Positions 1-64,000 are shown, counted from the first letter of the stretch. The stretch: DNA of 64,000 nt from Balanoglossus misakiensis (GCA_040954595.2 CM082577.2:18264303-18328302); one strand, 5' to 3'. Notes: generated from the letters alone by a model not told the origin. Translations and numbers: made by a program.

Positions 1-836
1 GTAATTAAAGCTGCAAGCAGCATTGTCCGGGCCCAAGCTCTATTATCTGATCTGATTATTAGATATGCACATAATTAATGAGTAGAAACATAATGCTGTG
101 TTTTATCCCATGAAATATCAAGGTTATATCTATGTTTGGTGTTGATATAGTGTTAAGTAGGTCAAAGGTCACCCAGAGGTCACCCAAAATTTTGCAGAAA
201 ATTTTGACCCATATAGGTCCATGTTCAACAAAAACCAGACCTCTAGCCCATTTGGTTAGCCCGGAATTAGGTATGCACATAATTAATGAGTTAAGCAGGT
301 GTCACAGGTGACCAAAAACTTTGGTTTTTCATTATGGCCCCATACCTCCAAACGCCATGGCTGTATCTGCTGTAGATGTCGACATATGCAAAAGTAGGTC
401 AAAGGTCACCCGAGGTCACCCAACATTTGGGCAAAATATTTTGACCCCATACTGGTCCATGTATAACAAAAACAAAACCTCTAGGTCTATTGGTTCATCT
501 GTAATTAGGTATGTGCATATTTAATGAGGTCAGCAGAGGTCAAAGGGGTCATGAAAAGTAGCAAAATTTTTTGATCACATACAAATCCACACACATCAAA
601 AACCAAACTTATAGCCCTATAGGTTAGCCTGGAATTAGATGTGCAGAAAAAAACGATGTGTCAAAAGTAGGTCAAAGGTCATTGCCAAAATTGCCAAAAT
701 ATTTGGGGTAGGTCCTGGCAGGGGTGATACCAATGTGCACAAAAATCAGAACTCTGGTACATTTAGAACAGGTAGTATGAGCTATATATGCATATATGCA
801 GGTTCTTAAACAAGTAGGTCAAAGGTCATGTGAAAA
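1..836 (+). repeat. Interspersed/satellite-like repeat of ~240-bp units carrying AGGTCAAAGGTCA (same family as 50612-52595 and 61958-64000)
   Basis: Begins ATTAAAGCTGCAAGCAGC and is near-identical to 51703-52520. Recurrent GTAGGTCAAAGGTCAC and GGAATTAGGTATGCACATAATTAATGAG motifs. Confidence 0.85.
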
Positions 837-839
837 TTG

Positions 840-1055
840 TTATCATTATTTTATAGAAAATTAATGTCTTTTAAAAAATACGTAAGTAACACAAAAAACT
901 GGTGGTTCAAAAGACAACGAGTGTAAATGTAATCCGTCGTGGAGTAAAAAAAAACCTTACACACAGAAGAAAATATCACCTATTGTCAAAAAACACACAC
1001 CAAGCTTACCAAAATCACGCCCATAAGGCAGTTGCACAAAACAAATCACTCATTT
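840..1055. repeat. Arm of an old inverted-repeat element; its partner is ~3390-3720 plus the inverted 5859-5932
   Basis: 940-1055 is the reverse complement of ~3395-3520. 840-915 matches 5859-5932 joined to the reverse complement of 3700-3720. Confidence 0.55.
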
Positions 1056-2689
1056 AATTAATGCTAATTATTTTCCGACAATTAGCAACGCCCGAGTCAT
1101 TGCTCCGGCCTATCAGTAGTATGTCGCGTAAGGTGATTGACTTTAACGACGTCAGCGTCAAGACCATGTGGTGACCTCGTTGCTGTGACATTGCATTTTG
1201 AGTTCTATTGACATGCAGATCAGACCAAGACTGCATGGCCAGACCCAGTGTGAGAGTCTATCTAAAACCCACTGGGTATGGAGACCAGGCTACCAGGAAA
1301 CATGAAATTTGTAGCATAATCATCTGTGTTGTAAGACAAATCTTAACCCCAAACGGCATAACTGAACGTAGCCCGTAACATAAGAGTTGGCATGGTGCCA
1401 ACAACTTTCTTGTTCAGTACTAGCGAACTATGCAAACAATCAGTTCAGTTTAGACAACTTATAAATAAGAAAAACATTTATTTTATTTATAACCTGTTTG
1501 TTATTTGTTGTATTTTTCAATGTGAGGTATGAATGACCTTCGGGAAATCGTTGTCATGTGGTATATATTATGCACCGCAAATCGTGTGTTTACATTCGGC
1601 AGGTAAAATGTCAAATACACCAAAGGAGTCGCTCAGTCATAGATTGTCTCCGCGTCATCCACGTTGGAACTCTGTGTACTGTACAAAATAATATGGAAAG
1701 TTACTGTACGTTTCAGCGTAACAGGTTACAGCAGGAGTTGTATAATAATGACAGTTGTTACACGAAACGCTTCGGTCATTTTGACGGTATCATGTATTTG
1801 TGGTCCTGAACGAGTGCCTTCACTTCCTTCACGAAAGAATCCCACAATGGCAGCCATATATTCGCGTCCACCACAGTAACCTTCAGCCGACTCGACTCCG
1901 TACGACCCAAACTCGACTACTCTAGCAAGATCTCTCACTTTTTTTTCAGCTAGGATTTTTTACTGTTTTTGTGGCGCATGCGCACTTTCCCCCCTATTTC
2001 TCTGATTTTAATCGGCGCATGCGCATTACGATTTTAAAATGCGTCAAGTTGTTAAAGCCTATTATTTGTTTAGCTCAGTCGTCCGTCAACATTTTTATTG
2101 GTTTTACTGGGTTTTTTCTTCTTTTTCTAGTGTAGTTTTTTTCAGCCACTAGGATCATGAAACCGGCTGAACCTACAAATGTCAACCTTGGCACAATGAT
2201 GCAGGCCTATTAGTGTCCTACATGCCAAATGTCAAGGCCGTGGGCCAAGTCTATTTTGAGAAGAAGACTTTTAAATATTATTGCCATGGGCCTATTCTTT
2301 CTATAGTTAAGCTATGACCGCCTATTATCATACATGCAACGCCTGTATTTGGCACTTTCTATTGCTCTCGCCCTGAAGATATTATACATTATTATACATC
2401 TGGCACGGAGAACAATAGAATTTAGCGTGCACTAAAAAAGCCGTACGGAACGGTACGTACGGAACGCGTGTTAAATACACCTTAAGTTTCAAGGCGCCCC
2501 AACTCACTGTGTACAGGTATGCGCTGTTATGCGGACGGTTTCAAGACACCCCCACTCCAACGCACGTAAACAAAAAAGAAAGATGGCTGCTCACTGAGTC
2601 AACTGAGCGGTTTTGTATCAGCATTTTGGGCGTTTTGAAAGCCAAGTAACATGCAACACAAGAACTAACAGAGATGTAGATGTATAATA

Positions 2690-2780
2690 ATAAGGTTATT
2701 ACGAAAATACCGCAAACTATGCACTCGGACTCGGCGCTAATGTCCCCGTGCATACTTTGAGGTATTTTCGTAATAACCTC
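2690..2780. repeat. Short palindromic MITE-like element (GGTTATTACGAAAATA...TATTTTCGTAATAACC)
   Basis: Inverted arms seen directly. A collapsed copy of the same palindrome lies at ~39876-39907. Confidence 0.5.
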
Positions 2781-3720
2781 ATAGTATTTCACTTGGTGAA
2801 ATACCGCCTCCGCGTCTCGAACTATTTTTGAGAACGTGCTGAAATCATCACACAGCAGTGTTGACTCAGTGATCGGCACGACAGTTCGCTGCGCGCGCGA
2901 GCGACATACGGGGCATAGGACTCTAGTGAAGAAGGGTGTTGTAAAATTCGGTTATTAGAAGCTGTAATAAAGTTTTCAAAGCTGGCGGTTTTGTCATGTT
3001 GAATGTCTCATTTTTACTTCTTCGGAATTCTCAATGCGAAACAATTGTTAACATGATATTTTGAAAGAGAACGCAGACAATTTTATTTAGAATGCGGATG
3101 TGCCCATCGTAATGAAAGCTGCCAACCCCCTTAGAATAATATTACGGCCTACACGTTGATCACCTGATCGCATCTCCCTGTCTCACTTGGCTATGGGCCA
3201 CTGTGATCCCAGGGCGCCCGGTTCAAATTTCTGGCCGTGAAATTGTTTTTCTCGTCACATTTTCGCAAATCGTACTGTTTTTATAGGTAGGCATGTATGA
3301 TAAAGGGGTTATTACACTAATTTTGGTCGATAACGCGACGCATGTTTAGGGGTGAAGTGTGCTTTTTTCGTGAAAATGTGCGCCCCATTTTTTGTGACAA
3401 ATGAGTGATTTTTTTGTGCAATTCCCTTGTGGGCGTGATTTTTTGGTAAGCTTGGTGAGTTTTTTGACAATAGGTGAGATTTGCTTTCTTTTTTTTGTTT
3501 TTGTTTTGTTTTTGACTCCACGAAAGATTACATATTCATGAGGAAAACCCTGTGCACAAACTCCTTTGGTAGACAGTGATTAACATAACAATGACAAAGT
3601 GTGACTGATATTTGTACTCCAATAAACAACCAACATTTTTCTATACAATTTTGTGTTCAGTGTGTTGACCGAGATGTTCACACTTCAGTTATAATCCCCT
3701 AACGGCGGTCTTTGGACCAC

Positions 3721-4647
3721 CATAGACCCTAGAGAAAGAAGGACGCGCAACTCCAGGTTTTTCTTGAAACGATGTTCTTTTGCATACATAATTTTCGGAT
3801 AATCCCCAATAATCCAATTTGCAAATAAACTATGTATAAACTAACGCAAAGTCTCGCGTTTTGCGAGAAAAGACGAGAAAACTGCAACGTGGTTGAACTG
3901 CAGCGATCATTTATGGAACACATCTGGACAACTTAAACACGAATTTGGCACTTCTGAGTCTGACAGCGTCCAAAACAAGCATCTTTTGTCTAACAGTCCC
4001 GGTATTTGACAAGGCTGTGATCTAACCGTACCTAGGGTTTCCTGTCGTTGTCAACCATGAAAAACCAAGATGGCGGCCATAGCGCACACGTGAAAATCCA
4101 CAAAGTTTGTTTACAAATTGTTTTCGTGAAATCTGTTTCATTGTTCACGCACTGCGAAATAAAATGCCCCTAAACCACAATTTTTGTTTCAATGCTTCAC
4201 GCAAACATAAAATTATTACGAAAAGTGTCAGCATTACCAAGAAGTATGAGTGCCCAGTCGGACATGCAAAAAACATGGATGATTTGTTTACAATTTTTAA
4301 ATGAAGCCTGTGGCACTAGAAATGACCGTTCAACCGACAGACGAACACCAAACCATAATAAATAGCACAGAAAACGTAATACTTTTTGAATTTTAGAAAA
4401 AAACGCAGTGGCTGCTGAAATATAGGAGTGCCAGTTTTGGTTACTGTCGCGCATCACAGAGTTGCGTTTATTTCTTTGGTGATATGTTAATGATATGCTA
4501 ATGACATCGACGCGTGCCAAAGTGGAGATTCACGCATGCCACCGTCCTAGGTGTTAATTGTATGCAAAAGAACATAGTCATACCGATAATCCCCAAACCC
4601 TTTGATCTTTGCCGCAGTTGCGCGTCCTTCTTTCTCTAGGGTCTATG
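3721..4647 (+). mobile_element. Non-autonomous TIR DNA transposon (MITE), CAT...ATG termini, 7-bp TSD (P-like), copy 1
   Basis: TIR CATAGACCCTAGAGAAAGAAGGACGCGCAACT at both ends. Near-identical inverted copy at 5933-6856. Flanks are GGACCAC (left) and CCTAGAC (right). Confidence 0.9.
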
Positions 4648-5680
4648 CCTAGACAAGCCTACTTAATGCTGTATAACCTGGACTCCCTAGGTAGACATAC
4701 ATGGGCAACGTCAATTAAGCAAATTCTTTTTTCTTATGGTTTTGGCTACGCTTGGGTAGCACAAGAAATAGGCAACAAAAATGTATTTTTGACAGCTTTT
4801 GAGTCACGTTTATCAGATATTTTAAAACAGCAATGGAAATGTAATATTTCACTGAAACCCAAATTACGTACTTACATACAGTGTAAAAGTTTACTGGAAC
4901 CAGAAAAATACCTCCATCTCAGTTGTAGCCGCAACATGTTACAGACTTTTGCTTGCTTTTGTGGTTCCTCGCTTCCTCTCGCAATAGGGGAAGGGAGACA
5001 CCAGAACATACCCCCTCGAGCCAGACTTTGTAAACTCTGTACAAGTGGAAGTGTTGAAGACGAATACCACTTTTTATTGATCTGTCCATTGTACAATGAT
5101 CTCAGGAAACAGTTTCTACCAGGTCAAATAATTAGAGATCCAAATATTATGAAATTCCACTTGCTTTCCTTTTTCCTCGCTTCCTCTCGCAATAGAGGAA
5201 GGGAGACACCTGAACATACCCCCTCGAGCCAGACTTTGTAAACTCTGTACAAGTGGAAGTGTTGAGGACGAATACCACTTTTTATTGATCTGTCCATTGT
5301 ACAATGATCTCAGGAAACAGTTTCTACCAGGTCAAATAATTAGAGATCCAAATATTATGAAATTCCACAAAATAATGAGAGAGACGAACTCCACAGAAAT
5401 GTTTAAACTTTGTAGTTTTGTACATAAAGCTTTTCAACGGAGAAATGATATTCTGAACTCTTCAGCGATTGTATAAACTTCAGAAATCTTATGCGAGACC
5501 CTGTATTTAATAGTGTATTGACAACATATGTATCTGTGAAACAGAATAGTTGCTTATGTTGTACTTTAATTTGAGCGAAAAGTATCTTGCAAGAATTTAA
5601 CAAATAACCTCTTGTATATGGGCTTGAGGCCTTGAAATACAAATAAATGTGCACATATGTGCACTCATTCATTCCATAAA
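4648..5680 (+). pseudogene. Inverted 3' end of a CR1/L2-type LINE ORF2 (post-RT region, CCHC finger, 3' UTR)
   Basis: Reads PRQAYLML...KPKLRTY...RLCKLCTSGSVEDEYHFLLICPLY and continues in frame the minus-strand RT ending at 6857 (...WVKLTEMSSERLPR). Contains a 208-bp tandem duplication (4953-5368). AATAAA plus CATT tail at ~5642-5672. Confidence 0.85.
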
Positions 5681-5932
5681 ACAAATACAACATATATTGA
5701 CAAGCAGATTGAGAATATATGATATTTTAACTTGCTTCAATAAGAGTAACAAATAAATTATGTTAAAGTAGAAGTTTAACGAATAACGTGAATTTTATAT
5801 GCCGCTGACTTCGCTAACTGTGTTAAACAACGGCTCGCCAAGTGTTTCAAAATTATTTATCATTATTTTATAGAAAATTGATGTCTTTTAACAAACAATT
5901 ACGTAAATAACACAAAAACTGATTGGTGGTCC

Positions 5933-6856
5933 CATAGACCCTAGAGAAAGAAGGACGCGCAACTGCAGCAAAGATCAAAGGGTTTGGGGATTATCGGTAT
6001 GACGATGTTCTTTTGCATATAATTAACACCTAGGACGGTGGCACGCTTGAATCTCCACTTTGGCACGCGTCGATGTCATTAGCATATCATTAACATATCA
6101 CCAAAAAAATAAACGCAACTCTGTGATGCGCGACAGTAACCAAAACTGGCACTCCTATATTTCAGCAGCCACTGCGTTTTTTTCTAAAATTCAAAAAGTA
6201 TTACGTTTTCTGTGCTATTTATTATGGTTTGGTGTTCGTCTGTCGGTTGAACGGTCATTTCTAGTGCCACAGGCTTCATTTAAAAATTGTAAACAAATCA
6301 TCCATGTTTTTTGCATGTCCGACTGGGCACTCATACTTCTTGGTAATGCTGACACTTTTCGTAATAATTTTGTTTGCGTGAAGCATTGAAACAAAAATTG
6401 TGGTTTAGGGGCATTTTATTTCGCAGTGCGTGAACAATGAAACAGATTTCACGAAAACAATTTGTAAACAAACTTTGTGGATTTTCACGTGTGCGCTATG
6501 GCCGCCATCTTGGTTTTTCATGGTTGACAACGACATGAAACCCTAGGTACGGTTAGCTCACAGCCTTGTCAAATACCGGGACTGTTAGACAAAAGATGCT
6601 TGTTTTGGACGCTGTCAGACTCAGAAGTGCCAAATTCGTGTTTAGTTGTCCAGATGTGTTCCATAAATGATCGCTGCAGTTCAACCACGTTGCAGTTTTC
6701 TCGTCTTTTCTCGCAATACGCGAGACTTTGCGTTAGTTTATACATAGTTTATTTGCAAATTGGATTATTGGGGATTATCCGAAAATAATGTATGCAAAAG
6801 AACATCGTTTCAAGAAAAACCTGGAGTTGCGCGTCCTTCTTTCTCTAGGGTCTATG
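5933..6856 (-). mobile_element. MITE copy 2, inverted relative to 3721-4647
   Basis: Same TIRs and internal sequence in reverse orientation. Flanks are GTGGTCC (left) and GTCTAGG (right). Confidence 0.9.
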
Positions 6857-9800
6857 GTCTAGGGAGTCTTTCTGAGGACATTTCTGTAAGTTTAACCCAA
6901 TAATGAATGCAGCGCTTTACAGTATGAAAGAAAATTGGCAGTCTACCACATTCGCCTGTTAAGCTTCATTCGCTGTTTGAATCGGAACCCCTAGTAATTG
7001 TTTACACCTTGTCCTCTGTACCTTTTCTATGGCATCGTACATCTGAAATCCCCAAATCTCAGAACCATAACAAAGAATCGGTAAAATCATTGTATCGAAC
7101 GTTTTGAAATGGGTATGGAAAGTAAGGTACTATAGTTTCCATCTAGCAACCGACAGGATATTCAACGCGTTGCTAGCTTGATTTGCTAGCGTATAGACAG
7201 CTTTGGACCAGGTGTTACGTGATGACAGAAATAATCCTAAGTACTTATAGTAAGACACAATCTCAATCGGAACATTCCCAAAGTGCCATTTTTCCCTTCC
7301 TGCTCTATGGCCTCCTTTGCGGAAAATAACAATGTTTGTTTTATCTAAGTTATCCTTCATACGGCACTTGGCGCAGAACTGAAAAAGGATGTCTATTAAA
7401 TTCTGCAAATTTTTTACAGAGTCAGCGAAAATGACCACATCATCAGCGTACAACAAACAGAAAAGATCGTAAATGTCTTGTGTCAACTGTATGCCCATTT
7501 GTCCAGATAACATTAACATTACATTCAGTTCCTCGATAAAGAGGCTAAGTAACAAAGGACTGAGAATACAGCCTTGCCGAACACCGGCTGGGCAATCAAA
7601 ATATTCCAGCTCTTACACAAGACTTGATATTAACATACATCGACTGTAAGATATTATACATTTTATCCATTGACATAAGTTTATAAAGGAGGAGTGAGTG
7701 ATTCACCCTGTCAAAGGCTTTGGAGAAATCTACAAATAAACAATAGAATTTCCCACGTCTGACGCTCAGATGCTTCTGGATAACAGCGTGCAGAACAAAA
7801 ATATTATCGGTGGTGCTGTGATTTTTCCTGAACCCTGCCTGACAGTCTGAAAGGACATTAATTTGGTCTGACCATTGTCTTAGCCTATCATTCAAAATTG
7901 ATGTAAAAATCTTCCCCAGAGTATTCAGGAGCGAAATACCCCTATAATTGTTGACATCGCCTTTGTCACCTTTTTGAGTAAAGGGATAACTATGGCCACC
8001 ATCCATTCTGGCGGATAGACTCCAGAAACAAAAATACAATTAAAAATCTCAACAAGCAAAGGCAAAATTACATCAGATGAATATTGGTAAAACTCGTTAG
8101 GCAGTCCGTCTAGGCCTGGAGCTTTGCCCAGTTTTAGCTTTTTAGCTCTGCTGTCACTTGTGTCAGCCGAGCTGTAGCAGTAGGTTGATAAGTGTCCGTC
8201 CGTCGTCCGTCAACTTTTGGTATTTCAATCTTCTTCTTTAAAACAACTTGGCATATTTAGCTGAAATTTGGTTGGAATGTGTGTTATGGTGCCCTTACCT
8301 GATTTTGTTAATTTGGATATGATGGGGTCATAAATATGCAAATTAGATCTAAAAATAGAATTTTTGGTAAAAAATCTTCTGCTCCCTAACTACATGTACG
8401 ATGGAGCTGAAATTTGGTAGGAATGTGTGTTATGGTGCCCCTACCTGATTTTGTTAATTGGAATTGTGATGGGGTCATGAATATGCCAATAAGAACCTTG
8501 GTGCTTCCTTTTGATGTTGTTCTTTAGGATTCAATTCTTTCTTTCTTTAGCACAATGAATCAAGCTTAATTTGGATAAATACTTGTGATGTCTATGTTTG
8601 GTTTTGTTCAATAGAATACAATTGTTATTAATTAAAACCTATTCATATCATTGCCCAGGTTACACTGTTAAAGTCAGAAGAGCTCTTTTGACCGACAGGT
8701 CACTTGTTTAAACTCTTTAACACTTCACCGTCCGTGATTGGATAATTCAGATTGTTATCCAGTTCATCTTGTTCTTGTTCTTCATCTTGTTCTCACTGTT
8801 CTTGTCTTGAAAATTGTTCAACAGCTTCTTCCACTGTACATAGGAAGTCCAAATCTCCCGAATTTGCGTCGAGACAGTCCTTGTATAGAGAGCTGAAATA
8901 AGTGTACCAAGTGTCAATGCTCATTGGCAGCAGAGCCTTTCCCTTTGTAATTTACCACAGATTTTAAAATTGACCAAAATTCCCCAGGACTACTCGAAGC
9001 AGCTTCCTGAAACCTTTTTCTAATTGTATCCTGGAAGCTTATTTTCGAGTTTTACAGATTTGCTTGAAGTGCTTTTTGGCAGTTTTGTAATCATTCAGGT
9101 CGTCCATGGACCCAGTATTTCTGAAAATTTTAAGTTTGGCGTAAGTACAACGCTTAGCATTCTGACATGCCACACCACACCAAGATGGTTGGTTCAACCT
9201 ACAAACATTCCGTCGTGTGTACTGATGACGACCATCAACACCTGTTGTCTTGAGTGCTTCGTTTAACTTGGCAATGGAGGAACTAGCGCTTTGCCTGGCA
9301 CTTTCAAGTGTATGCGTAACCGATGGAGAAAGCAGATTTCTTTTGAACGAGGTTTTACACATCTCAGACATCTGAAAACGGACATAGTTGAAGATATATA
9401 GCGTCATCAGTACTATTCTTGGCATGGCTGTTTGCGACTTTCAGACAGTATATTTCAAAATGCATTGGGAAGTGCTCCGACTCAAGTCTTGGCAGGATCT
9501 CAAAATCATTTACATAATCAAATAAACGTGAAGACAACATTGTGTGATCAACAACGCTACAGCCATTGGACGTTACACATGTTATGTCCCCCTGCCTGTC
9601 ATTGGCTGTTCGACCGTTCACAAAGTGTACATCAAAATTCTTACATATGTTAATCAGACATTTACCCGCTTCATTAACAACATGGTCTTTGGAGTTCCTA
9701 TGAATTTGAAAAGTAGATGGACTATAAATAGAATCATCAAGTGGCAGGTGGTCAACAGAATCGTCTAAAATGAAATCATCTTCTGTACCTGTTCTGGGTT

Positions 9801-10240
9801 GAAATCACCGCCAATGATAAAATTTACACTATACAATTCAACCAGTTTGTTTTCGAAAGCCAATAAATGATCAAGAATGCAATCTGGTCTGAAATATCAA
9901 CAGCCAATTATCACATCTCTGTCCAACATGAACAAACCCTTTGTCAAAACGGAGAACAATACAATTTTCTCAATTGCTTTGTATTCTGCTAACTCTATCA
10001 GTAAAAGACTTCTTGACATACATGGCAGTGCCACCACTCGCACTTCCTCTAGTGTGACGTTTTTTCGCAGGTAATGTATACACATCATAGCTTTCCAAAA
10101 AAATCATCCTTATCTCTTTCCGTGCAAAATGTTTCTACCAAGCCTATTACATTGTACTTTGAACAAAGTGAAATGAACTCTGCGTTACCGGTTTTACCCT
10201 TCAAGCCTCTAACGTTCCATATCAGCAATGACAAGCTCAT
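6857..10240 (-). pseudogene. CR1/L2-group LINE ORF2 (APE endonuclease + reverse transcriptase), disrupted
   Basis: Motifs LIWNVRGL (EN start), NGCSVVDH and ESEH (EN end), KLGKAPGLDGL, NYRGISLL, QAGFR, FVDFSKAFD, LLYADD, YKYLG. Several frameshifts and an insertion at ~8142-8708. Confidence 0.9.
8142..8708 (+). mobile_element. Non-autonomous element inserted in a T-run of the LINE (Helentron/HINE-like)
   Basis: Starts TTTTTAGCTCTGCTGTCA...GAGCT followed by a CGTCCGTC microsatellite. The LINE frame (EVLKSLK|KLKLGKAPG) resumes across it. Related starts at ~2068, ~26040 (-) and ~56372. The superfamily assignment is an inference. Confidence 0.6.
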
Positions 10241-10268
10241 GCAGTTGAAATGGGCCTTGGCCACCTCC

Positions 10269-11267
10269 CTATGGTACTCGTGGTTGTACTGGCGCGATCG
10301 TTCCGGTGCTTTCATCCAGCATGTAGACTGTTTTCTTGCCATGTGTGTCCGTACTGATCAGCTTGTCGTATCTGACTTGAATTTTCAGTGTAGGGTTCTC
10401 TTCACTTAGCGTCTTCCGGAAAGCAAGCAAATTTGAGCGTACCATACGAATGTGTCTTGAGAAATCTTCGCCGATGCTCATATTAGGTTCTTTCAAATTC
10501 TTGGCCTTGGATAGAACTTTCGATTTGTCCTTATATTTCGCAAACATTGCCACGATCGGTTTGGCTTCCCTTATCTGTGGTGCGTTCTTGACTCGATGTA
10601 CACGTTCGAATTCGATTTCCTCAGTTATGCTCAAATTATTTTTCAGAATAGCTTTAACCTTTTCCTCTGAGGTGTCCCAATTTTCAGATGGATCATCTTG
10701 TTCGACGCCGTAGAAGACCAGATTGTTTCTTCTGCTTCGGTTTTCTAAATCATCATTTGCTTGTTTCAGAACTTCATTTTCTTTCCTCAGTTGATCAAGT
10801 GTCGTTTTGATTTCCTTTATCGATTCGTTGTTTGATTCCAGATTAGCCAGATTGGATGAATTGTGCTGCAGTTGTTCCCGCAGTTCTAGTATATCATCCT
10901 CGATGCCGTCCATTCTACTCTGGAGTGATTCTAACTTCTGACTCACATGTTGTGATTCCGTGATCAGTTTGTCCAGTTTTTCCATGACGCATACAATGTC
11001 CCCTTTCGTTGCTGGTTCCTTTCCTGAATCTGATGAACGAAGTTGTGTGCCAAGATTTCTTTCAACATTGCCTATTATGGCTAAAAGTCCGACGAGGCAA
11101 AGTCTTACGGACTGTGACATCTGGCAATTGAGAAGTGGAATGACGAGAGCGGCCATCTTTGTTGGTTTCCTTTGTCTTGTTGGGTTGCCACCAGCAAAAC
11201 TTCCAATTTTGGCTCGAAATTGCGCTATATCTACACCAATACCTTGTGAAAGTGATGAGATGCACAC
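10269..11267 (-). CDS. LINE ORF1p (coiled coil + L1/Transposase_22-like RRM), CR1/L2-type
   Basis: Long heptad coiled coil, then LENRSRRNNLVFYGV, IEFERVHRV, KPIVAMF, SIGEDFS. Lies directly upstream of ORF2 on the same strand. Confidence 0.85.
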   Translation of the reverse strand: MCISSLSQGIGVDIAQFRAKIGSFAGGNPTRQRKPTKMAALVIPLLNCQMSQSVRLCLVGLLAIIGNVERNLGTQLRSSDSGKEPATKGDIVCVMEKLDKLITESQHVSQKLESLQSRMDGIEDDILELREQLQHNSSNLANLESNNESIKEIKTTLDQLRKENEVLKQANDDLENRSRRNNLVFYGVEQDDPSENWDTSEEKVKAILKNNLSITEEIEFERVHRVKNAPQIREAKPIVAMFAKYKDKSKVLSKAKNLKEPNMSIGEDFSRHIRMVRSNLLAFRKTLSEENPTLKIQVRYDKLISTDTHGKKTVYMLDESTGTIAPVQPRVP

Positions 11268-14200
11268 ACTGACCGCCTCGGATGGTAGAACGTTTGAGGA
11301 AAGAATCTTATTCGTGACTTCTGCAAGAAGTTTAGCGGACCCGATGTTCCGACGTGTTGTTTTATGGTATTACCATAGTTGGGAATCGTCTTCGATTCTG
11401 GACTTTTGATTATTAAATATTTCTGGTCGACATATATACTCACTAACATTAAAATGGACAAGAATAGGGACAGTCATACTTACACAATATAGTATTGCAT
11501 TATATCGCGAGCACATTTTAGTGCATGTATACAAGACACATGCCAGTTTCCGTCTATCTCAAGTGTGGAAGTGGGATAGTGTGAATATTCTCTCAGTTTT
11601 AATTCTCACTATCTTGTTTTGATCAGGTAATCACCCTTCAAGTCAAGACTACCGAAAAATACCAAACGTTAGAGCTATAAGCCATGTAATAGTATTCTAT
11701 TTGTGACAATCGCAAAAGAGGAGAGAAATACAGTTGAGATATTTTAGTGATCATTTCCATAAATTTTGGAGAAACAATACATTTTTGACGTCACGATGAG
11801 TGACACTACCAAGAGTAACATCGGTAACTCTAATAAGAGCGACTTAGAAATTAGAGTGTTCAGACTCAACCATGAAATAATCTCTAACACTGTTTATATT
11901 GTTAGTATTACCATGCCGACGTTCGCAACGTCACCATTATTAGTGCTTCTTGGCCTCAAGTAACATCTGCAAGTAACAGCATTAGTGCCAAGCAAGATAA
12001 CAGCCTGCGGCAAAACAGTGCAGCGCAAGGCGGTGTGTACATTTCTTTCAAAACTGAGATTGTCACAGTAACAAAGATTTCAGTCTGTTTACACACTCGG
12101 GTAATCGTGCACAGTTTAATTTCCTTGAGACAATTTCAGTTCGAAATTTATGTTCCATGCAAAGCAACCCGGGTTGGGCATTCGTTTCGTTTCTGTGTCA
12201 CAGCCTTTAACTGAAGCCATGGGTGTTCTTCCTCTCCATGTCGAGGACTCCATGATCGTATGTTTATGTACTACGGCGCCGACTCTATGCATCACGCAAT
12301 AATAGGAAAAATTTCTATAAATCGATAAGTATAAGTTTTCAATAACTCACGATATATCTGATGTAGAAGGGAAACGTGACATATTAACAGAAGACTAACC
12401 AACCAAATAAACCAATGCAAACTGTACAAATTTATAACAAGATACGCAATAGAGATATACTGATGTAATATAGAATGCTAGAACGATTATTTCACAATAT
12501 TAATCTGTACTATTTAGATAGCTGCGCAGAGAAAATACAGACAGACGCACAGACTTCATTGCATTGCAAGGCAATTCATTTCATGTTTATTTGCTCATTT
12601 ATTACATAGGCAGCCTCTTAACACATAATTCAAGCAACATTTTTGTCTGTTCCTTTGCTGGAAAATAATTGCTTCTCGGGCAAAAGAATTTTGATTAAAT
12701 ATGGCACAACAGTCTCAGAGGTATGTGAAAGCCAAATTGGCTCTCAAACTAAAACCCACGGGCTAAAATGGATATTGAAGGCAAATTATGTTTTATCATT
12801 GAATTTTCTGACTCTGAAAGGTACTTGTAATGCATTCAGTACCGTCTGTTATTGTTGTAAACTAAATGTAGCCACATATGACATATACAGAAAAAGAACA
12901 GTTGATATTGGATGAAATATTTACCATTCGCTGCAATGTAAATTAGTATTTGAACCATATCATAAAAGAGGTCGTAAATATATAGCACTTCAATACACGT
13001 GTATGTCAACATAAAAGTAGATACTTTTTACACTGGTTACTGTGAGCAAAATTGTTATTGCCTGTATTGGGACTAAATTTAATTAAAACATCGCAAATTG
13101 CATCCATGGATGGCTAACCATGCATGCGCAAGAAATATAAATGTAGAAAGTTTGGTGTCTCGTAATCTCGAACTAAACCATCACGTTTTCTTCTCATTTT
13201 ATAAACTGGAAACTACCGTGACGTCTTACATTTTCCGAACACTTCCTGTAGAGTATCTAGTTATTGCGTGTTATGTATATATATATATATATATATTATT
13301 TATTTATTTATTTGACCAGTCATCTAATCTCCAGAAAGACAGATACAGCAAACAACTAGTGAAGACTGGACAATTTGGATCTCATTATTTTAAAGACGAC
13401 TCAACCCCCAACAAAATCGTAGGGCAAGTACTCAAAATTATAATAGTTCTCGAAAGTTCGACAGTCAAAATTACTTTTTATTTGAACCTCGGCCTCTGTC
13501 TGCCTATTGTAATTCTGCGAGCAATATCAGGGTGTCTTAATGTCTAATTTCTACTTACTCTCATTAATGGCTTTGACAGCAGAGAGTTTGATATAAAAAA
13601 TCGGAGAAGAACGAATATGGTAGTATGGGTTGAAGTTTTTGCCCAGCAATCAGACAAGTATATCAGATGATGAAGTTACAAGTAAGCTGCTATGTTGTCC
13701 GCCTGGCTGCATTGGTGTATATGGAACTCGGTTGTAACTTGTGAAAAACGAAAGAGTTTAACACAAACAATGGTATTGTGATATTAGGACCGAACTTCCT
13801 GTGGATTTCAAGACTGGACACGGAAGGTGAAATAAATGACTTGACGAGTGTGAACACGTGAGCTTATTAGCATTTGAACAAGTAATATATTTAGAATGGA
13901 TATATTTATTAGATATCTCTTTTGACATTCAGGCCAAATAATCTTTTGACTTCTGTTTGTATACCACACATTGCAATATCTTGAAGACTATATGGATAAT
14001 TACGTACATCAGGCGCTGCCGTGGCTGTTTCACTGCAGCTTTAAAATTGTGACTTACCAACAGGATGTTTAATCAAGCAAAGTACGTATTCCTGAATAGG
14101 TTTTGTAGCTCTAGGGCTTTATCTAGTATATATATAGTATAGATATATTTAGTATATGTGTTAGGACCCTTAAATAAGCACTCACAATAAAATAGTGATT

Positions 14201-14932
14201 CTCGTTGCGCGTACGTGTGAATTTCTTTTATTAACGTTGATATAGTTCGTGATTTAAGCAAGTGGGTGAAGACAAATCTCGAAAGCATGTCATCAAAATA
14301 AGTAATACGTTCGTTTTCAGCACAAGTTTAATGATATTCAAACATATTTTCGTCAGTGTTTTTTTTTTGCAATTTGAAAACTGGTAAAACTAATATTGTA
14401 AACAAAAACAGAAAATAAAGGTGAGGTGTCATGACAGAAATGTTCATTTCGTGAGGTTGAGTTTCATCTTAAACATTTAAACGTCGAGGGTTGACAAAAC
14501 TAAACGTCAAGCATTACTTGTCCTATGTATTGAATTTACGTGGGATGCCTTCGGCCGAACTGAAAGCTTTGTAACTTACCGCAGAAATCAGAACGCTGCC
14601 GTAATCATCATCTAAGTTAGCATCCATTATGCACAATGAACAGCTGTTATTTCCAGTACGCATATCAAAGAAAATATCATACTCCTATTCCATTAGTACA
14701 GAATGCCATTCACTCACACCATTAAATATTTTGGTGCAGCAACATTGTCGATCAAATCAAACGAATTCGATGTTGTGTTTAGCAAAGATCGCAAGATTCA
14801 AAGACTTGACAGGGTAATAGGGATGTGGTAGTAAATCGAAATTGTTTCATCTCCCGATGTCACGATTCGTGGCTCACACTACATGTATGTGGCCAATTTG
14901 AAGGTGGTTACGTCAATAGTTTAATTACAGTT

Positions 14933-15123
14933 AAATAATTACACATTTTAGCGACGGTAATATCATGATCTTTTAGCCTGCGCGAGGGATGGTGATCTCT
15001 GACCATAATATCGATGATGTCCGAGCCGCAGACAAGGGTGTCATCAATATTGTGGTCAGAGATCACCAGCCCGAGGGCAGGCTTCAAATGTGATGTTTCC
15101 CGAGCATCATGTGTTATTAATTT
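14933..15123. mobile_element. Palindromic foldback MITE
   Basis: GGTGATCTCTGACCATAATATCGATGA pairs with TCATCAATATTGTGGTCAGAGATCACC, and the outer arms are also complementary. Confidence 0.6.
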
Positions 15124-18100
15124 CATTACACTGAAAATTAGATACATGTACATGTATATACAGCATTCGGGTAGCGTCCAGGGTCGCTGCATATAGTGAA
15201 ACTCTTGATCTTCGGAGTACTAGCTGTAGGCCTACTTCGGACTCAGATAATATCCCCTCACTGCGCGCAGTATCCCCTACCTACGGGCCATAGACTCTGT
15301 CAGCCATGTAATATCACGTTTTTTCTATGGCACGTGCTACGGTCTCAGCCAATTATTATGAAATAACAACGCATATGACTAATATCTAAATTGACTAATT
15401 TCAAACGTAGTGTTCATTGCATATTGAGGGGGCAATGTCCCCTCTCGCTTCTTATATGGCACTATTTTATCAGAATATTTACTCATCGCTTTCTCAAGAC
15501 TTTAAACGCAAGACTTACTCCTAAATACTTTAACTTTACAACATGATGTTTCGGTCTTTACAACATGTATGACGTTTCAAGGTGCAAACAAATAACCGTA
15601 TTAGATATTACCACAGAGTTATATCAGGACATCCTCTAAACCTGATATCGAAAAGCAAACACAGTCAAAACGAGCAATGCTAAATATACCAATTTTCTCC
15701 ATTATGATCAGGATTGTTGACAAATGCAAGTCATTTAATATGATGATGTCCTTCATGTCACAGCCTACTTATAATCACTTGCTACTGAGAGATGAAATCT
15801 TTGTTTGACGGAAAACGTCCATGTAACTGAAACTAAAAAATCAACACTGCTTTCGAAATGCCCCCATGAAAATAAACACTTCTTAGCACATTACCGAGTC
15901 ACTCCCACAAGGAACTGATGCAGTATTGTATGATAATTCATATAACCGAATTTAAGGCTGAAGATCAACATACAAGCCGTTTGAAACATTGAGTTCCAGT
16001 CCCAGTTTCTACCTGAACACATTTCATCATGTACTGCTGTTTTTGTGTTGAGCACTTGTTTGCACGAGAATGCAACTGTAATAGCTTGTTGTTTCGGCAC
16101 ACACACACGCACACACACAGTGCAAAATATTAATATGTATACGTCATCAACAATGTTCTCTGACTGACGTGTCATATTCTGAACAATGTGCCAAATTGAT
16201 GGAACACACGAACATGGTTGAGTATAGTAATCGATAGAAATGAAAAATGCTCTTCTGTTGACAACAGCTGATGTTCAACTTAGCACACACAACACTGTGT
16301 TTGTCTACAGGGCTACAGGCAGGGATATGTTGCAACGAACAGCTGAGCGTTTGATCTAAACCAAGAAGTAGGCCATTGAAGCCGTTCTTCAACGCAAGTG
16401 TATGTAACAATGGCTGTCAGTGTTTTCCGGTCAGAATTGGTCGATTATTTACTGCTTGATTCAAGCTGAGATCCTTAAGTTGATAAACACTAGGAAGACT
16501 TGAATAAATAATAAGGTGCGCTTACCTCTTTCAACTGCGACTGCATCAAACTGTGCACCACATCACGTGATTGTATGATCAACGCTAAATCTGCATGATA
16601 GATCGTAACTGTCTCTTTCCATCTCATGACGTATTGATGACCACGAGAACAAGCAGGCTATTATTCCACCAAATTAAGCTTCGCCAGATAATATCCCGAA
16701 CCGTTCAGAAAAAAAGATCGATCTTTAAATGGTAATAATACATGCCACTTTTAACCGGGTATGGATGTTACATCAATCACTAGCTAAGTGCAATACCTTT
16801 ACATCTATGAAGGCGGCAGTCGTGACTGAACATTATAATATCCTGAGGATTTTTGCAATTTTCAAGTGCCTGTGGTTTGAAAAATGTCATTAAAGCGGCA
16901 TTGAAAGCCCTATAATGAGATTTTTTTTACAGAATATTGATGGGGCATCATTCTATGAACAAAGCGTATGAAAATTTTCAATCATGTTCTACACGAAATA
17001 GGTAATTTAGTGGGATGGTCGGAATCACATCCTTAACATGTGCCTTTGTTGCTTATGACATACACATAAAGTAGCCTTGGGTTACTGATGTTACAGTCAT
17101 GTATGCTCGGATCGGAGGAAATGAGACGTAAAATGGTGATTTTTATCAGTATTATCTTGAATAATCGGCACTAAATATTCTTTAAATCGCTAACTGAATA
17201 TGACTAAGGTACAGAGTCACTGCCCATTCTGGTTCTACAAAAACACGATTCGGCAAGGGGTCCCTCCGAACCGTAGACTCTGTAATGACGTTACAATCAA
17301 TCAGTTGTATTTCTTAACCATGAATTTGTTGTAAAATATTTGTATGCGATATGATAGGAAATGTCCTCGTTTTTTTCGCGGTTTGTTAGTTGAAGGAGAG
17401 TGTTCATTTTCCTTATTTCATAGATTTCTTAGAAATGGGTGTTTCGTTTGCCGCTCCCGATGTTAGTGACTACACAGATTTCAGAACATTCAGGAACATG
17501 ACATTTTCATACTGTAACGTTTCCATGGTTTTCAACAGGGACAACTTGTCAACATCGCAAAATCACTAAAATCCGTTTACCTGTCTTTGGATATGTGCGT
17601 TAACAGGGGAGTGTAAATTAATATGTCGTCACGAATCCACAAGCTACCTTGAAATAACGTCGATTTAGTGAATTGCCAAGGCGATGTTCAACATATCCAG
17701 TCTGGCAAGATATTCTAACGTAGCAGAAATAGCATCAATAGCTGTTGAGGCATTCTTGACCCGAAATTAGATAGAATATTGTTTCAATGCAAGTAAACTG
17801 TTTTTATGTTGAAATTATTTTACAAAATATATAAATTATCATACATGACAAATTATTTTCGGCAATCGTACAACTAAGTATCGATAAACAGGGCCTATAA
17901 GCCAGACAAGGTCTTCATAACACTTTACATCGCTTTCGGGATCAAGATTCGCCACGTGACCTCACAATTCGTTGGACATGTTTCAGGAAGTTGCATGGTG
18001 TGTGATTGCCGCAAATAACTTTCCCTGCTTAACCGAGTATGATGAGTCAGTTATGATCACAGTCATGGTATTGTTCCTCTAGGAGAGGTATACAACAAAC

Positions 18101-19218
18101 ATATCAACCTGTCGTAAGCCATAGTAAGTGCTTGATATAGCAATTTGGCGGTGAAGTCACGTGATGTCACCGATGATTATTTGTAGGTCATCTAATTTCC
18201 TGTCTTTTTCCCTTTTCGAAGAAAAACTCCATAGTGTGTAAATATATTTCCAGGCTAAACGCCGACTTGGATCCAAGGCTATCTTGCATAAACCTAAACG
18301 CCACATACCAATCTTGTACAAATTACATTGACATCATAAAACTACTTACGGTCAACGGCGATAATCCCTGGTAACTAACGGAATGATACTTGTACATTGA
18401 GAGACTTTAGACGGTCGTCTGCTATTACAATCAGGCTGTCGCCTGTTGTGCGCGCCATGAAGATTGATAAGATCACGACAATGCAAAAACCATGTCTAAT
18501 AATCTCCAATTATCCCACATTGACCCCAAGACTGAACAGAGAATAAACGTGAGTAATAGACATTCCCGTCTGATTGCGTTTAACTATAAACGCAAATAGA
18601 CATATGTATAGAACATTCCCGGCAAATATTATAAGGCAAAGGTTATAAAATATTTGGAAGATCAAAACATTCATTAAGCACTGAAATATCTTAATTCAAT
18701 CGTCCTTACAAAATGAGCATTCTGAGGGGGGAGGGGGAGTGGGAAGATTCCGAAAGAATAACATTTCCACTCTTTAAAATCAGAAATTAATTATTAGTCG
18801 GAACATCTACCAGGAATATGCTATTGTAGAATCATCCTCGAACGTACGGAGACACAAATGTGTAATCTTTTGACTCATTTTCCTGTGTTCGGCACTAACT
18901 CTTTGGCTGTAATGGCTTTTTCACATAAATTTGGGTGACGGTGGCCCATCTAGTTTCTGGAAATAGAGGTGATGATCGGACACGATTGTCAACTGGATTA
19001 AAGGTATACAGTCACCTCCAAATAACGTACGCCCATATATGGCTGAAATGGTGTATTTGAAAATCTGTGATTGGCTAGATCTTATTTTGCCATGGTAACT
19101 ATAGCTAATCATCCATAGGCTGCAACTCGATAACATTTGTTATTTTTTAAATAATCCTGGATATACTTTTTTATGAAAGCCCGTTAAGGACATTTCGTAA
19201 AGCAAAACATTTGTTTTT

Positions 19219-19498
19219 ATCTCGTGCGCACGAGATACTAAGTCGTGAGTACGAGATACTAAGTCGTGAGCACGAGATACTAAGTCGTGCGCACGAGAAA
19301 CTAAGTCGTGAGCACGAGATACTAAGTCGTGAGCACGAGATACTAAGTCGTGCGCACGAGATACTAAGTCGTGCGCCCGAGAAACTAAGTCGTGAGCACG
19401 AGATACTAAGTCGTGAGCACGAGATACTAAGTCGTGCGCACGAGATACTAAGTCGTGAGCACGAGAAACTAAATCGTGAGCACGTGATACTAAGTCGT
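19219..19498 (+). repeat. 21-bp tandem array (TCGTG[A/C]GCACGAGATACTAAG), ~13 units
   Basis: Read directly. Reverse-orientation copies at ~37177-37330 and ~38362-38421. Confidence 0.95.
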
Positions 19499-19582
19499 GT
19501 ATGGCAAGCCAAACGTTGCAATTTTCTTGTTGTATAAGTTTATTTTTATTCTTCAATTTCACGTTTGCTTTGGTCAAATTAT

Positions 19583-19935
19583 ACTCGTGTTCTTCAAATC
19601 TATATTTGTGTTCTTCAAATCTATATTTGTGTTCTTCAAATTTATATTCTTGTTCTTCAAATCTATATTTGTGTTCTTCAAATCTAGATTCTTGTTCTTC
19701 AAATCTATATTCTTGTTCTTCAATTTCACGTTTGCTTTTGTCAAATTATATTTGTGTTCTTCAAATCTATATTTGTGTTCTTCAAATCTATATTTGTGTT
19801 CTTCAAATTTATATTCTTGTTCTTCAAATCTATATTTGTGTTCTTCAAATCTATATTCTTGTTCTTCAAATCTATATTTGTGTTCTTCAAATTTATATTC
19901 TTGTTCTTCAAATCTATATTCTTGTTCTTCAAATC
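19583..19935 (+). repeat. 21-bp tandem array (GTGTTCTTCAAATCTATATTT)n
   Basis: Read directly; it generates the spurious low-complexity ORFs in all frames. Confidence 0.95.
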
Positions 19936-20465
19936 CACGTTTTCTTTCATCAAATTACATTCTTGTTCTTTGATTTCATTTTTGCTTTCGTCAAATTACA
20001 TGCTGTTCTTCAAATCCTGCGCTTTCGTAGAACTACCGGAAGTTAACATGTTGCCCTCTGCAGAGGGCGCCGTCAATGATCTTTGGCTTTTCAGCAGCAT
20101 CTCAGTGAAATCGAATTACGGCAAATCTATCATTATTAATCATCTGTAGATCTCTTAATCTGCTACGCTCTTGTCTGTTCCACTGATCTGAATCATGATG
20201 GTTGAATTTATTTTTGGACGCACCTCAAACAACGGAATGCCGTCATATCATCGCAAATTTGAAAATGCTATTTTTGATAATCTTGACTCAAAATGTCAAA
20301 TAGTCAAATCAGTATGTTTTTATGTATTCGACTTCAATATTATTTGTCAGAATGTGATTTATAATTTTTTTTTACCATATCAGTCCGTATATGTCAATCC
20401 AGACCGGCACAAATTAGCGACATCAACTGTCACACAATCAAAAGAACATAATGTAACGAGATTTT

Positions 20466-20828
20466 TATGGGGTGAGAACACCGCCAAAAATAGCTGATGT
20501 CTTTATTTGGTAGTTTTCTCATCATTATTATGCTATTATGTCATTATTTGGCCATTACCTTGGCCATTATTATGCTGTTATTTGGTTATTTGGCCGTTAT
20601 TATGTCATTATTCAGTATTAATGTCTTTATTTGGAAGTTTTCTCATCATTATTATGCTATTATGTCATTATTTGGTTATTTGGTATTTATGTCGTGGTCT
20701 CGACATTACCTCGACCATTACCTCGGCCATTATTTGGTTCGCTCGACATTATCTGACCTACTTTATTATTTGAACTCTTGCCCGGTACCCAGAATTCATT
20801 GCACAAAATCATTGCACAAAATGGCGAC
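20466..20828 (+). repeat. Left TIR (363 bp) of the IS3EU element, ending inside the transposase start codons
   Basis: Reverse complement of 34080-34623 apart from a 13-bp left-only duplication and a 194-bp right-only duplication. Confidence 0.92.
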
Positions 20829-23800
20829 TGTACAAGTAATAACAAGACGGTTGTACGATATTGCTTCCGCACTTGGGTCAGTAACTAGACCAAGTGAGTT
20901 GGAAGCTGTGTTTGACGACATCGTTTTACAAGAAGAAGAACTGGTCCAATTATGCATCCATACTGATGTCCCAGACAACGTGTTTGCACAACTCTGTCTT
21001 GCTATGACAACTTTGATAGATTTTCTTGATAATCAGTCACAGAACATTGGTCCAAGCGTCTGTTGGCCGTATCGTTCATACAAAGTGAGTTCCGGGGAGC
21101 GTGGTAGACCTCGCTTCGATATCCCGAAAGAACAGTTGCAGTTCTTTGTAGCAGAAAGATTTAGCGTACCAGCAGTGGCAAAAATGCTAGGCGTTTCGAT
21201 ACGAACCATACAAAGACGTATGTACGAGTATGGCATTTCAATTGCGGAATCATATGCGGAGTTGTCTGATGAAGAGCTTGATGGAATGGTTACTGACATA
21301 ACCAATCGTCTTCCAAACACGGGAATGAAAAGGCTACATGGACTGTTACTTGCCGAAGGTAAACGTGTGGCAATTTTTCGAGTCAGAGAAAGCCTTCGAC
21401 GTGTAGATCACAGTGGAGTTGTCAGTAGGAGAAGAACTGCAATACGTAGGAGGCAGTACAATGTTCCGTGCCCTAATGCATTGTGGCACATAGATGGAAA
21501 CCATAAACTGATAAGGTTAGTGTACTTATTGGTCAAGCCTGTGAAATACTCAAACCGAAGGTCTCCATGCGTATGGACAAATGTGTTCTAAAAAACGGCT
21601 GGCTGAAATATATTTATAGGATAATGTTGGTGCTCTATCCCAGCTAATTCAGCAATCACATAACAATTCACTAAACATTTTTCGGGTAAAATACTTGATG
21701 ATATTAGCATAATTATGTTGAAAATATTTATATTGTATTTTTGGGCAATTTTTGCGATGTTATTAAAAAGTCCATTTCTCAGAAATTGCCTGTCCTATTT
21801 TAAAAAATGGTTTGTAGGATGCTCTGTTCTTATTGTGATGTGTAAAAGATTATGATAAAAATATTATTCTCATTCGGTTGATTTTGGGGTCAAATTTTTG
21901 GGTCTCTTTTTCAGAAATTGCTTGTCCAGTTGCTTTGAACTTCGGTTTGCAGGTTCCGGGCAATGTTTGCCATCAGACTTATCTATCATCTGATAAAAAA
22001 TGTATAAATTTAATGCTAAAGGTATCTTGTTGGGTTTGTTTTGGTAATTGAGTCCAAATAAAATTGATGTATTTCACACTTGAGTGTACCAATTCTGATT
22101 AAATGGGAGGACAATGTCCTGACAGTATAAGATGAAATGTTTTTAGAAATTAAAGGGACAAAGTCTCTCTCTCGCTGCCCTTTTTTTTCCATTAATTATA
22201 TTTGATACAAAACACCGTTTGTTATTCTACATGTGGATATATAGTGAATGAACGTTCAACCACACACAACTTCCATCCTCCTTATAGACAGGAGAGTGAA
22301 AAAACTCGCCAAAATGAATAATCGTTCTTTACCATTTATTTATTTTGGGCAAGTTTTACTCTCATATCATACAAGTGGGATGGAAGTTTTGTGTGGTTGA
22401 TCATTGATTCACTATATATCCACATGTACATTAACATAAACTGTGTCTGGTATCAAACATAATTAATGGAAAGGGGGCAGCGAGAGAGAGACTTTGTCCC
22501 TTTAAGAAAGCTTGCATTTATGTCACTACACCCCGATTTAATTCACTGGCGAAGTATTTTGTGATATTGCAGCAAGTTGTATGAACTGACAATCTAAATA
22601 GGCAGGATCATATTTCACTAACAGCTCAACAATGACCAAAGTTTGTCTGACATCCATCATAAGGGACAGACCATTTGATAGCCATGGATTATAGAAGGGG
22701 CTAAGAAGATTAAATGTTTGATTGAGTTATGTACAGTAACCATTCAATTTGATATTGCATGTGATGCATGGATGGATGCAATATACCAAAATGGAGTTGT
22801 GGTGTCAATAATGCTATTTTTATCAGTAAAGGTTTCATTTTCAGACCTGTATCAACATCACTTGACAAGCCATTTCTGTCAATTTGTTGTCCATAGATGG
22901 AAGTTAGTAGTACATGGTGGAGTGGATGGTTTCTCAAGAATGGTGGTCTATCTTGTATGCAGTGACAACAACAGATCTGACACAGTTCTTGAAAGTTTTG
23001 AAGATGCCACTCAAAGATTCGGAGTCCCATCTCGGGTGAGAGCTGACAAAGGTGGTGAAAATGTATCTGTTTCACTATTTATGCTCAATCATCCAGCTAG
23101 AGGACCGGGAAGGGGAAGTTTCATATCTGGCAAGAGTGTACACAACCAGAGGATAGAACGTTTATGGCGTGATGTATTTTGTGGTATTTTATTTAAATAC
23201 TACAACCTGTTTTACTACCTCGAAGATAAATTGCTGCTTGATATAGAAAGTGACATAGATATGTTCTGTCTGCACTTTACATATTTACCAAGAATAAATC
23301 GAGATCTTCAGCACTGGCAAGAAGGTTGGAATCACCACAAACTTAGCACTGCAAATAGCAGATCGCCAAGACAGCTTTGGATTCAAGGTTCTATGGAAAT
23401 GGCAGGCTCAAATTACAGACCAATGAGAGAACTATTTGAACCAAGAACTGAGGTATGTACAGGTGCAGGTTCCATGCACTTTCAAAAGTCCTCATGCTGA
23501 GCATTTGTTTCTCACAATTCACACATCAAAATATCTTCAGAGGGACATTTCCTAACTGAAAAGAATTGAAAATAAGTGCGACATACAAAATTTGTAATTG
23601 GCAGATGGTATCTCAAACCAAACTTTGCGACTGTTTCTTTTTAACTGGCTGACCCTTGCTCTTTAAAGATAATATGTCAAAAGATGGAAAATAGGAGATA
23701 TAGTGATGATGCTTAGTGTTCTTTTATGGAAATCACAGATAGTGGACGATAATAAGAAACAGATTTGATTTTTGTGCTTTAAACTGAATCTTTTATATTT

Positions 23801-24029
23801 TTTAAAGGACGAAATCATGCATTATGGGATTGACTGGGATGGACCTCTTCCAGAAGATACAACAGATGCCAGAGTCGAGATTCCCATAGTTTGTTGTCCT
23901 TTAGAAGTTGATGAATTTGACGATCTCATCGGTTCCATTGACCCATTAAGAGATGGTGATATGTACGGCATATCAGTGTATCAAGATGTGATTAACTTTG
24001 TCAAGAGAGTGTTGGAAAACAGGGAATAA
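20821..24029 (+). CDS. IS3EU-type DDE transposase (HTH + integrase core), 490 aa, 3 exons: 20821-21515, 22897-23452, 23808-24029
   Basis: GT-AG junctions join in frame (695+556+222=1473 nt). HTH GRPRFDI...[16 protein letters not shown]. Catalytic motifs [18 protein letters not shown] and [12 protein letters not shown]-terminal [14 protein letters not shown] overlaps the stop. No disabling lesions seen. Confidence 0.92.
22154..22501. mobile_element. Kolobok-like palindromic MITE in transposase intron 1
   Basis: TTAA|AGGGACAAAGTCTCTCTCTCGCTGCCC...GGGCAGCGAGAGAGAGACTTTGTCCCT|TTAA. Imperfect arms of ~165 bp. Confidence 0.8.
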
Positions 24030-25019
24030 AGAAGACTTGTTTTGGTCTTTATGCAGATTGTAAACCTCAAGATTTATTGTCTTCCATTTGCCATATGTTT
24101 ATGGCAAAGCAGAGCTTTTGGGGTAACACGTCTGTCATATGTACATGTATGTATGTATGCATGAATCCATGTTATGTATATTATATGTGTGTATGTCTGT
24201 CTACAAAAACAAAACAATTGATAGGGATGCATCTGGACTGTTGATTGAAATTTGTTTGAATTATGTTGTGTATATGCATATGAGCTCCCTCCCCCCTCCA
24301 CGAAAAAAAAGATGTCAATTAAGAGCTAATATAGATCTGTTTATTTTGTGCTGATATTTGGAATTTTCTATTTTAATTTTCTATTGTAATTTCGAGATTT
24401 CTTAAATTTGGGGTAAAATATTATCTTCTCAGATACTATTTGTCTGAGTGATACTGAAAGCTTTAAAATTTTATACGGTATGCACTATTTCTTGAAAACG
24501 GGAGCACAGTGTCATTGTCACTATTTTTCATATGAAGATTGGAAAATATTGTTTATCTCAAAAACTTGCTACAGGCACTGTATTGATATCACATATTTTG
24601 TAAACCATTATTGAAAATGTCACAAAACTTGTATATGTAGAATGTTTTGATGTACCGTAGATTGCTTGTACAATATACATTGGTTAAGACTTGGCAACGG
24701 ACAGAGAAATAAAAGCACCTCACTCCATTATTCAAGTTTATGTATAGGTCAAAGAGCACCATTCCTATGATTTCAATAAAATTGAAGCCCTATAAAGGTT
24801 ATCAATTTTTTTAATGCTACTTTAGAGGAGTTTGTGGTGTATGGTTCCCAAAGAAGGCTTTTTCTGACTGAGCACAACAGAGACAGTTACAACAAAACCA
24901 GTCATACCTCTGTTCCCTTTGAATAAAGACAAGATGAAGTAACTAACAAAAGAACATGTTTTGTTTATTTTTTTATTCAACAATCATTCAACAGGCAAAT
25001 TCAATTTGCAATAACAGGA

Positions 25020-25140
25020 TGAGGTACCCATTACTCCTGGGTAGGGGAAGAAGCAATGAGAAGTTAAGTGCCTTGTTCAAGGACACATCATCATGGCCAT
25101 GCTTGGTCTCCCACTCACCATCTAGCCACTGAACCATGAA
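25020..25140 (-). mobile_element. tRNA-derived SINE fragment
   Basis: Minus strand reads TGGTTCAGTGGCTAG...GTGTCCTTGAACAAGGCACTTAAC...CCCAGGAGTAATGGGTACC, motifs typical of conserved-core metazoan SINEs. Confidence 0.5.
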
Positions 25141-25332
25141 GCCCCTAAAAAGAGTCTAACTACTTGGTAACTAAAAACTTTATAACTAAAGCACAACACA
25201 ACTATGTGTTTGAAAGCCACTGGCCAGGCCCATTGGACTTATAACCCCCTCCCCCCCCCCCAAAAAAAAAAAATCTTGGGAGAAATCAACTGCTTTGGAT
25301 TGGATTACTCGAAACACAGTGCATGTGTATGG

Positions 25333-25502
25333 CCAATCTGATTAAACTCCGATGAAGAGATGGGGTGATCTTTCACGCTCCGTATATATGGTCTTTTCTT
25401 CCGGGGTCCGACCATACTGAGGAATGGACCCCGGAAGAAAAGACCATATATACGGAGCGCGAAAGATCGCCCCATCTCTACATCAAATTTTAATCAGATT
25501 GG
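25333..25502. mobile_element. 170-bp palindromic MITE between the two convergent genes
   Basis: Arms of ~75 bp include a perfect CGCTCCGTATATATGGTCTTTTCTTCCGGGGTCC / GGACCCCGGAAGAAAAGACCATATATACGGAGCG pair. Flanks TGTATGG/TGTATGA form an imperfect 7-bp TSD. Confidence 0.75.
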
Positions 25503-26239
25503 TGTATGACATGTCATGGTACATTGTCCATAACACAACTCTAAAAATAGCAATAATGTTGCTTAGCTACTATAGACTTGGACGGTACTTAAGACAAACA
25601 TAGTACAATACCAGATTGCAAGTGCAAAGTTTCTTGACAATATTCTTGCGGCAGAATACCCTTTGCATACATACATGCGCATCTGTGGACAGAGGAACAC
25701 ACATGTAAATGAATAATTTCAAGGAAAGAAGCTAGTTGCTGATTTTTTGAGATATTCTAAGGATAAAGATATTCTAAGGATCTCAACCAAAGCATGGAAC
25801 CAAATATGTAATCCTTGTTCCAGACTATTTCTGGTGGTACTAACAAGTGAATTACAGTACAGATACAATGTAAAATACAAAATGTCTTTTGCTAATGCAC
25901 GAAAACAGAGATATCTTGTAACAGTCTTCTAAACAAGCGGCCTGTATGAACTGTGGTTTCTGAGAAGAAGTCAATTGTTGACAGACGGACAATCCACCTA
26001 TCTGATAAGCTCTGCGTTGTTGACAGCAGAGCTAAACGTGTATAGTGTATCCCAGTATATCAATAGAATACAATGTATGCTCAACTGACAATATAGAGGA
26101 ACACCTCTGCAATATAACTTTGCAATTAAGTTCAGAATATTCAACTGTGATATAACATTCCATAGATCACACCTAAATGTGAGTTCATTAATTGCTAGAT
26201 CATTTCTGTCCTTTCTATTCAACTGGCACTCTGTATCTA

Positions 26240-29200
26240 CTAGACATTACCAAAATCACGACTATTTGCTAGAGCAAAAGTTAGTCTCTCTGAGAATTCA
26301 TCTATGCAGCTGAAATATCTTGGCAATCGCAGAGTATTGGCACATGTATTGGAAGTGGGAACAGTGGAATTTGTGATAAATTCTATGGACAGCCTTTCTT
26401 TGAAACCTAAAGGGGGTATTGAATGTGCGCCTGTGAAGAATGAGAGAATGTCAGCAAGTGTTATGACAACTTCAGTAGATTCATTTTCACTCCCAGCATA
26501 CAGACTTGCTTTCTGATTCCCTGTAAGACATAAAATAAATGAAAATTGGAGAATGCACATGAGTTATATATAAAGTGGGCATTCAACCCATAAGACCCTT
26601 TTCTGCAGAAAGTTATTTAAAGGGGAAATAATTTACTGCATTTTGTATTTTTAATCTTTTTGGCACTTAATACGTGGTTACTGACCTTTAGCACATTCAT
26701 CGATGAATTCAAACCAATAGTACATAGTAGTTTCTTCTTGTGTTCTGTTATTCGACCCACTTGGACTATATTCCACATGCATAGCTTTAAAGTAATCAGC
26801 TGATGGATACAACTTCTTACTGAAACACATGAAGTGCTCCATAGACCCTAATTAAAAGAATAAAAAAAGATTGCGTAAATATACCTCTGTGTATCTGTTC
26901 AGATTAATTTTTAAAAACTTGGTCTTATTATAGATAGCCCCTAACAGAGAGATCCCTCCATTGGAACCACCATATTACCTAGATAGATTCAAAGTTTACA
27001 TGTATTGTTTTCATCAAACGGTTCATCTGGAAAGTGTTGCATGTGAAGTGAATCCAATGCCTCACCCAATCTCCACGCAAACACTTGGGGTGGATAATTC
27101 TAACCTAGCTAGGGAGTCCGACCACTACCCCCCACCAATCTCTGCCACAGGCGACAATTCACACCCACTTTTTGGGTGTTGCGCGTTTTCTATAATATAC
27201 ATTTCCTGTTTTTTTATGTTTAATATTTTGAACCAAAAAATATAAGAACTAAAAAATGCACCAGTTTCAAAGTCGATCCTCGATTCTGTGAACACTTGCA
27301 AAACATAGATCCTGCTCTGGGTTACATAAATGTAAATTAACAATTCAAGATGGCTTCCATATTTATTGAACCAACTGAGCACGCGCAGAACTGAAAGAAG
27401 ATCCGGTCTGGAATATTTAAATTTGCCTCTGGCAGAGAATAGTGGCTATTAGTCAAACTCCCTAGCTAGGTTAGTCTCTGTGTGGAGATTGTGCCGCACC
27501 CTGAAGAGAATAACCTAGCTATATTTCAATAACTGGAACAAATTTCGCAAAATTTGCAGAAATTATAATCATACTATTTCTAAGATTTAACAATGCTGTG
27601 AGACAGTTGGCAGTGGCATGCAAGTTAATTGCTTATTTGCATATTGACAATTTTTTGCAATTAGGCACCACATCTTGAAAATTAACTGTGCAATTTAATC
27701 AGTGACTGTATACATACCAGGTTCTGCCTTTATCAATTCCTTTACATTCAAGATGTTCATCCCATCTGAGAATTGGTTTATCCCGGATATTGCTTTATAT
27801 ACGCAGTGATGTGCTATTAGATTTTGAAGAATTGCATCTTTCATGTCTAATGTGATTGTATCGATGGGATCCGTACAGCCTGTTATATTGGCAACGCTTT
27901 CTTCGCCAATACGAGATACAGCAATTCTGAGGTCCTCATTTGTGTTACTGGACTGGATCTGTATAAATAGGATACAGGGTTATAATTAAAGTACTTTATT
28001 TACACAGAGTTTACCTTAATAAACAAAATTGTCAACCATGTTGAAGAATATCTCAATACCTATGCAGTGGAGGCAGTATCAACGTAAACAAATACCAAAA
28101 AAAATCCTTTTCCTTTGAGAATGAATATTGCAAATGCAAAGGTATTACACATGTATGTCACTGAAAGGTGTCTCCAACAAAACTGCCTATACCATATCTC
28201 AGTAATACTTAAAATACAATTTTTGACCAAAATGACCCAAAATCCAGTCACTCTGACAACAATCACCAAGGAAAGGCATGCGCATATGTAAATTCATAGG
28301 TCTTTGCCTTCATGCTAACTCTTAACAAAATGGCAAGCAGGATTGCACAGTAATACTAATAGTTTAAGTATCATTTTTGCCCAGAAGTCAGAAAAATATT
28401 CAAATAAATAAAAAAATACAGATGTCGACACAATATGAACAAATCTTCATAGATTTTGTCTAAGGTACATAGAAACTATATACAAAGGCAATCTGGTCAG
28501 CATTTTCAGAGGGTTTTTTTTAGTTTTCACAATTTTTGGACAGTTGAAATACACACACACACACACACACATACATACATACATACATGCAGACAGGCAT
28601 TTATTCAAGCCTATTGCCATATATGCATATGGCATATGCGAGCCAAAAATCTCACCTGCTTCGCTATCAGCTGTATCTCATAACCAGGAATTTCATCAAC
28701 GTCTTTCATTTCTGCAACACAGCCTTTTGCCATGTATTGGAATGTTCCTTGGCTCAGGCAGTGTAGTCCTGGACCGCCATGGCAAAGAGATATAGCAACC
28801 ATCTTGCCTGCGGTGAAATACCTTCTTTCAGCCAGATAGTGCAAATCATGGGAAAAGCTTAGGTTGTTTCCTTGCCTTCAAGAACACCAGATGTTTTTAC
28901 AGCATTAATCAATAAACTGCAAAATTCCCTTCTTGGTCCCCCATCATCAACCGCACTTTCACCAATAAATGACACTTTCATCGGCTTGTTTAGGTGGAAA
29001 TCAGATCGATTTATGGCCCTTACAGCTGTTTGCCAAAAATTCGACCTTAAAATGTTAATGCGTTGATAATCATCATCATCATAATCACTACCAATTCCTT
29101 TGTTGTAATCCAAATGCATTTGTTCCACCTGGTGATTTAGTACTTGGACAGCATACTCCAGACTACATCTATATGACAATCAAAAAGACAAGAAGATTAT

Positions 29201-32200
29201 AGTGATTCAATCTGCAATGGTTTATCCAATTTTTTATAATTTAGAGTGCAATGAGTTGCAATTTTTTCCATTTTCTGTTTTTCAATTGTTGAGATTTGTA
29301 AAGACTGACCCTCTGGTGTCATTGTAATATTCAGTCATGGTGCTTTGTCCTTTGAACGAACAAAAATAAAAACAAACAATCACACAAACTGGCTGACTGT
29401 TTCCTATATTTGATCTCATTGCACACAAAAATCATATACAAAATAGTGCAATACCTTTGTACCATATTTGAAACAATCAGCATAGGAGCATGTCTGGATA
29501 TTTGCTCTGCACATACAAAAACACGAGCAAAATGCCTGAGTGGAAGCAATATTGGATCATATCTCAAAAAAAATTGAATTGCTCTGGACATTACAAAATT
29601 AAACTGGTGACTAGTCAACCATCTTGGATCAGATTGCAAGTAAAATGCCACACATATGAATGACATGTTACACTGTCCATGAGCCAAATTCTGTACAGCC
29701 ACGTCTAAGAAAACGTTCTGCAGTCAAAGCATGTACGCACACAAAACCTAATCTGTATGTCACAGTTTCATCTGATGGAGACTAAAAAGTATGAAAAACT
29801 TTGCAACAAATTCAGCTTATGTCCTTTTTATTTGCAAGTATTAGATTAATATTTTATTCAAAATGACCAAAAGAGTAGGGTGTAACACTATGGTGACACT
29901 GCAATGTCACTGTTTCCATGGAAACAATGTTTGGTACCACCTCTTTCCTTTGGTCTTTGTCGTGTCTTTTATGGTACCTTTTGCTCAGCAGAATATCAAG
30001 AATTTGAAGTGCTTATAGAATTTTCACCGCTGTGATAGGAGGTCTGGGTTGTTGTTTTATGTGTTTAACAAGATTTTGACAGACCTTGTGTACTTTCTCG
30101 ACCTGCCAGCAAATAAGCTGAACATGACAATTAAAACAAAACAAAAACTTTGAATCTGGTAAGTTCACATAGTTTTGAATGTGGTAAAATGGCTAAATCT
30201 CACAACTACTTAAAAGCCAACAATATTAATCAGTATTTGAATGAAGTAAAGTAAATGGACTTATTATGTGAAAAAAAAAGAATGACAAAGCATCACAGAG
30301 GAAGCGAGTACACACGTGCAAATGTCATACCTTGGGTACAGTGGAGCATTGTTAGCTTCTATGGTTTCTTCTTCATTTTCTTCTTGACTATCAACACTAC
30401 CAGTACTATCCAATATCTGTGAATAACTCCTATCATATTGGAAGTAACGTAAAAGTTACATTATCAAAGGTAGGACAATGGAATGTCACTCACTTACCAT
30501 TATGGTAACTATATTTGCATAATTTACATACACTTACATAAATGGCAGGTGTGTCTTTGGTTAAAATAACTTATCTAATGATCCAGGATACAATAAATCC
30601 CAGTCTCTGTATAGAGTATTTCTATTGGAGCTGCGCTATAAGTTATCGCTCTCATACTGTATGGATCAGTTACCCTCGATAGAGAACCACCCAATATACC
30701 TTGCCTGCAAGAAGTCGAACATATAATGTTGACACCAATGTATAATCAGTAATATGAATAGCTCTGGTATGACAAAGTCTACAATGGAGATAAAGAGAGA
30801 ATAGAAAAAGACAGAATACAGTTATTGTATTGTCTATCTTTGCAAATAATCTACACTGACTACAGTACTGATTTAGAAATACTGACCTGTCAAGAGCTAT
30901 CATCAGTGAATTAGCACTTCTAGTGTTCATATTGCAATGTCTTGCAGAAGTCAAGTCTTGGTTTTGACCAGAATGATTTCTAGAATAAATCAAAGTAAGA
31001 CTTAAATGGACACCTGGTCCAAATTTTAAAAGAGAACTTACGCTAGATTTTAGAGTTAAAACCAAGAAATGTGGTTAAAATCATGTAGTTAAAAACTTTG
31101 GTTTTACCCTCTTTCAGATGGATGTACACGCGGACACACACACACACACACAGACACAACAGTCTATGCCACAAGGTGCTCAAAAAAGTGTTTCAGCTAG
31201 ACAGGGCAATGGGGCAATTCCCCCTCTGTTGGCACCCCCTAGCAATTTGCCAAGGGGCAGCCAACCTATCATGAAATGATGTCAGTCACACCTTGGAGAT
31301 AGACAACAGTATATTCTTTTTCAAAAGAATTTGTTGAAGTCCCCCCTTACCGGAGTAGAATCCCCTCAAATATTCTGGCAAAGGGGGGCAATCCCCCCCT
31401 GGTGATGCCGACCTGGATGAAACACTGTCATTATTGATGTACAACCTGGTGTTATTTTCCCTATGGGCAAAGAAGTCTCCACCAGTAATGGAAGGCGAAA
31501 ACCAGTTAGCAAGTTTTTACAGGACAGAGTATCGTGCCTCAAGGAAATTCATCCAGGATTCCACAATATCAAACAAGTGAGAACTAAGAAATTCTCTGGC
31601 TGTCTGCATGTTGAGTACATGTAGTTGAGAAACAGTCACAAACTGATGGTCTGTTATTTCTGTCACTTCTCAATTGTAAAGAAAGTATTATCTACCTCTT
31701 CTAAATGAGTGACTGCAGTAAAATAAAGTGAAAATCCTGCAAGATTTAACAAAAACCGTAAGCTTTCTTGGAGCTGAATTCATGTAACAAGATTAGCTAC
31801 AAAATGTCCTCTGCACATTGATAATTCAATAGGTGACTACATAGTAACTTATTCAGCTGATTCATAACAGATCAGTTATTTGTAAAAAGTAATACACATG
31901 CACACATTACATGCATATTGATTTTGCCCAATTCCATAATTGCTAAAAGCAACTGTTATTAAAACTTATTTCCTGATTTTATTCCACTGATATTACATTT
32001 TCAATCGAACAAGCTTTACCAAAAATAAAGGTGGAAAACTAACCGTCTCAGTGTACTTGATTGCCTTGCTCTGTGTGTAGTTCTTTCAGGACTGCTTATT
32101 TGAACTGGAATCAGATCTCTGAAATGTCAATGATTGTAATTTATCAAACTATTACTAGTAATCTACAATAACCTTCAACATTTTATTGTAAAATTTATAA

Positions 32201-33994
32201 TTTGTAGCGGATGTTTTGCTCGACCCATGATTGGTAGGTTCTGAGTACAAATTGTGTCCAAACAGGGGTTGACCCCTATCCATGGTGTAAAGACGCCAGA
32301 TTCCTTTGCTTCGCTTGGACAAGTAAGTTTCCTTAAATTTGGTACAACCACATGAATAGACACTGCCAGACGTCCTACAGCGCCATCATAGCTTTGTATG
32401 ATCAACATCTGTAGTAGGTGTCGTCAAATTTGAGACTGATTTGATATATAACTCTAATTGCAAAAAAACATATGCAAATTACAAATTAATTGAAAAGACA
32501 CTTGTAAATGTCTTTCAATATACATATATCGATGGACTCTTCATAATTTACACCATCCTTTCTCTTTTAAAATGTGTATATTAAATATGCCTACCTGTCA
32601 CTATCCTCATCATCTTCTAGTTCTACCACCTCAAGTCCTCTGCATGCATCAATATGGTCCCTTAGCTGGGAAAATGGAATCTGTACATTACACTTACTGC
32701 ACATTTCCCTGGGAGCATTATTTATAGCCTATAAAATATAATTAAGTGCATTTCAAACAAAACCATTTCAACATTTAAAATAGCAGAGAAATTGTTTACA
32801 TTATAACTTTTGCAAAATGAAAAAACTTTACAGTGAAAACAACCTAATATTTGACGATGAGATTGTTCCAGATATTGTTAGGTTTGTAGTTTAGGTTAGG
32901 TAATTTGTTCCTAAATATTCTGAACTTGTTTCAAATATTGCCTACTAGCTGTATGTTCTCAAAGACAAAACTACTAGTAATAAACACTACAACAAACTCC
33001 AGACACATGCCTGCCTGTCAGTTGCCTCTGTGTAATTAGTGAGATCTTATCACGGTGTTGATTACCAGATGTAACTATGTAACTACATGTATAAACATGT
33101 GTTACAACACTGGTATCTGCAATAATAGGTGGTCTCAAAATTTACAAGCAAACTTTTACATTAAGTTGTAAAAATGACATCAAAGAAACCTTATTGGAGT
33201 CCCAGCAACTGCTGCAGGTTTATGGCATGCATAGCATATTAGTATAGCCATGAAAAGAAACACAAAATACTCACCGAAATTGTACTGGCCATATCTGATG
33301 GTGTAGTAATTGGCATTACTGGTGTTCCTTCGAGGTCGTTTTGTAAAGGGCGTATATACAGCTTAGCTTGCCCAGCCTCAGTGTTTAAACACATTTGTGT
33401 GTACCCCTCGGGTGGACAAGGTATTACAACTAATCGTCTGCTTCCTGGGTATGCACGACATATCTCATAGCCACCACCTTCGCTCAATTTTGGATATTCG
33501 TCAAGGAGCAAGTCATGAACCTCGGTAGCTGTACTACCAATAGGTATCGAAATTCTCCGCTCACCTAGTCCAACTTTGGACAAATCGGACCGCTGCTTCG
33601 GAGTTGGACACCACTCACACTTGGTACTGTCCACGCACACCCATACACGAGTCCAAGTTGGTGATACTGTGGATCTGCCTCTATTATTACTACTACTATA
33701 TACTCGCTGCTCGCTGCGAGATCTAAATCTCGGACGATGGCTCCGCCGACGTCCCGCTCCCGTTACGGCATTTCTGGCAAAATTGTCGTGGAATTCACGA
33801 ACAATATCACTGCTTCTGCTTCTTGGTGGTCGATCGATGTTTAGCTCAGCTTGACCAACACTGCTGTTGTTGTCAACAGTTGCCACATTATGGGCGCTAT
33901 CACGATGCGTATTAACATTCTCAAGGAGTGTGGCCGCACTATTTATCGCATCCCGACAGGCCCTAACCGCTTCTACGAGTCTATTGTCTGCCAT
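26240..33994 (-). CDS. Transposon-borne UBZ4 zinc finger + G2E3-like HECT E3 ubiquitin ligase (~741 aa after repairing a 1-nt frameshift). Exons 33994-33275, 32728-32595, 32118-32044, 30429-30331, 29168-28656, 27958-27718, 26847-26686, 26520-26240
   Basis: All junctions are GT-AG and phase-compatible. UBZ CSKC-x11-HIDAC. HECT motifs VSFIGESAVDDGGPRREF, YFTAGKMVAISLCHGGPG, NQFSDGM, YSPSGSNNRTQEE, ILSFFTGAHSIPPLGF, catalytic PTSNTC and terminal DFGNV*. One base is missing at ~28867-28869. Confidence 0.85.
27069..27491. mobile_element. Degenerate TIR MITE in a HECT-gene intron
   Basis: CAATCTCCAC...CTAACCTAGCTAGGGAGT...TCTCTGCCACAGGC is an inverted match to 27422-27491. Confidence 0.55.
31187..31427. 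mobile_element. hAT-like MITE remnant in a HECT-gene intron
   Basis: AGTGTTTCAGCTAG...CTGGATGAAACACTG termini with GGGGCAATT/CCCC subterminal motifs. Confidence 0.45.
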
Positions 33995-34079
33995 AGTTCA
34001 TTTCAGCCTTCACTGTTTACCCACCACGCGTGCTGTTTCCAAGACTGTCGTCGGCCACGGCCCGCGAAACTTTCATACC

Positions 34080-34623
34080 GTCGCCATTTTGTGCAATGAA
34101 TTCTGGGTACCGGGCAAGAGTTCAAATAATAAAGTAGGTCAGATAATGTCGAGCGAACCAAATAATGGCCGAGGTAATGGTCGAGGTAATGTCGAGACCA
34201 CGACATAAATACCAAATAACAAAATAATGACATAATAGCATAATAATGATGAGAAAACTTCCAAATAAAGACATCGGTACTGAATAATGACATAATAACG
34301 GCCAAATAACGAAATAACGGCATAATAATGACCGAGGTAATGTCGAGCGAACCAAATAATGGCCGAGGTAATGGTCGAGGTAATGTCGAGACCACGACAT
34401 AAATACCAAATAACCAAATAATGACATAATAGCATAATAATGATGAGAAAACTTCCAAATAAAGACATTAATACTGAATAATGACATAATAACGGCCAAA
34501 TAACCAAATAACAGCATAATAATGGCCAAGGTAATGGCCAAATAATGACATAATAGCATAATAATGATGAGAAAACTACCAAATAAAGACATCAGCTATT
34601 TTTGGCGGTGTTCTCACCCCATA
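34080..34623 (-). repeat. Right TIR (544 bp) of the IS3EU element, with an internal 194-bp duplication
   Basis: TAATGTCGAGCGAACC recurs at 34144 and 34338. Otherwise it mirrors 20466-20828. Confidence 0.92.
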
Positions 34624-35229
34624 GATTTTGACACACGTTGCCATAAATAGGAAGCTTTAGAGCAAATTCCGTAGTTACGTAAGTATTGCCATCGACTGTC
34701 AGTGCATGTCACATGATCGGTGGATGCAGCCACGACCAGTGCCAGAATACCGTTTTCCGTGTGTGTGAAGTGGCCTAAGCAACGGAAAGACTGTTATCAT
34801 TCGAGGATAATAGACGTCAATATTTAGCGGACATATCTTAACGAAATGACCCGCCAAAGTGGATGAAAAACACCAGTTCTTATAAAACTGTGACATTTTT
34901 ACCCAACATACCAGGAAGGTTTATGAAGTGTGGCCAGTATAGTCTTCAAACTCATTTCTTTACGTGATAACTAAATGGCTGCAAATGACTTGCAAACCAT
35001 CTTTTAAATGACCTGGGGTCAGTGACCACAAGTCGTGATTGTTTTCAAGTGTGCATAACATGTACATGTAATTGTAGGAAATCCAGGTGTGATGAATCCT
35101 GATGAAATTCTTTTTTTCCCTTGATTTATGGGAGATCTGAATGACATAATTTTCGAAGCTCTCTTTAAACGCTAAATCCATGTTTTTAGTGAGATATACA
35201 TAAGTAGTCAATATCACAATGGCAACACG

Positions 35230-37175
35230 CACAGTCGAGTAGGGCGCAGATAAAAGCGATCTAAGAAGTGTGCTGTCAGAAGAAGAGGTATTGGAGTCGG
35301 AAAATGAAAGACCCGCGACTATATACAGAGCTCGTTAAAGACACTCGTGGCGGTTCGCGAAGAACTCGAAGAGAAGCTAAAAAGAGGAAGAAAGCAAAAC
35401 GTAAACGATAAGTAGCTAAGATGTAAGGCTTCTTTGCCACCTATGAACTCAAATAACATACATTTGTTATCTCTGAACTGTCGGGGTTTAAGAGGTGATG
35501 AGAAAAGACGACAAATATTTCAGTGGTGTAGAGACCAAAAACCACATGTATTATTGCTACAGGAAACTTACTGGGACGAACAAATTCAAGATCAAATTTG
35601 CAGAGAGTGGAAAGGGAAAATGTTCCATTCTTTTGGTACTAACCACAGTAAAGGGGTTACGATTATGAAAAAATTGGATCATGAGATAAAGTATTCAAAA
35701 AGGGACCAGTATGGGAGAAAATTACTTGTATCTTTAGATATCAATGGTGAAACATTTACTATATACAATGTAGTTAATATTTACGCACCAAATCAACCCA
35801 AAGAAAGGGGGCTTTTCTTTATGTCTTTGAAATGTTGGATTCAAAAACATACGAATGGGGATGATTACGTGTTCATTGGAGGTGATTTCAGCACCGTTTT
35901 AGATGCGAAGGTTGATTCATTTGGAACGAAGTGTCATTCTGTTAAATCTAAGAAACTAGACGGGATTTTGAAATATTTTAAATTGTGTGATGTATGGCGA
36001 GAAATGAACCCTGCTAAACTACAGTTCACCTGGAGACAAGTTAACCGTGGAATTGAGAGTAGACTTGACTTTTGGTTAATTCCCCATGACTTTCTTTCTA
36101 GTGTTAACTCTGCCGATATTCGGCCGACTATTAGAACAGACCATAATGCCATTTCCTTAAAGATTAGCCTGAAATAAATATTGTAAAGGCCCGGGATATT
36201 GGAAGCTCAATACGAGTCTACTCAAGGATGATAACTATAGAAGAATAATAAACTACGTCATAACACAAGCCATAACAAATTATCAAAAACTATGATTATA
36301 GAAATTATTAGATTTAATTAAAATGAAAGTCAGAGAAGCAAGTATTATGGAAGGGAAAAGGAAAAATATAAAAAAAGAGACAAGCAATAATTCAAGAACA
36401 GCTTAAAGAAATTGAAGATAAATTACTTAGAGATAACAGGGGAAAGGAAGACCTAATAAACATTTATGAAGACAAAAAGAGGGAACTAACTCAGCTATAC
36501 GTAAATAAACTACGTGGGATTCAAATTAGATCCAGGGTGAAGTGGTACGAAGAAGGAGAAAGAAACAGTCGTTATTTCCTGGGACTAGAAAAGAAAAGAT
36601 TTAGAGCAAAACATATAAACAGGTTGATGGTTAATGATAAGGTTATTACAAAGACAGATGAGATATTAGCAGAAGAAAAGTTTTTTTTGTGAAGAACTTA
36701 ATAAATCCGAAAGTGTTAATAACAGTAAAGTTAAAAAATACATAAATGACATTGAAATAGAGTCTAAGATCAAAGCAAGTGAGGCATTAATGTGTGATGG
36801 TAAAGTTTCTGAGGAGGAATGTCTAAAAGCCATGCGCAGAATGAAAAGCAACAAAACACCAGGACCAGATGGCATTCCTATAGAATTTTAGAGAGTGTTT
36901 TGGAAAAATATAGGTAAGATAGTAGTAGACACTTTTAATGAAGGTTATAATAAGGGTGCGCTAGCCAATTCTCAGTGTAATGGTATCATAACGTAAATAC
37001 ATAAAAAGGAGTGTAGGCTTAATCTAAAAAATTGGAGGCCCATATCGCTGCTTAATCATGATTACAAAATATTATCATGCGTGTTAGCTAATAGATTAAA
37101 TCAGGTTATACCTAAGTTGATTAGTACTGACCAAGTGGGCTATATTAAAAGACGTTTTAGTGGCCAAAACGTTCG
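35230..37175 (+). pseudogene. L1/Tx1-clade LINE fragment (ORF1 basic tail, APE endonuclease, start of RT), degraded and 3'-truncated
   Basis: ...KKRKKAKRKR* then LSLNCRGL, LLQET, NIYAPN, GGDF, SRLDFWLI, TDHNAI, GPGYWKLN, RSRVKWYEEGE, KTPGPDGIP, NWRPISLLN. Contains stops and frameshifts and is cut off by a 21-bp array. Confidence 0.88.
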
Positions 37176-37176
37176 G

Positions 37177-37330
37177 CTTAGTATCTCGTGCTCACGACTT
37201 AGTATCTCGTGCTCACGACTTAGTATCTCGTGCTCACGACTTAGTTTCTCGTGCGCATGACTTAGTATCTCGTGCTCACGACTTAGTTTCTCGTGCGCAC
37301 GAATTAGTATCTCGTGCTCACGAGATACTG
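37177..37330 (-). repeat. 21-bp array (same unit as 19219-19498, opposite orientation)
   Basis: Repeated CTTAGTATCTCGTGCTCACGA. Confidence 0.9.
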
Positions 37331-39458
37331 CCTCATAATATATTATTAGCACTGGCATTATTAACTATGAACTTCATACACTTTATTGCTGATGCTTGGT
37401 GATTTTCACGTTCATTATGAAAGGAAAGAAGCCATTCCTTTATATTTCAACATGGGTTTCAACTATTGTGTAATGTTGGCTTTGAAAGCAAATATCACGA
37501 TTTTATTCTGAGCATGTGAAATTTAAAGAGAATATTGTACAAGAATGGATTGTACAGACGAAAACACCAGTCAGATGCCACCGACGTTATATCATACCTA
37601 AGCTATCAACCGGTCGGCTATACATAAATACAGATGGATGAAATGTCTTCAACATGGTCTTGTAATTGTCCAAGAAAGCACCCAGCTACTTTATCATTTA
37701 TCTATCAATAAAATATGTCGTTAGCGACGTCGTAACCAGCATGTTCTTCACAAAAAATCCAAAGGAGTGACAATCGTACACTTCAAATTCTTTTGTCAGA
37801 ATTAAAATAAGGTGTATTCCTGTGATTTGATACAGGAATGTATTACACATTACAAATCAAGCAAAAAACGTTTGGGGTCTTATGATCGGAAGCGGCACTA
37901 CGATGCAGTTAGCAGTTATTATATAGCACTGGAAGTCTAGTATATTTTGCTATTCTTAAACATTGACGGTGGAGTGAAACACATTGCCCGGAATGCTGAC
38001 GTGAATACATAATTTATGTTTCGATTTTTTATGTTTAAGCGAGTGATAAGCTGCTATTTCTTGCCCCGAAAAGATTCGATGCAACTCTAAATTTGGCGAC
38101 GTAGCCAATACCCGTTTCAGTGTTTAATAAGTGTATAACTCAAAGCAAAGCAAAATTTAGAACTATTACCCGCTCTTCAAAACATCGAGATGAAATGCTC
38201 GAGACTCAGATCTGGAAAGCCCTTAGTCTGAAATTTAGCAGTGACTTTCTGGTGACGTTGAATGTGACATACATAATAATTAAACTGTCTGGCCACGTAA
38301 CCTCCCGCGTTGATCAGTTAAGCTTTCGACTCCTTAGGTTCATTGCAATAACATGCGAAATTATCTCGTGCGCACGACTTAGTATCTCGTGCTCACGACT
38401 TAGTATCTCGTGCTCACGAGATAAAAAAAAAATATTTGCTTTACGAAATGTCCCTAACGGGCATTCATAACTTTTAATTCTGCCAATAAAATGAAATTAA
38501 TATATCGAGATAGCACTCATTTAGGACAAAATGGCTAAAAAATAAAAAGAAATAGCAGAATGCCTAGAGTCGAAAATTCCCGCATTTTTTTGTTTTTAAA
38601 AAGTGAAAAATTGTAAAGAAAAATTAAAATGTAATGTCTCAGTGGAGTACATTTACTTCCATGTGTTCTAGTGGATGAGATAACACTTTGTTTGTATAGT
38701 TTCAAAGTGGGAAATGCAACGTTTTCATTGTATTTCCATATTTCCCACGATGGCGGTCAGTTTTGCTGGCGACAAAGCTTTATTATTCATCTGGTTAAAA
38801 CTTGCATATGCACTCATACTTCGGGTTTATAATAATTGTACATACTTCAGTGCAAACATCTGTATGGACTAATGATAGTACAGTTTAAAATATACATTAT
38901 AATTATCCGAAAAGTTGAAGCCCATGGGGCTTTAAGACGAGCAGATGTGATCATGTGCTGTTGTGCCGGCCAAGAAAGAAACGCAATCGGAAAACAAATG
39001 GAGCATAAAATAGAACATTGTGGGAGTAAAACCAGGCTACATGTATGTGCGTAAATTGCGCTACGGGATTAGTGTGCCTAAACAAAGTCAACACTTTGTA
39101 CTGGAGACTTTGTCGGATTCGCTTTGCCCGGATTGCCCAGTTCGTGCTTAATGGAACAGACAAGCAGCAAACCCGCACAGCGTGTGTATACAATAATTGT
39201 AGCGTACATGTTGTAGTCATTGAGTGAAAGTGCAAGAGTGAAAATAAACTAGTAGATATCATCATCCAAGCTGTCATGTTACGCATCATGTTAAGATGTG
39301 GCCTGATTGTAAAAATATGATATTAAACGAAATAAATGACTCCATCAAGAACATAACAATACATTATGTGATCATTACGCAGTACCACTCGTTCTATATC
39401 GCTAGAAGAACTGCACATGGACAGTACTACTGGTAAAATTGGTGATAGTAGTTTTACG

Positions 39459-39665
39459 ATGAAGGACATTATGAATGAACTTAGCAGTGTGAAGCGGTCA
39501 AAATCATCCCAAATTAAATCTGTATCCGACGAGATTCATACCAAAATAGGTTAATTGGAAACAGATATGACAGATGTGAGGAAGGAATTACAGCATGAAC
39601 ATGAACAAGTCAGAATAATTCAGATTGAAAACGACTAGTTAGGTGAACGAGTGTGCAAAGTGGAG
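39459..39665 (+). pseudogene. Degenerate coiled-coil coding remnant, possibly LINE ORF1
   Basis: MKDIMNELSSVKR...IHTKIG*LETDMTDVRKELQHEHEQVRIIQIEND*LGERVCKVE: a heptad pattern with two stops. Confidence 0.3.
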
Positions 39666-40859
39666 GTATACGGTCACATTTGGAAAATTAGCTATAGTTA
39701 CCATGGCAAATTGAGATCTAGCCAATCACAGATTTTCAGTGGGTGGCACACACGAAAATAAAAGCGCCACCATAAGTTCTTTAGAACACTCAAATACGCC
39801 ATTTTAGCCATACTGTATATGGGCGTACGTTAATTGGAGGTGACTGTATAGCTTTAAGGCGTCTGTACGTACCATGGTTATTACGAAAATATTTTTTCGT
39901 AATAACCTTATTATTAGAGAGGTTCGGCTACACGTTTTTACGCGAACGTGAACGCGCAACGTCACGAATTTCTGTTATGACGTCATCAAGTTTTGTGTAA
40001 AGTTTGGCGTTCATGTAATAGACTTCGCGTTTTTTACGTGGAGATAGGTGTTTTCACGTTAGTTGAAAACGTGAAAAGTTATTCTCATTTTTCGGCAACA
40101 AAAAATCATATTTTCTTCGAAATATATGTATGCCTTGTTAGCTTGATATCTCATAGTGACAAACGAAACCACATTTATTTCTTTTTAGTCATTTTATGTG
40201 AAATTTGGTAATCAATTTGTGTGGCTCCCCGACGGTTGAAACCATAGTTGCAGTGCAGCGACACGGTGTAACGATGTACACACTCAAAATTCGAATACAG
40301 AGTGCGGCGTGCCACACAAACAGACGTTGACGTGAAGCCAAACGCTTTTCCACCTGAAGCAGTCGCATCGATGACCCATATAAGGAGTTGCTTATTAGCA
40401 TAAAAAATAACATATCATTAATATGTAGAACGCGATCTGACCAATGATGCGCCCGGATAGCATCACAACCTTTTCTTTTCAAATGTAAATTTTGGGGTCA
40501 AATACGCTATTTGGGGATATCCCGTCAATTCAAAACAAGAAAGTACGAGTCAAACTTGCTATCGGGTCAATAAGAAAATTTTTCACCAGTGTTTTTGTGA
40601 TATAATTTTGATTTTGGCGTCTACGCTATTTTTGAGGATTTCGCCTGAAAGACAGCGACCTAGACAGAGCATGTAGATTGAAGGCGTTCATCGAGAGCCA
40701 CGGTGATCACCTGACTTGTCTAGATCACCGCGCACAGCAACCAAAGCAAAATAAAGCGACCTTTTAAGGACATGCACCCCCAAAAGACATACATGTACTA
40801 GTATACTGTTAGACAGTTACATGTAAACAACGATGTTGAAATATGATGCGGACGCCCGG

Positions 40860-41085
40860 TGTTACGTGTTTCGGTTCTTGTTCTGTGTGACTATATACAC
40901 TGACAGAGTCGTACTGTCTTTAGAACAACACGTTTAATTAACTACGAACAAGGCGGCCATTTTAGCCTGAGCAAAAGTACAGCTCAAAATGCAACTCAAC
41001 ATGCATACGCAAATATCAATCTGTTAACTGTATGATGAATGTCACGTGACTGCTATCAACAAATACTGCAGTCTGTATTGTTACA
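40860..41085 (-). mobile_element. 3' LTR (226 bp) of a Gypsy element
   Basis: Minus strand has PPT AAAGGAGAAAGGA immediately followed by TGTAAC...GTAACA. ATTAAA lies inside. Confidence 0.7.
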
Positions 41086-41249
41086 TCCTTTCTCCTTTGA
41101 AAAGAAAACAATAAAAGAAAAGCTATTGTCCACGACGTTTCATGAGTCAGTGTCCTGAATATGATTTTGCATGCAAAATGTTAACCATAAATTCAACGCG
41201 AAACAAATGCGGCATAGTCTTTCAAATATACAGGTTTTCTGCTGATTCG

Positions 41250-42761
41250 TCCAGATCTTTTAGTCTTCAGCGGAGTTTCACAACTGGGCGGATTGTCTGG
41301 TGGCTCGTTATCAACATCAGCAGCTAGCTCTACTGTTGGACTTGGCTACAGGTGACTGGGATGATTTGCATACAATCTTCCTTTCATCTGCTCTGTGGGG
41401 TGATACAGTCATTTCCGGAACATTGGGAATAACTGCTTTGGAACATATGTCTCCCTGGTTTTCTTCAGATGACGACGATTGCGACGATATTTTCTACCAT
41501 CCTCAGTTGTAACTACGTATGAGCGGACGTTGATCTGCTTTTCAACTTCTGCCTTCTTCCAGACTTTCTCTGTCTTTCTGTCTGGCATTATGCGAACAAC
41601 ATCTCCTTTGCGTAGTGGGGGTAGATCTTTGGCTCCTCTAATGTAGTAATGGACTTGACGGACCTTTATACTGTTGTTGATCTGTTTTCCTGCATTCTCC
41701 ACTACAACTGGCTTGAGAAGACTGGCAGTTGTTGGCAACAAGGTCTTCGTTCGTCTGTTCATCAATCTCTGAGCAGGACTGCTATCCATACCCTGTGTAG
41801 GTGTATTTCTGAAATCAAGAATCGCCAAGTACTATATAGGGGTCTGCGTTGGCTATCTTTGCTTTTCTCATGATGTTCTTCGCTGACTTCACTGCATTTT
41901 CTACTTTGCCATTGCTATGAGAATATCCTGGGGATGATGTAGTATGGTCAAACTTCCATACTCTGCTGAATTTCTGAAATTCTTCAGCTGTTATCTGGGG
42001 TCCGTTGTCTGAAAAAACACAGATCGGGTATTCCATGACGAGAAAACTGTGCCTTCAGTTTTCTGACAACTGTCTTTGCAGTAGTATCAGGCAAATAATC
42101 GATTTCCCAGAAGTTGGAGAAATAATCCACTGTGATCAGGTAATCTTTGCCATCAAAGACGAATAGGTCAAAACCTAATTTTGACCATGGTCGCGGTGGA
42201 ACTTCATGCGGTACTAAGGATTCCTTCTGTTGACGGACTCCTACTGTGCGACACACTTCACACTTCTCTACATAATCTCTGACCTCTGCATTCATGCCTG
42301 GCCAATACAGACATTCCCTGGCTCTTCGGAGACATCCTTCGGTGCCTATGTGTGATGCATGAATGCCATGCAACATATGTGTGATGCATGAATGCCATGC
42401 AACATATCATGTTGCAGGCTCTTTGGAATGACTGCCCGCTCACCCTGGAAAACAATCCATCGTCAATGCTCAGTTCATCGCAAACATTGAAGTATGGGGT
42501 TAGCTGAACCGGTAGATCTCATTTGCTCTCTGGAAACCCACTTCGTATCACGGACATCAGCATCTGTAGGCTCTTGTCATTCTGAGTATGTTGCTGTATT
42601 TCTTTACATCTCGGATCAGAAAATGGTAAGCTCTGTACCATGTTGACAGTCTCAATCTCTGTCTGTAATCCATCTTGTGGCTCACCTTTCAAGTATGCTC
42701 GACTCAGAGTATCCGCGAGTTGCATCTGCTTTCCTGGACGGTATACAAGTTGTATGTCATA
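41250..42761 (-). pseudogene. Gypsy/Ty3 pol 3' part (RNase H end, integrase zinc finger, rve core), frameshifted
   Basis: YDIQLVYRPGKQMQLADTLSR, IHASHIGTEGCLRRARECLYWPGM...CEVC, VDYFS, SDNGPQ, SNGKVENAV, RNTP...SPAQRLMNR. 29-bp tandem duplication at ~42347-42404. Confidence 0.9.
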
Positions 42762-42898
42762 TTTATTTATTTTTGGCTTTTTTTTATTTCCATTCATTTA
42801 ATTGTATCATAAAGATAAATCGTGTTTTGATGAAAAATAAATAATACTATATAAAAAGAGATTCACCAGGTACAATTGTTTAACAAAATAATTACATC

Positions 42899-44830
42899 TC
42901 AGACGGAAGCAAGGATGTTCTTCCAATAATGGGTGAAATCTAGATTATTATTCCTTTTGAGTATTTGGTGCATAAATTGTAGATATCTGTAAAATATATC
43001 GAAATTGGTTTTTGCTCTAATGCTGTTAATATCATGTTGTAAATGGACCGATGAAGCGAATACACAATACTTTGCAATAGTAATGACAATGTTTACAAAT
43101 CTATAAAGAGGGTGACTGTACATAGTTTTGTAACCAAGAATAACAGTTTCTAAGTCGACCTCATGACATATGCCAAGTTTGCTGAGCAAAGCAGACAAAC
43201 GCTGCCAAAAATTCCCTAAACGTTGACATTTTAAAAATAGATGCTCATAAGAATCAGTTACATTACAAAGACAACATAGATCATTTTTGCTAATTTTCCA
43301 TCTTAAAAGATTGATGCCACATGGCAAAATGTTATGCATAATCTTAAAGTTAAATTCAGCAAGTTTCCTATCACAACACAATCCAGTCGTTTGGTTAACC
43401 CATATAGTTCTCCACTGTAGTGGAGTAGTCATGGTCAAACGACGATTCCATGTACTTTCACAATATGGACGAATAAAACGATTTTGCACAAAAATACTGT
43501 AAAAAAAATTTGAAGTAAGGCGAGACAGATCATTAGGTAAAACAAAAACTTTTCCATTGACATGAAGAAAATTCTTTTCTCTACGCATCTGATGCAACTG
43601 AGTACCTTTCAACACAGACTTCCATTCTCTGGGAATAAGATTCCGCAACTTCATCCATTCACCAATCCAATTTGACTTATTCTCGAGTTTTTGTAACAAC
43701 AGTGTAGGTGGAAGAAAATCGCCGTTGGTATCGACAATGTCCTGGACATAGATAATATTTGAGTGAATCCAACCAGGGAAAAAAAGAGTCTTACCATTAT
43801 CTGAAATGTTGACATTACCCCAGATAATTTGATTACGCACATCTAAATGACTGGGTTTGGAGAAAGTGACGCAACCACCTTTTGCACTATGCCAAGCTGA
43901 AATTACTTGTTTATAGAAAAAAGGAATTCTCTCGAGAAATGGGAAACAGGAAATGTTGCTAAAATTGAAATGAAAAATAAAAAAATCTGGACCATAGTGC
44001 CCGAGCCAATGAAGTGGCAAGGCCTTCCATTTGGCTGAAGAACTGTCACATAATCTACGAACCCATGATGCACAAAAGGCGTCATGGATGGCAAAAATGT
44101 CAGGCATGTTAAGTCCCCCGCAATCATAAGGGCCAATGAGTGTGAGCCTTTTGATTTTGTCTGGCTTGTCATTCCACAGAAATTTGAAAATAAGACGGTT
44201 GATATTCGTGAGCCACGTTTCAAAAGCGCCAAGATTAAGCATAAGGTAGTAAATTGTGGGCAATGCCAAAGACTTTAAAACCGTAATTTTGCCATAAAGG
44301 CTCAGCTTACGACGTGACCAGATGTTGAGCACGCTTTTAAGCCTTTCAATTTTCTTTTCCCAATTCAAAAGTAAACATTTCAGTCGATCGTATCCAAAGA
44401 AGACCCCAAGGGATTTTATGGGCTGTTGCTCCCACATCAAACCCCCAGGTTTATCATTCCTGTTTTTCCAAGCACCAAGCCAAAGACCCTCTGATTTGCT
44501 AACATTAAGCTGTAACCCAGAAACTGACCCAAACGATTTGACCACGTCAATCGCTCTAAGAATGGAAACGTCATCTGATACAAAAAGAGTTGTATCGTCA
44601 GCAACCTGCGAAATTTTGATTTCAGTAAGAGTGGGGAAGAAGCCTGACACGTTATTAATATTAATCCCAACGATGTCGCGGCTTTGACGGATGTGCGTTG
44701 CCATGACTTCAACTGCTAGCAAGAATAAAAGGGCAGACAGGGGACAACCTTGACGTATTCCTCGATGAAGACCAAAATAAGTTGACGACCAACCATTGTT
44801 GATAACACAGCTTTCACAGGAATTGTACAT
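42899..44830 (-). CDS. L1/Tx1-clade LINE ORF2, C-terminal part (RT + CCHC finger); the element spans ~42762-44864 and resumes at 50469-50612
   Basis: GIRQGCPLS, ISQVADD, IKSLGV and CCLCNVTDSYEHLFLKC. Its A-rich tail abuts the Gypsy pol. The upstream RT segment (GAILFLDFSKVFD...NFGENF) is found at 50469-50612. Confidence 0.88.
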   Translation of the reverse strand: MYNSCESCVINNGWSSTYFGLHRGIRQGCPLSALLFLLAVEVMATHIRQSRDIVGININNVSGFFPTLTEIKISQVADDTTLFVSDDVSILRAIDVVKSFGSVSGLQLNVSKSEGLWLGAWKNRNDKPGGLMWEQQPIKSLGVFFGYDRLKCLLLNWEKKIERLKSVLNIWSRRKLSLYGKITVLKSLALPTIYYLMLNLGAFETWLTNINRLIFKFLWNDKPDKIKRLTLIGPYDCGGLNMPDIFAIHDAFCASWVRRLCDSSSAKWKALPLHWLGHYGPDFFIFHFNFSNISCFPFLERIPFFYKQVISAWHSAKGGCVTFSKPSHLDVRNQIIWGNVNISDNGKTLFFPGWIHSNIIYVQDIVDTNGDFLPPTLLLQKLENKSNWIGEWMKLRNLIPREWKSVLKGTQLHQMRREKNFLHVNGKVFVLPNDLSRLTSNFFYSIFVQNRFIRPYCESTWNRRLTMTTPLQWRTIWVNQTTGLCCDRKLAEFNFKIMHNILPCGINLLRWKISKNDLCCLCNVTDSYEHLFLKCQRLGNFWQRLSALLSKLGICHEVDLETVILGYKTMYSHPLYRFVNIVITIAKYCVFASSVHLQHDINSIRAKTNFDIFYRYLQFMHQILKRNNNLDFTHYWKNILASV

Positions 44831-45050
44831 GGTTTTTATCGTGCCAATAAAGTTTTCGCCAAAAGGAGGGCGCTCTAACCTGTCGACTACGGTAACAGGT
44901 CTTGAGAACGCTCGTAGTTTTTTCGGTTGTGTGTAAATTACGCGAGTGATTTCACACCGAAATGAAGGCTACCTCTTCCTTAACCGCCTACGCAGGTATT
45001 TGTACAGGTAATTTTCGATAGATTTGTATTGGACATCCCGCCGTAGGAAC

Positions 45051-46237
45051 ATGGCCGCTGAAGACAAAGCCAGTTACGCACAGGTGGTGAGTGGTGCTAA
45101 CGACAAACATGCCGGAATTTTACCCATATTTCTGAAGCAGTCTGATGTATTACCGAGAGATAGCAATCAATGGTTACGAGGCGAGGAAATTTTAACTGCC
45201 ATCACTGAAGTCATCACGATTGACAGCCTAGAAGGATTACAACGAGTTAGAGGCTTACGGCGTATTTACTTGAGTGACGAAGCCGACAGAACAATCTTAC
45301 TACAACACGGACTGGCCCTGCGTGGCAAATCTGTGGAACTGTGGAGTCGAAATCCTTTCCGGAAAGAGCTGCACGAAGATTGGGTGAGGCTGACAATTAA
45401 AGATTTACCGTTGTCGCTGGACGACAGTGTTATAACCGCTGCGCATACTAGTACAGACTGTAAATTGAAAACAGAAATATCTAGATTAAAGTGGAGATTC
45501 AACGGGAAGTTGACGAACATCCTAAACGGTGATAGATCCGTCTTTATTGAAAAATCTAAAACTCCAATACCAACAACGATTAAAGTCGGGACATTTATTG
45601 CAAGGTTTGTCTGCAAACAACCTGCAGTGGATATCCATCGACGATGTGGAAAGTGCCTAGAAGAGGGACACGTGACATAAGTAAGTGTACCGGGCAAGTT
45701 AAATGCAGAAATTGCAGAGAGGAAGGCCATCTTGCAAGAAGCTGTATGGAAATCATTCAACGAAGCAAAGATGTGATACCACCTCAGCCTTCACTAAGCT
45801 CAGGGACATTGACAACATCTATTTCTGCTGACACTAGCGCCAACACAACAAAGCACCGCAGCATTAAAAGTAGGGGGACAGAGTCATCACAAACACCAGA
45901 TGCTGAAAAGCTCCCAAAACAGTCAAGTCAGAAGAATGTAGTATCCGAATTGCCCGGTGGAAAGTCACAAACTTCGATATTAACATTCTTGCGAGAAAAC
46001 CGAGCAGGAGATAGTCATGACACTGATATTATACTATCAAAGAATAACGGTAGAGACAGCGATGTCACGGACATTGAAGAGGAAGAAGCCGAGGATGGGT
46101 TCTACGATACGTCAAGAGAAAATTTCTCTGAGATTTCGATTGAATCGCCTCCGCCTCCGCCACTGACGTCCTCTCAAACCGGACAAAAAGGCAATCAGAA
46201 AAAACGAAAGAGACGGCGAAAGCAGAAAGAAGTCTAG
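45051..46237 (+). pseudogene. Tx1-type ORF1 (gag-like, two CCHC knuckles, basic tail), frameshifted
   Basis: CGKCLEEGHV and CRNCREEGHLARSC, ending KKRKRRRKQKEV. Frameshift at ~45675. Confidence 0.8.
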
Positions 46238-46248
46238 ACAAGATCTTC

Positions 46249-49200
46249 ATGAACAATCTTAAAATAGTTACTCTCAATGTGAGAGGTTTCAGTGACAAAA
46301 ATAAAAGATATGGAATCCACCACTGGTAAATATTGCGATTTTGCAAGAGCTTCATAACAATGGAAAAGATGTCGCCACCTGGACAAGAGAGTGGGGAGGC
46401 AGAATAATTTACTCAAAGGGTGATAATTACAGCCGAGGTACTGCTATATTGATTGACCGCAACTATGACTTCAACGTCGATTCTGTGTGGAATGATGACA
46501 AAGGACGAATTAGCATAATAAATGGAGACAGTGGCGGTACCAAACTGTCAATCTGTGGTGTTTATGCTCCACATACTGTTAAACAAAGGAAAGAATTTCT
46601 GAGCGAGCTGGGTGAAACTGTTGATTCAAAATGCTGTTATGAAAACGTCATCGTAGCAAGTGACTTCAACTGTGCCGTGGACAAAAGCTTAGACAGATTG
46701 TCCAAGCAGAAATCACAGCCAACAGATGGGTCTGCAACGGTTCTTCGGAAATTTTGTTAACGGTTCCAGCTGACGGACATTTGGAGAAACTTGCACAAAG
46801 GGCAACGCCAATTTACCTGGCGGAGGCTGACTCCAACCCCAGTCCACAGCAGACCTGACTATATTTTTATTTCCAAACATCTTGTTAATCGTGTACTGAA
46901 GACTGATATACGACCTGCTGTACTCTCCGATCACCAGGCTGTCTACATTGATTTGCAGATCAGGATCGAGCACAGAGGACCCGGTTCATGGAAACTAAAT
47001 AATAGACTCCTTCAGAATGAAGACTTCGTCAGTGGTGTAAAGAACATTATCAGCAAATCGGGAGGAAAACAATTTCAAAGTTAGAAAGTGGAATGGGACT
47101 CGGTGAAGAAAGAAATCAAGGAATACGCTATAGAGTTCACAAAGAATACAACAAGGAATTACAACAAAGACATTCCTAATTTGGAGCAGCAACTGAAAGC
47201 GGACGAACGAAGTATGATAATGAACCCATCCACCGAAAATATTCAAAGGTACAGTGAAACAAAACAACGTCTGGAGAAAATTTATGACCTACTTGCAGAA
47301 GGAGCGCAGATTAGATCGCGTGCTGCCTGGGTTGAGACAGGGGAAAGAAACACCAAGTACTTCCTGTCTCTGGAAAAACACAAGGCTACCAAAAAAGAGA
47401 TAGCAGAGTTAGTGACCAGCGATGACAGAATTGTCACAGAAAATGCGGAAATCCTGAAAGAACAACGGAAATTTTACGAAACTATTTATCAGCGGAAAGA
47501 CAGTAATGTGACATTAGACAGTTTTCTGGAAAACACTTCTATGCCAGCATTGAATGAATCACAGCGTAGACAGTGCGATGGTCTACTGACAGACCAGGAA
47601 TGTGCTCAAGCCCTGAATTCGATGGCGCTGAATAAGTCGCCAGGATGCGACGGACTTTCAGTAGAATTTTATCGTTGTTTCTGGACAGATATAAAATCAC
47701 TTGTTTTGGGATCTCTCAACGAAGCATGGACTTCAGGTGAGCTATCAACTTTACAGAAAAGGAGTATGATTTCTCTATTGTTTAAAAAAAGGGCAGAGAA
47801 TGATTTGAATAACTGGAGACCTATTTCACTTTTAAATAACGAATTAAGCGTGTTTTACCTGCGATCATTCACAGAGACCAAACGGGTTACATGAAAGGAG
47901 AAAATATACGCCTTATAGCTGATGTTTTGAACTACACAAAGAAGTAAAATCTAGGTGGTGCAATTGTATTTGTAGATTACGAAAAAGCCTTCGATAGTGT
48001 CGACTGGAATTTTACGGTTAAAGTACTTGAGAAATTCAAGTTTGGTACTAGTTTTATTCGTTGGGTTAAAGTGTTGTATAACAATATTTCAAGTTGTATC
48101 TCTTACAAAGGGTGGTCGTCAACGTTTTTTACATTACACAGAGGCGTTAGGCAAGGACGTCCACTCTCTGCATTACTGTTTTTATTAGTGATTGAAGCGT
48201 TTGCTTGTAAGATACGACAACATAAAGACATAGATGGTATCTCCTTACCAGGAAATAACATGGCAAAAATTTCTTTGTTCGCTGATGATACAACAATTTT
48301 TGTAAAAGACTCCCACTCAATCCATGTTTTATTAACAGTTATGGATGAGTTTTATCAATGCAGTGGGCTGAAAATGAGCAACAAAAAAACGATAGCGATG
48401 TGTGTTGGTAAAGACAGATATAATGATAACCAAGTGGGAAATTTACAATGGACAAAGGAACCTGTGAAGACACTAGGGGTATATTTTGGATATGACATAG
48501 AGAAATGTAAACAGTTGAACTGGAGCAGTAAACTTGAAAAAGTGGAAAAGATACTACAAAGTTGGGAGAGAAGACGTTTAACATTTTATGGGAGGGTGGT
48601 TATTTCAAAAGTTTTTGCTGTTTCTCAAATTTTGTTTCTGGTATCTGTCATTGGAATACCGAACGATGTAAAATGTACGCTACAAAAGCTGGTTTACGAC
48701 TTTATCAAGAAAAAACGCAAGATTAAAATGGAAACATTGCATGGGGACTATGAGAAAGGGGGCCTGAAATGTGTCAACATTGACAGGCAGATCAAAGCCT
48801 TACATGCTGTTTGGGTTAAACAACTAATATCAGGCAAAGGTAACACATGGGCAGCTATACCCTGGTACTATATGTAGATTGATGAAAATTGTAATTTCTT
48901 TCAACAAAACATCTTTTGGGATTTGTTGCCAAGAGTCTTAGAATCTGTAGTTCCTGAGTTTTATACAGATATCTTGAATGCTTGGTACAAAGTGTGTTGT
49001 AAAGTTGAAAGACACAGAAATATGAAAGTGCAATGGTGTGAACAATTTAATTTCTTTTTTAAATCATTGAGCAATTATAATTATGGTATATGGAATGAAG
49101 ATAATTTCATTCCCTTAGAAAATGTCACGTGCAAGGTTTGTTATATCAGAGCATGTCACCGAACTACACAGATTCCAACAAACTCATTAAAGTCCCAGTA

Positions 49201-50344
49201 TTTCTCGTGTGTATCCATTTTTCATCATCGAAAAATGCCCGTTTTTCCCGTACATTCATCATGGAATACTACATAATGAAGATAGAAGAAAGGTTTGGGC
49301 AACTGTAGCTACGTGCAAGCTGTAAATATTGCCCGTAACACTTGAAATGATGCGCGGGTTTGTTTACAATGGACATGTTGCACATGTCGATCAGCAAACG
49401 TGCCACTTTGACATTTGATGGTCAGACCATTTTCGGATTTGATCTGGTTCCATCGACTGATTTCTCCCATAAAGTTATCTTCCCAAAATTTCGCCGAATT
49501 AATGCGCATTTCTTCGCTGAGTCGCTTGATTTGGGGCGACCAAACCTCTTCCGCATAGATTCACATTGGAGTGCGCATGCGCACTAGTCACGTGTGTCAA
49601 CAGGAGCCTGACTCACGTGACTTTCTGTCCGGACAGAAAGTCATTCTTCACTCGTTATATTGTAAATTGTATGAGTTTATGAGCAGAGCTGGGGATGATG
49701 ACTGTTCGATTCAGAATCAATTATCATCTACTTTTAGAAATTATAGATGCCGTTTCAAACAAAATTTTGCCCCTACGAGAAATACTGGGGCTTTAAGTGG
49801 TTTTCATCATTGAATGTGAATGATCACACACAGGATTATAAAGATTTTATTTGGAAGCATATTTATATAGTAACAGAAGAAACCAAACTAAGAGAATTTC
49901 AATGGAAGTTATTACATAGGCTGTTGCCATGTAGAAAATATTTATTTTACTGGAAAAAAAGTAAGTTCTTTGGACTGTGAGCTTTGTAAAGTCCCCGATT
50001 CTCTTGAACATAGGTATTTGCATTGTTCTTTGGCAAAGGATCTTTGGAAGAGAATCAACAATACAGTTCAACACAGTATCGACAAAACGTTTAAACTACA
50101 GAATTGTGATATAATTTTCACTTGTTATACAAACAAAAGCTTCTCAAGAATGGAAGAAAACATTGTAAATCTGTTAATTTTAATTGGTAAGTGGTGTATC
50201 CACAAATACTGGTTGCTTGACAAGAATATTCCTTTAATTATCATGTTAAAGTGTGAGTTTAGACAGAGGTATAAAGTAGATAACAAAATCTACAATAACA
50301 GCGACAGATTAAATATTTTTGAGAGACTTCTTTCATTCATGTAA
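46249..50344 (+). pseudogene. Tx1-type ORF2 (EN-RT-CCHC), multiply disrupted
   Basis: TLNVRG, GVYAP, SDHQAV, GPGSWKLNN, KSPGCDGL, NWRPISLLN, GVRQGRPLS, FADD, CELCKVPDSLEHRYLHC. An apparent foreign insertion at ~49146-49740 is flanked by TTATA. Confidence 0.88.
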
Positions 50345-50611
50345 AATTTTGAATAGTTTTTTTTTCCTATTGATTTGTACATGGTATTCTTTTGATGTAC
50401 ACTTTTGTAGTTATGAAACCTTTTGCCATCATATTTTAATAAAAGAAAAAAAAAAGAAAAAAAAGAAAAAAGTTTTCGCCGAAATTAAACTTGTGCAATT
50501 AATACTGCGAAAATAAAATTTCTCTGAAGCGTATCAAATACCTTTGAAAAATCCAGAAAAAGGATTGCACCCTCCAAATCCTCATCCCCAGTATAATTAA
50601 TAATATCTTGA

Positions 50612-52595
50612 ATTAAAGCTGCAAGCAGCGTTGGTGGGGCACAAACGGTTCCCATGGTAACCAGCAAATGCCAAGGCTGTATCTGCTGTGGATACCAAGA
50701 TATTGGAAAGTAGGTCAAAGTTCACCTGAGGTCACCCCAAATTTGAGCAAAAAAATCGGACCCCATACTAGTCTAGGTCCAACAAAAACCAGACCCCTAG
50801 CTCTATTGGTTCGCCTAGAATTAGGTATGCGCATAATTAATGAGGTATTGTGTAAGACTCCATATGTGCTCCATCGGCCCCCAAAAGCCAGGACTCTAAC
50901 TGCTGTGGATGCTGAGATATGGTAAAGTAGATCAAAGGTCATCCAAGGTCACCCAAAATTTGGTCATAAAATTCTGACTCCAGAGTGGGCCATGTCCAAC
51001 TAAAACCAGACCTCTAGCCCTATTGGTTAGCATGGAATTAGATATGCAGAAAAATGATGTTTCAGAAATAGGTCAAGGGTCATTGCCAAACTTACCAAAA
51101 TATTTGTTTCATGTCCTGGCAGCATTGGTACCAATGTCCACAAAATTCATGACTGTGGTGCTTTGACAAGAGGAGGTATGGGGAATATGCATATATTATT
51201 AGTTGTTTTAAAACTGGGTCAAAGGTCATGTGAAAATTGGCCCGAAAAATTGTGACAACTTCCGGTCATATGATGACTCATATCCAAAAAAAGAATTTCT
51301 GTGCTGTCAACATTTTGGCCACATACCCCGAATCCCGTGACTCGGCAATCCGCTGGTTCTGGAGAAGAAGATTTTTAAAGTTTTAAGTAGTTTTTCAGAA
51401 AAAACAATTTTAGCAAAAAAACTTTATGTGTGACGTCATGATTTCAATGGGGTAAAATGATGGACAGAAGGTAGGCTACCTGCACACCAAATTTGAACTC
51501 GATCGGCCCAGTAGTTTTTGAGAAGGACTCGTTTAACGATTTTCAGGAAATCCAATATGGCCGCCAGGTCACGTGACTAATTAAATATTCACGAGCCACT
51601 GCACGTCGACTCATTGGCCCCTATCACTCTACCAAGTTTCAGTCCCCTAGGTGCAGCGGTTTTCCAGATCTACCTGGCCGAATTTTGGGGAAGAAGAAGA
51701 AGATTAAAGCTGCAAGCAGCATTGTCCGGGCCCAAGCTCTATTATCTGATCTGATTATTAGATATGCACATAATTAATGAGTAGAAACATAATGCTGTGT
51801 TTTATCCCATGAAATATCAAGGTTATATCTATGTTTGGTGCTGATATAGTGTTAAGTAGGTCAAAGGTCACCCACAATTTGGGCAGAATATTTTGACCCA
51901 TAGTGGTCCATGTCAAACAAAAACCAGACCTCTAGGCCTTTTGGTTAGCACGGAATTAGGTATGCACATAAATAATGAGTTGAGCAGGGGTCACAGGTGA
52001 CCCAAAACTTTGGCTTTTCATTATGGCCCCATACCTCCAAACGCCAAGGGTGTATCTGCTGTGGATGTCGACATATGCAAAAGTAACTCAAAGGTCACCC
52101 AAGGTCACCCAACATTAGGGCAAAAAATTTTGACCCAATACTGGTCCATGTCCAACAAAAACCAAACCTCTAGGTCTATTGGTTCATCTGTAATTAGGTA
52201 TGCAAATATTTAATGAGGTCAGCAGAGGTCAAAGGGGTCATGAAAAGTAGCGAAATTTCACATACACATACAAATCCACATACATCAAAAACCAAAATGA
52301 TAGCCCTATAGGCTAGCCTGGAATTAGATATGCAGAAAAAAACGATGTGTCAAAAGTAGGTCAAAGGTCATTGCCAAAATTACAAAAATATTTGGGGTAG
52401 GTCCTGGCAGGGGTGATACCAATGTGCACAAAAATCAGAACTCTGGTACATTTAGAACAGGTAGTATGAGCTATATATGCATATATGCAAGTTTTTAAAA
52501 AAGTAGGTCAAAGGTCATGTAAAAGTTGCCAAAATATTTGCAACATATTCTAGTCATATGACGACTCATATCCATAAAAAGAATTTGTATGCTAT
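50612..52595 (+). repeat. Two adjacent copies of the AGGTCAAAGGTCA repeat element (50612-51702 and 51703-52595)
   Basis: Each starts ATTAAAGCTGCAAGCAGC. The second matches 1-836. Confidence 0.85.
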
Positions 52596-54789
52596 CTATT
52601 TGGTTGAGGTCAAAATAGTATACACGTTTTCCACAGACTCTTTGTCGAATATGTCAGGGTTGTTCGCAAATAACAACAACCGATTGTGAGTACGCCAGAA
52701 CTGCTTCTCCAAGTCAATTAACTTACCTTCCCTAGCTTTCTCAGTAAGCTTGGGTACTCGTTCTGATCTGCATAATGTGTATACATTTTCATCCATAATT
52801 TCCACATTTGTTTCAGTTTCATGAATCTTTGCTTTTGTTACAATTTGATCTGTTTCATCAGGCTTGATCATCAGCGGTTGGCACTGATTCCTGGTGTCCT
52901 TTTCGGCCATAGTTGAACTTGGGTGAACACAACTAGAGAGCTGAAACAATCACTGTGACTATTCAGTGTAGATAAAAATTTGGAAATCTAAACCCGAGGG
53001 AGTAACTACACAAGCATTTTGATGCCGGGTACTGACAGTGAAAAATTTCAAACACTTTGACAAATACAAACTGAGTGAGTTTCAACAAAGGAGACTCTTT
53101 GTATCGCAAAGGCTGATGCGAATGACACTAATGTGCACAATTTTGGGACATTGAGAAAACTAAATAATCAAATTCACACATACACACAAGCCAAAATGAC
53201 TATGATGAAATGTGCTCAGAGTTCAAAGTTCAATATTAATGTTCAAAGTCAATGTTCAATACTATGTCCTAATTCTGAAGGAGAGTGTCCAAAATGTTCA
53301 ATCTGCTGCTTCTGTTAACAGTCGCTGAACATCACTCTTCTCTGCAGTCTGTGATCTTCATGGGTTGATTCAACAGTAGGGTAATTATAGGCGAATACTG
53401 GCTGAACCTCGAGGCTGAACCATGTAAAGGCGCCCTCGACGACGAGTCTTCGGCTGAACCGATGATGTCACACACAACGATGTAGGACGACGATTTCACC
53501 TCCAGATCGGACAGCAATAAAATCGTTGAAAGACTTACGTCCGTTCTGAGTTCTCTTTCGAAGGTCCGAGTTCCTACTCGCGCTCGAGTTTTTACTGTGA
53601 CCGCCAAAGCTTTTCCGAAATATTCAAAAGTCAAAGTCGAGTTTCCTTGTACGGGTCTTCGGTTTATTATTGATAAATCGATCGAGCGATCGCCAAACGC
53701 GACCGTACGAGACTGTACACAATAGTCGAAAGACTTCGAAAGACGAGACTGTGAACATACCTCGATGCGAATAGACCGAGAACGAATAAACCGTGGTACG
53801 AATAGACCGAATAAACCTTGTCTCGAATAGACCTAGTTAGACCTGGTTTCGAATAGACCAAGACCGTAAAAACTGAAACATAAATACGAATACAAAATGT
53901 CAAATCAAAAGAATTACATGTACAGAAAATCGAGAATAATTTCAATTGAAAACAGATATGTGCAAGCAACACAGTTCGATGTACGTGACTGATGTACATG
54001 ATGCAGACAACTCCTCAAAGTCTGATTACAATAAAGTTTTCACGAAAATACAATTCATCCCTGAAAGAATACCGAAAGATGTATTACCTCGCTGGCGACT
54101 TGTAAAGCCTTGTGGTCGGGAAGTTTCGAAATACGAATGAAATATCGAAGGGTACGAAACGAGAGACGAGGGTGTACTTCACCGTCCCATATAGTCTCGG
54201 TTACCCAGACGCCTTTGCTCTTCCGATGCTCTCCAGAAAAGGGTCTGGGGAAATACTATTGAAAGCTTTATAAAACAAAATGGCCGATGTCAGGATTTTG
54301 ATCATTGCCTGATTGGCTGAGCTATCAGTATGACCCAGGTCACTGACTCTCGACAATGTGTGATTATTTGTCGTCTCTTCATATCAAGAGACCGGTACTT
54401 TTTGGTTGATGCGAAAGACAAAAGGCGTCCTCTGTTAGCATTGTTGGAGAAATTATACGAAATATCTTTGGTAGACGATTGTCGAAACTATTGCAGTGAC
54501 CCGGGTCATACTGACAGCTCAGCCAATCAGGCGATGATCAAAATCCTGACATCGGCCATTTTGTTTTACAAAGCTTTCAATAGTATTTCCCCAGACCCTT
54601 TTCTGGAGAGCATCGGAAGAAGCAAAGGCGTCTGGGTAACCGAGACTACGTCCCATAGCGAAGTCGAAAACACGAGGTAAAATGTGTAGTGATATGACCA
54701 TCATAGATGGACTACTTGTAAAACTTTTGTGCGAAATATGGTTTGTCGATGTGTTCACAATGACCTTCAAAGGTACACATAAAGTCACA
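52596..54789 (-). mobile_element. BEL/Pao-like LTR retrotransposon 5' remnant (putative LTR ~53596-54789, gag N-terminus 52596-52910)
   Basis: The ORF has RSERVPKLTEKA, resembling BEL gag N-termini. Minus strand GGTCACA|GTAAAAAC looks like an LTR/internal junction, and TGTGAC...GTCACA are candidate LTR ends. The distal boundary is uncertain. Confidence 0.45.
54192..54648. mobile_element. Academ-like palindromic MITE with 9-bp TSD
   Basis: TAGTCTCGGTTACCCAGACGCC...GGCGTCTGGGTAACCGAGACTA with ~150-bp arms. Perfect TSD CGTCCCATA (54183-54191, 54649-54657). Confidence 0.85.
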
Positions 54790-57700
54790 ACATCTTTCTC
54801 TGTGAAAATCAAAAGTCTACAATATCGAAACTCGTAACAAAAAAGGGAACTATTTTTATGGAGTAAGGTTTTAAAGCAACAAACCGTTCGTGCATATCCC
54901 TCAATATTAAAATACGAAATTCCTTTGTTTTTGCATGGCTTCAGCCACAAGACGTAGTCCATGGAGACGTATGGATTGGGCACCGCCCATCTATACCTCT
55001 GTCTTTCCAAAGCCATTACTTAGCCATGCCTTGACTGATCATGATTTCATTAAAACTTGGTACAAGAATTATGTACTTAGATGTACATACACACATCATT
55101 TTATTTAACAATGTGATCTAATGATGGAATTTGCAACTGTACTATAAATTTACACGATTAACATCTACACACATGTGCTACTGGAGTCTGATTATTGTAG
55201 CTGTTCCTAAGATTTTATATATTGATGGCCACTTTTCTTATGTAGGCAGTAGTTAAATGTCATTGTTCATTTTGGTATGAAATAAGACTAGATATATTAT
55301 ACTTGTGACTCATACATAGCTTGAAATGAAATGTAAAATAATTTTTCAGCAAGCCACTTGTACCCCTACTGGTATATCACATGTATGTACCAGTATACTC
55401 AATGAAAATAATTAGTGAATGAATGTGTAAGTAGGTGTTTGCAAAGTATATTCCTAGGGGCTTTATGTGTTTTGTTTCAAGCAATCGTATAACCCCATTG
55501 CAAAGGAGATTTTTATAATATCAAATTTGTGTTGTGACACTTCAGGACTATACTGACATTTATGTATATTGTTGACTTTCTTTTTTTCTCATCAAATTTA
55601 TACAGTGTACTTTCCAGCAAGTCGTCAAGAATCAGTGGTGAGTTCTCCAGAATAGGCCTTTTTCTTAAGAAATAATAAATGTCTATAATAAATATCTTAC
55701 ATCATTTTTATGTGGTGATTGTGCAATAATTGTTATGTTTTTTCGTTGGCGTGGTAGTAACCCCCCAATAAAAACAACAAAACAAACAAACAAACAAACA
55801 TTTGTTTGAGGTGGTGCATAGGGCAGCAATGAAACAAATATTCCATTGTTCTGGACTATTTAATCATAGTGAGGAAGTTGAACGTTACGGTATATAAATA
55901 TCAGGTTGTTCAGTTTGAGGTCAGGAATCATGATTCTGGCATATTTATTAAGATCATTTGGCAATCACACATGTTGTCATTGTTGTTTTACTTAATACTG
56001 TGCAAGAACAACAGGTGTTGAAAATTAAAAGTTAAAGATATAACTATGTAATAATATGATTTTTCTACTGAAGCCAAGTACTGTTACAATGACATTGTCT
56101 CTTAATTTATAAATTGAGCATGTCTGATATTTCATAATGTCATTTAATCTTTTGTAGCATCCTCTGCTCTATCAGAGCTGGCACAACTTGTACAAAAGAA
56201 TGAAAAAAAGAAGACATTGTCAGCACCACATCATGCACATGCAGATACTATGCAAAAGCATACTTTGGTTTGTATACAATCATTTCATTGCGTGTTGTCT
56301 GTATCTTTTTGCATGGTTCCCATTTTGAACAGAAAATGGACCATAAAAATAAATAATGGTAAACTGCCTTTTATTAGCTTTGCCGTCAGTGATGTGGAGC
56401 CTAACAGATAGGTGGATTGTCTATTGTCTGTCCGTCCAACCGTCAACAATTGACTTCTTCTCAGAATCCACTGTTTATACAACTTTTATATTCAGTATTC
56501 AGGTCACTAGGGATGATCGAAGTCAAATGTGTGACAACTCTCATGAAATCTGCAATATTGTATTTTTGGGGCAATTTTTGCAGGTTTTTGTCATAAGGTA
56601 TCTGTGGTTTCATTTCTGTGGTATCTGTAGCTACAGATGACTTAATACCTTTAAAAAAGTAGACTTTCTGGTTGAGTGACGCTTGTTGTAAATTTACTAA
56701 TATGAAAACAACATTTTCTTGATACAATATGTCAGTCATGTGTGTAAATTATTTATATACAAGCTGGAGTGCAATGTCGTTAAAGCTATTTTAGATGATT
56801 GGTACAAACAGTCTCTTTTTCCTAAGTTCTACTCAGGCAAATTTGATAGATTGATACTGGCCTCTGCATTATTTTGTTTGGTAAACAAATTATCTTCACC
56901 AGAACAGCCTGTCAGTCAAGCTTGAAAGTTGGTATACAGGTTCTTGACAATCACTGTCATGCCTCTCATGTATCACAACAAAGGTTTGTTTTCCCTAAGT
57001 CATATCTTTTTAATACATGTATCTTGAGATGTGTCAGTCTGTTTGGGCTTGTGTTTAAATCAGCAATTTAAGTGCATAACAAAAGTAACAGTTAGTTTTG
57101 CTAATTTATCAATAATACTTTGGTAGTGACATAAACAGTATATGTGTGTCCAACATTCAATGTGCATTTGTATTGAGAACTCATGCATAATTTGTGCTGG
57201 CTATAGGAGCTGTAGTGTCATTGATGTTATTGTCCCCATGCTGTCAACAGTAACATGTAATTCCCTTTTTATTTTTCAAAGTACAGGAAGTCAAACAAGC
57301 TTGTATCCCCAAGTCCACAAGTAAGTTTAAACTTTGTAAAATACTTCTGCCTGTGTGACTAGAGAAATTCAAAGTAATAATGTATAAATTGAATTCGATT
57401 GCATTGTATTTGTTAAGTGTTTGAGATGGTGTGCTGCTGGCCTGATTTCAAGTTAACAATACAAACATTTAAGTATACAATGGAAACATTGGTGAAATAG
57501 TCTAGTATTTTATAAATGTCGACTGAGAAATGATTGTTTTACCTGAGAATTGTTGAATATTTGTGAATGCATACTCCTTCAATGTCTTAGCACATGTGCT
57601 ACAGAAATAGATTTACTGTGCCCAAATGCTTGTATGGTTAAAATGAATTTGCTATTTCATTTCTTAACTATTGTTTGAGATTAGCATATTATTGACAAGA

Positions 57701-58182
57701 CTGATTTTGTAATTTACATATCTCGTATGGGTTTGGTTAGCCTATAAGTCATTTTCACCAACCAGACATTTGACCTACTGTCACTTGAATAAAGTGAAAA
57801 GCACCATTTTGGCACAAGTTTGGCACTTTTTCCCATGATTCAAATACTTGATGAAAATGTCTTCCTGTTGCTGACTGCTCCCATTGGAGACATATATGAT
57901 AAAATCTGCCCTGATTTTGTCAGCTTTTGTCATGTGTTCATGACAGATTTTTTAAAGAGTACAAGTGTTTTCAACATGCATAAAAATTTGACTGTTTGAC
58001 ATGAGGGTTGTTCTATGTTAGGAATTTATTCAATTTCTGCATAAAATAAAAATTTAGTTTGTTCTTTTTTTGTGTTATGCAATGTAAAAGGTAACCACTA
58101 TGCCAGTTAGCACTCTTGACATTGTGAATTCAGTACCTACTCATTGCTTCTGCTTTTCTTTTCCCAATTTAATTAACAAAAG

Positions 58183-61100
58183 GTTGGTCTAACAACCATC
58201 ATGAGATTTGGTCATGGGAAGGCTATACCAGCCCTTGAAGCTGGTAAGTTTCTATACTATTTCCACTAAATTGTGTTCTAAGAAGCGTGGTTCTTGCTAA
58301 CCATTTTGGTCTGTGTGTTTGACCTGCAGGGTGTGTGACATTTCACTCATCAGAATATTTATTCTGTAATATTCTATAATTTTAATATGCTCAGAGACAA
58401 TTTACATAAGTTTTATTATCTGTTCATAGCATTTTCAGTCACTGCAGACATGGTATAGTCCTGTGACTGTCCTATAATGCCCATCTGTCTTTCTGTGTGA
58501 AGTCCACACCCTACACATGATGGTACCTGGACCATTACTCTGACATGCTCTAAATTGTATATATCAGGTGTACCTACCAATATTAAGCCGTACACTTTGT
58601 AGTAGGAATGGGTTGTTTGACAATAATTCATTGTTTGTCATAGACTACTTTTTCTTTCCATACACATGGTTTCTACTTTAATCATGTGCCAAAAATTGGC
58701 AAGTTTGGCACTTTTTCCCATGATTCAAATTATTGTAGGTTCAGGAAGACCAGACTTTAGATAAATTGCATGATTTATTGTTGGAGAAAATATGTCTATT
58801 GGATAAATTGATCTGTTGGGAGACACATATGACACATCAGCCTTGCCCACCTCCCTTTTTTACATTTGTTGTCAGAATTACCATATCTCTTATGCCCCCT
58901 TTCGAAACTTATTCATACATTTTAAAGGTCTATGTCTGAAAACTTCAGCCAGCAAAAGCAGATAAAAGGATAGAAATGACATGATTTATTTGAAATTTCA
59001 CACATATTAAAAGTTCGAACGATTGCAGATATGTTTTACCAACAATTATTCTCTATTCATGCTATGTCTATGAGTGAGCTAGAGCTCATGGATACGCACT
59101 TAATAGGATTGAACAAACAATCTAAGGATTTAAAGCATGTGGTCTAATCAGCTTAATTATTTTCAAAAAATCTAATTGATACTTACCTGCAGTTAGTCTC
59201 GCAAGATTGAATGTGATTGGTTTATTTCTGTATATTTCTGTGTTAGACCAATCTGCAATATTATGCAACAGGTGCGTAAAAGTTGTAACCTATGAGATTA
59301 CACCTTCTGATGCACTGCATATCACCAATATTTTATCTTGTTTACAGGTCCTAGTGAAAATGCCAATTTGTATGTGTACATGTATGACGAAAATGGTCAG
59401 AGCCAATGGGACACTGAAGAGTACAAAATTGTATTCAGAAAATGTAACCAAAGAATTGGTGTAGGTGGGATAAGATCTGCATACAAATGCTATATTATTA
59501 CATCAACGTACTTGGGTGTGCAAGAAAAAAAGACGTATGTGCTGAAGGAACATCTGGACTCTGCTGTGGAGGCTGTACATAGCGGTTTTTATCAGAAACT
59601 TGGAAAAACTATCCAAGAGGTGCAGTACATCATAGCGAAACGGGTCAGTCTATGATGATAATGATGATTTTCATTATTATTATTATTATTATTGCATAAT
59701 GTACTTATGATTGCACCTTTGTTGCAAGCAAAAACATAAAACTGGTTTTTTTCACTGGTGATATACAAATGAGATGAATTAGTGCCTGTTGAAAGTGTTT
59801 TATAATATAAACTTCTAGCTATTTTAGATTCCTTTTGTCATCACAATTAATACTAATAAAAATTACAATTACAATTAATATTTCTCTCAAAGTGCAGTAC
59901 TTTGTAAATTTATGTTCCCTGGACCATTACCAAGAAAAATTCAGTGGTTATGCATCTTGATCTCACACTAGTGGTCTAGTGATCACATTTGTTTGTGTCA
60001 GTTTTGATATTATCAGTATTTGGTGAATATTGTACAACTTGTGATTGGAACTACTATTGATCAACAAACTAATTTACCACTCTTAAAATGGGGAAAATCT
60101 GTCTGTGGTTGGCTGCACCATTGTTACTAGGATAAGTTACTGCACAATATATAATAAGTTGGCCTTGGTGTTATGACTGATGTAGAAATTCTGGAGGGTT
60201 GCAAAAAAAAAATATGACATAAACATGTTATGACCACCTTTACTCATATACTTGATGAATCATGAAGACATGATAATCACAGCCTCTGTTATCATTTCAG
60301 GAAGTGCAAGGCCAAATATTCGCAAGAACAGTTCCAGCAGAATTTGGTCAGACACCAGAGTAAGATCACATTTCTGATTCAATCTGAATCATCTCATCTC
60401 ATTAGGTTAATTTTTGGATTTCAGTATTCATGCACCCATTTCAGTAGTGAGGTGACTATAAGAAATTGTCCAATTAAAATGTTGAAACAACTTTGTGAGA
60501 CTGCATCACATCAGCTCATTTGTAATGCCATATTATACACTCATACTCATTGCACCTAACCATATAAACCATGTTCGTTATTTCGAAGGCCCACATGTAC
60601 TGCTTCCCTCCCCCAATTTTCAAAGATGCACTTGACTTCATATGAGGTACCATTGGTGCATCAAAACAAAATTGCCAGACTTGTAATACTTTCACGCATG
60701 TTTTCGTGGAATCCATACTCCATGTTCACATATGGAAGTCATTGGTACTCTATGGTGTAATAATTCTTTCACATAAATTTTCTATTTCTTCACATTATTC
60801 AAGCAAAATTATTTTTAAAACTGCTTATTTTTTACTTGTATTTTCTAGCATTATCCCTTGTTACTTGCTAAAAGTAGGTGAGAAGTATTTTACTTTAGAG
60901 GAATATTTGCCCGGGCCATATGTTAAATATATGAACAACATGGGTGCCATGTTGGGTGGTGACATGGAGATACGAGAAAAAATTGAGCGCATTCACACAC
61001 TGGGTGATGAACAAGTTTAACAACAGATTCCTCATCACAGACCTTCAAGGTGGGTTTTCATAATAATTCATTTTGTTTAGCATACCATTTGAAATACTTG

Positions 61101-61587
61101 TGACTGTGTATGGCTAGAATGCAACACTGTGATTTTGAACAAATTGGACATAACTTTCAAACAGTTTAATTATACTATAATATTACCCTTATACCGGTAG
61201 AATGAAATTTTGGTGGACAGACATGACATGTTAATTATTAGCCCATTACATATTTATGCGTTCTTAGTTGATATCTCAAGAATCCCTCAACCAAATATAT
61301 AGGTCATTTTAGGGCAGAATTGTTATTTAGGTGTTAACTATTAATAGCTTTTCCATCCAAATTTGGCACAAAGACATTCATGAACGACTTCAATTTCCTT
61401 CTTTATTTAAATGGCTGGGGGTATTAATTTATTTGGCCATGCAACATATTATGTAGTAAATGTATGTAGAATTTAATACCTGCCAACTCTTTGAACCTTG
61501 TATTTTTGACAATGTAGGCGTTGGTTACCGACTGACTGATGTAGCCCCAGCAAGTTGGTCGCTACTTGACAACAGCGAAAACGCAAT
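58183..61587 (+). CDS. Alpha-kinase (eEF2K/MHCK-type) domain gene, partial and possibly a pseudogene. Exons 58183-58243, 59348-59643, 60301-60359, 60849-61049, 61518-61587
   Basis: Phase-compatible GT-AG exons give IGVGGIRSAY, YVLK, FTLEEYLPGPYVKYMNNMG, AFTHW, LITDLQG|VGYRLTD. One extra A in the run at ~60977-60982. Upstream exons (~55606, ~56158, ~57281) are tentative and the terminal Cys/His exon was not found. Confidence 0.75.
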
Positions 61588-61957
61588 GTAAGTACAAGCA
61601 ATTTTAAATAAAAAATTAACATTTTTTTTATTTACAGTAACTTACAATGTACATTGATTATTTCCTATAACTTCAGAGCTTCATGTGAGCTCAAAACCTG
61701 TAATGAGCACAAAAGCTTTATCCACCTTAAGTACAGTTTCTGCTGTAAGTACATTGAAAATATGAATTGGTATTATCCATGTGAACTATCAAAATTTTTG
61801 AGTACAAATCCATGCGCATCAACAAATAAGTTATTGGTATATTTATAAAGTAACAGTAATGAAATGTACCGTTTTGTTTTTGCATTGTTTCTGTTACAAA
61901 ACAAGTGTCAATGACCTTTAAGAATAATTAGTACTTTCCCCCCCCCCCCAAAAAAAA

Positions 61958-64000
61958 AATAGCGTCAAGGACACTGTGGTCCCATTTGAGGACATAGCAC
62001 ATAGCAACATAGCAATAAGCATATCTGATATGGATGCCAAGATATGGAAAAGTAGGTCAGAGGTCACCTAAGGACATGCAAAATTTGGGCAAGAAATTTT
62101 GACCCTATACTGGTCCATGTTCAACAAAAACAAAACCTATAGCCCTATTGGTTAGCCTGGAATTAGGTATGCACATAATTAATGAGATATGCAGGTGTCA
62201 CAGGTGACCCCCAATTTTAGCTTTTCAATTTTAGTCCCAACCCTCCAAACGCCAAGTCTGTACCTGCTCTGGATGCCAAGATATGATAAAGTAGGTCAAA
62301 GGTCACCTGAGGTCATGCAAAATTTGGGCAAGAAATTTTGATCCTTTACTGGTCCATGTTCAACAAAAACCAAACCTATAGCCTTATTGGTTAGCCTGTA
62401 ATTAGGTATGCACATAATTAATGAGATATGCAGGTGTCACAGGTGACCCCCAATTTTGGCTTTTCAATTTTAGTCCCAACCCTCCAAACGCCAAGTCTGT
62501 ACCTGCTCTGGATGCCGAGATATTGGAAAGTAGGTCAAAGGTCACCTGAGGTCACCCAAAATTTTGGCAAGAAATTTTGACCCTATACTGGTCCATGTCT
62601 TACAAGAACGAAACCTGTAGCCCTGTTAGTTAGCCCGGAATTAGGTATGCACATAATTAATGTGTTAAGCAGGTGTTACAGGTGAGCCCCAAAATTTGCC
62701 TTTTATTTTGGCCCCATTGTGCTCACTGACCAATAGACAGTCACTGTACAGGACTATTGCACAGACCAGAATTCCAAAATAAGACGTGGACATAGCTTAA
62801 CCATAGAGGTATAAGTAAAGGTATAAATTTAATAAAAATACTAAAAAATTCATAAAAAATAAAACATCCATGATATCAACTTAACACTTACAGGTGAATG
62901 TGAGGTTGACATAAGGTACATGCATACCAATTTTTAAAGCAATCTGACGAGTAGTTGTTGACTTACAGAGTTTTGATAAATTTCAAATTTTTCCAGCTAA
63001 TTTGCATATTTTTGGGCCTGGCAACTTCGTTTGGACAAACTCCCATCTACAGCCCTGCCTGCACCTACACACCACATATTGAGGTGATACGCGCAGCGGT
63101 TTTCATGTTTTTGATGTGGACGGACATACAGACATACATCCATACATACATCCATCCATCCATACATACACACAGACGCAACCCATCCCATAAGGTCCCA
63201 TGGTATATAGGCCTATACCAATGGGACCTAAAAATGAAACAGTTTGCCAATGCTATTGGTTCACCATGGATCTACTTATCCTGTGTTTTTTTAAATTGAC
63301 AAAATTAGGTCTTTAAGGATATTGTGTCTTTTTTTTGGGAGGGGGTTATACAGTAATCACCATAAAAATAGCGTCAAGGACACTGTGGTCCCATTTGAGG
63401 ATAATGCGGAAACAGTGACACACCAGAATAAAAATTACAGGTGACATTGCAAGCAGATCTGCAAGCAGCAATATCGGGCCCAAGCCAACATAGCACATAG
63501 CAACATAGCAATAAGCATATCTGCTCTGGATGCCAAGATATGGAAAAGTAGGTCAAAGGTCACCTGAGGTTATGCAAAATTTGGGCAAGAAATTTTGACT
63601 CTATACTGGTCCATGTTCAACAAAAACCAAACCTATAGCCCTATTGGTTAGCCTGGAATTAGGTATGCACATAATTAATGAGATATGCAGGTGTCACAGG
63701 TGACCCCAAATTTTGGCTTTTCAATTTTAGTCCCAACCCTCCAAACACCAATTCTGTACCTGCTCTGGATGCCAAGATATGATAAAGTAGGTCAAGGGTC
63801 ACCTGAGGTCATGCAAAATTTGGGCAAGAAATTTTGACCCTATACTGGTCCATGTTCAACAAAAACCAAACCTATAGCCCTATTGGTTAGCCTGGAATTA
63901 GGTATGCACATAAGTAATGAGATATGCAGGTGTCACAGGTGACCCCAAATTTTGGCTTTTCAATTTTAGTCCCAACCCTCCGAACGCCAAGTCTGTACCT
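61958..64000 (+). repeat. Tandem 239-bp units inside two copies of a larger element; the first ends in a (CATA/CATC)n tract and hairpin at ~63120-63232
   Basis: The unit recurs at 62041, 62280, 62519 and at 63537, 63776. Both copies start AAAAATAGCGTCAAGGACACTGTGGTCCCATTTGAGGA. Hairpin GGTCCCATGGTATA...TATACCAATGGGACC. Confidence 0.88.

What the first reader, a model, noticed from the sequence alone, without database searches (positions are those of the whole stretch)
20466..34623. Complete DNA transposon pairing an integrase-type transposase with its own ubiquitin-binding HECT E3 ligase
Seen: one TIR/TSD-delimited unit (TAT..ATA, GATTTT TSD) holds exactly two convergent spliced genes, an intact 490-aa DDE transposase and a ~741-aa UBZ-HECT protein. 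Known: TAY..RTA termini, 6-bp TSDs and IS3/retroviral-like integrase cores characterise IS3EU, and HECT domains transfer ubiquitin through a C-terminal Cys. Inference: each gene starts at or just inside a TIR, so the ligase looks like a built-in second gene rather than an accidental capture. It could be a transposon-encoded ubiquitin system that degrades host silencing or repair factors, or turns over the transposase. It may also explain expanded 'G2E3-like' annotations in aquatic animals. I cannot confirm whether this pairing is already published.
Basis: partly seen in the sequence, partly recalled or inferred. Interest (0 to 1): 0.88.

Follow-up and report, generated by a model that had tools for sequence, protein, structure and literature searches.

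The report
Transposon with built-in ubiquitin ligase gene
This is a recently inserted 14-kb cut-and-paste transposon of an animal genome that carries, opposite its transposase gene, a gene for a predicted ubiquitin ligase, and related transposons from many other sources carry the same pair, so the ligase is likely part of the element's own machinery and may be the source of many 'G2E3-like' genes.

Summary
Confirmed. The 14,158-bp element has a 289-bp perfect inverted repeat (TATGG..CCATA), a GATTTT duplication, an empty site in read contigs and an intact 490-aa DDE transposase of IS3EU type. The convergent gene has nine exons (about 772 aa, not 741): ubiquitin-like domain, C2HC finger, HECT. 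As assembled it is frameshifted near 28866; read contigs carry the extra base. The pairing is family-wide: 35 of 80 related transposase loci have a convergent HECT gene (20 of 29 with 3 kb or more downstream), 4 of 20 in a second set, and 9 of 10 repeat-bounded elements. New here: the ubiquitin-like N-terminal domain follows the transposase tree while the HECT domain has been swapped between elements; the inverted repeat mirrors the sequence up to the transposase start codon; true vertebrate G2E3 has a HECT domain of this divergent group. Ligase activity and substrate are untested. Ten literature searches found no description; Repbase could not be seen. This scan reported the pairing at least eight times on other DNA. 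Verdict: new variant of IS3EU/GingerRoot.

The parts
20460..20465 (+). Left target-site duplication GATTTT
   Evidence: single copy (GATTTC) in empty-site contigs
20466..20828 (+). Left terminal inverted repeat; perfect for 289 nt, with 41-nt and 12-nt subrepeats, continuing to the first codons of the transposase (13-nt tandem duplication at 20796-20822)
20821..21515 (+). Transposase exon 1 (N-terminal region, HTH, first catalytic Asp D225)
22150..22505 (.). High-copy MITE-like insertion with TTAA ends in transposase intron 1
22897..23452 (+). Transposase exon 2 (DDE core, D282 and E319; Pfam rva_4)
23808..24029 (+). Transposase exon 3 to stop
26240..26520 (-). Ligase exon 9: HECT C-lobe, catalytic Cys codon at 26344-26342, C-terminus FGNV
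26686..26847 (-). Ligase exon 8 (HECT)
27718..27958 (-). Ligase exon 7 (HECT)
28656..29168 (-). Ligase exon 6 (HECT N-lobe); one-base frameshift near 28866 in the window, absent from read contigs
30331..30429 (-). Ligase exon 5 (linker)
   Evidence: (weak hit)
30887..30979 (-). Ligase exon 4 (linker)
   Evidence: (weak hit)
32044..32118 (-). Ligase exon 3 (linker; least certain exon)
   Evidence: splice phase; by-eye resemblance to a P0002 segment
32595..32728 (-). Ligase exon 2: C2HC (UBZ-like) zinc finger
33275..33994 (-). Ligase exon 1: N-terminal helix, linker and conserved ubiquitin-like (beta-grasp) domain at about 33311-33670
34080..34623 (-). Right terminal inverted repeat with an extra 194-nt unit; its inner end mirrors the transposase start as a 4-codon upstream ORF (34087-34073) 93 nt before the ligase ATG
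34624..34629 (+). Right target-site duplication GATTTT

Best explanation
This is an IS3EU/GingerRoot cut-and-paste transposon whose second gene, a predicted HECT ubiquitin ligase, recurs with the transposase in related elements and likely acts on the element's own transposition complex. Shown: the boundaries, duplication and empty site, the two genes, their recurrence inside repeat-bounded elements, the kept catalytic Cys, and that the ubiquitin-like N-terminal domain tracks the transposase while the HECT domain is exchangeable. Inferred: both genes are expressed together from mirrored promoters in the inverted repeats; the N-terminal domain brings the ligase to its transposase or to the element's ends; the C2HC finger reads ubiquitin; the HECT domain then builds chains on the transposase or on chromatin and repair proteins at the site, clearing the complex or limiting transposase dose. 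I put the built-in second gene at about 0.9 and the transpososome-directed mechanism at about 0.5.
For: Convergent HECT in 35 of 80 loci, 20 of 29 with 3 kb or more downstream, against 3 of 24 with any HECT upstream, using a profile built from database proteins, not from the loci. All 8 TAYGG..CCRTA-bounded elements among the 80 hold it, 5 with exact 6-bp duplications; L038 and L042 are one family at two different sites. L083 repeats this in a second collection. The catalytic Cys is present in 32 of 32 rows that cover it (31 loci plus the window). A predicted model of the Saccoglossus homologue has a whole HECT fold (Foldseek E 9e-14 to HUWE1). dN/dS is 0.11 (L021/L035, near saturation) and 0.33 (L012/L009, 76 codons). 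In 10 elements the N-terminal domain and the transposase share one deep split (bootstrap 98 and 96; Mantel rho 0.42, p 0.008); the N-terminal alignment does not reject the transposase tree (AU p 0.10) but rejects the HECT tree (p 8e-5). The inverted repeat reaches the ATG here and in L001.
Against: No ligase activity or substrate was measured. The window's own copy is frameshifted as assembled. The N-terminal exon lies next to the right repeat, so it could track the transposase simply because a recombinant must keep repeats that match its transposase. Linkage is not universal: 9 of 29 long loci in set 1 and 8 of 12 in set 2 lack a convergent HECT, and L099 is a 1.66-kb repeat-bounded element without it. 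Six of the 8 complete elements of set 1 come from one assembly. Inverted similarity near the transposase ATG was seen in only 2 of 7 other elements (L001 through the ATG, L021 to about 35 nt before it). The finger was clear in 6 of 10 loci and 8 of 53 database proteins. No Saccoglossus transposase as close as its ligase was found (best 58% in the core), so linkage in that genome is not shown.
Confidence: 0.55

Rival explanations
1. The ligase is a built-in gene but works in trans as an anti-silencing factor: it ubiquitinates host silencing or chromatin proteins (piRNA, HUSH-like or Polycomb components), and the N-terminal domain binds those host targets.
For: The domain's weak fold matches include RING1B RAWUL and SAP18, both chromatin-complex adaptors (all E above 0.01). 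Fungal IS3EU families carry TET/JBP genes proposed to help escape methylation silencing (PMC12730594, passages). HECT swapping between elements of one host fits a host-facing enzyme.
Against: The N-terminal domain follows the transposase lineage rather than the host: very different versions sit side by side in one assembly. The same fold matches also include RBD, FERM and UBX domains, so they name no partner.
Confidence: 0.3
2. The HECT gene is passive cargo, captured once or repeatedly and kept by hitchhiking, as with the gene fragments in plant GingerRoot elements.
For: GingerRoot carries host gene fragments (22 of 77 elements; PMC6839031, passages). HECT and transposase trees conflict. The window copy is broken as assembled.
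Against: The gene is complete and in the same position and orientation across loci whose HECT domains are only 18-48% identical in most pairs. The catalytic Cys is kept in 32 of 32 rows, and dN/dS is well below 1 in the informative pairs.
Confidence: 0.08
3. The gene is an ordinary host G2E3 orthologue that happens to lie between two repeat ends.
For: Its closest database matches are named 'G2/M phase-specific E3 ubiquitin-protein ligase-like'.
Against: It lacks the PHD-like/RING module of true G2E3. The empty site lacks it altogether. Saccoglossus has at least 4 annotated loci on small contigs.
Confidence: 0.02

Closest known systems
IS3EU / GingerRoot superfamily (Repbase; PMC10045372; PMC6839031)
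   Same: TA..TA termini, 6-bp duplication, IS3/integrase-like DDE core with an N-terminal HTH. The core motifs match Repbase entries such as IS3EU-1_CVi, IS3EU-4_DR and IS3EU-1_SK by eye (supplement). IS3EU is described as encoding two proteins (PMC10853768, passage).
   Different: The second gene is a Ubl-finger-HECT ligase. The word HECT does not occur in the main texts of PMC10045372, PMC12730594, PMC11934779, PMC6839031 or PMC10853768. What Repbase lists as second proteins could not be seen.
Fungal IS3EU families with alpha-kinase and TET/JBP genes (PMC12730594)
   Same: TAYGG..CCRTA ends, 6-bp duplication, and a host-like enzyme gene in opposite orientation to the transposase.
   Different: The opposite-strand slot holds an alpha-kinase, not a HECT ligase.
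Vertebrate G2E3 (PHD-like/RING + HECT)
   Same: Its HECT domain belongs to the same divergent group: a parrot G2E3 scores E 7e-26 to the Saccoglossus ligase among 1.8 billion proteins yet finds no solved HECT at E up to 1.
   Different: G2E3 has a PHF7-like N-terminus instead of the ubiquitin-like domain and finger. The parrot protein lacks the catalytic Cys motif. It falls in a separate well-supported subclade that I could not show to be element-borne.
Transposons with ubiquitin-system cargo: Ulp1/OTU proteases in Ginger1, Mutator and Zisupton elements (recalled, no call)
   Same: A mobile element encodes a ubiquitin- or SUMO-pathway enzyme.
   Different: Those are mostly deconjugating enzymes, often fused to the transposase; this is a conjugating HECT ligase on its own gene.

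Membership tests
IS3EU/GingerRoot | TA..TA (TAYGG..CCRTA) termini with terminal inverted repeats | tested here: met
   definition from PMC10045372 and PMC12730594 passages
IS3EU/GingerRoot | 6-bp target-site duplication | tested here: met
   GATTTT on both sides; single copy at the empty site
IS3EU/GingerRoot | IS3/integrase-like DDE core of the IS3EU type | tested here: met
   Pfam rva_4 E 3e-72; motifs compared by eye with the published IS3EU alignment
IS3EU/GingerRoot | No HHCC zinc finger before the core; first D 100-300 residues from the N-terminus | tested here: met
   HTH hits and no integrase zinc-finger hit in exon 1; D225
IS3EU/GingerRoot | Placement inside the IS3EU clade in a tree with Repbase entries | not tested
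HECT E3 ligases | Bilobed HECT domain at the C-terminus | tested here: met
   Pfam HECT above cut-off for exon 9; model of homologue P0126 matches HUWE1, AREL1, Smurf2 at E about 1e-13
HECT E3 ligases | Catalytic Cys and Phe at -4 from the C-terminus (the -4 Phe rule is recalled) | tested here: met
   NTC motif and FGNV end; Cys in 32 of 32 covered rows; that Phe invariant in 53 homologues
HECT E3 ligases | Intact reading frame in this copy | tested here: inconclusive
   frameshift in the window, absent from read contigs
HECT E3 ligases | Ubiquitin thioester formation and transfer | not testable with these tools
   needs an assay
G2E3 orthologues | N-terminal PHD-like/RING module | tested here: not met
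   absent from the window exons scanned and from P0002 and P0125; present in P0175
UBZ ubiquitin-binding finger | Pfam zf_UBZ match above cut-off, and ubiquitin binding | tested here: inconclusive
   C2HC pattern present; zf_UBZ E 0.09, below cut-off

The most novel reading that the evidence does not exclude
IS3EU transposons have carried their own HECT ligase since before animals and fungi split, as a modular two-part enzyme: a transposase-matched ubiquitin-like adaptor and a swappable catalytic domain. This mobile ligase family is the source of most invertebrate and fish 'G2E3-like' genes and of the HECT domain of the vertebrate gene G2E3 itself, which would be a domesticated transposon ligase fused to a PHF7-like module.
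Probability: 0.35. Interest if true: 0.88.

Novelty: new variant of a known kind. Interest (0 to 1): 0.68.

Why it matters
A cut-and-paste transposon lineage that keeps its own HECT ubiquitin ligase gives a testable case of a mobile element steering protein degradation. The split histories of the adaptor and the catalytic domain say where to look for the partner. It would also reassign many multi-copy 'G2E3-like' gene models in acorn worm, crinoid, mollusc, firefly and fish annotations to transposons. It may explain why G2E3, described as required for early embryonic development (title of a reference listed in PMC13015453), appears late in evolution (PMC2837046) with a HECT domain unlike other host HECTs.

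Tried and rejected
No whole genome is held, so copies could not be counted directly. Read-contig depth (X1: 67 on the distal flank, 135-185 inside both genes, 837 at the repeat tip) hints at two to three gene-bearing copies and more repeat ends, but the tool warns that depth is no copy number. No RNA holder was listed; this says nothing on expression. Complex prediction of the L021 transposase with its ligase N-terminal exon gave no verdict (score 0.19, mark 0.34, alignments not used, controls not folded); it is evidence neither way. Viral contigs held no relative. A scan with the G2E3-side HECT alignment could not be run for want of a conserved stretch, so the context of that subclade is unknown. 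VIA-align searches for the N-terminal domain never ran; Foldseek gave only E above 0.01, all beta-grasp-type among the top rows but one. The Atlas returned unnamed eukaryotic clusters only. Accession adjacency as a test of linkage in annotated genomes was uninformative. Strict co-phylogeny of HECT and transposase was rejected (12 dereplicated elements, rho -0.08, p 0.66; 10 elements, rho 0.33, p 0.047, but AU p below 1e-13). Near-identical pairs were uninformative for dN/dS (0.53 and 0.56 for HECT, 1.07 for one transposase pair, on a few changes each), and four comparisons were saturated. Loci without HECT showed no alternative shared companion by eye; several are cut by other insertions. The HECT tree has no canonical outgroup, so it does not give the direction of transfer for G2E3.

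Full report
Observation. The element spans 20466-34623 (14,158 bp). Its outer 289 nt are a perfect inverted repeat, it begins TATGG and ends CCATA, and GATTTT flanks both ends. The right repeat holds an extra 194-nt unit. Inward the repeat continues to the transposase start: the right end mirrors ATGGCGAC as a four-codon upstream ORF 93 nt before the ligase ATG. No genome is held, so I used read contigs from one sample. In two runs, contigs go from the left flank directly into the right flank with one target copy, GATTTC. That empty version differs from the window at 9 of 234 flank bases and has two to three times the depth of the distal flank, so it may be an allele or a paralogous site. One run also shows a different flank at the repeat tip.

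Genes. The plus-strand gene has three exons and gives 490 aa without a stop, with HTH hits, Pfam rva_4 at E 3e-72 and D225, D282, E319. By eye its core matches Repbase IS3EU entries in the published alignment (PMC10045372, supplement part 12 of 18). The minus-strand gene has nine exons, 772 aa if one base is added. Annotated Saccoglossus kowalevskii proteins match its HECT exons at 66-81% and the N-terminal domain at about 74%; at least four such loci are annotated there, all on contigs under 15 kb. This suggests, without showing it, a related marine invertebrate host or a transfer. As assembled the window frame ends after 476 aa; contigs of both covering runs carry the extra base. They also differ from the window at eight other internal positions, three non-synonymous, so they may represent other copies and the window copy may be truly broken.

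Domains. Exon 9 passes the Pfam HECT cut-off. A model of homologue P0126 (pLDDT 85) matches solved HECT domains over both lobes at 13-18% identity. Exon 2 is a C2HC finger, UBZ-like but below cut-off. Exon 1 holds a roughly 110-aa domain with no Pfam match that folds confidently (pLDDT 94); its Foldseek matches are weak (E 0.014 and above) but nearly all beta-grasp domains such as SAP18, RAWUL, RBD and FERM F1.

Recurrence. A metagenome scan with a transposase alignment returned the best 80 of 498 confirmed stretches, from 27 of 64 parts of the collection. With a HECT profile built from 60 database proteins, 35 of 80 loci have HECT on the opposite strand downstream, none on the same strand downstream, and 3 have it upstream; among loci with at least 3 kb on the relevant side the counts are 20 of 29 and 3 of 24. 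The 35 come from 21 assemblies by contig prefix. A profile iterated on the loci added L055 (same strand, downstream) and L036 (upstream). All 8 TAYGG..CCRTA-bounded elements among the 80 contain the gene; 5 have exact 6-bp duplications, one a 5-bp one, one none, one runs to the contig end. Six of the 8 are from one assembly. In 20 further loci, probably host contigs binned into microbial genomes, 4 have a convergent HECT (4 of 12 long ones); L083 is a complete element with it and L099 a short bounded element without it. AT-rich loci L036, L044 and L052, probably fungal by composition (inference), have HECT-like genes upstream of the transposase instead.

Selection and modularity. The catalytic Cys is present in all 32 rows that cover it, of 34 examined; L027 and L029 were left out as fragments. 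dN/dS for HECT is 0.11-0.26 in three near-saturated pairs and 0.33 in one unsaturated pair, where the transposase gives 0.09. The finger recurs in 6 of 10 loci scanned. In the 10 elements with all three parts, transposase and N-terminal domain share a split (bootstrap 96 and 98) that also matches loss of the intron at KLIR/W, whereas HECT joins L021 with L035 (67% identical, bootstrap 100) across that split. AU tests: the N-terminal alignment accepts the transposase tree (p 0.10) and rejects the HECT tree (p 8e-5); the HECT alignment rejects both others; the transposase alignment rejects the N-terminal tree as well (p 0.004), so congruence is partial. The trees are unrooted, rows are merged exon pieces, and most elements share one host assembly. 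Two readings remain: the domain binds its transposase, or it is dragged along by the adjacent repeat.

Mechanism. Most likely the ligase is an accessory protein of transposition, expressed with the transposase from mirrored ends, docked through the ubiquitin-like domain, and ubiquitinating the transposase or nearby chromatin and repair proteins. The pairing is shown; expression, binding, activity and substrate are inferred. An anti-silencing role on host proteins is the main rival.

G2E3. Homologues are often annotated 'G2E3-like' (5 of 10 representatives looked up, in crinoid, firefly, scallop and clam) and some are fused to CARD-caspase, UBX, RING, CUE, SAM, Neuralized or rva_4. A true parrot G2E3 ranks among the top 40 hits, finds no solved HECT, and groups at 99.9/100 with firefly, fish and unnamed proteins, apart from the element-borne set. 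PMC2837046 (passages) dates G2E3 to after the chordate/echinoderm split. Domestication from a transposon ligase is therefore plausible but unrooted and unproven.

Literature. Ten searches found no paper describing the pairing. Of the two papers holding both 'IS3EU' and 'hect', I read passages of PMC3520738, where the hit is 'trophectoderm'; it does report a 2012 talk on DNA transposons with conserved host-derived proteins. The other, PMC8965078, I saw only as a listing. I read passages of PMC10045372, PMC12730594, PMC11934779, PMC6839031 (also part 1 of 7), PMC10853768, PMC2837046, PMC13015453 and PMC13061254, and searched the supplements of the first two (HECT searched only in that of PMC12730594, 0 hits). 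GingerRoot supplements, Repbase and subscription papers were not seen and could already name this protein. This scan has reported the pairing at least eight times on other DNA; those notes are leads, not support. Word searches of the scan's notes for the domain swap and the G2E3 origin found nothing.

Verdict. A real, recent IS3EU insertion with a lineage-wide HECT ligase gene: a new variant of a known kind, interest 0.68.

Noticed in passing
window 22150-22505: A MITE-like insertion with TTAA ends and nested inverted repeats in transposase intron 1; read-contig depth is thousands of times the flank's, so it is a very high-copy family.
   Followed up: partly
window 25333-25502 and 27123-27451: A 77-nt-arm palindrome and a 327-nt segment that some contigs skip; probably further small insertions inside the element.
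   Followed up: no
window 19222-19935, 37177-37323, 38362-38419: Two adjacent 21-nt tandem arrays; the first unit recurs in the opposite orientation on the other side of the element and is high-copy in reads.
   Followed up: no
window 35416-37260, 42899-50344, 4606-11369, 41409-42406: Decayed LINE-type elements (endonuclease, reverse transcriptase, ORF1-like frames) and an LTR integrase fragment surround the element, judged from the ORF list.
   Followed up: no
L036, L044, L052: AT-rich, probably fungal loci where HECT-like genes lie upstream of the IS3EU transposase, a different arrangement from the animal-type elements.
   Followed up: partly
L082-L086, L088, L089, L095, L097-L100: Intron-containing eukaryotic transposons on long contigs filed in bacterial and archaeal genome bins; probably host contamination of those bins.
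   Followed up: partly
P0197, P0221, P0176, P0231: Fish gene models that fuse this HECT type to CARD-caspase, SIX1-UBX, Neuralized or an rva_4 transposase fragment; some may be annotation joins, some real domestications.
   Followed up: partly
L001 603-670 and 8350-8417: A 68-nt inverted repeat that ends in the ATG of both the transposase and the ligase gene.
   Followed up: partly
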